Positions 1 to 64,000 of a stretch of 64,000 bases of DNA are shown piece by piece. Numbering within the stretch: position 1 is the first letter of the stretch; the number at the start of each line of letters is the position of its first letter. The translations under genes were made by a program, and so were the position numbers. Origin of the DNA: Eutreptiella sp. 'Long Island Sound 2002' (Eukaryota > Protista > Euglenida); NCBI GenBank assembly GCA_964036045.1, contig OZ038378.1, positions 54,560,001 to 54,624,000 on the forward strand. Direction: 5' to 3'. The notes beneath the pieces are model-generated. The model was not told where the DNA came from, did not search any database, and saw only the letters and a list, made by a program, of their open reading frames with translations.

Positions 1-205
1 TTACCCTGGTCGGGACGACCCATGACACCTCACTGTTGTATGCGGCGACCCGGGGCAGGCGGGTGAAGCATCCTTGTCCGACCCTCATGCACGGGGGCAG
101 TACGGCTCACCATCAGGCCGGCACGACCTGTCACATCGCGTTGGCCGTCATACGCCGCCTGCCAGTTCCGCACAATCAGGCCGTGAAGGCACTGCTTCTC
201 TGGCG

Positions 206-3200
206 CTACCCCCTCCGCTGCGTCCAGCGTAGGGACGGTAGCTGGTGCACCCACAATTCCCAACCCCATCTATCTGCACCCCCGGCTCCCACCACGCCGT
301 CACCATTTCCTCCGCGATGCCACAACCAGAGTATCCGTGAGTCGCCCTCCAGAGCCGCCCACCACAGCATCAGGGGCAGGGCCGCAGACGGCGCTCCAGG
401 GCACCGTACCCCTTCCACTCGGACGCTCTTGAGGCCACCCTGGATAGTCTTCCAGGCACTAGAGGACATCTGTCCAGAGTGCCGCAGTGCCCACCTCGCC
501 TTAGGCCATCCCCTATCGGCACGCTCCTTACATGTCCCACACAGCGGGACGGAGGCACACTGATGAACCCAAACTGACACTGTTTCCCCGCACCCGTGGC
601 ATCGCTGCGGAAGCACAGACCGCGACGGAACGCAGCTACCATCACAACACTGCGACCACAGGTCCTGCCATACATCGCAGCACGCGTCCTGGAGTCCGAG
701 CAAAGCACCCGCCAGCGTGCGTGCTGTGGCACAACTGAGGAGGCTGCGCCTCGCTTCCTCCCACGTGGACACCGGGCGGAGTATCGGTTGCCCGTCGGGC
801 ATCACCGGCAGGCTCTCAAGCAGCCGGGGCCACCGCGCCACTTTGGGACTGTGTGTGCCATGTGCCAGGAGCTCCCAACCGTAGTCCCGTAAGACCTCCC
901 CGATGACATCAACCCCGTCCTGCTCCGGGCCCCTGGCGGAAGCCGGAACCAAGCGTTGTCCTCCCGCCCGAGCCTCAATGACCGCCTCGAGGCCCAGGGT
1001 GTCAAGGGTGTGACGGGCATCGGCAGCCACGTGGTCGTCCCCCTCTGGCAGAGAGAACATGGCCTCCGTGACGTGGCCCTGCGCGTCGTCGCCCTGTACC
1101 CGTGCCAGCTGCTTGGAGCCCACTAACACCGCCATGGACCGCTGCTCCGTGACCGCTGGTACGGCTCGTCGCAGCTGCCGGTCATACAACCACAACGTAC
1201 CCACGTCATGTACGACAGCCACCGCCAGGATTGGGAGACTGCACAGAGGTTGCTGAAGGACCGGCAGCACCTCGCGAGGCCAGCCCATGACGTTCCCCAC
1301 AGCTGGATGGTTGGCGTACACCTGAAGCCAGGGATCACTCTGGCCGTCAGGGCTTCTCACCTTGGTACCACGCACCTGGGCCCACGATTGCGCCGACACC
1401 ACGCGGGACCACTCCCTGAACGTCGTGATGTCCCGCGCCACCCAGGAACCGATCCACAGGTCGAAGGCCTGCGCCACCGCCGCCATCCAGTGAGGGAACA
1501 AGGACAGGGCCTCTTCATGCTCGATGCACGACCGCGACAGCAGCAGTGCGTGCAGCGGTGCCCTCTGAAAGGTTGCCCGCAGGTCGCCGGGGTGGCCGGC
1601 AAACGGGTTCCACGGCGGACGCTGCAGGATCCTCCCTGCCGGCGGGCAGAAGGGTGTGTCACCGCGCAGGAACGCGTATACCGCCCTCCTTCGATCTTGC
1701 ATCGGCAGCTGCATGATCTGGGTGAGCCGATGGTTCCTGCGGGCATACACATCTTCCCCAATCTGGACCATGTCCTCCACAAAGAGCCTGGCCTTGGCAG
1801 GGGCCCGGGACGACGCCGCTCGCACCGCAGCGAACAGCCGCTTCAGGTCCCCGGGGACGACACCCGCCATCAGGGATTCAGTCCACCTGCAGCCATGCTC
1901 CCTCCACGCCACGAACTCCACCGCCCTGTCTGTCAGGGGTAGCTCCGCCGTGAACTCCTCCAGACACCTGCACAGGAGCCCAGCCACCTCCTCGTCCCGC
2001 GCACACAATAGGCGCATGTGGCCAATGTCCTCCGGCCCCCCACAGAAGATACAGGGGTGGGCTGGTATTGCCATACGCGTGAGCTTTTGTCTCCACCGTC
2101 GCATGACCTGCATGGTGGACAAGCGACCGTCACGTGCCCGCAGCATATTCCTGTGCGTTGGGCCGTGGTGCACAGCTCCCAGGGGCATCGCCTCGCAGGC
2201 GCCAGCCAGTGGCGTGTGCGCCCTGGTGCGAGCCGCTAGCGAACGCCACTGCATCTCCCGGACTTGCTGAAGGGCTTGCATGGATGGCACACGCGGCTCG
2301 AGCTCACCATTGTCCCCCGGCACCAAGAGGATGGCGTGCTCCTTTGGCAGGACAAGATGGACAGGCGGGGCCATTGCACGGGCCGCGGCAGAGTCCGGTG
2401 CCTCGAGCGGGACCGCCGCCAAGTGCGAGCTCTGCCTCACCACCCAGTGGTGCGGCCCCCCAACTCGGCGCGGCAGCCGCCGCAGCCCCTCCACTATCCA
2501 GCTCAGTGCGTGCTGATTGACCAGATGTGATGTCGGCCCCTTGATGCCACGGTACAAGGCCTCCTGCGCCCTGCGGAGATGCGCTCCTATGACGGACGCA
2601 TCCACCACGTGTACCGTGCACGCCGACGGGGGCGTGTGCAACAAGTACGCCGCCGCACATTGTTTCTCTGCCTCCGGGACCGTGCCGTAGATGGCACCCG
2701 TTCACGTGGGGATTCCGTGGTTGGCCGCCGCCACGTTTGTGGCGTCGTCTCCCTGGGGCGACGCGTCCGGCGATGTGACTTTAGTCGCCACCGGCACCCA
2801 GCAGTACCGGTGGGGCTCCAGCCACGCCACGTCGGAGTGGGGGCTCTGCACCACCTTTCCCAGGGACGCCGCACTGGAGGCCGTGAGCTCCGGGGACAGG
2901 ACCACCCTCGGTCGATATACCGCGTGTGGTCTCCAGGCCAGGTCACATCCGCAGACTGACTTTATGGCGTCCAGGGCGGTGGTATACTCCGCTCCCCAAA
3001 CTGTTGCGGAGCAGGAAGGCTGGTATACCACCACAGACCCCTGCTCCGCTGCGCCGCCGTCACGCAACGACGTGACGGCGACGTGTGGATCGCGTGGCAC
3101 GTTGGACATCCGGACCACTTCCGGGACCGAGTACTCATCCGGATCCGGGATTGGGCCTGCTGGCAGCAGAAGGACAATTGCCCACTCGCAGCACCTGCGC

Positions 3201-4261
3201 ACCGCCGCGCACGCCCTGGAAAACGCTGGCCGCCCGTGCACAACCCACAGTGGTGGCGGGCTTATGCCGCCCCCGGCGTGTGGTGTGAGCAGGGGGACGG
3301 ACGCCGGATCGTCTTGCTGTTGGTAGCCCTCAAAGACGTCCCCCAATAGAAACAGGAGGGCGGCTAGCGGGACGAACGGCATGGACATCCCCGGGTTGGC
3401 TGGGTCCCATCCTTCCTCCCTGTATCCGCCCACCACATACACGTCCCCCGCAGCGGACTGTCTATTGCGTTTGCTGGCCTTCTTTCGGCGCACCGGGTGT
3501 ATTAGCCGGTGAGTTAACGGACCGGGCAGCTGCGGCCGGAAGACGTCGCGGAGCCCCGTGAGCCACACGTGGTCCAGCTGGTGGGGCCCTACTCCCGCGT
3601 GCGGAAGGTGCAGGTGGTCCTCATGGCACTCCTGAAGCTGGACAGCCCAGTGCCCAGGCGTAGGGCAGGGGAGCCGCGCATGCAGGAGGTCATTTGCGGG
3701 ATCAGTCAGGGACTGTACTGTCGCATCTGTGCGGGGCCCCGAGAGAACGCAGATGTCCCTACCCTTGAAGGTATAGGATTGGGACACCCACTTCCGCCCC
3801 GCCCACTGCACTTGCGGCAGATGGGCGTGTACACACGAGTACACCGACGATGGCATGAGAAGTCCTACGCGCAACGTCCCCATCGCCCGGAGTACCCTGT
3901 CCACCCACGTATTGCCAGCGTGTGTGGTGAATGACGCAGAGGGCACCATGAACTGCCCGCACTCTCCGTACAGCACGTGCATGTCTCGGAGCATGGCCCG
4001 CAGCTCATCCCGGACTGTCGTCGACCTGTGTTGGGTGAGCTGAGCCATGGTCGCCATGACGGAGTCGCGGCATATAACCTGGACATCCGCCAACCGTAAC
4101 CCATGACCCAACCGCACTGCCACGTTGGACAGGTCCTTGGGCAGCTTCTCGAACTGCAGGGCCGCAGCCTTGATGGCAGTATTCAGCTTGATCACCGCCT
4201 CCGCCGTGTCGGACAGGTAGGGCGCCGCGTACCGCACGATGCCTCCAACCACAAGTGACAT
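206..4261 (-). mobile_element. 5'-truncated non-LTR retrotransposon ORF2: post-RT thumb region, RNase H, CCHC zinc motif, long C-terminal tail; one in-frame TGA at 2702-2704
   Basis: ORFs 2702..4261 and 206..2644 are in the same frame, separated by one stop. Motifs: post-RT LVVGGIVRYAAP; RNase H-like SPDASPQG..GTVPEAE..HVVDAS..WVVRQSSH..EAPDSAA; CIFCGGPEDIGHMRLLC. Confidence 0.85.
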
Positions 4262-4395
4262 GAGCCCTTTTTGGAGCTTGTTTTGACAATATTTAGGCCC
4301 TTCCGCGACATGTATGCACCAAGTTGTACCCGTCGCACATACCTTACAGCCATGTTTTAAAGCTCCTAGAGTTGGGGAGAGGGGTGTAGACTAGA

Positions 4396-4426
4396 GATTA
4401 TATACATATACATGTACATATATACA

Positions 4427-4458
<32 letters not shown>

Positions 4459-4465
4459 CATATAC

Positions 4466-4537
<72 letters not shown>
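4396..4537. repeat. Compound microsatellite (TA/TACA)n followed by (TG)n
   Basis: Read directly from sequence. Confidence 0.97.
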
Positions 4538-4540
<3 letters not shown>

Positions 4541-4544
4541 GGTT

Positions 4545-4715
4545 TGGGGGCTATTTTGGGCGAAAATGGCTGTTTTTGGCCCAAAACAGCGCAGATTTGG
4601 GAGGGCACCTCCCGACTTGGCGCCACCGCCCCGGGCCGCCACTGGTGAGTTTTTGGCTCAAAACTTGGATTTGGCAAGGGCACCACCTAGGCTCCAAGAT
4701 GGCTACATGGGCAAA
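4545..4715 (+). repeat. Dispersed repeat, copy 1, with GC-rich hairpin; second copy at 13326-13490
   Basis: GAGGGCACCTCC(C/T)GACTTGGCGCC..GCCACTGGTG.GTTTTTGGCTCAAAA..AGGGCACCAC.TAGGCTC..GATGGCTA is shared by both loci. Confidence 0.8.
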
Positions 4716-4802
4716 TGATCCGAAGCGTTGGGACGGAGCAATGGCCAAAACGCCAAGGAGACGTGTTGTTGTTGCTTGTTGCTTGTTGCTTGTTGTTAGC
4801 TA

Positions 4803-4988
<186 letters not shown>

Positions 4989-5277
4989 TTCTGTATGAGT
5001 GTCTGTTTTTTTCGACTCATGCAGGAACTTTTGATGGATCCTCCCCGGCGACCACGGGCCGCGGAGGGTACAGTGTAACCCTGGCCGGAGGGCAGCCGGG
5101 TCTTGCCAGGGCTGCGCCCCCCGCGACATTTGGAATGGCCAGCCGCGGCAGCGGCTCGTGCGGGGGCTGTGACAGCGGCGGGCAGCCGCACCGTGGTGCC
5201 CTAGAGAAGCAGCACATCACGCGGCACGATAACTGGTGCACTTTGTGAGACGGCCCAAAGGTTCCCGACGCGAAACG

Positions 5278-5715
5278 GGTGGGCGAGGTGCGTGTCATGC
5301 ACAGTGCTTGCAAATTGTCGTGCATTGTGCTTTGCGTAGTGTGCGTGAACCGCCGGAGGAGGCAATGGCAAGGTGACCGGAGGGAGGAGGTTACACAAAC
5401 AACAAACAAAGTGTGCGTGAACCGCCGGCGGGGGCAATGGCAAGGTGACCGGAGGGAGGAGGTTACACAAACAACAAACAAGCCCACAGAACGGGCGCGG
5501 AAAGGGAGAAGGAGAAGTGGGAAATGGTTGCCTGGCAAAATGCACAGCACAGTGCGGACACGGACAGAGGGGGCAGGAGGAGGACGGGGGGGGGTGGGGT
5601 GAGGGCGCCAGGAGGGAGGACACAGAGCAGCCGGGCACAGAGGTAGAAAGGTGAAGACTGGGGCAGGGCAGAGTATGCCTCGTATAGTGTTGTGCACAGT
5701 GTCCTCGCGTAGCGT
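5278..5715 (+). repeat. ~400-bp repeat directly upstream of LHC coding sequence, with an internal 70-bp tandem duplication (5339-5480); paralog at 9137-9495
   Basis: Both copies share GAGGTGCGTG..GTGCTT..CATAGTG(C/T)..CCGGAGG and end with GCAGGGCAG.GT.TGCCTCGTA(T/C)AGTGT. Confidence 0.75.
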
Positions 5716-7230
5716 TGTCCATCTTGCGCGTCTGGATCTGCTCCACCCTGGTGAAGCCTTCGACCCTCTTGTTTTGGATGACAACCCTGACACGTTCGCT
5801 GAGCTGAAGGTGAAGGAGATCAAGAACGGCCGCTTGGCTATATCTATGTTCGGCTACTACGTGCAGGCCATGGCGACTGTAGAGAGTCTAGTAGAGAGCT
5901 GGGCCTCCCACATCGCCGACCCGTTCGCCGTGAAAGCTATGACCAGCGCCAATGATACCACTTTCGCTCGTTCCCCTGTGGCCATGTTCGCCACCGCTGC
6001 CTGGTATGGCCCTAAGCGCAAAAAGTGGTTGGGCCCATTCTCTGATGCCTCCACCACTGGCTACCTCACCGGTGAGTACCCTGGTGACTACGGGTGGGAC
6101 GCCGCAAGTTTGGCTGCTGACCCCACCACCCTCGCCGCGTACCGTGAGGCCGAGTTGATCCACGCTCGTTGGGCTATGTTGGGCACTTTGGGCTGCTTGA
6201 CCCCTGAGTTGTTGTCCAAGTACGCTGGTGTGCAGATCGATGAGCCTGTGTGGTTCAAGGCTGGTGCTCCTATCTTCCCTAACGGCGGTCTACACTACCT
6301 TGGCATCTCCAACGTGGTGCACTCCTAGACCATCCTTGCTTTCGCGGCCTGCCAATTTGTCCTGATGGGTGCCTTTGAGGCCTACCGTGTGACGGGTGGT
6401 GCTCTGCGCGTTAATCTGCATCTGCACCACCATGCACCACCCTGGTGAAGCCTTCGACCCTCTAGTTTTGGCTGACGACCCTGACACTTTCGCTGAGCTG
6501 AAGGTGAAGGAGATCAAGACCGGCAGCATGGTTGTGTTCTCTATGTCGGGCTACAACGTGCAAGCCATGGCGACTGGTGAGGGTCCCATTGAGAGCTTGG
6601 CCTCCCACATCGCCGACCCATTCGCCGTGAAAGGTATGACCAGCGCCCGTGTTACCCTGTTCGTTCCTTCCCCTGCGGCCACGTTCGCCACCGCTGCCTG
6701 GTATGGCCCGGAGCGCAACACGTGGTTGGGCCCATTCTCGGATGCCTCCTCCCCTGACTACCTCACTGGTGAGTACCCTGGTGACTACGGTTGGGACTCT
6801 GCCGGTTTGGCTGCTGACCCCACCACCCTCGCCGCATACCGTGAGGCCGAGTTGATCCACGCTCGTTGGGCTATGTTGGGCACTTTGGGCTGCTTGACCC
6901 GTGAGTTGTTGGCCAAGTACGCTGGTGTGCAGATCGATGAGCCTGTGTGGTTCAAGGCACGTGCTCATATCTTCTCTGAGGGCGGCCTTGGCTACCTTGA
7001 CAGCTGCAACTTGGTGCACGCCCGGTCCATCCTTGCTATCGCAGCCTGCCAGTTAGTCTTGATGCGTGCCTTTGAGGCCTATCGTGTGAAGGGTGGTCCT
7101 CTGCGCGTGAATCTGTACGTGCTCCACCCTGGTGCAGCCTTCGCCCCTCTGGTTTTGGCTGACGACCCTGATACTTTCGCTGAGCTGCAAGGGAAGGAGA
7201 TCAAGAACGGCCGTTTGGCTATGGTCTATG

Positions 7231-8715
7231 GTAGGGCGGCATAACCCTTGCCCTCTTGGTCCCCAATAGGGGGAGGAATGAATATGGTTGCATAACCCCT
7301 ACTTTCTCGGTGAGGAGTGATTATGGCTGCATATCCCGCTCATTCTCAGCATCCCCGTAGATAGGAGAATGGATAATGGAAGAGAGCAGAGACTAAAAGA
7401 CTCTAACAAACAAACAGCGCCAGAACAATGGTGCGTCACTGTCACCCAAGCATCCTGGGGCCACTGAGAACGCCGAAGTCAACGAATCACAACAAAAGAG
7501 GTAGGAAAGGTTTGGTCAGCATTCCAGGCCGTCTTGCTGTGCTAGGACAGCCCTATGCAGTTTCGGTCTCAGGTTGGCCGGGTACAAAATATGAGAGGAC
7601 CACGCAGGTACTAACAGCCCTGCGAGTGAATACCGGACAAAACCCCTTTGGCCGTATGTCCACTGTGCTTCCTGGGAATGATGTGGCCAAAAAATTGTGT
7701 GGTGCAGAACGGGACCACAATCGACAAGTTCCAGGTTCGTGCAAGGCTTGCGGTGGAACGGGCTGGGGGCGTACCCTCTCCTCCACGGCATCAGTCCATA
7801 GCGCTGCAACAGTATCCAACTCCGACCGCGGCCGCAACGCTTTTGTAACGGCCGCCCCCGCTTCCCAACCGCTTCCCCAAGCGTGGCCGACTTGTGCAAG
7901 CGTCTCATGCACCAAAAGAGGCGACCAGAAGCCATTGGGGTCATCGTCTGCTCTCCGAAGGGCACTGGATTACTATAGGGCTGGTTCGTAGTGCTGAAGC
8001 ATGTTGGTTTGTCGGACCCACCGGTCTTTGTGTAACCGTACTTGTTTCCAGGTATCGAAGGTCATGGGCCAAGCACTGGCGGTGAAATGTTCAACAACGA
8101 ACCCAGCTCAAATTGACTGACCACAACATACGATAGGACACCCCCCCCAAGGGTGGCCACGCCCTCACCGTGACACACTGTAAAAGACGTACAGTCGGGG
8201 TGTGCGAAACGCACTTGATTCCAAGTGTGCGGGCCAGTGGGCCGACATGCTCCAAAAATGTGTACAATACCTGCCATATGAAACACATCCCATTATACGT
8301 ACACTCTGCGCCATTTCCCACACACACGTCCACCACCCCTGCTACTCTCCTCATTTATGTTGCAGTCCACACGTATTTGCCCGCGCGTTCGTTGGAAAGA
8401 CGACGTTAGCCTCCACTCAACAACTCAGAAAACACGCCACCGCCACCGCGGCCAGCACTGAAGACCCCAGCTTTCATGACCTGTTACGGAACACGGCCGA
8501 GTTGCACTGGACCCTCGTGCCAGTTGAAGTGGTAGACGGCGTCGAACTGGGTGTTATCGGGAAAGGTCATGGTGGCACACCATGCACACGTGCCCCAGGA
8601 GCGCCATGCCCAAGCCCGTGCACCCACTACGAAGTCATGGTTCCCGATTACTGGTTCAGGGGAACCATTACTTCCGAATCACTAGCCCCGACACATTACA
8701 CTACACTACACTACA
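7231..8715. mobile_element. Composite ~1.5-kb insertion in LHC helix 3, ending in a (CTACA)n tail
   Basis: LHC breaks after KNGRLAM and resumes at [11 protein letters not shown] (8716); the tail ACATTACACTACACTACACTACACTAC merges into the LHC CTACG. Confidence 0.8.
8090..8300 (-). pseudogene. Frameshifted C-terminal fragment of an A/B-family RAG1/Transib-like transposase
   Basis: Combined frames give FLEHVGPLARTWNQ..PTV..TVCHG, resembling SAKQLGQCW..ATVWVHWTVCHSG of element B. Confidence 0.45.
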
Positions 8716-9496
8716 CTACGTGCAGGCCATCGCAGCTGGTGAGGGTCCCGTTGAGAGGTGGGCCTCCCACATCGCCGACCCATGCGCCGTGAAAGGTATG
8801 ACCAGCGCCCGTGTTACCCTGTTCGCTCCTTCCCCTGTCGCCATGTTCGCCATCGCTACCTGGTATGGCCCTGAGCGCAACAAGTGGTTGAGCCCATTCT
8901 CCGATGCCTCCTCCCCCGACTACCTCGCTGGTGAGTACCCTGGTGACTACGGCTGGGACGCCGCCGGTTTGGCCGCTGACCCCACCACCCTCGCCGCATA
9001 CCGTGAGGCCGAGTTGATCCACGCTCGTTGGGCTATGTTGGGCACTTTGGGCTGCTTGACCCGTGAGTTGTTGGCCAAGTACGCTGGCGTGCAGTACAAT
9101 GCGTTTGTGTGCGTCCAGGCTTTCTGAGTGTTTGACAGGTGGCCAAGGTGCGTGTTGTGCACCGTGCTTCGCAATTTGTCATGCATAGTGCTTCGCATAG
9201 TGCGCCCTAACCACCGGAGGCGGCAGAAGCAGGTCAACCAGAAGGTATGAGAAGGTGAGGGCAACAGCAACACAGGTGCCCAAACCGCGGGCGCGGAAAA
9301 GGAGAGGAAGGGGCGAGGGGACAGGTATTGCTTCGCGCATTGCTCGCACAAAGCGTGCACAGACCGAGGGGGCGGGAGAAGGACGGATGCGTGGGTACAG
9401 AGCGCCAGGAGGTAGACGCAGCACGGCTAGGTGCATACTGAAGAGTGGCGCAGGGCAGGGTGTGCCTCGTACAGTGTCACACGTAGTGCCTATAGC

Positions 9497-11712
9497 AATG
9501 AACTGGCCTGAGGTGCTGCACGGCCGCTGGGCTATGTTGGGTACACTCTGGTGCCTGACCCCCGAGGTGCTGCTAAAGTACACTGCCGTCAACAATTGTG
9601 CCAGCAAAGGTGTTTGGTTCAAGGCTGGTGCCATGTTCTTCGTGTCTGATGGCTTGAAGTACAAGGGTGCCCCCGTGTTGATGCGCGCCCAGTCCATTCT
9701 TGCCGTGGTGGCCTGCTAAGTTGTCCTCATGGGTGCCATCGAGGCTTACCGTGTGAACGATGGTCCATTCGGTGGACGTGACCTTGATCTGGTGTACCCT
9801 GGTGGCAAGTGATTTGACCCTCTGGGTTTGGCCGACGACCCTGATGTGGTTGCCAAGCTGATGGTGAAGGAGATCAAGAACGGCCGTTTGGCGATGCTCT
9901 CCATGTCTGGCTACTGCGTGCAGGCTGCCGTCACCGGCCAGGGCGCTGTTGAGAACTGGGCCTCCCACATTGTTGATCCGTTTGCGGTGGACAGGTAAAC
10001 CCTTGAGATTGCTACCTAGTACACGCCATCTGTTGCCTTGTTCGCAGCTGCTAGGAAGAAGAAGGCCGCCGCCCCCAAAGTGGATTTGTCGGGCTGCTAT
10101 GGCCCTGAATGCAAGAAGTGGTTGGGCCCTAACGCTGCGGGCAGCAGCGTCCTAGACTACTTGACCGATGAGTACCCTGGTGACTACGGTTGGGACAGTG
10201 CTGGGCTGCAGCAGACCCCAAGACTTTGGGGCGCCTCTGTGAGGCTGAGCTGCTGCACGATCGCTGGGCTATGTTGGGTACTCACTGCTGCATGACCCCC
10301 GAGCTTCAGCACAGGTGGACTGCCATCGACAATGGTGCCAACAAAGATGTGTGGTTCAAGGCTGGTGCCATGATCTTCGGGTCTGATGGCTTGAACCACA
10401 TGGGTGCCATCGTGTTGGTGCGCGCCTATACCACCCTTGCCGTGTTGGCCTGCCAAGTTGTCCTGATGGGTGCAATCGAGGCTTACCGTGTGAACAGTGG
10501 TCCATTCGGTGGACGTGACCTGGATCTGGTGTACCCTGGTGGCAAGCAATTTGACCCTCTGGGTTTGGCCGACGACCCTTATGTGGCTGCCGAGCTGAAG
10601 GTGAAGCCGATCAGGAAGGGCCACTTGGCATTGCTCTCCGTGTTCGGCTACTGCGTGCAAGCTGCCGTCACTAGCCAAGGCCCTGTTGAGAATTGGGCCT
10701 CCCACATTGCAGATCTGTTTGCGGTGAACAGGTTGACCCTTGACATTGCTGCCCAGTACACGCCACTTGTTGCCATGTTCGCAGTTGCTGCGAAGAAGAA
10801 GGCCGCTGCCCCCAAGGTGGATTTGTCGGGCTAGTATGGCCCTGATTGCAAGAAGTGGTTGGGCCCTAACACTGCGGGCAGCTACGTCCCTCACTACTTG
10901 ACCGATGAGTACCCTGGTGACTACAGTAGGGACAGCGCTGGGCTTGCAACAGGCCCCATAACCTTCGAGCGCCTCAGCAAGGCTGAGGTGCTGCAAGATC
11001 GCTGGGCTATGTTGGGGACTCTCTGATGCCTGACCCCCGAGCTGCAGCAGAAATGGACTGCCATCAACAATGGTGCCAGCAAAGGTGTCTGGTTCAAGGC
11101 TGGTGCCATTATCTTCGGGTCTGATGGCTTGAACGACATGGGTGCCCCCGTGTTGGTGCGCGCCCAATCCATCCTTGCCGTGTGGGCCTGCCCGGTTGTC
11201 CTGATGGGTGCCATCGAGGCTTACCGTGTGAAAAGTGGTCCATTCGGTGGACGTGACCTTGATCTGGTGTACCCTGGTGGCAAGTGATTTGACCCTCTGG
11301 GTTTGGCCGACGACTGTGATTTGGAAGCCGGTGAAGGTGAAGGAGATCAGGAACGAACGTTTGGCGATGTTCTCCGTGTTCGGTTGCTACGTGCAAGCCG
11401 CCGTCACCGGGCAAGGCCCTGTTGAGAACGGGGCCTCCCACATTGCTGATCCATTTGCGGGAACAGGTTGGCCCTAGAGATTGCCACACAGTACACGCCA
11501 TCTGTTGCCATGTTCACAGCTGCTGGGAAGAAGAAGGCAACCGCCTCCAAGGCGGATTTGTCGGGCTGGTATAGTCCTGACCGCAAGAAGTGGTTGGGCC
11601 CCAACACAACGGACAGCTACGTCCCTGACTACTTGACCGGTGAGTACCCTAGTGACTACGGTTAGGACAGCCCTGGGCCTGCAGCAGGCCCCAAGACCTT
11701 CGAGCCGGCACG
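9497..11712 (+). pseudogene. lhcbm: LHCII polyprotein pseudogene, type-II units: partial, 2 full, partial
   Basis: Units of ~735 bp with TPSVAMFAAAGKKKAAAPKVDLSGWYGP linkers, AEVLHGRWAMLG, GVWFKAG and [16 protein letters not shown]; many stops and frameshifts. Confidence 0.95.
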
Positions 11713-12088
11713 TGGGTAGCATCACCATCTTCAATCTGGTCGTGTGGCTATGCTTGCTGCCTTGATTCTTGGTTGCTGAAGTGCTGCCCCCCTGGGAGTT
11801 GTGCTTGCCTGTTGCAGTGTTGCTGCTCTGCTATGCCTTGCCCCTATACCCCCGGCGGTCCAACGGGTCAGCGCCCGTCGCCGTTGCAAATGCTAAAGCT
11901 TTGTGGTTGCCACTGCCCCCAAAGCCTGGGTGGCCGGTATCCCCCGTCTTCTGGGTCCTCCGTCATGCTGTGAACCACCTCAGGCAGCCCTGGGACCCAC
12001 GGGAGCGAGCAAGGCAGGAACCACCTGTTGGTGCGAGATGCCCGGTAACTCCAGTAGACGCCATGATAAGTGGTTATGACTATGACTA

Positions 12089-12091
<3 letters not shown>

Positions 12092-12143
<52 letters not shown>
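12092..12143. repeat. (TA)n microsatellite
   Basis: Read directly from sequence. Confidence 0.97.
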
Positions 12144-12148
<5 letters not shown>

Positions 12149-12519
12149 AATATGTTAAACCCCCCCCCCCGCTGGAACACACGAGCCGGGGTTAGGTTGG
12201 GGTCGAAGACCACCACCCCTCCTTTTTTGCGATGGAGAATCGCAAAAAAAGTGGTTTCGGGTCCGTTTCACACGCCGCTAGGTTGCTTCGACCATTCAAA
12301 GGTGTTAAAATTAACTTCTTCTCACCGAATGACATGATCCCCCAAAGTGGCCTGAAAATAAAAAAATAGCGCTCTCTACGTCACAAATCCCAGCACCACC
12401 CCATACCATTGCCCTCAATGCCATCCCTTGGATCCATTCCCTGCCCTTTTGCCCCACTTGGGCCAAAGGAGGGGGCACCTACACGCCACGGCTACCACTG
12501 TTTGGGTCAAGCCAAAATG

Positions 12520-12900
12520 GGTTGCCACGGGCTCAAAATGGGCTGAAAACAGTTGCTTGTGCATCCCGAATGGTCCATGATCACGTCTAGAAAAACGCGT
12601 TTTTGACCCAATTTTTGACCCATTTTTGGTCCGTCAACGGCCAATTTTCAAGGCATTTTGGCATTTTGCATGTCCCAAACGTGTCACCATCAGCTCAAAA
12701 TGAGCCAAACAACACTTGTTTGAGCCTCCCGAGTGGTCCATGATCACTTTTGCAAAAATGCGTTGTTGACCCAATTTTGAGCCATTTTTGGTCTCAAAAC
12801 GGCCCCTTTTCAAGGCATTTTCGAGTTTTCATGGGCCAAAAAGCGTCACCACGGGCTCAAAACGGAGTAAAAAAACTTCTTTGAGATACCAAGGGGTTTG
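12520..12900. repeat. 162-bp tandem repeat, ~2.3 copies
   Basis: GCTCAAAA(T/C)G recurs at 12531, 12693 and 12855; shared TGGTCCATGATCAC, TTGACCCAATTTT and TTTCAAGGCATTTT. Confidence 0.85.
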
Positions 12901-15838
12901 GGAAGAAAGCTGGAAAATATGATTTTTCTGGCCTTGGGGACCTTGGTGGATCCGCTGTTGGCGCCCACTGTGCGTGGCCTAGGCTAGGCCGCACTCTAGC
13001 TCCACAAGGTGACCAGTGGCATGGGGGTGTAGACATCTCGTTGGGCGAACTTGAGGATTGGAGGGACAAAAACCGGGGGGTTGCGGGTGAACTACGTGCC
13101 CTCGGATTTGGGATTTGAAGCACCTAGACGAGGAAACGGCCCGCTCTGGTTTTGGGGCTGTTTCACACTAGCTGCGCACAATTTGGGCCAATTTTAGCCA
13201 TTTTGGGCCGTTTCTCGGACATATTGTGGAGTTAGAGGGACAAAAAAGGCTGTTTTTTTACGAGGAAGTCAAGGCGCACATGCACGGTACCAATTGTTTC
13301 CCTTTGTCGGGCCGTTTTGACTCGGTGTCGGGGTTGTTTTGGCCAAATGGAGGTTGTTTTGGGGCACAAAATGCGCATTTTTGCGAGGGCACCTCCTGAC
13401 TTGGCGCCCACGCCCGGGGGCGCCACTGGTGGGTTTTTGGCTCAAAAGTTGGCCTTCCCGAGGGCACCACTTAGGCTCTACGATGGCTAGAGTACAGTAG
13501 AGCCCGCAGCGACGTGGCACAGTGATGGCCGAAACGGAAAGAAGCAGCGTCGCGTACGCTTGAGCTGACTCTTGCGCTTGCACTGCATTGACCCTCTCCG
13601 ATCGCAATTGTGTGTTGTCCTGTGTGAGAGACACCACATCCGTCCATAGTTGGATAGCTTCTGCCTTCCCTACATATGCCGCGCGGTGATACCTTTCCCC
13701 AATGCTCTCCCAATGATCAACACGCTTTTGGAGAGTTTCTTCCTCGTTCCCGAGATAGGGAACCTCGGCCTCTTGGGAGGCTTGCGTGGCCTTGCCCACT
13801 TGTTGGACGGCCGCCTTGGCGGCAGAGGACACCTATGCGCAAAGGTCTCAATAGTGGCCTAATCAAGGGTGATCTGTGCACCCTGGCGTACCTGCCACTC
13901 CTTCTCCCAGCAAATGTGTTCATACTTGCCGGAGTTGCCATATGGGAATGTCCTGAAGAGCCATGCACCTTATCGGGGGGCTTGGTTGCTATGATACATC
14001 ACAGGCAATGCGCAGCTCGTCTCCATGAAGGCCATCTTGCCATCCATGCGCCATTTGACACGCAAGAGGCACTGATTCAACCATTTGGAACTACCGTGTC
14101 CCATGATGCATTAGGTCACGGCCTCGAGCCTCGCTGCAGCGTTCAATGGCACAACGTAGCACACACGGGGGCCTTGTCCCAACCCGAGTTGGTCATCTGG
14201 GGCACTTGCTGCCCCTGGGTGTGTCCTCTGCTGCAAGCCCGTTGCCCCTCTATGCCTGAGGATGCACCGCCATTCTAGGCAACACGTCCATTGTCACTTG
14301 AGCAGGCATACGGGCATCGTACGGCATGCACATGGTTGTGGGTGTCATCGGGAACCCAATGCAGAACCCAAACCGAGAAATTTACCAAGAACCACATTTC
14401 ATGAAAGAATTCTTATATTGACTTTGCGGCGCACTTTCTGATAAGAAACCCCTTCACCTTCTTGGTGCAATTCTTCATCACACATCAAACCGTGCTTCCG
14501 TGGCGGTCCCTACAGCAAAATGAATTATTCCGCCTGCACCAGCACTAGTATACTCCATCCCTTGTTGTCCCCGTCAGCCAGCCACACATCAGCCCCGGGC
14601 GGGGTCCAACATTGGCTCCACAGGATGTCGCATGCCCTAGCGCACGATGGAAGCCTGCTTGTTGCCTTTGCCCACGCCGAAACCACCGAATGGGCACCGC
14701 AACCTCATGATGTTACGGGAGGATCCTTGCGCATTGTGATGTTCTCGTCCTTGGCTGACTCCACTGTCTCTGCCTCGTGTGCCCATGACGTGAGTGGGCA
14801 CTAATCGCACTTGATGTTAGAATGATCATTTGGGCGAAGTGGGCTGGGAGGGGGTGCTAGCACGGGGTTCAATGCAAGGTGGAGTTTGGAGCTTAGGACA
14901 AGAAGCAAACAAGTGACCTCGAATGGGAAGCCCAAAATTTGAGCACCTGCCGCATTCACGTTACTACCAACACGCACTATTGAGCACGCCGGACACATCT
15001 CCCCCTCGTGACAAGCACAAAGACGCGGCACCCCAGAGCTGAAGCACTTCTTGGTGGCCTTGTTCCGACAACGCGATATCACATATTCCTCCGTACCGGC
15101 AACCTCGCAACCATCCTCCAAACCCCCAAACGGAAGGCGAATTCCTATTGTGTATGGGTATGTGACGGGAGTTGTGGCAATGCCTAAGAAAAGCACTAGT
15201 CTCCACCATGCCTCTAGCTTCTAACGACGTGTACACACGTCCGCATGGACATAGTCTATGTACAAGATGACAAACACACCGCGCCCGAGGGGAACAGGAA
15301 TGGGGTCCCACAGACGGGGCAAACCCTCGCGCCTATGGGGCAAGAAGACGGTGTCGGTGCCATCATTGGAATGCAAGTCCTCATCCAAGGCTGCAAAAAC
15401 GAACACCACCCTCTTGCCGTCAAGAACCATCTGGTACGGGGCGACAGGAGGATGTTTGCCCTACCACTTCCTCATGTAGGCACAGGAGGATCAGGTGTTG
15501 TGTACCATGACATGAGGCCCTCATGTAGTTCGCAAAGTTGCTTGTTGCGTTGCTTAACAACACACCCTAGTGGCCCAAATTAAAGTCAATATGTTAATTT
15601 CTAATTTTTAATATATGAAGGCGTTAATATATTAATCTCGCAAATATTAAGAGGTTAAAGTCAAATTTTTGCAATTGGGCAGTTTGTACCCATTTGTCCA
15701 TGCACATATGCGGACCTATAAGGGGTGTTACGTGGTATATTGTTGCACAACGGTATAGTAGAGAGCTTCCAATGTTGTGTTGGTGGGTGTCTTGAACGCC
15801 CCCCCTCCGGTTGCCCGCATCCCCCCCCCCTCCACACC

Positions 15839-17261
15839 ACCATGTTCCCTTGTATAGCCCTTGTTATGCCTTTCTCTCGGGACACCCTTACCGAGCTTAA
15901 CATGACGCTCGTGCGTTTGAGCGGGGCCAAGAGTTTGCGGGACCCTTTGGTCTCCCAACTCCTTGGTGAGTGGGTGGCCTCATCCCGTTTGGCCCGGGCC
16001 CGATGGTCCGAGGCCATGGTGGTTGGCTACCCCTCCCTTATTCGTACTAAGCAAATGGAGGCGGTGAAGCAATATGGATCCCACCTCTTCCCGGCCCCGG
16101 ACCTCATCGGCCTCCTCATGGACTTGAACGTCCCCAAGGTTGGCTTCCGCCACATGATGGAGTACATGAGCCGCCGGAGGTCGGCCTACTCGGCCGCAAC
16201 GGGCCTCCCGTTCCCCCGCCCCATCCCCACTCGGGAAGCGTTCACGGATGCGTGGAAGGAGTTGGTCACCCCCCTTGACCTACGACCACCCGTGTCCTTC
16301 CCCGATCCCCCCGCGAGTGGGCGCTCTTGGCCGCTACCCTCATGGGCCCAGTACGTCCAATCACGCCCATCGCTAGTGGACACCATTGATTGGACAAGGC
16401 CCCTCACCTTCATTGTGCGTGGGGATGCGTACCCGTGCGCCGCTGGTAGTTGGACCCAACTCTCCATTGGGCTCCTCAACCACGGCACACGAAGCCGCAC
16501 ACCCGCGTACTTGTGGGTGATAGGGATGGCCGTGTGCGGGGACAAGGACATGGCGGCACTTGCAACGATATGGGCCGACAACTTGAAGGTTTGTCGCCCA
16601 TTCGTTGTTTGTTAATTTTTGCGTTTTTTGCGTTAATTTCTCGAGATTAATATCTTGTTTTAGGTTTATATTAACGCCGACGGAAAAATTAACTTAATAT
16701 TAACGGGTCCTCTACCGGGCCCGCACGGGTGTGAAGTTGGGTGCAACGCGGGCACCCGACGGGAAGGAGGCCCGTGCGTTGTTCCTCGTGTGGGAGGAAC
16801 TTGGTCCGTTGTTGGACTACGTCCCGGAGGATGGTGAATGGCAAGCCGTCGTGGCCATGCGTGACCTCCGCCGGGATTTGTACACGGACAAGCCGCCCCG
16901 CGGGGACCTACGTGCGGCCGAGGTGGCACGCGCCCACGGTGCACATTGTTGCAAGGAGGCGTGTCAATCAAACTACCTCCTCTATTTGGAGGAGGATGTC
17001 ACCGAGGCCGTGGCCAATGCACGCCGCTTGGGGATTGGTTTGGGTGCCGTGTGCGCGGATGTCGTTGAGAGCCTCAACGCCATCCTTAAGCGCGCATACA
17101 ATGACCACTCGGGCGTGGGGGGGGGGGGGATGCCGGGGGCAACCCAAGTAGAGCGGGAGGGGGAGGTAGTTTCCCAAGTTTGGGAGCGGTGGTTTTTAAA
17201 ATTTGACCTCCCGCTACGCAACTACGGGACCCCCCATACCGCCCCATGCACCATGGCCTAA
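15839..17261 (+). pseudogene. Element D transposase, internally deleted; exon to 16588, GT intron, C-terminal part ~16720-17261
   Basis: LTFIVRGDAYP (first D); WVIGMAVCGDKDMAAL; DGKEARALF (cf. RAG1 NGNFARKL); SNYLLYLEEDV..GLGAVCADVVESLNAILKR (cf. RAG1 TNYFHKTLAHV..SIGAWASEGNESGNKLFRR). The CxxC/DxxH segment is not seen. Confidence 0.75.
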
Positions 17262-17929
17262 CTCATGGCCACCCATAGCCCCCCGCCCTCCACCCTTGCT
17301 TCCCCACCTCCCACTTTCCCACCTCCCACTCTCTTAGATGGCACAAGTGGAGCGGCGACTGGCTGCAGCTCCTCCAGCAGCAGCAGCAGCTCTAGCACCA
17401 GCACCAGCACCAGCACAAGCACCTCCTCCTCCTCCCGCCGCACAACCGCCAACCGAGGAGTCAAGCGAAGACTCCTCGGATAGGCGGCGGAAGGAGAAGA
17501 AGGAGAAGAAGAAAAAGAAGAAGGAGAAGAGGGAGAGGAGAGAGAGGGAGAGGAGCCGGGGGCATAGGGGGGGGGGTAGGGGCTAGCCTGGGGGGGGGGG
17601 GGTCAAGGATGAGTGGGAGGGGGAAATGGTGGTGGTCGAGGGGGACGGAGACGGGGACGGGGATGGGAGTTCAGGTTGTTGACCCCCCCAATGACCCTCC
17701 CCCCCCTCCCCCAGTGGCTTCTCAAAGCCCTGGGCCCCCAGTCTGCCACGGCCCGGAAGGCGGGGCCGATCCCTTGGTCACCCCAGTTGCTGCAGGAGGG
17801 GTGCGTAGGGGATCAACCCGTTTTTTCCTCCCCCCCCCATAGCCACATGATAGTCATGTGGATTTTTCGGCGGTTGATCCGGTGTTTGATTCGCCGGAAG
17901 GAGGGGGAACACAGAGGCACCTGGGGTAA

Positions 17930-19637
17930 GGATGCCTCCAGGGGGGGGGGGGGTCTGGATCTGGAAGCCCCTCCCCGGTGCCCTCCTTGCCCCCATGCCA
18001 AAGGCAATCGGTGTGGGCGCCTTGGCCACACGGAATTTGCTTTTTGACCCCCGCGGCGTCCGTTTTGGGACGCCGTATTACCTGGTGCTGCTGCAGCACT
18101 GGGCCCAGTTGGGCTGGGTCAGGCAGTGGCGCCAGGGCAAGGCTATGGCATTTGGGGTGGACTGGGCCACTATGCTGGCCCTGCCCCGCCCATCTACGAC
18201 CCGGGGTGCCAGCCCTCGTACGAGGGCTTGGTCACCCAGTCCCGCGCGGTCAAGTCGGCCGCGGTGGCCGCGACCACGGCCAAACCGGGGGCCCAGGCGG
18301 CCCCAATGGCCAGTGCGGGAGCCCCTACGGCCCCTGCGGAGGCCCGCAGTGCCGCCGCACTCTCCCGGGAGGCCATGGGGGCAGTGCAGGCAGGCGGAGT
18401 TAACGGGAGTTTTGAGGTATGTTGCTTGCCTGCCTGCATTAACTTTTAGGACGCCAGCTTTAATTTCTCGAGATTAATATTTAATTTTTGCGCCGCCGGT
18501 CGAAATATTAAAAGTTAAGAGTTAATATTAGAGTCGAAAAATTAAAAATGTCGCCGAAAAAATTAATTTACTTTTTTTTCCATTTTTTTTTTGCAGGTGA
18601 TTGACGTCGTGGTCAACGCAACGAATGCCAGGCCCATCCGGGTGGCCTGGCCAAACGCTGAGGGCTCCTAGGAAGTACCCTTGGGGGCCCTCCATCGCAT
18701 CGTGGCCCGGATTTCACCCCTGGGCCTTGCTCTCTTGCGCGGTCTCCACGACTGGGAGACTTCGCGCGTGGTGAGCGGCGCATGGGTGGCACCGCGCCAC
18801 TTCCGCCCCGGGGAGTGGGCTTGGATGCAGAAGGTGGGGTACGCGGGGGGGGGAGGATGAGGAGATGTGGGGGAGCATGGGTGGGGGCGGGGTGAGCGAG
18901 GGGGAGGAGGGGGGGGGGGGGCGTCCACCACCACCGCCCCCCCCCCCCAAGCGAAGCCCAACCCCCCCAACCCGCCCCCAAAAACAAAAGTTTTCTTTCA
19001 AGTCGTGCGACGAAAGCGACAACGGGGCGATCCCCCGGCCCAAAAGGCCCAAACCCCCCCGCCCCCCACTACCACCACCGCACGGCCTACGAAGGCCGTC
19101 CCCGCCCCGAAACCCACCAACCCCCCCAAGGCCGCCACCACAACCCCCCCCCCCCCCACCAAGACCGGCACCCCCAAGGGTGCCGCGAAGAAGGACGACC
19201 GTCCCGGGGATCCGATCATCGGGACGGTCGTCCACGTACCCTACCCCAAAGGGGTAGAGAGGGGCACCGTCCGTGGTATCCACGGGCGGAAGTACGGTGC
19301 CGTTTGGGTGGAACACCCCGGCGGCACCACCCTCGATGAGGTGAGCCGCTCCCTCCTCTTCCCCACCCCCGAGGAGGCCAAGCGGCACCGGGAAGAGGCC
19401 CAGGCGGCGGGCCAAAAGAAGGCCAAACCCCCCACCCCCACAAACGAAGCGTCTAACCCCCCGAACGCAAACCCTACCACCGAACCCACTATCCCAACTA
19501 ACCCCAGTAACCCCACTAACCCACCATCCGGACCCGCGAAGATGTGGGACCCCACGACGCGGTCCCACGAGGTACTGAGGTATGAGGGCCCGGATAGGGA
19601 CCCAAGGGGCCACAATGGCCGTGGACAACAAACATAA
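17930..19637 (+). pseudogene. Element D accessory gene(s): Zn-knuckle-like motif, GT-AG intron 18417-18596, Pro-rich linker, Tudor/SH3-like barrel
   Basis: NRCGRLGHTEFA at ~18010; phase-0 intron GAG|GTATG...TTTTTGCAG|GTG splices in frame; IIGTVVHVPYPKGVERGTVRGIHGRKYGAVWVEHPGGTTLDEVSRSLLF at ~19215-19360. Confidence 0.55.
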
Positions 19638-20189
19638 ACACACACATGATGCATTCCATGTTGCGTTGTGCCATTGGTAGGAGGGTTAACATTTGGGGAA
19701 ATGAGTTAATATTTGTGACATTAATATTAATGCCGGCGACCCTTTAATTTTTAACTTTTCAAATATTAATGGAAAAATTGAAAACAAAAATTAAAGCCGA
19801 GAGCCACTTTAACATTTTGAAACAACCACATGGGTAGGACCCCCCCACCAACCCCCGGGGGGAAATGACACCCAAGCCCATAAGGCAACCCATGGGGGTC
19901 ATAATTTTCACGGCAATCCCCCTAACCCCCCCTAAAAAAAGTGAAACTTGAGATTACCGTGTTAATTTTTGGCCAGATATTAAATATATTGACTTTAATT
20001 TGGGCCACTAGGGCATGGATTGGGGACTACAAGGCGTACCAAGTGGCAACATTGGGTGCCGAGGGGCATGCAAGGCAGATGTTCCATTGCGACATGAGGA
20101 TCCGTGGTGAAGCCCAACAAAATCATTGAACACCGGGTCCCAACTCTCGATCGGTCGAGGTTCGTGGGCCGCCACAACGTTAGCAAGTG

Positions 20190-23100
20190 TCCACACCAAG
20201 TCCCACCGCCCGCTGCATCCAGGAAGTGCGGCGGTGTATCGCACTAGTACCACTGCCCGCTACCCACAAGCAGTGAGACAATGCGCGGAAGGAGTTTCGC
20301 GGACCATCGCGCATAGGCACCAAGGCAATGCACATAAGCAGTTCCGCTACCCATTGCCTTCAGGCACAGAGGCAATGCACTGAAAGAGTCCCACTAACCA
20401 ATGGCCGCAGGCATGGAGGTAATGTGCCGCAAAAGATCTATTGCCCGCTGCCCGCAAGCAGTGAGTCAATGCCTGGCAGGACTTCCACTGCCCACTGCCC
20501 CGAGGGAGTGCAACGGTGAATTGCATGAGTTCCACTACCCACTGCCCCCCAAGAGCGATGCAGTGTGGAGCAGAAGATCCACTGCCGGCAACCCGAAGAT
20601 AGCGAAACGAGTAGGGACCAAGATTTCCATTGCTCGATGACCCGAGCCAGTGTGGCGGTGGGAAGCAAGAGATCCACTGCCCATTGCACCAAGGCAGCGC
20701 GGCAGTAAAATGCATGAGTTACACAGCCCACCGCCACAGCGCCGGGCGGCAGTGACTTATAGGAGTACAACTACCAGCTGCAACAAGGAAGTGGGGCACT
20801 GTGCAAAGGCCCAGTAGCGCCCGGGGGTACCATGGCGTGGGCCTTGCATGAGTTGCAACGGCACCGGCAACCGCAGGGCAAAGAGTCCCCATGGCGGCCT
20901 TAAACAGATGGCATCAAACGAAGGGACGCAAGCAGCCGCCGCGCAAGTGCCACACGGAGCGCGCAAACACACACACCCCTGCCCGGCTTTGCTGTTCCCG
21001 TAGGCAACACATGCCAACAAATTGCCTTCCAGCAAAGTTGCCACACATCGCATTACATCACATTACATCAAATCACATAACATCACATCACACCGCCTTG
21101 CGTCACACCACATCACATCACCGTGGGGGGCCCACCGCCAAGTGCCCCCAGACACTGCAGCCATGTACCACAGAAGTTTGACCATCCACTGCCCCGGGAC
21201 AATGTGCCAATGTACCACAAGAGTTCCACTGTTGTAGCCTCAAGGTAGAGCGGCGGTCTACCGCACACGTTCCATGCCGCAGTGCCTCAGGACAATGCCG
21301 TAGTGTACGAAGCGGATCCACTACCTGCTGCCCCAAGGCAGTGATGGGGTGTACCGAAGGGGCACCACTAGCCTCAAGCCCAACGCAGTGCGGCAGGGTA
21401 CAGCAAATATCCACCACCGAATGGTCCCAAGGCGATTCATCAATATTCCGCAAAAATTCCACCGCCAAGTGGCCGCAGGCAATGAGGCAGTGTACCACAC
21501 GCTTTCTAGTGCCCACCCACCCCAAGCAGTGCGGCACTTTGCTGCACAGATTTAACACCCCATTTCCCCAAGGCAATGCGGCAGTATACCCTAGGCGTTC
21601 CACGACCCACTGCCCAGCGGCGCTGAGGCGGTTTAGTGAAGGAATTCCACTACCCACTCCGCCAAGGCAGCACTGCACTAAACAACGGAAGCTTCACAAC
21701 CAACTGCCCAACACCGGTGTGGCAACACACTGCAAGAGTCCCACCACCCAGCGCTTAAAGGCTATGCCGGAATGTACTAAGGTAGTTCCACGGCCCAATG
21801 CCCCAAGGCAGTGTGGGGATGTATCGCCGGAGTTCCATTGCCCACTGCCCACTGCCCCAATGCAGTGTGGCGGTCTACCACGCGGTTCCACGGCCCATTG
21901 CCCCAAGGCAATGTAGGAGTGTAGTGAAGGAGGTCCACCGCCCATTGCCGCAAGGTAGTGACGCAGTGTACCGCAACATTTCCATAGCATAATGGCCCGA
22001 GGTAGTGTGTCCCTGTACCGCATGCATAACCCTGCCAACTAGCCCACGGCGCTGCAGTGGTGTACCGCAGCATTTCGACTGCCCACTAGGCCGAGGTGTT
22101 GCACAGGACTACAAGACTTTGACGGCCCAATGCCCTTGGCATTGCGGCACCGTACCGAACGATTTCCACAACCCGGTGCCCCGAGGGAGTGCATTGGTCT
22201 GCCGCGTGGTTCCATGGCCTAGTGCCCCAATGGACCGCGGCAATGTACCAAAGGAAATTGACTACTCACTGCCCCCAAGCAAAGCGGCCGCGTACCGCAA
22301 GAAGTCCAATACCCACTACCCGAAGCGAGGCAGCGCTGTACTTGAGGGGCTCCACTGCCCACTGCCCCAAAGTAATGTGGCGGAATACCGCAAGAGCTAC
22401 AATGCCAACTACTGCAAGGTACCGAGGCAATGCACTGTGATAGTCACAGTGCCGGTTGCCCCAAAATAGTGTGGCATTGTGCCGAAATACTTCAACGTAT
22501 GCCTGCCCCAAGGCAGTGCGGCGGTCGACCGCACGGACTACATGGCCCACTGAGCCAAAATGATGTAAGAGTTTATCCAAGCACTTCCAATACAGGTTGC
22601 ACCAAAGCGTTGCAGCGGTGTATCCGAGGACTTCCACTACCCTCTTGCCCAATGCACTGCGGCAGTGTCCCGCAAAAGTTCAACCGCTAAGCACCCCAAG
22701 GCAATGCGGCCGTGTAAAGTAGGCATTGCGCGGCCCCTCGCACCAAGCACTCCGGCAATGTACCGCAAGAGGTCCATTGCCCACTACCCTTAGAAGAGGC
22801 GGCAGTGTATTGGGGGAGCTCCACTGCCCACTACCCTAAACCAATGTGGTGGATTAGCGCAACAATCCCACTACCGACTGCCCTAAGGTAGTGTGGCGGC
22901 GCAGCAAGAGTGTCACGCCGCCGAGTGTCCCAAGGCAACGCGGCGGTGCACCGCACATGTTCCAATGGTGGCTGCCCCAAGGCACCCCTTCGTTACCTTG
23001 CCTCGGTGCCTCTCAGCAATGGCCGGTGGCACTCTCTGGTACAGTCCCGCGTTGCCTCAGAGAAGTGGGCCGCGGAACCCCTGCAGTGGGTTGCCGCACT

Positions 23101-26100
23101 GCCCAGGCCTAGTGAGAAGTGGAATACCTGCGGTACACCGCCGCACTACCTTCGTGCAGTCAGCGGAGGAACTGTTGCGGTATATTGCCGCACTGTGTTG
23201 GGCCACAGGGTAGTGGAACCCAATAAGTACACCGCTGCATTGCCTTGGGGCAGCACGTACTGATTGCTTGGGCACACCCCCATATTGCCCGGGGGGTAGC
23301 GGGCCATGGCACCGCTGCAGAAAACCTCCTACACTGCCGACTCCCCCCAAGGCAATGCAGCAACCTACAGCAAGAGTTCCATAGCCCAATGCTCCGAAGC
23401 AATGCGGCGGTGTACTACAGGAGTTCCACTGCACATTGTCCTCGGGTGTGCGGCAAGACTTCCAAAACCCACTGCCCGAAAGGGGTGTGGCAATGTACCG
23501 CAGGAGTCCCACCAGCCAGTACCTCATGGGAATGTGTGAATGTACCGAAAGAGTCCACGGCCCACCGCCCCAAGGCGGTGTGACAATGTACCGCACGAGT
23601 TCCACCGCCCACTGCCTGGAGGTAGTGAAGCGGTCTACCGCAAGGTGTCACGCGACGTTGCCCCAAGTCAATGCACTGCAGCGCACGAGTTCCACCGACG
23701 ACTGCCAAAATGTAGTGCCGCAGTCCACTGCAACAGTTCCATTGGCCATTGCCCTCTCGCCCTAGGTAGTGCGGTGGTGAACCGCAGGATTTCCACTGCC
23801 CGATGGCCCGAGACGGCGCGGCAGTGTAACACAAGCAATCCACTGCCCAAGACCCGAAGGTAGTGCGGCATCGCACCGCCGGCATTCCAAGACCTACTAG
23901 CTCTAGGTACTGCACCTATGTACCGAGTTACCTACCGAGTTACCTATGCACCTATGTACCGACCACTAGTTCAACTGCCGGATGCCCTTGGCACTAGGGC
24001 ACTATACCCAAGGAGTTCCACTGCCCACTGCCCCAAAGAGTGCCGCGGTGTACCGTGGGGGTCCGTGGGCCAGTACCCTAGGGCAATGCAGGAGTGTACC
24101 GAAGGAGTTCCACTACCCAATGCACCTGGGCAGCGCAGTGGGTACCTAAGACTTCTGCTTCTCACCTCCACCAATCATCGCAATAGTGTACAACAACAGC
24201 TCGGCAGTCCACTGCCCCCAAGCAGAGCAGCGGTGTACCACAAGAATTCCACTGCCGAAAGCCCCAAGGGGAGCTGGCAATGTACTGGAGGAGCTTCAAT
24301 GCCCACTACCGCGAAGCAGCGTGGCAGAGTACCGCATGAAGTGCACGTATATTGCCCCACCATCTGGGGCAATGGGCCATGGAACTGCTGCGTACACAGC
24401 CGCACTGCCTAGCGCCTAGGGGCCATGGTAAGAGGTAAACCTGCGGTACACTACCGCGCGGCCTTTGGGCCATGGGTCGTGGAACTCATGCGATACTAAG
24501 CCGCACTGCCTAGGGGTGGTGTGTACTGGAACTCCTGTGGTGCACTACCACACTACCTAGCGGTAATTAGCAGTGGAATTGCTACGGTACACCATCGGAC
24601 TAGATCGGGGCAGTGGGCACTGCAACTGTTGCAATACACCGTCACACTGCCTTGGGCACCGTGCGGTGCAATGTATGTGGTACACCGCAGGACAGCTCGG
24701 GGGCGCCGGGTAATGGAACTCCTTTGGTAAACAGCCGCATAGCCTTGGGGCTGAGGGCAACGGAACCCGCAAGAGTTCCATTGCCAATAGCCACAAGGAG
24801 TGCGGTGGTGTACCGCATTAATTCCACGGCCCATTGCCACAATGCAGTGTAAGGCAACAGTTCGATGCCCCACTGCACGGAGGTAGTGCACCGGTGTACA
24901 GCAAGCATTCTAGCGCCCACTAGCCCCGGGCATTGCGGTGGGGTACCGGAAGCGTTCAACTACCCATTGACCCGACATTGTGCGGCGGTGTACCGCAAGA
25001 GATCCATTGCCTAAGGCCCCGAGGCAATGTAGCAATGTACCGCCCGTGATTGAGTGCCCACTAGCCGTGGGCATCGCACCTATGTACCGCAAAAGTTCGA
25101 CGGCCCACTGCCCTTGGCATTGGGGCAGTGCACCAACAGAGTTGCACTACTAACCCCCCAAAGGTGGTGTGACAATGCGTAGGGAGACGCACACCGCCCA
25201 CTGCCCCAAGGCAGTGCGCCGGTGTACCGCAACACTTCCAAAGGTGTTTGCCCCAGTGGAGTGTGGCGGTCTCCCGCAAGGGTTCCATGGCCCCTTGCCC
25301 CAAGTCAATGTAGGAGTGTACCGAAGCAGGTCCAATAGCGGCTGCCCCAAGGCAGTGCGGCAGCGCAACGGAGGAGTTCCCCTACCCTCCGGCCCAACAC
25401 CTTGGGGCAATGTACCGCCAAAGTTCTAGTGCCGAAAGCACCAAGGCAATGCGGCCGTGTACCGTAGGCATTCCACTGCCCACTGCCACCAGATAGTGAG
25501 GTAGTGTCCTACAAGAGGTCTGCTGCCCCCTACACCAAGGTGAGGCGGCAGTGGACTTGAGGAGCTCAACTACCAAGTACCCCGAAGCGTTGTGGCTGAG
25601 TACCGGAGGAGGTCCATTGTTGATTGCCCCAAGGTAGTCTGGCAGTGTGCTACAAGAGTCACACCGCCAAGTGCCCCAAGGCAGTGCGGCAATTAAGTGC
25701 AGCAGCTCCACTGCGGGCGGCCCCTGGGCAGCGCGGTCTACCGTAGGGGTGCATGGCTCGCTGCCCCAAGGCAATGTGGCAGTGTACCGAAGCACATCCC
25801 CTATCTGCTGCCACAACGAAGTGCGGCGGTGTACTGAAGGGGTTCCACTACCTTCTGTCCCAACGCACTGCGACGGTGTACCGCAAGAATTCCACCGCGG
25901 TTTGCCCCAAGGCAGTGCGGCGGTCGATTGCAGGGGTTCCATGGCCTAGTCACCCAAGGCAATGGGCGGGTGTACCCAAGCAGATCCACGACCCGTTGTC
26001 CCAAGGCACTGCAGCGGTGTACCGAAGGGGTTCCACTTTCTTCTAGCCCAAAGCACTGTGGCAGTGTACCGCAAAAGTCACACCGCCAACTACCCCAAGA

Positions 26101-28320
26101 AAAAGCAGCGGTGTACCGCAACTAGTCCATTGCCCATGACGCCCGTGGAGTGTGGCAGTGTATTGCAGGGGTTCCACGGCCCACTTCCCCAAGGCAATAC
26201 GGGGGTGTACCGAAGGAGCTCCACGGCCCATTGCCCGAGGCAAGGCGGTGTAACGAAGGGTTTCCATTGCCCACTCCCCCTAGGCAGTATGGTAGTTACT
26301 GCAAGAGTTCCACACCCCATTGCCCCAAAGCACTGTGGTGGTGAACTCCAAGAGCTCCACCGCCAATGGCCCTTGGGCTCCGCAGTAGTGTGCCGCAAGA
26401 CTTCCACAACCCACTGCCGCAATGTAGTGCGGCACTACACCGCAAGGTTCCAACCACCCAGTGCATCATGGCGATGCACGGTCGTACCGAAGAAGTTCCA
26501 CGGCCCACTGCCCCAAGGCTATGTGGCAATGTACCGCAGGAGTACCACCGCCAAGGGCCCCGAAACAATGCAAGAGTGTACGGAACGGGTTCCACTAGCC
26601 AAAGCCCCAAGGCAGCGCGGCATTGCACCGCAAGAGTTCCAATGCCCACTGCCCCAAGAAAGTGTGGTAGTGTACCGCGGGAGTCCCACCGCCCAGTGCC
26701 TCATGGCAGTGCGGGATTGTAGCGAAGGAGTTCCACGGCCCATTGCCCAAAGAGCAGTGCGGCAATCTACCTCATTAATTCCACTGCCCAATGCCCCAAG
26801 GCAATGCGGCAATCAACCGCAAGGTACCATGTCCCGTTGCCCCAAGTAAATGTAGTGTACCAACGGAGTTCCACTGCCCATCGCAATCGCCCATCGCAAG
26901 TGCGGCAATGTACCGCAGGAGATCAACGGCCCACTGGCCACTGCCTTGAGGTATTGCGGCGGTGTCCACATGCATTTCCCTGCCCACTAGCCCCGCGGGT
27001 GCGGTGGTGTACTACAACATTTCCACTGCCCTGGGTCCCAAGGCAGTGTGGCAATGTACCGCCGCCATTCCACTGCCCACTAGCCCTAGGCCGTGAGGCT
27101 CCGTACCGGGCAAATTCGATTGCCCGAAATTGTTGGCATTGGGGCAATGTACCTAAGAAGTTCCATTGCCCACTGCGCCAAGGCAATGCAGTAGTCTACA
27201 GCAAAGATCCAAGGATCACTACCCCAAGGCAATGAGAGACTGTACCGAGGGAGTTCCACGTCCCACTGCTCCAAAGGAGGGCGGTGGTGTAGGGAAGGAG
27301 TTCCACTACCAATCGCCCCAAGCACTACAACAATGTAGGGCAAGAGTTCCAAGCCCGAGTGCCCCCAGGCTGTGCGGCGCTGCCCACTGCCGCCAAGCCA
27401 TCTGGTAGTGTAACGCAAGAGTTCCAGTGCCCACTGCCCGAAGGCGAGGTGGCTATGTACTAGAGGAGCTCCACTGCCCTCTGCCGCGAAGGAGCGTATG
27501 GGCCGTGCAACCGCTGTCGTAGACAACCGTACTGTCATGGGGCAGTGGGCAGTGGAAATTTTGCGACACCCACTGCTCACTGCCCTAAAGCAATACGGTA
27601 GTGTACCAAGGGAGTTCCACTGCCTAGGGCCCCCAAGCAGTGTGGCAATGTACCACATGCATTGCACTGCACAGTGCCCCAATGGCAATGCGGCAGTGTA
27701 CTGCAAGAGTGCCACTACCCATTGCCCCGAGGCAGTGCAACATTGTACCGCAACACTTCCACTGTCGTTTGCCACTAGGTAGTGTGGTGGTGCACCGCAG
27801 GTTCCACTGCGCAATGCCCCTAGGCAACGCGGCACACTACTACAGGACTCCGACTACCCTAGGCAATGCGGCAGTGTACCGTAGCGGTTCCATGCCCCAT
27901 TGCCCTAGACAGTGCGCCAACGTACGTGGAACGCTTGTGGTACTCCACCACCGCCCCAAGGCAACGTTGGAGTGTACCGAAGGAGTTCCCCTACCCCTTG
28001 CCCCCGGGTAGTGCGGCAGTGTAGTGAAGGATTTTCACTACCCACTGCCCCCAAGGTAGTGCGGCAGTGCACGTCAGGCGTTCCACTGCCCACTGCCCCA
28101 GGCTGGGCGGCGAGGCGGCAATGTACCGCAAATGTTCCACTTCCCACTATCACCAGGGAGGGCAGCACTATACTGCAGGAGTTCCACTGCCACTGCCCCC
28201 ACGAAGTGCGGCGGAGTACCGCAGGAGTCCGATTACCCATTGCCCAAAGGCACTCTGGCAATGTACCGCGGGAGTCGCACCGCCCACTGCCCCACATGGT
28301 TGCTGAGGCACTGTACCAAA
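20190..28320. repeat. Degenerate 47-bp satellite array, roughly 170 units, each an imperfect palindrome
   Basis: Consensus CCACTGCCCACTGCCCCAAGGCAGTGCGGCAGTGTACCGCAGGAGTT; CCCCAAGGCA-like cores at 21901, 21948 and 21995. Confidence 0.92.
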
Positions 28321-28923
28321 AGACACACCTCGAGAATATAACTCCTAGTAGCTTTTTCACGACAGTAGATCTATGCATGAGAGCAGAGAAGTATGAACGC
28401 GCTGTAGCCATCCACTTCAAGCAATGACGCACAAATTCTGCTACCCCAGCTCCGATAATTGTAGGCGCGGAAGGGCGAGCTTTCCGCTTTCTCTAAAGCA
28501 TCCACAATCGTCAGTGTGTGGCCATCCAAGACACCACACATTTTAAGTGCAGGCGCATTAATCGGGGACAGCTCTGGCATCGAAGCAAACCCAGCACATG
28601 CCAATGGAACTGCATATTGCTGGTACCCCAATTGTTGTATGTCTTAGTGGACACAATTCACCTGCACATGAATTCGCAGAAGTTGTTGGTCACACCCAGG
28701 TTTTTCTTAACCAGGGGGGGTGGGGTTGTAAACCCACCAACCCTATAATTCTGAGATAACCCCCCCCAAAAGGTGGGACGCACACTAGGAAGAACCCTGG
28801 GTCCCACACCGCGAAAATCTCGCTGGGGGGAAATTTCGCCACTTTTCTTAACGGCGAAATTTCCCCGCGAAATTCTCCCCTCCCGAAATCCCCCCCTCCC
28901 CTGTACAGCTTCCCAGTCATACG

Positions 28924-29537
28924 TAGGGGGAATGTTTGCCCGGCGCGCACCCGGTGTGCTACTTTTCGATTAACAACAAAGCGTGGTTTGTGAGTCCCTA
29001 ACCCCAACTCCAGGGACCACGCAAAAAAGCGTGGATTGTGAGTCCCTAACCCCAACTCCAGGGGCCACGCAACAAAGCCTGGATTGTGAGTCCCTGACCC
29101 CAACTCGAGGGGCCACGCAACAAAGCGTGGATTGTGAGTCCCTAACCCCAACTCGAGGGGCCACACAACAAAGCGTGGATTGTGAGTCCCTAACCCCGAT
29201 GGGAGAGGCCATGCAACAAAGCGTGGATTCAAAAATTGTCCCGGTTTCCTCACTTTCACCGGAAGGTTGGGTCCCAAAAGAGGGCGGAAACGCAACGTCA
29301 CCCCTGCATTCCCGGGGGTCCCCAACAAAGGAGACAAAATCAGAAGTCAAAATCTACGCTAGGGGTCACGCTGATGCTCCTAGTATCTCAAAGTGTGGGT
29401 CTCTAGTACAGCCAGGCGCCCAAATAGGTGCACTGTGCTAAGTGCGCCCCCTTAGTGCACCCCCTAAAAGGCCACTAGAGGGGCACGGGTCCAAAAAGAT
29501 GCCCGGCGCGCGCCCGGCGCGCTAACGTTCCCCCGTA
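28924..29537. mobile_element. Probable MITE with GGGGGAAYGTT inverted ends, TA-flanked, containing a 48-bp tandem repeat
   Basis: TAGGGGGAATGTTTGCCCGGCGCGC at 28924 versus GGCGCGCTAACGTTCCCCCGTA ending at 29537. Confidence 0.55.
28973..29230. repeat. 48-bp minisatellite, ~5 copies
   Basis: GCGTGGATTGTGAGTCCCTAACCCCAACTC..GGGGCCACGCAACAAA at 28981, 29029, 29077, 29125 and 29173. Confidence 0.95.
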
Positions 29538-32500
29538 AATGGGATATAAACTCACAAAAACAGGAGAGACAGAGTCACACTAAGATGACAGGTGGACACT
29601 CATCAGTGCATACTAACTCCCAGCCGCCCTGGGTGATGTAGAGCTTTGGATCTTAGTAAAAGCAGAAAAGCACACCCCCATGTGCATACATAAAAATTCA
29701 CAGACCCACGGAGACACGTGCGACCACAGTCAAAGATGGGCTCATTAACTGGAGATTGTTTCATGAGTGCATTCTGAGAATGAGTCACAAGTGCATACTG
29801 ACATGGATGGACTCATGAAAAACAACAGAGACAGACACATGAGGACACCAGTAGACACTCGCAAGTAAAGATCCAGATACACACAAATGGGAACAGAGAC
29901 ATACTACACACCAACGTTCACATATGGAGATTAACTCATGAAAACATAAGGAGACAGACTGACAGCACCGGCTGAATGTAGTGGATACAGATCAAACAGG
30001 TGAAAGTACATGTGGAGATGGGCTATTGGGTACATTACAACACAATTTCAGCCGCTAGTGGTGAGAGGCATGAGTGTAACTGAGACAGACCCACAAGAGA
30101 GTGCATAGGCTGGCTGGCACAAAGGGAGCTAGACTTACAGGTACATTGTAGACAGGGTAACAACATGCTCATGCTTGCAGGTTCTGTGTAATTGCGAGTC
30201 CGTCAACCTATCTACCTATTGCATGTCTCTTGTTTCTCACTATATCGAAAGTATCTGTAACTCAGGTTGTCTCTCGACATACTCGTAAATCTATCTACCT
30301 GTGCACTTGTTGTTCTGATGAGTCTCTTTCACGGTGTCATTCTGGGTGTGCCTTGCTGCGTACCAAGAGTCCACCTGCATGCGTAGTCTGGGACAAATGA
30401 GATTTGTCTTATCTCTCTATGTGTGAGTCGGTCATGAGTCTCTGAATATCTATTTGTCAACCAGTCCTGGTGTGCGCTCCCGGCCCTCTCAATATGTGTA
30501 TTTGTGAGCCAAAATGGGGACAACTGACGAGAAAATACATGCACGCCCATACCCATAAATACAGACACTGTCAAACTGCCAAATGCATGCAAAAACAGAC
30601 TCACATGTGCATACCAAGACAGACTGCCGAATATATGCAGGGACAGACTCTCCAGTACACAAGCAGGCAAACTCATCACGAAGTAGGGAGCCGGCAAGCA
30701 CACACAGAAGCACATAGATTGTGAACATCGACCAGTAAGGAATGCTCTGTGTGTCAGCACACCCTCCACCTCCAAGCGTGCCAGCATACCATCGGGCATG
30801 GTGAGGGATATTTGCCTGGTCTCAGGATCTACTTCTGGTATTGGACATTTGATAATTTGACAGTAGGAATTGAGGAGCGACATTGCCTGGGCCTCAGGTG
30901 TGAGAGTGACCTGAAGGCATGCGGTATACATTGTACATCAGGCCTACTTGGCAGCGGACTCTTCTCATGCAAAGTGTGCCAGACACCAATGATGTGTTGT
31001 CTGTGCACCAGCGAAGATTATGGTTGGTAGACATACGCAAAATCCAGAAATTATGGCAACCATGATATACCGTGGACCTTGGGGGGGGGCGGCTCTACCG
31101 GTTCCAGGACGCGATGCCGTGCACGCTATACCATGGACATGCCCACAGTATAGTGCTACCTGCGGTCCGAGAAGAACACCACTCAGAACGTCGGCCCAAC
31201 ATAAAGGTTCGTGTGTCTGTGTGCGCGCGTGTGTGCTCTGGGCAGGCCATTGCCCACTGGGGATCTTTCAAAGTTGCTGTGCAACCCCAGGGTAGTGCAC
31301 TGGAAGCTGATCATTGGATTCCATATGGTGTGTGCCAATGCCACCTGCTCCCGCCATCTGTGATACCAAGTGTGCACCAGGTGAATTCCTGGACAGTTCG
31401 TCCCAAAGGCTTCATACAGGGTTATGGTTCAGTGTCTGTTTATCCAAGAATGTTGACTGGTCCCTTGTGCTATGGTGTCTCATCACCACGTCCTGCCACT
31501 TAGGAGAGCAATTTCGGCCCTGACCTCCACCACATACATTTGAGGTGTATAATTAATTGTGAGGATCCCTCATTTACCGATGGACAACTTGTGATCCCTC
31601 ACAGCTCCATCCCTTGGGAAGCCAATGAAGCAAACCATGTGATTATGTATGACAATGTATCCGATATTAGCAAACGCGCCTACTTTTACAGCGAGCCCCC
31701 CCCCCCCCCCGACAGTTCAGGGATGTCTGCCGGCCCTGGTACCTCACTGTTTCTACAACCTTGTATGGCCCTCGAAAGCTGCAAAGGGCGGTGCAGCTGA
31801 CACAGGCAGCACTACAGTGTCAAAGAATACAGCAGCAAAAAAATTGGCAACAGGTGTCTTCAAGCAAGCCCATCCACGACACAAAGGGGGGGTGCACACT
31901 ATCCCGCACCCACAATGCACTGCATTCTTCACCTTGGTCTCCAGCCGAGTGCAAGCACCCCTGACCCAGACCTGCGACCAGCTCCCAACCCTGAACCACC
32001 CCTGACTGACTCTGTTTCCATATGCCATAACCGGCAACCCAGAACCAGCACCAAGCAATCCTGTTGACCTCGACTTTCTGTCTTTTGATGGCATCCAAGC
32101 GTGCAGTGGCATCGGCCTTTGACACCTCCTTTTTAATGGTTTCGTAATCCTCTGCATCAGGAAAAATTTGCTTCAGCAGCTGATGGCACGCTTCCTTGCG
32201 CACAGTTTGCAGCTCTGCGCCCTCCACATATGCAAAATAGGGCATCTCCTGCATCCAGAAATAAAGGCAGTAAGTGTTGCTTTGGTGGTGAAGGAGACAA
32301 GGCGCTAGCAACTATCTGTGCTGTTCGCAAAGCGACCCGGAAGACAGAACAGAGGGAATCAAACTCAGAAACAGGAATGTGGACAAACTCAGGAATAAGG
32401 GAGGAGGACTAGTGAAAAATGTAACTCGTGTAAAAAAATTTGTCAAGTCGTGTAATTTTTGTTGCGGCAAACGCGTGAAATTTTTTTGGCGGTAAATCGT

Positions 32501-32989
32501 GTAAATTATGAAAAGAAAATGAATTGTTTTTTTTTGCGGTAAGTTGTGTAAATTTTTTAAAAAAAATCTAAAAATTGAAAGAAATGCAACTTTCGCAACA
32601 CATGCGCAAGATGTACAATTGCCCTTTCCGTACGGCACCCCATAGTGACCTTAGCGATGGGAAGCTGAGTCCACAAAAAAAGCACCAAGTACCGTGTGTG
32701 GCCACCAATTAGTTGGGACTCGGCCAATATAAGATAGTACCACATGGTGTCATTGGCACTAGAAACAAAATCAGGCTCAAGAGAAGAGTGACAAGGCGCC
32801 AACGTTTGTGCCACTGTTATAGGCCACCAAGGCAAGAGGATGGGGCTAATACAATAGTATGCTTATACGCTCCAACAATGGTACACCAAAAAGGCGGAGG
32901 AAAAAATAAAGTAGTGAAAAAGCTACGCAACATGCACACGCTACAAGCAATTTGCAGAATGCACCCTTGTAGATGAGGTCAACCATGAC

Positions 32990-33170
32990 GAAGCGTGGGG
33001 GTCCATCACTGCAACGCTTCAGAGCGGGGGACAAAATCAGCAATGGCCCACAAGTGGGCTTGGTGGCTACATAACCCCTGCCATCTTTGTGGTCCGCAAC
33101 ACTTCACAATGGGGGAAAAAATCAGCAGTGGCCGACAAGTGGACCTGGCGGCTAGATAACCCTGTACCCT
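32990..33170 (+). repeat. Two diverged units of the 85-bp repeat family also found at 49581-49910
   Basis: CGCTTCAGAGCGGGGGACAAAATCAGCAATGGCCCACAAGTGGG..GGCTACATAACCCCTGCC. Confidence 0.8.
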
Positions 33171-33414
33171 TCGTGAACGGGGCTTAAGTGGTCGTTTGAA
33201 TGGAGCGCGTGAGCTCTTGCGAATTTGTCCAAATTTTGATATTTTGGGTTCCATATGAGGTTGGTGGAGGGTCAAATCTCATGCCACAGTTTCATTCTGC
33301 ATCATCTAGCAAAGTCCCGCCCCAAACGGACCCAACACGGCCAAAAGCTACCCAAAACCGTAAGTGGCAAAACGTGGCATTGCTAACTGGATGGCGGATA
33401 CACTAATTCGCACG

Positions 33415-33450
33415 AATTCATACAAACTTTACATGAAGTTTGTATGAATT
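33415..33450. other. Perfect 15-bp-stem AT-rich hairpin, followed by a second near-palindrome
   Basis: AATTCATACAAACTT-TACATG-AAGTTTGTATGAATT. Confidence 0.9.
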
Positions 33451-33519
33451 TCATACAAATTTGTACGAATTTTCTTCACATTTTCCCCAAAATACCTCAA
33501 CCACCCACCGTAGACGCCT

Positions 33520-34300
33520 ATGTTTTGTGTGTGTTGGGGGCGGGGCTGACTGGGTGGATGTGTGGGTGGCCGTGTGCGTGTTTATGCGCCGCGGTGGGTG
33601 GATGGGGGGGGGGGATGCATGGGTCGGTGTGGATGTGTGGGTGTGTGGGTGTGCGGGTGGTTGTGTATGTGGGTGTGGACACGTGTATCTATGTGTGTGG
33701 GGTTGGGTGGGTGCGTGGTTTGTGAGGGCGGTTGAGGAGTTGTGGATGCGTTGGTGGCTATGTGTGTGTGGTTGTAAATGTTTGTGTGTGTGTGTGTGCG
33801 TGCGTGTTTGCATGTGCATGCATGGGTGCGTGTGTGGTCAAGTGCATGCACGGGTGGGTGCTGATGGGTTTGTGGCTTGCATGTGGGTATGTGGGTGTGG
33901 GTGCCCCATGCCTAGGTTTGTGGGTGTCAGTGTGGGTGTGTTGGGAGTGTATTTGTGTGTCCACATGTGTGTGGGTGTGGGTGTGTGTGCGGTGTGTGTG
34001 GCTGTGTGTGGGTGTGTTTGTGTGTGGGTGGATGTATGAATGGCTGTTTGTTTCTGGGTGTGGGCGTGCATCTTTGTGTGGGTGTGTGTGAGGAATGTCG
34101 GGGCCACCCACCGACATATACGCACAAACACACCCACGGCAACCAAAATACACACTCACACAGAGACACACACACGTACAAACACACCCTTCCCGCACTT
34201 CACACCAACATGCACGCACACACACACACACAACCACACACCCAACTACACATGGACACACCCACGCACCATGCGAACACGTCGAACGCTCACACGCAAA
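33520..34300. repeat. Degenerate (GT)-rich tract followed by a (CA)-rich tract; the opposite order occurs at 36030-36330
   Basis: Base composition read directly. Confidence 0.85.
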
Positions 34301-34699
34301 ACCCCTGTGGATGGCTGTGCACAGGCGGGCACTGCACGCGAAGACTCCTCTTCGGGCCAGCAACAAGAACAGGGAAGACATGTAGAAAATCATGGAGGCT
34401 AGGCACCGTTTTGGAGGTACATTCGAAGGGGTGGAAGAAGACGAATCAGCGGTGCAGCCGTCCAGAGCGCACTGGCTTCCGTCTCACCCTGAAGGCAAAC
34501 AAGGTCATTTCAAAACCCTTGACGGCACCCCGCATAAAGGGAGGGAAGGAGTTCTCGGGTATTCCCCACCGGACGAATACTTCAATTTCGATTTTTACGG
34601 AGGGAGGAGTATGGGGAGGGATTTAGCCTAGGACGCACCCGTCCTGTCACACACACCTACCCTGCTTCAAAATGCTGAAGTCCCGGCATCGCACCCCTG

Positions 34700-36720
34700 T
34701 GATGTCCCTAGGGGATACTTCTTCGGGAATCATCCATGTGGAGTATACATCCCCCCTCCAGTGGGCATTTCCCTGTTAGGGGCGCAGACTCGTCGCAAAT
34801 GACAGCAACATGGTAGAGGGAGAAGGGCCACGCCCTGATGCACAAATGCAGCAGTATTGGTACTATAATGCGTGGTGTCACCGTATACACGTTGACTCGC
34901 GTTGTGCATGTGACACAACACATGTTGCCTTTCATACCCACATAGAACAGCAATCTGGCACCACGCCATGGCGGACAACAGTTGCCCTCCCCATGTGGCA
35001 CACCACGGGATGCTAAATGCTAGTACACTGGAAAAGCTGGATTTCAAGTAGCTCGTGGGCTGTGTCACTTGTGTGCATAGTGAGGGGCCCAATTTGAGTG
35101 CCCAGTGTGGTGTGAGCGAGGAGGGTTGCAAGTGAGCCATACCCTGCCAAATCGTAGACGATACAAGCCGTATCCCACCACTTGTGTTTCATGCCTCAAG
35201 CTATGTGTAGGTGCAGAACTCATCACAATCATGGACTACCCTGAATCCCCAACATTCTTGAAGCATGGTGCACACTCGGCGCACCAATTAGACCTCTAGT
35301 GAGTCAGGGTTGGTGGATGCAAGCAACATGTTATCCCTAAGCTGACACGGGCCGACAGTCCCTTTTTCATTCACCCACAAATCGAACCCTTCGTCTCAGA
35401 CCAGTTCCCCCGGTCCCCTGAAACGGTGTTTGCCCTCATACACACCCCATGCACTGTGCAGGTCTGCAATCTGTGTAGAGAATGATCCACCCACTAGTAT
35501 GCAGCGCACGCGGTGCTTGCGTTCCACCGCCGCCGAAACACGAATGTTTCCTATCAACTCGAAAGACATCATTGTTACCAAATCTTTACGGCTACGGGAC
35601 CAGAATGTGCCTGATGCACCCTTTCTAGCTCTGTCTGGTTTGCGGCGGTCCCTATGGATGACCATATCAACTCACACACACGCCACCATTTGAGATGAGT
35701 GGGCCATTGCGAGGCTTGTTCCAAGTGGCCGACCACTTGTGCTGGTTTGAGGTTATCAAATTGGTACTTGCACTCACATTCTGTGATGTATTTGGCGCCT
35801 ATATTGTCCAGATAGCGGAACAACGAGCTGAATTCGGACTATCTGTAAAAAAAATTCTTGCGGCTTTGCCGCTGACGAAATGTAGAAAGGTGGTCATGGC
35901 CTATGCTGCAATGCGGACGGATCGCTAGTTTATCAGGGGGCGGGGAATGGCGCAGATGCCCCACCACAAGCAATCTCCTTTGGAAAGACATTTTGCTTTA
36001 CCGAACAGATACATGGAACAGCCACGCACGACCCACACACACCCAGACCCACACACACCCACATACCCACGTGCACGAACCCATCCACACACATCCACAT
36101 ACAATGCCCCCCCCCCCCCACCCAACACACACACCTAACCACGACACATCCACTGTGCAGTTGTGTGTGTGGGTGTGCGGGTGGGTCGTTTGTGGGTATG
36201 GGTGGGGTGGTTTTCATTTCATTGAGCGTACACGTGTGTTTGTGTGTGTGTGTGTGTATGCGGGGTTTGGGGGGGGGGGTAGAGAAGTGCGTGGGCTGTG
36301 GGGACGTGGGTGCATGTTAATGTGGTGTTGGTATACCTTTCCAGCGAGTGTCTTGCAAAAAGGGTAGGAACTTGGTACTCAAAGTTCTTCACATATGGAA
36401 ATGTCAATGAGGGTGTTAGGAATTTTGCACCAACTTCTTACAAAGATCGAACAATTAACACAAATTTGCACCATGTTTGCACAGAAGTGACAGAAGATTC
36501 TTTTCCGGTGACAGCAATGGGTTTGTGCAGAATGGTGCACCAGCAGTAGAGCGGCAAGAGCTGGAAACTAGTGCCTTTGCTTGGGTGCAATATAGTCGCT
36601 CGTTTGTTTTTTGTGTTTTGCAAGATAAATGGATGCAAACGCGTTTGCGGTGTTCGGGACTTCAAGTGGTTAGACGGGTTGTGTTGCAGGGTGTAGGTAG
36701 CAAATACCAAGTAGTTCGTC
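34700..36720 (-). mobile_element. Degenerate Penelope-like (or related) reverse transcriptase
   Basis: ECECKYQFDNLKPAQVVGHLEQASQW (RT motif A-like); ILVGGSFSTQIADLHSAW (motif B-like); PCQLRDNMLL (YxDD-like); multiple stops. Confidence 0.6.
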
Positions 36721-36869
36721 TAGCATTGTAGGTGGAGTTGGGGTGCGTTGCGCCTAGACACCTACGTTAAAACTAATATGGTTAAATCCAATTTTTGACA
36801 CCTGAACACTGGTAAAAATCAACAAGCCAAAAATTAACACGTTAAAGCACTTTTGGCTCAAGTCAACCG

Positions 36870-37655
36870 ATTTGTTTGTGCGTGCTTTGTGCCCCCTTCA
36901 GGTGCTTGCGTGGTCAAAGGGTGCCCAACGGCATACTACAAGAGTTGTGTAGTGCCTAAGGTCTGTACGCCCACACATCCCTGTCCGGTTCCCCCACCCA
37001 CCGCACTCCCAACCACCTTTTCCCCTTGTGTAGCTCTTGTCGTGCCTTTCTCTCGACAAACCCTTCTTGAGCTTGGCATGTGGCTTACACATTTGAGTGG
37101 GGCCAAGAGTTTGCGTCGCCCTTTGGTCTAGCAAGTCTTTGGTGAGTGGGTGGCCTCATTGCTTTTGGCCAGGGCCCGGTGGTACGAGCCCACTGAGGTC
37201 GCCCCGCTACCCCTCATCCACAAAAAGCAAATAGAGGCCGTGAAAGCTTTGTCCTCTTCCCGGCGTCCGAATTGATCGGGCCACTTATGGATTGGACCGT
37301 CCCCAAGAGTGGGTTCTGGCATGTGTGGGAGTTCATGAGTCGCGCGGGGGGGGGGGGGGGGGCTCGCTTACCCAGCCGCAATGGGCCTCCCACCCACGAC
37401 CCATCCCTTCGCATGTCCACCTTACCGGCTCCTCAGCCACAGCTCACAGGGGCGCTCACCGGCCTATTTGTGGCTGGTTGCAATGGCCGTGTGCAGGGAC
37501 AGAAAGATGGCTGCATTAGCGATTGCATGGGCCGAAAACTTGCAGGTATACGGCCGCTTGGTTGTTTGCTCAATTTTGCGGTAGTTTGCGTTAATATTCA
37601 ATATTTGGCACATATCAATGGAAAGTGAAGAATTGACTTAATATTAACGGCCGAA
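36870..37655 (+). mobile_element. Truncated, internally deleted relative of the element D transposase 5' exon
   Basis: PCVALVVPFSRQTL..LSGAKSLRRPLV and SPAYLWLVAMAVCRDRKMAALAIAWAENLQ|GT, with the same intron position as 16588. Confidence 0.85.
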
Positions 37656-38049
37656 AGTTATTGTAAAAAGGAAACATGGCTGTTCTTTTGGTGGGTATCG
37701 CAGCAAGTGTATGCACAGCTGCGAGATGTGGTGTTGGGCAACACGGTGGGTTACCCGTGTCTTGCTTATCAAGGCTGACCAACCCCTCATGCGACGAGTC
37801 ATTGGTGTCCTCCAAAATGTGCTCGATGTCCTAAATAGAGAGCATTGATGAACCTTTTTTTGTTGTGATCTTCCAAGACACACACACACACATACACAAA
37901 TAGACACACTCACAAAAAATGATATTGGCAGGCCCGCACATCCATCTTCTCCCACGCACATCCCTCCTTCCTTGTTCTTGTGTCCTCCCCTTACCCAAGC
38001 GGTTAAGGTGAGGGAGGGTATGCCTTTTATTTTGGATGATTTGATTTGA

Positions 38050-38870
38050 CTTGATTGTGCGGTTATTTGAGCATTGGCACGTTACCAGGTGTGTTATTCC
38101 GTCCTTTATAATGCGACCCCCCCCCAACCCGCCAAATGCTGCTGTGGTGTGCTGGAGTTTGGTCCGTAGGGTTGTGGTGTATGGGGGTGTGGCGAAGGCA
38201 CAGTTACCAGAAGGCAATGGCCGGGACGTCTACCCACTTGTACATGTAACCGGGAGGGCTCTGCGGGTAGCGTACACACTGTGGGTAAGTGTGTGGATAT
38301 TGGCAGAAAGAGGAGACCAGGGGAAACTTGGAGGTCCCCCATAAGGCGATTGCCGCTTGCCTAGAAGCTCCCGCTGGACTCCCTCTCTTTCCGCCAGCTG
38401 GTGTAGGCGCAGCCCCTACAACACCCACGCCATTGCGCTGTTTGATCCCAAGAGGGCCTTATGCAACGCGCCACTCGCCTTGGCGTGGGCGTACCAGACT
38501 CGGATGGACTCCTTGGTGACATGGCGCAAGAACTCGGTCCCCAGTGTTTGGGGTCCAGAGCACTCCATGTGGGCCCGCTGCATGGAGGAGGTGCGCAGCG
38601 CTACCGCCCACTGTTCCAGAATAGCCGGCTCCCACAGTTGTTTACGCACCGACACAGCCCGACTCCCCACCTTCTGGTCTGACCAGTCCGCGAGTCGCGG
38701 GTGAGCCGGCCTCCACACCTGCTACCAGGCCCAGCAGGCCCAGAGGGGGGGTAGCCATCCACTGCCATCTCATCGGCACTGATTTACTCCGGCTCGTCTG
38801 CCTCCCTAGCACAAGCAGCCTTTTCCACCTGGATCGTGTCAACCCTCTTGTCACTGAGGTGCCAAACATC
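38050..38870 (-). mobile_element. Degenerate non-LTR retrotransposon fragment, RNase H-like
   Basis: AVALRTSSMQRAHMECSGPQTLGTEF resembles the GPQT..RAE RNase H segment; stops present. Confidence 0.4.
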
Positions 38871-39199
38871 CCATTACATATCTTCGGGGGAGTGACAATG
38901 CCTCAGTTGCTCGGGTGCACACAACAGTTCTCCGCCAAGGCGGCGACTGCACCTCACATGGATCCGTGATCCGTCAATATATATTCTATTACATCATATA
39001 TATATATATATATATATGTATATTCAATGATAATACGATAAGGCCAAAAGTAGGGGTCCCGCAAACAGCTGCGGGACCCCGAGGGCAATGCGGAATGGTG
39101 CACCAAATCAAGGTCACCAACCCTATAGAAAGCATGACGCCGTAGGCGATTCCTCTTGGTTACCTCACGTTCACGAACGTGTTTGAGGTTAGTAGTAGC

Positions 39200-41400
39200 C
39201 TCGTTAGCAAGTTACTGCTTGTAGTCAAGCCAATCCCCGACAAGACTGTTCAACTCCCGAGGAAGGAGGGTTTTGAACAACCAGGCTGGACGCTCTCCGT
39301 GAAATGGTTCATGAGGGGTGAAAGCAGCTGATGAACTCCGTTGAGAGTTCATGGTTAGAACTGTCAATGAGACCAGGTGCACCCAATCTTTGCTACGTAC
39401 CAGTTTCATAACGATACGCAGATACTGCTCGGCCACCCGATTCTATTTCTCGCACAGAGGATTAGAAATGTGGGTATAGGGCACACCTGTGGTCACCTGC
39501 ATAGTGAGTGCGTCCAGCACCCCGTTTTTTACCCGGTGTCATTGTAGATGCGCACATCTTCATCAAAGTGTACCACCTTAGGTGCTCCGTACGATTCGAA
39601 AAATGGTTCGACTAGGAGTTTCAAAGTTTGTTCCCTCGTGATTTTCTTGCTACAGGGGAACACACGAGTGAGACGGGGCAGACCATAGGTTACAACCGGA
39701 CAGCTGTGATAGCCTCCCAACCGAGGCAGGCTGTGGATATGGTCCACGTAGAGTTAGCGCAATACGGAACGGAGAGCCTAGAGATCAACCCCTTATCTGT
39801 GGCATCCCTCGCTAGCCTAATAGCCACATGCATCTACGATAAACTGCATAAGTGTCCTCCGTTGCCTGTGGGTTAGCTGAGAGTGGAAAATCTCCCTGAT
39901 AAATTCCACTGAGCGATGAGTGCCCGTGTGACATGAGCTGAGATGGGCCGACTGTAGGCACCCCTCAAGGCGTTTCTCATGGTGAAGGATTCAGTCCTCA
40001 CCATGCAGGTACTAGTTATATGTGTACCAGTTGTTGCCGTTCATGAGACGGGGCTCAAGGCGTGTGCGGAGGGTTAGGAGGACATTTTTATACTTTGTGC
40101 GGTAGTTGCTTAGACTCTAGCCCTCTAGAATTCCTGCAGTGCGCATAGAAACGTCCGTCTGGACGTACCATGCATTGGCTAACCTCTTTGGTGAGTGCCT
40201 CACAGCTCTCCCCAATAGGTGCATCGAAGCTGTTGATAGTCAATTGATACTCAGTATCTCATTTTTGATACCCTGGATGTGGTGGACGCTCAGCCGAAAT
40301 TGGCTGAGGTAGATCCCCCACCGCTTCAATTTCACTTTCTCAGGAGGGAGACCCTGCTGAAAAGTCTTCACAAGTTCCTGGTAATAGAGCGAGAAAATGG
40401 GTTTAGATTGAAGCGGATGGCTGAGTGCCTTAGTATCGCTGGACCAAAGTCTGATGTGCTCTTGGCCACTTATAAAAGACGACATTTCAAAGCAATGAGC
40501 ACTTGTGTACTTATCCGAATGTAGGAGAAGGCACCTGCATAGTAGAACAAAAAAGGTATGCACAAGAGATCAAACCTTAAGCACATATAAGGCAAGTGAG
40601 AGGGTCCCATGGCCAATGACACGATAATGTACACTACAAATGCAAACACTCCCCGAGACATTCCATTGAGCGATTAGTGATGGTGTGACGTGAGTTGAGA
40701 TGGGCCCACTATAGGCACTCATCAAGGTGTTTCTCGGCTTAAATGAGTCGGTCCTCGAAATAGAGGTACTAGTTGTCTTTGTGCTAGTTGTTCCCGTCAA
40801 TGAGACACGGCTCAAGGCGGATACTCAGGGTTTGGAGGAAAGTTTCGTACTCCAGGAGGTAGTTGCTTAGACTCCAGCCCTCTAGAATTCGGGCAGTGCG
40901 CGTCCGGCTGGACGTCCATGCGTTGGAAAACTTCTTTGGCGAGTGCCTTAGAGCTCTCCCCAATAGAAGCATCGAAGCTGTAGCGTGATATACAGTCAGC
41001 CATCTCATTTATTCTACCCTGGATGCCGTGGACGCTCGGGTCGAATTTCCTGAGGTAGATCCAGCACGGCTTCGGTTTCGCTCGGTCAGGGGGGGGGGGG
41101 GCTTCAAAAGAGTGTTCACGGGTTCTTGGTCGCAAAGCCCGACAATGGGTTTAGATTGAAGCGGAGGGCTGAGTGCTGGAGGATCCTTCCACCGAAGTGG
41201 AATGTCCTCCTAGCTACTTCTTAGAAACAACATGGCAAATCAATGAGCGGTTGTGTACTTATCAAAATAGAGCACAATCTACGTCGATGATAGAACACAA
41301 AGGTATGCATAGGAAATCACCACTTGAAGCACAGATAAGGCAAGTGAGAGGGTTCATGGCCAATGACACGATAATATAAACCACAAACCACACAAACGTC
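39200..41400 (-). mobile_element. Ty3/gypsy pol remnant (RNase H end plus integrase) with a ~750-bp tandem duplication
   Basis: RWGIYLSQFRLSVHHIQGIKNE and WIYLRKFDPSVHGIQGRINEMADCISR; AHLSSCHTG..DAC (HHCC); MDHI..VVHFDEDVR; AEQYLR. Confidence 0.85.
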
Positions 41401-41639
41401 ACATGCCTATACCGGAAGAAGACAAAACCAACACACAAAATAGGCCGGGGGTGCATGTGCACACCAATAGAGACACCATGTGCAAAAATGATGGGACATG
41501 TGTGCACCATGCCATTGATGTGATGCATGGTGACACACATCACGATGGAACTCACAAATGTGAAGATGACTCAAATGGGGCAGAAATGATGAAGAAACTG
41601 GCTTGGGGCATTACAAAAAAAAGCCCCCGCCCCGGCGTC

Positions 41640-43958
41640 CGCCTGGTTGCTTATCTCCGCCCGGGTGGCGGGGCAGCGGGCCCACGGGGGAACATTTTGC
41701 CCCGTGGGCAGCGATGGCTCGGAAACCATGAGCGTGGGCGCCAAAGGGGGTGATGACCGCACACAGCCTTTAGTGCACGTCGATGACGTGGACTCCATAA
41801 TAGCCAATCCTTGGCACGAGGATACCCCAGGCACTGCGGTCCGAGTGGAGCTTTCTCTCTCTGGCCAGGGAGGTCTGCCCCCAGCGGGGGATGTGCACAT
41901 CCTGAGGGATGCCCCTCCAGCCCTCCGGGAGGCAAAGGCGCCATCCAGTTTGGGGCGAAGTCCGTCTACAAGATTGACGCGGACACCCCGGTGGAGGTTG
42001 TGGTGGAGGACTCTCCCACCCTCTCTTTAATCCCGGACCCGGAAGCTTCCGGGCATGGCGCCTCCACACTCCCTGCGGCCCCTCCGGGCGATTTGGGGGG
42101 GGGGGGGCTGGGCACACAACGCGCGGGTGGGCGAGCAGGTGCCTCCTAAACAGGGGACGGCGGGGGGCGCCCTTGGCGGCCCCGCGGGATCCGGCCCGAC
42201 GGAGGCCCCTTGTTCGGCTGGAAGTGGATGGAAACCGAGCCTACCCCCTGCGGGAGACCGAGAGGGCGGCACTCGGGCTGTTGAATTCACAGGTCTTGTC
42301 TTATCGCGGGAGCCCCCCGCCAGGCGGGCGTCCAACCAAGGAGCCCCCCCAGCAGACCTATTCGCCGCAAGGGCCGCGTGGATTACTTGACACCCCTGCC
42401 TGCCTTCCGGTACCACGTCCCACAAGGCGGTGCAGCAGCAGCCCAAGGGGAGTACAATCAACCGAGAAAATATGGGATAATCCGCCATCACCGGCCTTTT
42501 GGTGGTCGAGCCGCGTTCTCCCGTTCGGAGGGCGCACCTCTCCGGGTCACCGAGTTCGAAGGGGAGTTGGAGGACGCTCAAGCCACATGTCAAACGCTTC
42601 CGCCCGTAAATGGACGCCACATGAATGAAGTGATGGGGGCCCGGGCGGACCTCCGCCTGGCGGAGAATGATATGGCCATAGCACGCACACACCACGCGCC
42701 GGTCAGTGGGGAGTTGGTGCAGAAATGTCTCCGCACACGCACCTGGAGGGGGGAGGCGGATGTCTAGAAGTGGCGGACGCCCAACGGGCGGCAACGGACG
42801 TGGCCAAAGTGGTGGAGGAGCGCCTCAACCGTCCTCCCCCAAATCTTGCAGGCTATGCACATGGTGCGTGACGAGCGCCCGTCCCAATTTGCGGTGGAGC
42901 AAGCGCTGCGTGGGTGGGTTCCGGAGGGCTAGGGCCCACCCTCAACGTCCCACCGCAATTTGTAGGAATTGAGTGGTTTGCTCGTTCGCGTTGCTATTCT
43001 GCGCGTGGAACCGCCGCCGTCCTTGGCGTCCCTCCCTCGGCGGCTCCAGGTCACTTTGCAACCGTGCCTTCGGTTTCCAACGGAAGCTGTGGGTCGGGGC
43101 CACCATCGAGTCGGGACCGGAGAGCCCTTGCCAAGCCGCCTTTCCCCCGGCACACAAGCGGCGAGATCATGTCCGTGTCGGTCGACATTCTACCGCGGCA
43201 TCTTAGCAGTGAAACTATCGGGCACGGCGGTCCTTAAGAGACTAAAGTTTTTTTTTTGGCAAGGACCGCCATTAAGAACCGCCCCAAACGACCACCACCT
43301 GCGAGCTGCCACCTGCCACCAACCGCCAAAGGCCACCAAACGCGAACCACCAACCGCCAACCACGACCAAATGCCAAACGTCAACCGCTGTCAAACGCCA
43401 CGGACCACCTAGCACCAACTGCCGGCTGCCGCCAACCGCAGCCAACGGCCGCCAGCCACCAACCGCCAACCACCAACCGGCAATCTGCATCAGTCGCCAA
43501 CCGCCAATGGCCACCAACCATGGTTGAACATACGAGCTACACGCGGTCGTGTTTGAAAAAACAATGCTCCGGAACAATTTCTTTTTCTGTTAAGGACAGA
43601 CTTGCCAGCGGGGGGGTACCGGCGAGACCCGTCACACCCAACCCAGCAACGCCTGGTGCTGGCGGTGGGTGGCCCTTCGGCACCCTGGGCCGTGAGGGAC
43701 TCCGCTCCCAGGTGGTGCGGCCAAACGGGGTGGCTCAGGAGGGGTAGTTGGAGGAAGCCCAGAAGTTGCACCTATTCCTAGCCACGAGGGTACATATGCC
43801 GCTGGAGTCCCCACGGAGCAAGCTGCGTAGCCAATGCATGGCCCAGGGCAAGCTCCTTCTCGAGCAGCCCCAGCTGGATCAACTTTTGCAGCCGTATGTT
43901 CCGGAACGCCGTGGAGCCCCCGACCTGTCACCCACCGCGCCCGACGTGTTCGAGCCAG
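41640..43958 (+). pseudogene. Unidentified degenerate coding sequence; continues at 60787-61450 beyond element B
   Basis: ORF 43748 joins ORF 60801 in frame when element B and a 2-bp TSD are removed (PDVFEP-ERAAL-VVAVPKAN); possible chromo-like ADGVLDHIEGNSDKQYTYEW near 61070. Confidence 0.5.
43223..43604. mobile_element. 382-bp hAT-family MITE
   Basis: TIRs CACGGCGGTCCTTAA / CAAGTCTGTCCTTAA resemble those of the hAT at 47785; 8-bp flanks CTATCGGG / CCAGCGGG match at 6/8. Confidence 0.75.
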
Positions 43959-44250
43959 TTTGGTAAAACCGAGAGAGGGGTACCAGGAACCCCCCCCCCC
44001 CCTTCTCGGATTGGGATGACCCCACCTCCAAACCAGACACACGTAGGTGGCCCAATTGGACGGGCGGTGTTTTCATAGCCTCTTGGGTGCCTACATGTAC
44101 AAAACTTTCGGTCCCAGTCCAAACGGCCCAAATGGGCCGTTTTTGTACTTGCCTTCTCGGACGTGCCCGGGGGTTCCCACAAGCACTGTTTGATTGAAAA
44201 CCCCTTCTCAAAGTGACTGCTCGGCCTACTTTCTGATCAGGAACGCTGTC

Positions 44251-46013
44251 TCAAAAAGACTTCTCGGACCCCTTTGCTAATTTTGAACATGCACAAGTGT
44301 CGCAATACATACAATTCCCCAAGTCCATGTTATTCACTTGTGTTCTCTCCTTTTGCCCTCTTCCTATCCTGGTAGATGGGCTCCCAACACATTTCAGCCC
44401 GACATCCAATCCATACATGTTGAGCAAATGCCGCATGCCCCTCACGGAGACACGTGGATTCTTCAGCGACCACCCACGGAGGGTATTTTGAATGTGCAGT
44501 TCATAGGCCGAGTTCCTCGTCTCGGTCGGCACCGAACTACCGAAGTACATTGCGCGGTACTTGCGCACAAACCATCCACTATGGCACACTGTCTAATGCA
44601 CCCATACCGTTGCCTTTCACCCCATCAAGTGCCAACATTGCCCCAATTGTTTGGCCGATCTTTCAGCTTCCTCAACCTCAACATCCGAAAGGTAGACCTT
44701 TTTGCGCCACAAGGTGCGGAGGTGGGTTAGGGCAAGCAACATGGTGTGCACTACGGTGTACACCTTTCTTGACTGATTGGGGGCCTTATGGTTGGGGTAT
44801 TCCTTGAGTAGGTCAACTACTCTTTGTTGGTACTGAATGTCATCTACAAAGACACGCGCGGAAGTTAGGTCAAAGGCATCCTTCTTTGTTGCACGCAAGG
44901 CCACACGGTCTGCTTGAGGGATGTTTTGTAAGGCTTGCATCAAGTTGCCCCACACATCCTTTTGGCAGCCAATCACTCCCCGACCGTGTTCTTCTTGCAC
45001 CAAAGAGGAGAAGTTTTGCTGCAACCTCTTTGAGGTTGCACTGCAAAGACGGGGAAGTGCATGGGCATAGTCCCCAACACGCCGCGGGGGCGGGATGGCC
45101 CGGAGGAAAGCCCCCCACCTCACTTGTTCATTAACCCGCTTTAACGGTTCAAGGCCGTCATGGTCGTCACATGACCAACACTTTCCGTCCTGGGAGTCGT
45201 TGGCGACCCGCATGTCCTTCCCGTCGCCCATCATGCCCACGTCATACCCGAAAACCGTGCCGTCCTCGAAGGGCACACGGCGGTTCGACTGCAAATGTTC
45301 AATTTGGGCGTTGAGCCCTGCCTGGGCGTCCATTACACATAGACGACCACGGTCGTCACTGCTGTGCATGACCCACCACGTTACACAATTGCCTGGGTTC
45401 CCCGCACTGGCCTGGACACCACGCCAAACCGCAACAAAAACATCGCAGCGGGCGGCAACGGCCCGCCACAACGGCGTGGCGTCCATGCATACCGACACGG
45501 GGATCTTGTTCGTGCCCCTGGGGGGGGGGGGGGGTGAACAACCCTTGTTCTTGTGCAAGGTGCACTTGCTCACGTACAAGAAACGCCAAAGACACCCCAG
45601 CTGCCGCACGTTTCTTGCCCCCGTGTCCCCACACACTCACGGCCACGGCATCGTACGGCGTTATCGCAGGCCTTGCCTCATAGAACTCATCAGAAGTGCA
45701 CCTACGACGCAACCACGATGTCCGCTGCATAGACAGCTGCATTGCACGAGCACGGCGCAACACATCAACGGCATATCCGTTGACGTTAGCAGCCGCCCAT
45801 CACCTCCCCTGCATTCTCCATAGTGCCACCCACCAAGGAAACCACACTGGTGGCATCGCGACGAAAAGACACCTCCGGAACCTGGAGGATTGCCCGCACC
45901 ACGAGCTGCGCCAGTGCCAGCCACTCATGTAGCTGGTCTGGCCGAAGTTCAAAGTAGGGCTTGCGTAGCATTTTGCGAGCCTCAGCCTCAAAGGATGCCC
46001 TCATGCGGACCAT
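44251..46013 (-). pseudogene. Element B RAG1/Transib-like DDE transposase
   Basis: VCMDATPLW (D1); MMGDGKDM (D2); KCWSCD; RVGDYAH; TVWVH*TVCH; E lies 20 residues after the second His (VPTETRN), as for RAG1 H942-E962. Two Trp-to-stop changes and frameshifts. Confidence 0.85.
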
Positions 46014-48098
46014 CTAGAAAACATAGGCACCTGGTGTCCAAACAGGAAGTGCCCGGTAACCCCATTTCAAGAACCCTTTTCTGATCAGGAACACTACCGG
46101 GAGCCCCGTTTCAGGAAGCCCTTTCTGATCTGGAACCCCTTCCTGGATTGACTTCTCGGGTAAGTTTCTCATCAATCAAGAACCCCTTCTCATATTCACT
46201 TCTCGCATAACTTTCTGATTTGAGGCCATGCGCTATTCCTCAGGACTACTGCTTCATGTTCCAGACGTGTTACCGCTCTGCATGAGACACGTGCACACAC
46301 CCCCCTCCCTCCAAGAACATACTCCCTGAAACAAACACGCACAACCTTCCTTCACCTCTTTGCTTGACGATGGTCCAAGTGTTGACACTTTTTGCCCAAA
46401 AGAAGATGTGTACAAAAGAGACAGACAGTGGAAGCCAGCTGCAACAAACCTGCTGCAAGGTGGGCAACATTGTGCACAATATCCATAGAGGTATATATAT
46501 GGGCGTACTTGTGGGCGCACCTAGCTGCCGCGCACCGTGTGCTCAACGGCTACCTAATGACGCACAGGCGCTATTCCCGTCACCAAAACCCGTGACTGCC
46601 CCTAACCCCCTCTCCATGAAGCATGAGATGCACACGTGTTTACCGCCGCTGCACTGTGTGTCACATCTATCACATGTAACCGTGGTGCTCGTCCTACGTC
46701 GTACACTTTGAGTACACCTTTTCCCAGGGAAAATGGCATCCAACTTTTTGATTTTACTTGAGAGGGTCGCTACGACTTTTCCTCGTGGTTTTCCGAGTGG
46801 GTCGTGTAGGGGCAGCCTACACGAGCTGCGGGTAAAATTACGGGCACCCTTGACGGGTCATCCGTGTAGGGGCAGCCTACACAAGCTGCGGGTAAAATTA
46901 CCTATTGGCTAGGAGCTGCCTGCGGCGGCACGATAACCCGGACAAGCGGTTTGGGGGGCCTCTTCCGAGTCGAAGAAGGTCCCCGCACAACTGTCCTGGT
47001 ACTTTGCCACTCTGGCGGCTCCGCTAGTCCTGGACCCCTGCAGTCATACCGCACCTCATGGGTCCGGGTGCTGCCATCGGGTGCAGCGTCAGGCATGGCG
47101 GGCAGAAAAAAAAGGCAAAAGAAATATGGTATGTCAGAATGTCTCACAATGTATCACAAGCAAAACCCAACTCGATTAACATCGGCTCGTTTTGCAAAGA
47201 AAAGCGGCTTTTGTCCATGTCCCTGGATGACCACACCAGTCCCCGTGTCGCTCTTCCCTCCTGGCATCCTAGGAGGTTAGCCGCGCCGCCGGGGCTCCGC
47301 GGACTGTTTTTCCGAAAGGAGAGGGGTCGGTTGGTGGTCGTCCAAAATAAAAGGGAACGAAAAAAAGGAACCAACTGTTTTGCCTTCTCCATTTGGGGGG
47401 GGGGGGGGGGCTTGGGGGAGGGGGTCAGCATGGTCTATGGTGTATGCGTCACAGTTTTATCGGGCATAACAATGAAAAGATCCTGCAAAAGTGGATAGGA
47501 CATTAATTATCACAAAAGGGGCATGCCGGTCGGATCACAAAAATTCAGTTTCCTCGCTTTTGAAAATTGGCAGGGTGGGGTTACAGGGGTTGGGGCATAA
47601 CGGCTAGCAGGTCAAACAAAAAGGTACATAAAAAAATTCTCCGGAGCATCATGTTCCTTTACCTCTTTTTCAGGAAGGCAAAGCCTACACAAGCTGCGGG
47701 TAAAATTACGGGCATGAGGTGCAGAAAGACAGGATGAGGCCGACAACCCCCGCCCCTCAAAGTGGTGTATTCCACCACCATACCCAGGGCCGTCCTTAAC
47801 TCAAAAAAAAAAAAGTGGTTCCAGAACCAGGTAATTTCAAAAGAGCCCGCGGACAGTACATGTCTTCACCCCGGTGTTCCCAATGGTTCAACCATGAGTC
47901 CCTAGCCCCAAATTGCTCTCAGCACACAACCATATGATCCTAGCCCCACATGTGTTGCATGATAGAATCAGAACCCTACGTCACACCCTGCACAATTCAA
48001 CATGAACAAGGACAATACTTTTTCTGATCAAATACAGTGCTGCAGCGTTCGACCACCCCAATGTTCCGTCGCCGGTGGCACAGCTAAAAACAAACTCC

Positions 48099-49559
48099 CT
48101 ACTGCTGGTACAACCTCGGGAAGTGCACCCTGACACGCTCCATAAGCTCGCCCTTCCCCCCGCTCACACTCAAACCATGCTTCCTACAAATGGCCTTGAA
48201 CTCAACTTTAGTCCACTCTTGCAACCTCCCCCTCTCCATTGCCTTCAACACCGCCTCATCCACATCATACCGAAACACCAACTGCGCGGCAGGGTTAGAA
48301 GAGGTGGAGGGGACAGCCGAGGGGTTACGAAGGTCAGAAGAGGAGCTACTGCCAACTGCACCTGCTCCAAATCCTCGTCCTCACTGTCTTCGTCCTCACC
48401 CTCCAACTCAACCCCATACACATCGCCAATGTCGGCGTCACGTGTCGCCCTTTTGGGGACAACCCACAAATCTCGTATGTCCAACGGAACCTCTGGCCGT
48501 CACATAGCTAAAAACTCTCTCACACGAACACGAGCTTGCCTCAACCCAATCCTCCAGGTTAGCACTACCATCCCACTCAGTTCGCTTGAATCGTGTCTGC
48601 ACGTCCTCAATCAAATTGCGAAGAAAATTCATCCGGCTACCCTTGATGACGCTACTCCCTACGTCAACACCCAACGATTCCTCCCACCCCCCTGGAATGA
48701 CATGACGCGTGGTGTGCAACAGCTGCGTGCATATCACGTTCATCAAACCCTGCACGGCGGCGACCCGTGGCCCCTTGGTCGCTTGAACTTTCTTGCTTGT
48801 GGCACAAACCACAGCAAAAACATCGCAAAAAAAGGCCGCCGCCAACTTGAAGAGGGGGTGCGAAAGTGCATCGAACAAGCCCTAGGCCTTCTCCCTCCGC
48901 CCCAGGTCAGCCTCGTGACTAATGTACTCGGGCAAGTGTTCCAGAACAGCAGGCCGATTCTCTAGCACAAGATCCAGCTCGTGGAACATCGCTTCCACCC
49001 AACCCACACCAGTGCGGCGGGAGAAACAAAACTTCCCCCCCTTGCGCCACAACCCCCGCATGCGCTTGGAGCTGGTCTTGTAGAAGCAGGCCAAGAAGGA
49101 CACCAAATCATCCAGTGCATCGTACCACAGCTTGACCTTTCCCTTTCCCGTGCTGATCGGTCGCATCAGGCAATGTGCCGCATCCTTCGCCCAACCAATG
49201 AGTTCCTTCCCCCCTTTCTCCCTTATATCGTTCGGCAGACCCATATAGGCACCCATAGTGCCGGCACCATCCGAGACCACTGCGATGATGCGCTCCTCGA
49301 TCACCTTCCACTCAATGCCTAGCTGGTCAAACACCTTCCGGACGGTGTCATCGTACAGTTGAGCATTCGCCACATCAGGGTCATCATCGGCGGTTTCACT
49401 CCCTTCCCCCCCCTCCCTCCCCTGGGGTCGCACCATGTGAGCAAGGCCAACAAAAATTTCTTCCTCTGGAGTGCGCACAAAAACTGCAAGTGGCTCACTC
49501 TTGGCCCCCCTTCGAGCGCCAGCATCCAGCACAATTGCAACCTTCCGTGCTCTCAACAC
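48099..49559 (-). pseudogene. hAT transposase (N-terminus lost) with a C-terminal SAP-like motif
   Basis: VAIVLDAG (D); AVVSDGAGTM (D); DAAHCL (CxxH position); SCSCERVFS (E); WTKVEFKAICRKHGLSVSGGKGELMERV. Confidence 0.85.
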
Positions 49560-49580
49560 ACGGTTCCTTGTTCGCCGGCG

Positions 49581-49910
49581 AAATGGCTACCTCACCCCTG
49601 CCGTATCAGGGATCCCCACAGCTTCAGAGCGGGGAGCAAAATCAGAAGTGGCCCACAAGTGGGCAAAATGGCTACCTCACCACTGCCGTATCGGGGATCC
49701 CCACCGCTTCAGAGCGGGGGGCAAAATCAGAAGTGGCCCACATGTGGGCAAAATGGCTACCTCGCCCCTGCCGTATCGGGGATCCCCACCGCTTCAGAGC
49801 GGGGGGCAAAATCAGAAGTGGCCCACAAATGGGCCAAATGGCTACCTCACCCCTGCCGTCTCGGGGATCCCCACCGCTGCAGAGCGGGGGGCAAAATCAG
49901 AAGTGGTGCC
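49581..49910. repeat. 85-bp tandem repeat, 4 copies, replacing the hAT 5' coding region
   Basis: AAATGGCTAC at 49581, 49666, 49751 and 49836. Confidence 0.95.
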
Positions 49911-50327
49911 CAAAAGAGGTCCGGGGGGGTAGACATGGCCCGCGTTCGGTCGGGGCAAAAAGGCCTCTAGGGCTGTCCTTAAGGGCTGTCCTTAACAAAA
50001 AAAAGACTCGTCCCTTAAGGACGGCCTTGACCATACCCCCTTCCATCCTATGACTTTTAGGTACTGAAACATGTTCCCTATGCCAAGGGGACCCCCTGGA
50101 CACCGGTGCCGCCATGTGCGCACGCCCCATGCGTATTTCGGAAAACCCCACGACAGCCCGAAGGCAGCCCTTGTCCTCACGACAACCCCCCTATCTTGGT
50201 TCGGCTGTCTTACGACACCGCCGTGTCTTGACACTTGTCGCGAACCCCTGTCCTAAGACAGCCCCCTGTCTCGGCACTTGTCCCACAACCCTGTCGGAAA
50301 GCACCATTTTGGATTTCATCCATCTCC

Positions 50328-52005
50328 TTAAGCCTTTCGTCGTCCGATGCGTCGCTTCTTGTCCTTTGTGTCCTGCAACGCATGCCACATCCGCAAGCCC
50401 ACGTCAAGAGGATCAAGCTTCAGTACACGGGTGAATGCTTGTGCACTAAAATAGGGGCGCAATATTTCATAACTAGAAATGAACGGCGGGTGTCCATCTG
50501 AAACTCCACGTTACGCCTTTCCGTGGGGATGCTGGAAAAAAATCCAAATTGCGGTACTCAGCCGCAAACCACCCAGAATGGACACATGTCCAATGTACCC
50601 ACACTGTGGGTTGCCATTGCAACGCACGCCAATCGTTGGCAAACTACCCCACAGCCCGCCTATACGACTCCACCTCCTTATTGGTCAAACGAATCTTGCT
50701 CGACCACCACTTTTCCATATACCACAAACTTAGGAGCATGCGCTGGATCACGGCATGCAGGGGGATGCTTGTCCCGCCTACAAACACAAGCTCTTGAGGT
50801 CCCACATGCTGTTGAATAAGCTGCACAACTTTCGCGTGGTTTGCCTGATCTCGGGCAAACCACCTTCCCCCCGCTAGATCAAAGATACCGTCCTTAGTGG
50901 GCCGCGGTGCGTCCTTGAATTCGGATGGGATGTGGGCGGCTGCTTGCATCACGGATTGCACTACATTCCGCAGCAAAGGGCCGAGGGCACGGGCTTGTGA
51001 AATGCGGCCATCCGAACATAACCTTTTGAAAATTGCATTTACTATTCTACAACACCAATGTACCATGTCTCCAACACGACGTGTTGGGGGTAGGGAAACG
51101 AGGAAAGCCCCCCGTCGGATGGAAATTATAAAATCAGTAGGGCGGAAGATGTCACCTCCAAAATCCTCAAATGCAAGGTCACAATGCCAACAACGGCATT
51201 TAAGTTTCGTGTGCCCAGTGCACATCCTTTTCCCATCTCCCGTTAACAACCATTCCACCTCAACGGTCACGGTGGGGGTGGCAATCGCATTGCGTTGTAG
51301 CTCACCCACCTGGGCATCTACTTGCCCCAACTTGTCGGCTAGACGCAAGGGGTTGGCATCATCAGATCCATCGAACGTGAACCACGTGGACCACAAACTA
51401 GGCCTCCCCAATATCTGCTAGTCGTGGTACACGTCCCCACGTGTGGCACTTGCCTTCCAAAGAGGGGTGGAATCCACACAAACGACATTACGAAACTTCG
51501 GAGGTGCGCGGCCTTGGGGTTGTTGCATGTAGTGCAACTTCACGCGTTGCTCCACCACGTCCCGGACGTTGAAGAGGGCCCCGCGAAGAGCAGGTCCCGC
51601 ACTGGGCTTGAACACCACCGGCTGTGCCTCGTAGGGGATGAGGGCTTGGCGCACCTGTCGTAGGGTGGTCCTCCTACATGTCCTCGGGAGTTTGTCCAAA
51701 TTGCGGACAGAGACTTTCATCCATCGGAACTGGCCCTTCAACAAAACTGCCTCCTCCTCACTCTCGTCGCAGTCCTCAAACTCCCCCTGTAGCCGCAGGG
51801 TGTGATGCCCTTTGGTGTCCGTGATGATCTTGGTGGGTTTTTGCACAATTGCCGTGGCGGCTTTCTCAAGCATGCGCAAGCGCTCATGGCGCCATCGGTT
51901 GGACAAAGTCCGACTAGGTCCCAAGTGAAGCTTGGCCACACTAGAGCATAGGGTGTCAAGAATGTCAGACAGGCTGTCAGAGGCCATTTTCGTGTCATCA
52001 AACAA
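50328..52005 (-). pseudogene. Element A RAG1/Transib-like DDE transposase
   Basis: VCVDSTPLW; LLTGDGKRM; RCWHCD; RVGDMVH; PTVWVHWTCVHSGWFAAEYRNLDFFSSIPTERRN; in-frame stops at 51418 and 50644. Confidence 0.87.
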
Positions 52006-52865
52006 TGCAACACCATGCAGCAGGTAACGAAAGCCATAACTTTCTCACACGGTGTGTTCAAGGCAGGTTAATAAGACAGGGGTCATGACACGGGTCTGTC
52101 TCAAGACAGGTTACCAAGACAGGTACTAAGAAAGGGGGGCTGTCGCCGGACAGACCCATGTCTTAGTAACTATCTTGGTGACCTTTCGCCGGGCAGCCCC
52201 ACTGTGTTAGTACTTGTCTTTGTAACCTGTTTTGCGACATGCCCCTGTCCCAACCCCTGCCTCGGTGTGCGGTCGTGGTTTCCCATCACCTTCATTCTCG
52301 GTGCATGTAGAGGAACCAAACTTCCACCCCCCCTGCAGTACGGTGGGATACACCCTTTTTGCATTGTGATCACGGCAAGCATCAGTGTTGCGTACATTCC
52401 ATTGCATGGCGCATCGATTGTCATTCCGTGCTGCACTACCACATTGCAACTCGGGTTCAGTTCATATTGCTTCTATGGTCTTTAAAGGAAGCTGAGCACC
52501 GTGGCACAACGAATTCTGCCGTCGGCTGACCGTAACGCCACCAATGCAAACAAACGAAAAAAATGTATATCAGGCTCACATAGTGGAGCCACGTGACGAC
52601 CAGGTAACACAATTCAAAATGAAAATCAGGCACACAGATTGAAAAATGTTGCACACTCTGTGCGACTCATGCAAATTGGGATGGATGCATTGACACACAC
52701 CCCTCCCCCTGGTGGAGGAAGAGGGTTGGTCACCTCCCTATATCATAAAGACCCTGCCAGGACCCCCAGGTAGGGGGTGACGGCAAAGTGTTCCTGGGGG
52801 AAAGGGGACAGTGCCAATGCTGAAAAAACCCAAAAGGGACAACCTTGCATCGGAGTGGATTGGCC

Positions 52866-54000
52866 TTATTGGGACTGTGACTGGCTCGTACTGCCCTTCG
52901 CTGCCATGTACTGATATAGTTCCCGCCATTGTGCTGTCATCTCCTTCTGTGCAACAAGTTGCGTTTTCAGGGTCTCCGCCAGGCTCTGTCCTTGGGCCAG
53001 CCGGCCTTCGAGCTCCACCCGGAGACCCTTGTCGTGGTTGACTTGCACCATGAGCTCTGAGACCTGCACCTCGGCCTCCGCGGCTTTCTTCTTGGCCTGC
53101 TCGAGCGCTTCCTTCAAAGGGCCTACGACCTCCTACTGCTTGTCATGATGCTTCCGGTGCTCCTCGAGAAGTTCCTCCTTGAGGGCAGTGTGGTGCTCCT
53201 TCTTGAGTGCACGGACCTCCGTGGCATGCGCCTCCCTAAGCACCTTGATCTCCGTGGACGCAACCCCCTTTGTGGGGCGTGGTGATTGCTCCTCCCTTGC
53301 ATCGCACCTTGTCGACAACACCAACACCTCCAACAGGCTCCTGGTGGTTTTCCGCTTTTTTTGTGAGGTGTACATCAGAGTCCGAATCCCCTGTGTCTTG
53401 GGCCTCCTACTTCTCCGATTTGACTTGCACCACCTCGCGTTCCCGTGACTGGAACTCATTCTCCAACGACGTGCGCACGTGGTCCGCGACTGGGTCTCCC
53501 CCAAAGGTCGTAAACTTCGACAAGCTGGTCCAACTGCTGAGGTTCCATATGTAGTTCAAAGGGGCCTGCACGAGGAATCGCTCCTTGATCTGCATCTTAC
53601 CCCCTCTGCGAGGCTGAGTTGTGCACCGCACCACTGCTTCGAGCGTGGCGGTTCCGTGCCAGGCAGAGCTATTGACGTCAATGGGCAACTTCACGTCGCG
53701 CGGCTTGAGATGGCCCTCGCTGTCGCAGAAGGTTAAGACGGCGCTCTTGTAGTACACGGTCGCCCCCTTCGACTCCGACACGGCATCCGACGGTGTCCGG
53801 ACCACTGCACTGCCACACGGTACCGGGTCCGTGGTCTCCTCGCCCGACATGAGCGGGACTTCCCGCAAGAGGGCGGCTTGCGGCGCCCCATCCTTCTGCC
53901 CCACATGCTTTTGCCCCGTGTCCTTAAAACCCTCATCCTTGTTGCTGACGAACGGAACGAAACGGCGAACTCTGCGGGCGACAACGGTTGTCACGTCCAT
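52866..54000 (-). pseudogene. Element A gene 2: unknown N-terminus plus C-terminal coiled coil
   Basis: Frameshifted ORFs 53407-54180, 53133-53504 and 52866-53117 with heptad-like E/K/L/A-rich sequence. Confidence 0.6.
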
Positions 54001-54299
54001 GGCCGGAAGAACACCCGCTGAGGCCTGAAGTGAAAGAGCACGTAAGGACAAGGGGGCGCAACAGGGACTGCGACAAGCAACTGTCGGACGACGGGCACTT
54101 GGGACAGGGCAGCAGAAGGGGTGGCTGTCGTGGGAAAGGGCATGAAGACCGGGTACAAGAAAGGGTCTGCCTTCGGACAAGGGGGCTGTCAGTAGGGCTG
54201 TCGTGGTGGGCTATCGCGGGACACGGGGCTGTCGTGATGCTTGTCGTAGGCGGCTGTCGCAACACACGGATGGCAATCGAAATTAGCAAACGCGCGTTG

Positions 54300-56392
54300 T
54301 GCGCAGCGTGGGAGTTTTCTAGGTAGTGCACCTGCTGGCAGGCACCCGTCCACTGCACTGCATCCTCCGTGTAGCTCTCGTTGCTACCAGACTGGGCCTT
54401 GTTCCCCTTCTTTGGTGTTGCAACCTTGGAAACCCTTGAGAATTGTTTGTCCCGTGAGGTGATCCAGCCGTAGTACCGCGCCATACGATAATCCAAGAAA
54501 GGCGTTTGCGGGTGAACAAGTGTGCACAACAAGAGGCGAGCGCGTGTGGCTGGGAACTACGGATCAGGAGGACACCGAACAACAAAGCCCCCGAACTGTA
54601 CGTTGCGAAGAATGATACTCACACCCACGGGAACGTGAACCATGGCGAGGACGGTGTCGAAACCCGTGGCAGTGATGGAGTTGCCATGGCAAAACTGACG
54701 CAATGCACAATGCTGAGAACTGGGTGTAGTGTCCCCCGTGCTCCTCACTTCCATGACTGCCCGAGGCATGTCAACCAACGTGAGGCACAAGTGGGTATTC
54801 TCGTCGCACAACATGAAGAAGCTTGCCGTACCGGGTAGACTCGGGGTGTCCGTGACCCTCTTGGCCTTGAATTCTAAGAGCCAACCTGGGTTGGTGCGGC
54901 ACACCCCACAACAACCAGCAGCCTGGGAGCAGCTCCGGCATACCAGCTCTTCTTGACACAACGTGCAAGGGGACCGTTTGCCGGCGCTTTGCTTCTTGTT
55001 GCATCATGTGCATGGTCCGATTTGACCAAGATCCTCACGCGGAGGGGGCATGGTGCAATCAAGGGGCGACAAAACTGGATATCCGGCACAGTGGGTCACA
55101 TGATGTGTCCCAAAGCCGATAACAATGAGGACCAACGGCTCGTACATACCGCTGCGCTTCCCAGGAAGGCGAACAATGCAGTCCGATGGGCAAATCAACA
55201 ACTCGCCAGCCACGGTGGGGAATGGCAACCTGTTCCATGGCTGCGGCAAACCCCCAGAACCGAACGGGACGGAGTACACGTTCGTTGTACTATCCGCCGC
55301 CTATGACCCAACAACCAGAGTGTAGGACGTGAGGAAGATCCCGTCGTCAGGAACCAGGCGTCTTTGAACTTCACGATGAACCGGCCCCTGTGATTCATTG
55401 AGAAGGCGTACAAAGTTGACGAACAAAAGGTGGAGCTGCTTTTGGGCACCCGCAAAGGACGTTGGCACCATGTCAAGTTACTTCATGGCAAACCCACGAA
55501 CTTGTGGTAAAGGAGCCGTGTAAGCATGAAAAAGACTTGTCACTTCCTCTGCCGAAAAACGAGACACGTCCTCAAGGTACAGATCTTGATGAGGGGGCTT
55601 CACTGCGACGGTCTCCCATTGAAACTTGTTGCGGGCCGCCCTGGCCTCTTGTCCTACCTCGTGGATGATGTTGATTGATTCTTGAGCGAGAACGTATGAC
55701 TAGCGTCGATCGTTGTCCTCCCCATGTGCCTCCAGCGGTGTGGTACAGTCTGCCCCCTTGACGGGGTCGTCGGAAACGCCAATCAGGAGTGGTGGTGGTA
55801 GGGAGGGGATGGTGATGGGGTCGTTGTTGTGCGTCACCCATGGCCTAGCGGACGTTGTTCCTGGCCCATGTTCACTCCATTGGTGAGGGGAGTCGCTGCA
55901 GAGGGAGTACACGGGGCTTGACATACTTGGATCCTTCTCCATGGACAGGCAGAGGCAGTGCTGCAAAGGTCCTTGCCATGATGTGTTTTTCCGGGAGGCC
56001 CCTTGGGGGACATCTGCTCGGAGGTCCAGACACCAATCGTCATCCAAGTTCTCAAGGTACACCATCTCCTTGCGGCCATCCGCATCCACGGTAGCTGGGG
56101 CATACTCAAATAGGTGCACCAAGCCTTTGCCACTAGGCCGTACCACCACCAGCTGCAGAACTAGGTTCCCTTTGAGAATGTCGTGGAGGATGTTGCTGAA
56201 GCACCCGGGGGATCGCTTGGCGGTGAACGCGGGCAGCATCTGGACATCCGCCATTGCACCATCACATTGCACCTGCATACTCTCCCTTGCGAGGATGTAA
56301 TGCGTGGGCATTTTGGTGGCAGGAACCTCTGCTGCCCCCGTCTTGGCCCCAAGACTGCCAATCCACCCCTTGGCAAGGTTGTCCACTTTTGG
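54300..56392 (-). pseudogene. Element A gene 1: degenerate 2OG-dioxygenase-like domain plus Cys-rich region
   Basis: GPVHREVQ..VPFGSGGLPQPWNRLPFPTVAGELLIC aligns with B YHCDM..LPYGCEGLPRP(W)DPIPISLRRGELVV; followed by PCT*C..PCTLC..VCRSC..CCGVC. Confidence 0.6.
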
Positions 56393-57094
56393 CATTGCAA
56401 AGAGGACACAGGTGCTGATACAAGACAGGTAGCGCAGACAGGTTTCAAGACAGGGGGCTGTCTGTGGACACGGGGTGAAGACAGGCTTTAAGACAGACAG
56501 CTGTCGTAAGACAGGTGGCACAAGACAGGGGGCCTGTCGTCGACAGACCCCCTGTCTTGTGCAAAGACAGGGGCTGCCATTAAAAAAAAAATTGGCCAAA
56601 ACGCAAGCACACAACGCAACCACTTGTATATTCGGGCTAACTTCACCTTCTTGACCGCACAAAAACCGCAAGAACATGCACACGTGCGGGGTTTGGACTG
56701 CCAAAAATGTGCTATGGCAAGGGGGGGGGGCTGTCGGCCTCATCCTGTCTGGCGGCACCACACACCCTTGATGGGTCGTCCGTGTAGGGGCAACCTGCAC
56801 GTGCTGCGGGTAAAATTACGGCCACCCTTGACGGGTCGTCCGTGTAGGGGCAGCCTACACGAGCTGCGGGTAAAATTACGGGCACCCTTGACGGGTCGTC
56901 CGAGGCAAACACCGGGTCAAAACACCGTGGAATCTTACGCTGTATTTTACGGTGCGTTTCTCACAGGGTCCCAACCCCCGCCCCCCAACGGGGAAAAAGG
57001 CGACACATGATTTTGTCGTAGGCCGGGCGCTACGGTGACATGTGTTCGCACTGCGGGAAGGGGGGGGGGTGGAGACTTCATGCACGTTATACTG

Positions 57095-58117
57095 CTAATT
57101 CCTTCGCCGACCCTTGGACGTTGGTGAGGAGATCACGTTCTGCGTCTCACGGGGGCTGTCCAGGCCCATGCCTTGCCTGCCCCGCATGGGACTATTACCA
57201 CCAAGATGGTCCACCAGTTGCCACAACCGGGTCGCGTCTGCCAGCCCGCTCTTGCACCTGCACTGCATTGTCACATTACGATCGCACCCGTGAGTTTTTC
57301 TCCGTGAGATCCACCACATTCGTCCGAAGGCCCGCTGTGTCTGTGTTTGCCTGATCCGCTGCTTGTTGCAAAAAGTCCACGCTGCACTGCAAATAGTAAA
57401 CCAATTGGTGGAGAGTGTCCTTCTCCTTGCCAAAGACGTGCAATCTCGGTCTCTTGGGACCGTGGCTTGGTTTTTACACCCTTGTTGGACAACCGCCCTT
57501 GCGGCAAGTGACACCGGTGCGTAGAGGTCATCAACAATGCGCTGGTCAAGGGTCCCAGCGACCTGGCCCACCTTGTGATCATGCTTTAGCTTGCTCCCTT
57601 TGCATGGTGCCAGCATTGCGAAGGCCGGTTCGTCGTTCCCTTCATCGTCCACCGCCACATACGTGCAGACGCCCAAACTCGCCAATTCTTGCTTGTGCTT
57701 ACACTCCAACTCCTTGTGATGTGCACGTCGCAATGCCGGCGTGGACACCTCTGGACACCCCACAGAAGACAAGGAGCTAATCATCTTTGCAGCCTGGCGG
57801 ACCTGCCGCCCATCCCCCCGGCAAATGTGTCCGTACTTGCCAGACTTGCCATAAGCAAACGTTGTGAAGAGCCAAGTACCAAACCCCGGGGCATCGGTGT
57901 TCTCGTATACCACATGCAGCACACAGTTGAGCTTCATGAGGTATGTGAGGTATGTGTGAGCCATTTGATACGCAATGTGCACTGCTTGTACCACTTCGTG
58001 GTTCCCTTGTCGCATAATGCACTCTGACACAGCCCGGATCCTCACCGATGCCTTCGGCAGTATCACCCAACACACATGGGGGCCTGGTCCAACCCGTGTG
58101 ATGTGCATCTGGGGCAC
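57095..58117 (-). pseudogene. Element B gene 2: unknown N-terminus plus coiled coil
   Basis: 340-aa ORF with a frameshift; paralogous to 13500-14200. Confidence 0.65.
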
Positions 58118-58479
58118 TTCCTCCCCTTCTGGTCAATCCTGCGCTGCTGGCCCATCGCCCATGGCTGATTGCTGATCCACCACCAGTGTCGGCTAGACCT
58201 CAACGCTGACCTACAGGGGCAAACTGGCGTGACAAGGAATGCAGGGGGTTCTGGGATGAGATCAGGAACCCCATCAAGAACCCAAACTGAGAACCCCTTC
58301 CTGAGGAGGAACCGTGCTGAGAACCACATTTCAGAAACCCGTTGCTGATGACGAACTCCTTCGCAAACGCACTTCTCAGCCGACGGTATGAACAGGAAGC
58401 CCTTCGCAAAGCACCTTCCGGGCGAACTTCCTGATCGCATGCAAGACCGATGTTCACCACTAAAACCCTCCTGCATATC

Positions 58480-60500
58480 ATGTCACGCATAGGGCGCTAC
58501 ATTCAAAACCCGCCTGCATGTGCACCAGTAGGCTCCATCCTTCAATGTCTCTGTCAGCCCGCTGCATGTCAGCCCCATGCGGGGGTTCAGCATTGGCTGT
58601 AGTGGACGACCGATGTCCTAGCGCACGATGGAGGCCTGCTCGTCGTCTGGGCCCATGCCGAAGCCACCAAACTGGCACCGCACTGCCATAATGTACCCAG
58701 GAGGAACCGTGCTCACCGTGATGTTCTGGTTCCTGGGCGAATCCTATGTCTTGGCGTCGTGTGCCTATGACCCGAGCGGGCACTTATCCCACCTGACATT
58801 ACAATGATCATCCGGTCGAAAAGGGTTGGGAGGGGGTGCTGGCGGGGGTACAAGGCAAGGTGCGGTGTGGAGTTTAGGGCCAGAAGCAGACATGTGACGC
58901 CGACTAGAAACCCCACCACCTAAGGTGCACTAGCCGCCCCACTCGCCTTACTACCCCTCGTGAGTGGCACATAGCCTTGGCACTCCACAACTTAAGCAAT
59001 CCTTCGTGGCTTTCTTCCGACAACCCAAGATGATACACCACTCCGGCCCATCAATGTCATGGCATTCCTCCTAACCCCAAGACGGAACGCGAACTCCGAC
59101 TGTGTACGAGTACGTGACGGGAATAGTGGCAATGCCCAAGAAAAGCACTCGTCTCCACCATGAATTTGGCTCGGAAAGAGGCGTACACCCGCCCGCATGG
59201 ACTAGGTAGCTGTACAAGACGACCAACTCACCGCGTCGTAGCGAAATGGGAATAGGGTCCTATGGCCGGGGCAACCCCTCACAGCCATATGGCAACAAGA
59301 CGGTCTCGGTGCCATGAACGGAATACAAGTCCTCGTCCAAGGCCACAAAGACGGACACAACCCTCTTCCCATCACGAACCTTCAACATGTCGCAATGGTA
59401 GGACGACAGTTGACGCCCCTTCGCATATAGTGTGGCTGCTTGGTACGCCTTGTGGTCCCCACTCCACGTGTTGTTGAACAAGCCGAGAACGAAGTTTGTG
59501 AATGACATTCGGGCCTCACATTCATGGCATCCAACACCGGAGCCTTCTACGTCAACATGAGGAAGTTGTAGGGCAAACATGGTTCTATTGCTCGAGTCCG
59601 GGCGGCGGTGAATCGCGGGAAACTCATTTAATACGGGATCCCAAGTGTCGCATGGTCGAGTTTCAAGGGCTTCCACAACCTTATCACGAATTTCCATGGG
59701 CACCACACCTTTCCACAACAAGTCTGCCGTCCCATCAAATTTGCTTGGGTCTTCGTTGGGGGTGAACTCCGAGCGCAATACAACAACTCTGGGTGCGTCT
59801 CCCACACCAACCCATGCCAACCGGCATTGCCTGGGTAGTGCCACAATTTCCCCTGCCATATGGGATGGGGTCGCAATGCCCTCCACCGGATCTGCAAAGG
59901 CAAGTCCGGAATTGGTTGCCAAACTCCGAACCGGAAAGGTGTCTCTCTAGGAGGCCGGCAATATACCCTCCTTGTGACCAAATGGGGCACTTACAAAGCC
60001 GGGACGTGTCAACTTCGAGGGGCTCGGCTTGGTGCTTGCGAAAACCACACAATCGTCCGCATCCTCTGCAATCCAATTAAGCACGACCGTTGGGTTCCCT
60101 TCCCTTGGCCTTGTTCTTCGACTTTGGAATGTGCGGCAACATCCCCGCAACAAGGATCGTAACGTCCGCACTACTGAGGTGGATCAAAACGGCCCGAAGT
60201 GTAGGCTTGACCATGAAGGTGGTGTGAACCAAGTCACTAACGAGCCCAGGCCCCATCTCTCCAAGACCACTCCGCGCCGCCTCGATAAAACCTGACGTAG
60301 TCCCTAGATTGAACTTGGCCCTTGCGGCTAGCCCGGTGATACGGACGGTCTCCTCCTCCACTTCCGTCGGGGCGGCGGCGATAAGAAGGGTGCCCGAGCG
60401 ATCATAGGCTTCACACAACCAACGACCAATGACGGGGGGGGCACGGGCATGGGGGTAACTAATGGACCAAATGTGCAAAGGAGACGAAAGTGGAAAAGTG
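58480..60500 (-). pseudogene. Element B gene 1: 2OG-Fe(II) dioxygenase-like domain (HxD...H...R) plus Cys-rich region
   Basis: YHCD at 59389-59397; VVSVFVALDED; GELVVLYSYLVHAGG (His at 59197); WWRRVLFLGI; then CLSCGVPRLC. Confidence 0.75.
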
Positions 60501-61962
60501 ATGGACGCACGCACCAAATCAGAAACCCCCCGAGAAGGCATTTTGGGAACCCTTTTCGCATTAGGAAGGTAAGCGGAGAAGTCCGGAGAAGGAGTTCGAG
60601 AAGGGGTTCTTGGGTTTTCAGAAAACCACGCCTATATTGTTGTACCCTAAACCCAGGGACAGCCCCCCTTAGTTTTAATCCCCCGAACGCGTCAAGTTGG
60701 CCCGCTATACCTCGAGGGAGAGGGTCCCCGAGAGGCGAATTTCGGGTGAGGGGTTCCCGGTACCAGCTTCCCAGTTGCACCACACGAGAGGGCGGCCCTA
60801 GTGGTGGCGGTCCCGAAGGCCAACCGGGCTAGGGCTCGCAGCAAGTTGTGGGGGCGGCGCAAGTGTGGTGCGGGCTGCGACTCCTGTTTCTTGTCATTGA
60901 CGGTACGTTGGAAGGCAAAATCTTGCGACCCCCCTAAGGCTATTTGGCCACTATCCCTGGGACGGCTGGGCATGGATCTCAAAAAGTCCTCTGCAGGCTT
61001 CGGCATCTCCTATACAAAGGACGAGGGCCAACTATATAGAGGAAGGGGGACGGGCCCTCGTGGGTTTGCGCCCCGAAGCGGATGGTGTCCTGGACCACAT
61101 CGAGGGAAACTCGGACAAGCAGTACACCTACGAGTGGACCAAGGCAACCCGCGAGCCGTATACAGGGTGCTTGTTCAAGACGCACTACTTGGAAAGCAGC
61201 AACACAGCTGCACAGTGGTTCCGCGCCGGCGAGCTGCTGGTGAAACCAGATGGGTCGCACAGCCTAAGGGTCAGGACAGGGGCGGAGAGGGTCGCGGGAA
61301 ACCTCACCACTCCCCGTCCTTGCCTCCTCCCGGCCAGCCCGCGAGACGGAGGGCAACTACACGCCCAGTCAGGGGTAACAATCTACCTGACCCGAGGAGG
61401 AACCCATCCGGGGCGGTCACCGGCATACGCCTCTATACACGGTTGACACGAGGGAACACCGATACGACAATCGGAGACATTCGGACCGCCGTACCCCCAC
61501 CCGGGGGGAGCCCGGACGACGGTGGTTGCCCCGTGAGGACACGTGGGATCAGACCGCAAACCTCACGGTGCACAAGGGGGATATGGGGAGTGGGGGGCCT
61601 TTCGTCGCCTCGAGGCGTACCCCCCAACGTACGCACTCCCACCGCCGTCGGCGTACTCGAGTCCGGCGGTGGATCCTCGGTACCCGAGGAACAACGAGGC
61701 GGGATCTGGCGGGGCCTCTATCCCCTCTATGCGCCAGCCCCGAAGCTGCCGTTCGAGCGGCTGCCCTACGCGGCCAGCCCTCCGAATGTGGAGACACGAA
61801 CTTCACTGGGCTATGCAGGGGTCTGGTACAGGGAGGCAACTACAATGATGAGGAGGGCACGGGCGCCACACTGGCAGCTGCGGGATGCGGGGGGGCGGTG
61901 AGGGCGTGGAGCGAGCAAGAGTGGGTGCACATGTGGCACACTAAGGGGGCTGTTATCCGCTG

Positions 61963-63888
61963 CTATCTGACCGGCTCGGCACTGAGAGCATCAAGCCGGG
62001 CGAACACCTTTGGTAGGTGGGTCCACTGCGCGCGGGCTTGGAGGGTGTACACTACGCGGCGGAGTGCAAGGGGGGGGGCAGCTGAGTGGGTAGGCGCTGA
62101 AGGTTCGCCAGTCATTGCCGGCGCGAGGTGTCCCATGGCATGCCGCGGGACGTCTCGGCCACGCGTCAGTCCCGCGCAGGCCGAGGCCTCCAGTGTGGGG
62201 AGTTGGGGCGGCGCTGGTAAGGATGCGGGCTGAGTTGAGGGGGCACCCGACGCTGGTGCCGCGGCGCTCGGGGTGGTGTCTTGCTCCCCGCGCGACTTTT
62301 TGTTCGCCTTCGATGCCGGTTGGCGAAAATGTCGCTTGTTTGTGGATTTCTCAGGGGGGTGGGGTTGTCGTTGCGATGGCGGTGTGGTCAAGGCCTTCTG
62401 GGTGGCCACGGCGAAGGGCTCGTTGGTGGTCGCAGATTGCCAAACCACCGTGACGCTCTTCTCGGGCGCCACCACGCACTCGCGGTGAAGCACCGATTCG
62501 CCCATGAAGATTTCCGCACACTTGGCCTCCGGTACCGCTGCGAACTCCAATCCTCGGCGGTGGTCCACGGCCGTGATGAAGATGGGCATGCCGAGTGCAT
62601 GGGAGAGGACTAACGACAACTGAGTCGCGTCTACGCGGCCCCGCGAGATGCGCACCGCCCGCGTGGCGGGGCTACGGCTGAAGGGCTGGAGCCCCGTGGA
62701 GGCCGGTGTGGCCACCCTGGTATCTGACGGGGACGGGCCGACGTGAGAGTGAGGGTAAGCGGGCAGGTGGTTGGTCGGCTGCAAGGGTCCGGCCAAGAAC
62801 CACTCCACTACTGCGCGGTCGCAATTGCCAAGTCTCGACGCAGAGGAACCGCTTGAGTACCGCCAGTGCTTGACGCTGCTCGCCTGATGACACCAAGTGT
62901 TGCTCCAATCCATGCCATAGGACTTGGCGTACACCACGGAGGTCTCGTACGGGCGCGAAGGAGTTGGTAAAGGTCACCGGTAGGTCCTTGTCTTTGAAGA
63001 AACCTATGGCTACCGCTCGCCACTCTGTGACACCATCCCGCTCGGCCGGAACTAGTAGCTGCTGGATATCCTTCAGCGTCTGCTGGTTGGCATCTAAGGC
63101 CCTCAACCTGGACCCAAAACAGCTCGCCACTGTGTGGGGGAATTCGGTAAGCTTCTGGCGCATGGCGGGGCGGTTAAAAGTGGGGCATGCAGCCCACGCG
63201 GACGTGGCAACCGGAGCCAGTGCGGTACCAGACACCGCGGACTATAGGGCCTAGAGCGGGTACCCGGGTCACCCCATGCGCATGGGAGCACAGCATGAGT
63301 CATGCATGGTCCACGGGCGCCTCCATTTGGTGCCCCCACCCCCTCAGCCTGGTGATCGGCATCACCCCGCGCCGAACCAATTGTCCCTCAGCCACCCACT
63401 ACCCCCCGAGAACCGCCGTCTGGAGTTTCCAATCCCCCCCCCCCTTGGCAACTGGTAGGTCTACAACCCCACAAGCTGCTCCCAATCCTTCACCTGCCCC
63501 CCACTTCCATATTGACAGCGCCGGGGAACGAATTGCTGAAGGCAGGGGTGCGCGCCCCCGCCTGCGTCTCCACATCCACCAGGCAGGTCGCCGCCACGAA
63601 TTCAATCCTAGCCCGGTTCCGGCCCGGAAGCTCGAGCCTCAAGGTGAACCGGGGCTTGACGCGCAGCATGCGCAGCACTGTGATGGGGGGGGCGGGCGTC
63701 GGGTAGGTAACCGATGGCCCTGGTCTGGGCGTTGGGCTGCGCACTGACCGCCATGTTCGAAGGTGATGAAGCAGTTTGGGCAGCCTGGGAGGCGGAGACA
63801 TCCGGAGCGGTGCAGAGGAGAATGTCCTCTGGGGGAGGAGGAAAGTGGACACGACCCTCTGCCGCACTGGGCCCCAGGGCAGGGCCAC
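61963..63888 (-). pseudogene. Unidentified degenerate minus-strand coding region, possibly a retroelement ORF1
   Basis: Overlapping frameshifted ORFs of 132, 187 and 324 aa; no diagnostic motif recognised. Confidence 0.3.
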
Positions 63889-64000
63889 TGGGCCCTAGGG
63901 CAGGGCCAATTTGGGGCTGTGTACAGCGCAACGCACGGGGGTCACGATCCCAGCAATTCCACGTCTCCTACACCGATGAGGAAAGACGAAATGGAACTGT

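Follow-up and report, generated by a model that had tools for sequence, protein, structure and literature searches.

RAG1 is the enzyme that assembles antibody genes, and CACTA elements (En/Spm) carry subterminal repeat arrays. The EnSpm/CACTA, Mirage, Chapaev, Transib, Plavaka and ESTA transposons, together with Lanisha, form the CMCT clade, in which a DDE transposase with a C(2)C motif, a conserved H after the second D and an H(3-4)H motif before the E (2C+3H) is accompanied by target-site duplications (TSDs) of 2-5 bp (Kojima 2025, PMC12730594). Within this clade, PlavakaA elements make 2-bp TSDs and terminate in 5'-TGT..ACA-3', and dioxygenase genes are carried by several of the lineages in fungi (PMC12730594). 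In Transib and RAGL elements the TSD measures 5 bp and the terminal inverted repeats (TIRs) have a CAC heptamer (PMC9435367).

We analysed a 64,000-nucleotide stretch of Eutreptiella sp. 'Long Island Sound 2002' (contig OZ038378.1, hereafter the window). In it, a cut-and-paste transposon whose transposase has a RAG1-like fold is present in two copies, one nested in the other and both decayed. We read this transposon as belonging to a protist lineage of the CMCT clade that is new and has no name. Element A spans 43959-60784, and element B (47715-56762) is nested within it. Each has three genes on the minus strand, which correspond to a PhyH-like dioxygenase/Cys-rich protein, a coiled-coil protein and a DDE transposase; all six are pseudogenes with stops or frameshifts. 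The original prediction of a nested pair with a common same-strand layout held in both respects, as B interrupts a satellite lying inside A and the transposase, dioxygenase-like and coiled-coil genes are laid out alike in both elements (Table 1).

Table 1. Features of elements A and B in the window
Feature	Position	Strand	Remarks
A left TIR, degenerate (TTTGGTAAAAC...GGTACCAGGAACCCC)	43959-43993	+	25 of 35 positions equal the reverse complement of the right TIR
A left subterminal array, TIR core motif (GAACCCCTTCTC-like)	44186-44267		direct-repeat families D4/D7; same arrangement in L004
A transposase pseudogene	44254-45799	-	frameshift in C-run near 45520; in-frame stops
A internal motif array, upstream of transposase gene	46053-46219		families D4/D6/D7; L004 equivalent 11363-11403
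Extra DNA in A	46803-47714		60-bp satellite units (46803-46906, 47682-47714) around a 775-bp stretch
B left TIR (TGAGGTGCAGAAAGACAGGATGAGGCCGAC...)	47715-47757	+	TIR pair I3
hAT-like element nested in B	47785-50029	-	TIRs CAGGGCCGTCCTTAA / TTAAGGACGGCCTTG; outside the three-gene unit
B left subterminal array (CCTGTCTT orientation)	50179-50300		inverted relative to 56437-56540
B transposase pseudogene	50331-52044	-	in-frame stops at 51418 and 50644; frameshifts at 3' end
B internal palindromic array of AAGACAGG motifs	52059-52262		upstream of transposase gene; inverted pair I2, 69 nt, 80%
B coiled-coil ORF pieces, gene 2 position	52869-53555	-	frame translation
B dioxygenase-like pseudogene, then Cys-rich tail	54932-55915	-	iron-binding motif degraded
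B right subterminal array	56421-56575		about 9 AGACAGG copies
B right TIR (...GTCGGCCTCATCCTGTCTGGCGGCACCACA)	56720-56762	-	TIR pair I3
A gene 2 pseudogene	57098-58132	-	N-terminal domain of unknown fold; frameshifted C-terminal coiled coil
A internal motif array between dioxygenase gene and gene 2	58273-58435		D4/D6/D7; L004 equivalent 9586-9638
A PhyH-like dioxygenase pseudogene, Cys-rich zinc-finger-like tail	~58900-60450	-	two in-frame stops; HCD...H kept
A right subterminal motif array	60529-60624		D6, I11
A right TIR (...GGTACCAGCTTCCCAGTTGCACCACA)	60750-60784	-	ends ...GTTGCACCACA at 60784

The termini of the elements read TG(T/A)GGTGC...GCACCACA. B, on the minus strand, is bounded by TGAGGTGC on the left (47715) and by GCACCACA on the right (56762), with TIRs of about 45 nt, for which the repeat finder returned 53-nt arms of 81% complementarity. 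The left end of B reads TGA, not TGT. Because the intact satellite unit (ACGGGCA-CCCTTGA) holds one CA and the interrupted unit (...ACGGGCA, then B, then CACCCTTGA) holds a CA on either side of B (47713-47714 and 56763-56764), the TSD of B, judged against intact units, is CA. Past B the satellite array resumes at 56763-56902 (repeat families D2/D5). The flanks of A (AG/CG) showed no matching TSD. A aligned end to end with L004, a complete copy, at 78-81% nucleotide identity; roughly 1.3 kb of A was without an equivalent in either L004 or L009, and none of the other loci had the 60-bp satellite. The hAT-like element has short TIRs and an 8-bp TSD (ACCATACC, 47777-47784 and 50030-50037). It gave no match to Pfam, and its transposase remnant (48438-49559) had as top named Atlas clusters only hAT RNase-H-like families (DUF659, ZBED1 and DUF4371, scores 0.81-0.90).

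Better-kept copies in the same genome bore out the TG...CA ends and the 2-bp TSD that had been proposed. TSDs were TT/TT in L004 (7055-13571) and AA/AA in L009 (5142-11719), so that, with B, three copies have a 2-bp TSD and no target consensus. Ends of the form TG(T/A)GGTGC were found in A, B, L001, L002, L004, L005, L007 and L009, and a blastn probe made of the leftmost 40 nt of the L004 left TIR also marked the TIRs of L005, L007 and L009 at 85-95% identity. The canonical element is about 6.5 kb long, with TIRs of about 40 nt and a 2-bp duplication. In the A-type copies the three genes share one strand and a fixed order. First comes the PhyH-like Fe(II)/2-oxoglutarate dioxygenase, which has a Cys-rich tail, then a protein of roughly 340 aa with a coiled coil at its end, and last the transposase, 500-576 aa long. 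L004 and L009 hold the three genes in this order, together with the 2-bp TSD; L006 has gene 2 and the transposase, and L005 the dioxygenase and gene 2. Linkage of the dioxygenase recurs in the independent copies L001, L004, L005 and L009, of which L001 is a metagenome contig with a TGAGGTGC end, a transposase and a dioxygenase gene. The gene order of L001 differs, the transposase lying upstream of the dioxygenase. The genome contains tens of copies, environmental assemblies contain many more members of the family, and intact ORFs are present for the transposase (P0196, 556 aa; L009 9761-11347, 529 aa) and the dioxygenase (P0226, 560 aa).

Arrays of the TIR core motif lie about 200 bp inside each end and recur upstream of internal genes. 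The subterminal arrays of B form an inverted pair (I1) of 104 nt with 73% complementarity, and 12 of the window's 14 AAGACAG sites are inside B.

An exhaustive phmmer search placed the transposase in a family of at least 253 clusters, counted as cluster representatives at 50% identity. Against the family profile (hmmsearch), the A pseudogene matched in pieces (E 1.4e-88, 3.5e-25 and 7e-15) over profile positions 10-472, and the B pseudogene in pieces including E 3.4e-67 and 6.4e-30 over positions 3-478. The pattern D, D, CxxC, DxxH, HxxxxH and an E 20 residues on is present in A and B and conserved across 17 family members (alignment A1); in P0001 the residues are D196, D281, C296/C299, D332/H335, H491/H496 and E516. 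The HxxxxH-20-E spacing is identical to that of RAG1 H937/H942/E962. Judged by motif spacing and aligned ranges rather than by residue-level superposition, the catalytic residues of the family probably correspond to RAG1 D600/D708/E962. No match to Plavaka PF18759, Transposase_21 PF02992, the RAG1 models or any other model was found in a Pfam scan of 45 members at E<=10, nor did the family profile match any PDB sequence.

The claim of a RAG1/Transib-like transposase, made from this motif pattern, was upheld for the fold as well as for the pattern. With an AlphaFold model of the transposase (pLDDT 82) as query, all 49 Foldseek matches to the PDB at E<=1e-3 were RAG1 (3.5e-12), BbRAGL or HzTransib (9e-7) rather than an unrelated DDE family, followed by Hermes at 2e-2; since CMC, Plavaka and Mirage have no solved structure, the order of these matches does not tell 'Transib-like' apart from 'CMCT in general'. 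VIA-align Z scores were 21.1 for RAG1, 19.5 for BbRAGL, 15.9 for HzTransib, 15.3 for the P element and 8.6 for Hermes, and RAG1 residues 391-1021 aligned with model residues 36-576. The Atlas structure search gave TM values of 0.58-0.69 to Transib-like, Plavaka and DUF1280 clusters, and for another family member 0.72-0.77 to Transposase_21 and Plavaka. Taken together, the predicted structure and the motifs describe a transposase with the whole RAG1-core fold and the CMCT signature.

The dioxygenase was traced through L001, whose gene passes Pfam PhyH (PF05721; 27.9 bits against a cut-off of 22) and, as a tblastn query, found A at E 2e-14 and B at E 4e-7. The intact A-type P0226 falls below Pfam PhyH at E<=1, yet it aligned with L001 at E 4e-28, and the A pseudogene aligned with P0226. 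The HxD...H iron ligands read YHRDM...LVHAGG in A-type copies, WHRDL...IHRGG in L001 and HCD...H in A, and are degraded in B. No dioxygenase copy matched the Tet_JBP domain in Pfam; the predicted structure (pLDDT 33) is too poor for TET/JBP likeness to be judged. Gene 2 of A matched a profile built from the same-genome copies P0189-P0192 at E 5.7e-87, and against Pfam gene 2 gave generic coiled-coil matches only. A and B have their coiled-coil genes in equivalent places, with no detectable sequence similarity between the two genes.

As to function, we infer the roles of all three genes. The DDE site, backed by the CxxC/HxxxxH zinc module, would cut the element ends by a RAG/Transib-like nick-and-hairpin route, and the ...CA-3' ends would then be joined to the target at points 2 bp from each other. 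Binding of the motif arrays and pairing of the ends may fall to the coiled-coil protein or to the N-terminal domain of the transposase, by analogy with TnpA at En/Spm subterminal repeats. In chromatin the dioxygenase might work to the element's benefit, for instance by countering silencing, along the lines proposed for the TET/JBP genes of fungal transposons.

The original prediction had further stated that these features fit no superfamily. This stood in so far as no named family matched by sequence; it was overstated, because the CMCT clade already covers the motif set, 2-5 bp TSDs, TGT..ACA ends and dioxygenase cargo (PMC12730594). The family shares with that clade the motif set (A1, P0001), a TSD within its range, the subterminal arrays of CACTA and the dioxygenase gene of some lineages. 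In contrast, its ends are TG..CA where those of CMCT are usually CA..TG, and it lacks a Pfam match to any CMCT lineage model. What is new here is the lineage itself: its host is a protist, its dioxygenase is PhyH-like instead of TET/JBP, and a coiled-coil gene accompanies the transposase. Fungal KDZ and CMCT transposons with TET/JBP genes are likewise cut-and-paste elements stably carrying an Fe(II)/2-oxoglutarate dioxygenase, but the present enzyme appears to be of a different family (PhyH, PF05721, by its L001 orthologue). Membership of EnSpm/CACTA was rejected, the family having no PF02992 match, TG..CA rather than CACTA ends, and a TSD of 2 rather than 3 bp.

Overall, a three-gene CMCT-clade element with a 2-bp TSD, together with the mechanism and partner roles proposed above, is probably the best explanation. 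The elements could instead be a protist branch of Plavaka, most like PlavakaA, and hence a new member of a named lineage. The 2-bp TSDs and 5'-TGT..ACA-3' termini recur in PlavakaA, the C(2)C/H(3-4)H motifs are shared with Plavaka, which in some cases has a dioxygenase gene (PMC12730594), and the closest structural neighbours include Plavaka clusters (TM 0.61-0.64, and 0.72 for another member). We nevertheless regard this as unlikely, given that none of the 45 members matched PF18759 even at E<=10 and that the structural distance is no smaller than to Transib-like, DUF1280 and unnamed cnidarian and rotifer clusters. Moreover, PlavakaA has a fungal host and is not reported with a dioxygenase, and the Plavaka dioxygenase carriers are PlavakaB, whose enzyme is TET/JBP, not PhyH-like.

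It is less likely still that the family is a true, divergent Transib, either within the lineage from which RAG1 arose or sister to it. RAG1, BbRAGL and HzTransib (PDB 4WWX, 6B40 and 6PQN among the Transib/RAG1/ProtoRAG structures) are the best solved-structure matches across the whole core (Z 16-21), the zinc-binding CxxC and HxxxxH and the E 20 residues past the second H are common to both, and the nearest named clusters by language-model features are RAG1 families (0.92). However, the 5-bp TSDs and CAC heptamer of Transib/RAGL (PMC9435367) contrast with 2 bp and TGTGGTG here, no Pfam RAG1 domain model matched, identity in structural alignments is about 12-14%, there is no RAG2-like gene, and the Z score of HzTransib is no better than that of the P element transposase. 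Strict Transib membership was rejected on the TSD, the lack of a CAC heptamer and the lack of a RAG1/Transib model match, despite the RAG1-core-like fold. A further view, in which the dioxygenase and coiled-coil genes form no single mobile unit with the transposase and are separate insertions or captured host genes with their own arrays, is very improbable. Motif arrays do flank each gene, the internal array of B is palindromic, L001 departs from the common order, and many copies at the fetched loci are rearranged; yet in both L004 and L009 one TIR pair with one 2-bp TSD encloses all three genes, A aligns with both from one end to the other, the internal arrays have no TG..CA termini, and the dioxygenase is linked to the transposase even in L001, a distant environmental relative.

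In summary, our results add to the transposase group that includes RAG1 a large unnamed branch with a protist host and intact, testable ORFs. The combination of a RAG1-fold enzyme, TG..CA termini and a duplication of 2 bp is relevant to how this fold determines its target spacing, and the elements provide a second, independent case of a dioxygenase gene carried by such transposons, the first being fungal TET/JBP. A bolder reading of the CMCT-clade element, conceivable though doubtful, is that the family is an ancient protist sister of Transib/RAG1 and not a CMC/Plavaka offshoot, with the full RAG1 core, ...CA-3' ends joined only 2 bp apart, and the PhyH-like dioxygenase and the coiled-coil protein reading the motif arrays of the element as obligatory partners in transposition or anti-silencing. 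If this were true, the target-site spacing and end sequence of RAG-type enzymes would be evolutionarily plastic.

Element B, the inner of two nested and decayed DNA transposons, lies in a 60-bp satellite whose intact units served as an internal empty-site control for its target site duplication (TSD). As intact units read ...ACGGGCA-CCCTTGA... and the unit split by the insertion reads ...ACGGGCA[B]CACCCTTGA..., B duplicated exactly CA. Its terminal inverted repeats (TIRs) span about 45 nt (53-nt arms, 81% complementary, by repeat finder), and after subtraction of a nested hAT-like insert it measures about 6.8 kb. In contrast, element A, the outer one, has no clean TSD, since AG and CG flank it; it is also enlarged by about 1.3 kb of DNA, satellite included, that has no counterpart in canonical copies. 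The 2-bp TSD originally noted for both elements was thus confirmed for B but not for A. All three well-kept copies, namely B and those at L004 and L009, two loci of the same genome, carry a 2-bp TSD, with no match at the third flanking base and no target consensus among the three. TG(T/A)GGTGC termini were also present on L001 and L002, two environmental contigs encoding distant family members. Left of B, a segment of about 775 bp (46907-47681) splits the satellite array and holds a lone end-like motif, GCACCTCA, at 47052-47059.

Coordinates of the elements, their genes and two further copies (window positions unless a locus is named)
Feature	Position	Strand	Remarks
Element A, left end	43959		decayed to TTTGGTAAAAC; 25/35 TIR positions still pair
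Element A, right end	60784		...GTTGCACCACA
Element B, ends	47715; 56762		TGAGGTGC; GCACCACA
Dioxygenase match, A	60057-59077	minus	E 2e-14 vs L001 gene
Dioxygenase match, B	55915-54932	minus	E 4e-7 vs L001 gene
Dioxygenase match, third fragment	15439-14897		vs L001 gene
Gene 2 ORF, A	57098-58132	minus	between dioxygenase and transposase genes
Coiled-coil ORFs, B	52869-53555	minus	position equivalent to A gene 2
hAT-like element in B	47785-50029 (47777-50037 with TSD)		complete; transposase remnant 48438-49559
L004 copy	L004, 7055-13571		compact, 6.5 kb; TSD TT/TT; 44-nt TIRs 91% complementary
L009 copy	L009, 5142-11719		TSD AA/AA; intact transposase ORF, 529 aa

Tens of additional family copies were found in an ENA assembly within the protein collection, evidently of the same genome, as window ORFs recur there at 100% identity. 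A aligned end to end with the L004 and L009 copies at 78-84% identity, compared with about 87% between these two; the L004 gene order (dioxygenase, gene 2, transposase) is that of A. The intact copies that had been sought were recovered as transposase ORFs at L009 and L006 (P0196, 556 aa) and as a dioxygenase ORF at L005 (P0226, 560 aa). With about 31% identity between them, A and B each resemble environmental sequences more closely than one another; they are a nested pair from two deep sublineages.

Several derivatives were also observed. A fragmentary third A-type copy (13569-15563 and 20016-20096; 66-72% nucleotide identity to A 57249-59383) continues into an inverted piece matching A 59386-59580, and this inverted piece is itself interrupted by an unrelated element (about 15565-20013) with a different DDE-like ORF pair (15725-17261). 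Locus L003 carries an internally deleted A-type derivative of 1.7 kb (4181-5892) with a good right TIR and the left end CATGGTGCAAC; CA flanks it on both sides, its left boundary being ambiguous. On L002 (3416-3430), a metagenome contig, a right end directly abuts a left end (CACCACA|TGTGGTGC), followed by GTTTCC motif arrays. We rejected this junction as evidence of an excised circle because identity between the two sides is confined to the terminal 7 nt and the ends of the contig do not overlap. Likewise, a 103-bp MITE candidate (38855-38957) was attributed to chance, as only 9 nt of TIR are in common and the flanks are mismatched.

The gene layout noted as common to A and B held for gene positions, strand, transposase and dioxygenase, but the coiled-coil genes have no detectable similarity to each other, either by tblastx or by profile search. 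By tblastx alone, the transposase was the one gene that A and B share; the PhyH-type gene of L001 matched three window sites. This L001 dioxygenase is linked to a transposase and exceeds the Pfam PhyH threshold, with a different order, the transposase lying upstream. In its better-kept genomic copies, A gene 2 clearly has a coiled coil at the C-terminal end. An AlphaFold model of the dioxygenase (pLDDT 33) was too poor for a fold search. All six genes of A and B lie on the minus strand and are interrupted by stops or frameshifts. The window is rich in long homopolymer runs of G or C (42095-42107, 45520-45533, 47395-47410 and 57057-57069 among many), one of them falling on the frameshift of the A transposase, and a number of the frameshifts may stem from misassembly of such runs. 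A search for RNA runs containing the sequence gave none, and Rfam gave no match in the window.

Read through stops, the transposases of both elements show DATPLW/DSTPLW, GDGK, CWxC, RRVGDxxH and WVHxxxxHS, with an E 20 residues past the second H of the last motif in A. In an exhaustive phmmer search, a 339-aa piece of A matched 253 representatives at a cut-off of E<=1e-3. Members of full length measure 500-576 aa; they derive from metagenomes and run assemblies, and none is named. Pfam assigned no family to the raw ORFs, 10 full-length relatives or 45 aligned members (the latter blank even at E<=10), and the transposase profile had no matches among PDB sequences. We modelled one family member, P0001, with AlphaFold (pLDDT 82). 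In a Foldseek search of PDB, 49 of 49 hits at E<=1e-3 were RAG1, BbRAGL or HzTransib (best 3.5e-12), a ranking that cannot tell 'Transib' from the wider group, since to our knowledge no CMC or Plavaka transposase structure has been solved. Hermes was the next fold (2e-2). VIA-align Z scores were 21.1 for RAG1, 19.5 for BbRAGL, 15.9 for HzTransib, 15.3 for P element and 8.6 for Hermes, the RAG1 alignment covering 426 residues (model 90-567, RAG1 458-1008); among Swiss-Prot models, residues 36-576 aligned to RAG1 391-1021. In the model, the RNase H-like fold carries D196 on its first strand and D281 after its fourth, followed in order by C296/C299, D332/H335, H491/H496 and E516. The H-x4-H-x19-E spacing is identical to that of RAG1 H937/H942/E962, and the aligned ranges, rather than residue-level superposition, would put H491, H496 and E516 within 5 residues of these positions. 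Motifs and modelled fold both bore out the prediction of a RAG1/Transib-like transposase.

Each element also repeats its own TIR core, which is AAGACAGG for B and GAACCCCTTCTC-like for A-type copies. Mutually inverted arrays are situated about 200 bp in from each end; another precedes the transposase gene on its upstream side, and A and the L004 copy have an extra array upstream of gene 2. Of the AAGACAG sites, 12 of the 14 in the window fall in B. Subterminal arrays are ordinary in CACTA-type elements (En/Spm), and internal ones are less usual. The hAT-like element in B has 15-nt TIRs (CAGGGCCGTCCTTAA / TTAAGGACGGCCTTG), a perfect 8-bp TSD (ACCATACC) and an 85-bp tandem repeat (49577-49906). 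Related GTCCTTAA...poly-A motifs occur a short way left of A (43220-43604).

A search of predicted structures placed Transib-like, Plavaka and nematode DUF1280 proteins about equally close to P0001 (TM 0.58-0.69), as were unnamed cnidarian, rotifer and Mucoromycota clusters; a different family member reached TM 0.75-0.77 with Transposase_21 (CACTA) clusters. Transib and RAGL elements have CAC heptamers and 5-bp TSDs (PMC9435367), whereas this family has TG..CA ends and a 2-bp TSD; it therefore fails the Transib definition on the two features tested and fits the CMCT umbrella. The CMCT clade is defined by a DDE + 2C and 3H motif set, exactly that of our family, and by TSDs of 2-5 bp, a range that includes 2 bp (Kojima 2025, PMC12730594). 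Within it, PlavakaA has 2-bp TSDs and TGT..ACA termini, ESTA has TA TSDs and was recognised via an HHpred match to RAG1, and several fungal lineages carry TET/JBP dioxygenase genes (PMC12730594). The original inference that the combination fits no recognised superfamily was hence not supported. Set against the CMCT lineages by published descriptions and structural neighbours, the family fits under this umbrella; our literature search on euglenids turned up no description of elements of this kind.

In summary, we demonstrated the element structure and its 2-bp TSD, together with the fold and motifs of the transposase. As a mechanism, we infer DDE catalysis with a zinc module, in which the ...CA-3' ends would be cleaved in a RAG/Transib-like manner and transferred 2 bp apart. 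Either the coiled-coil protein or the N-terminal domain of the transposase may pair the ends via the motif arrays, and the dioxygenase may act in chromatin or against silencing.
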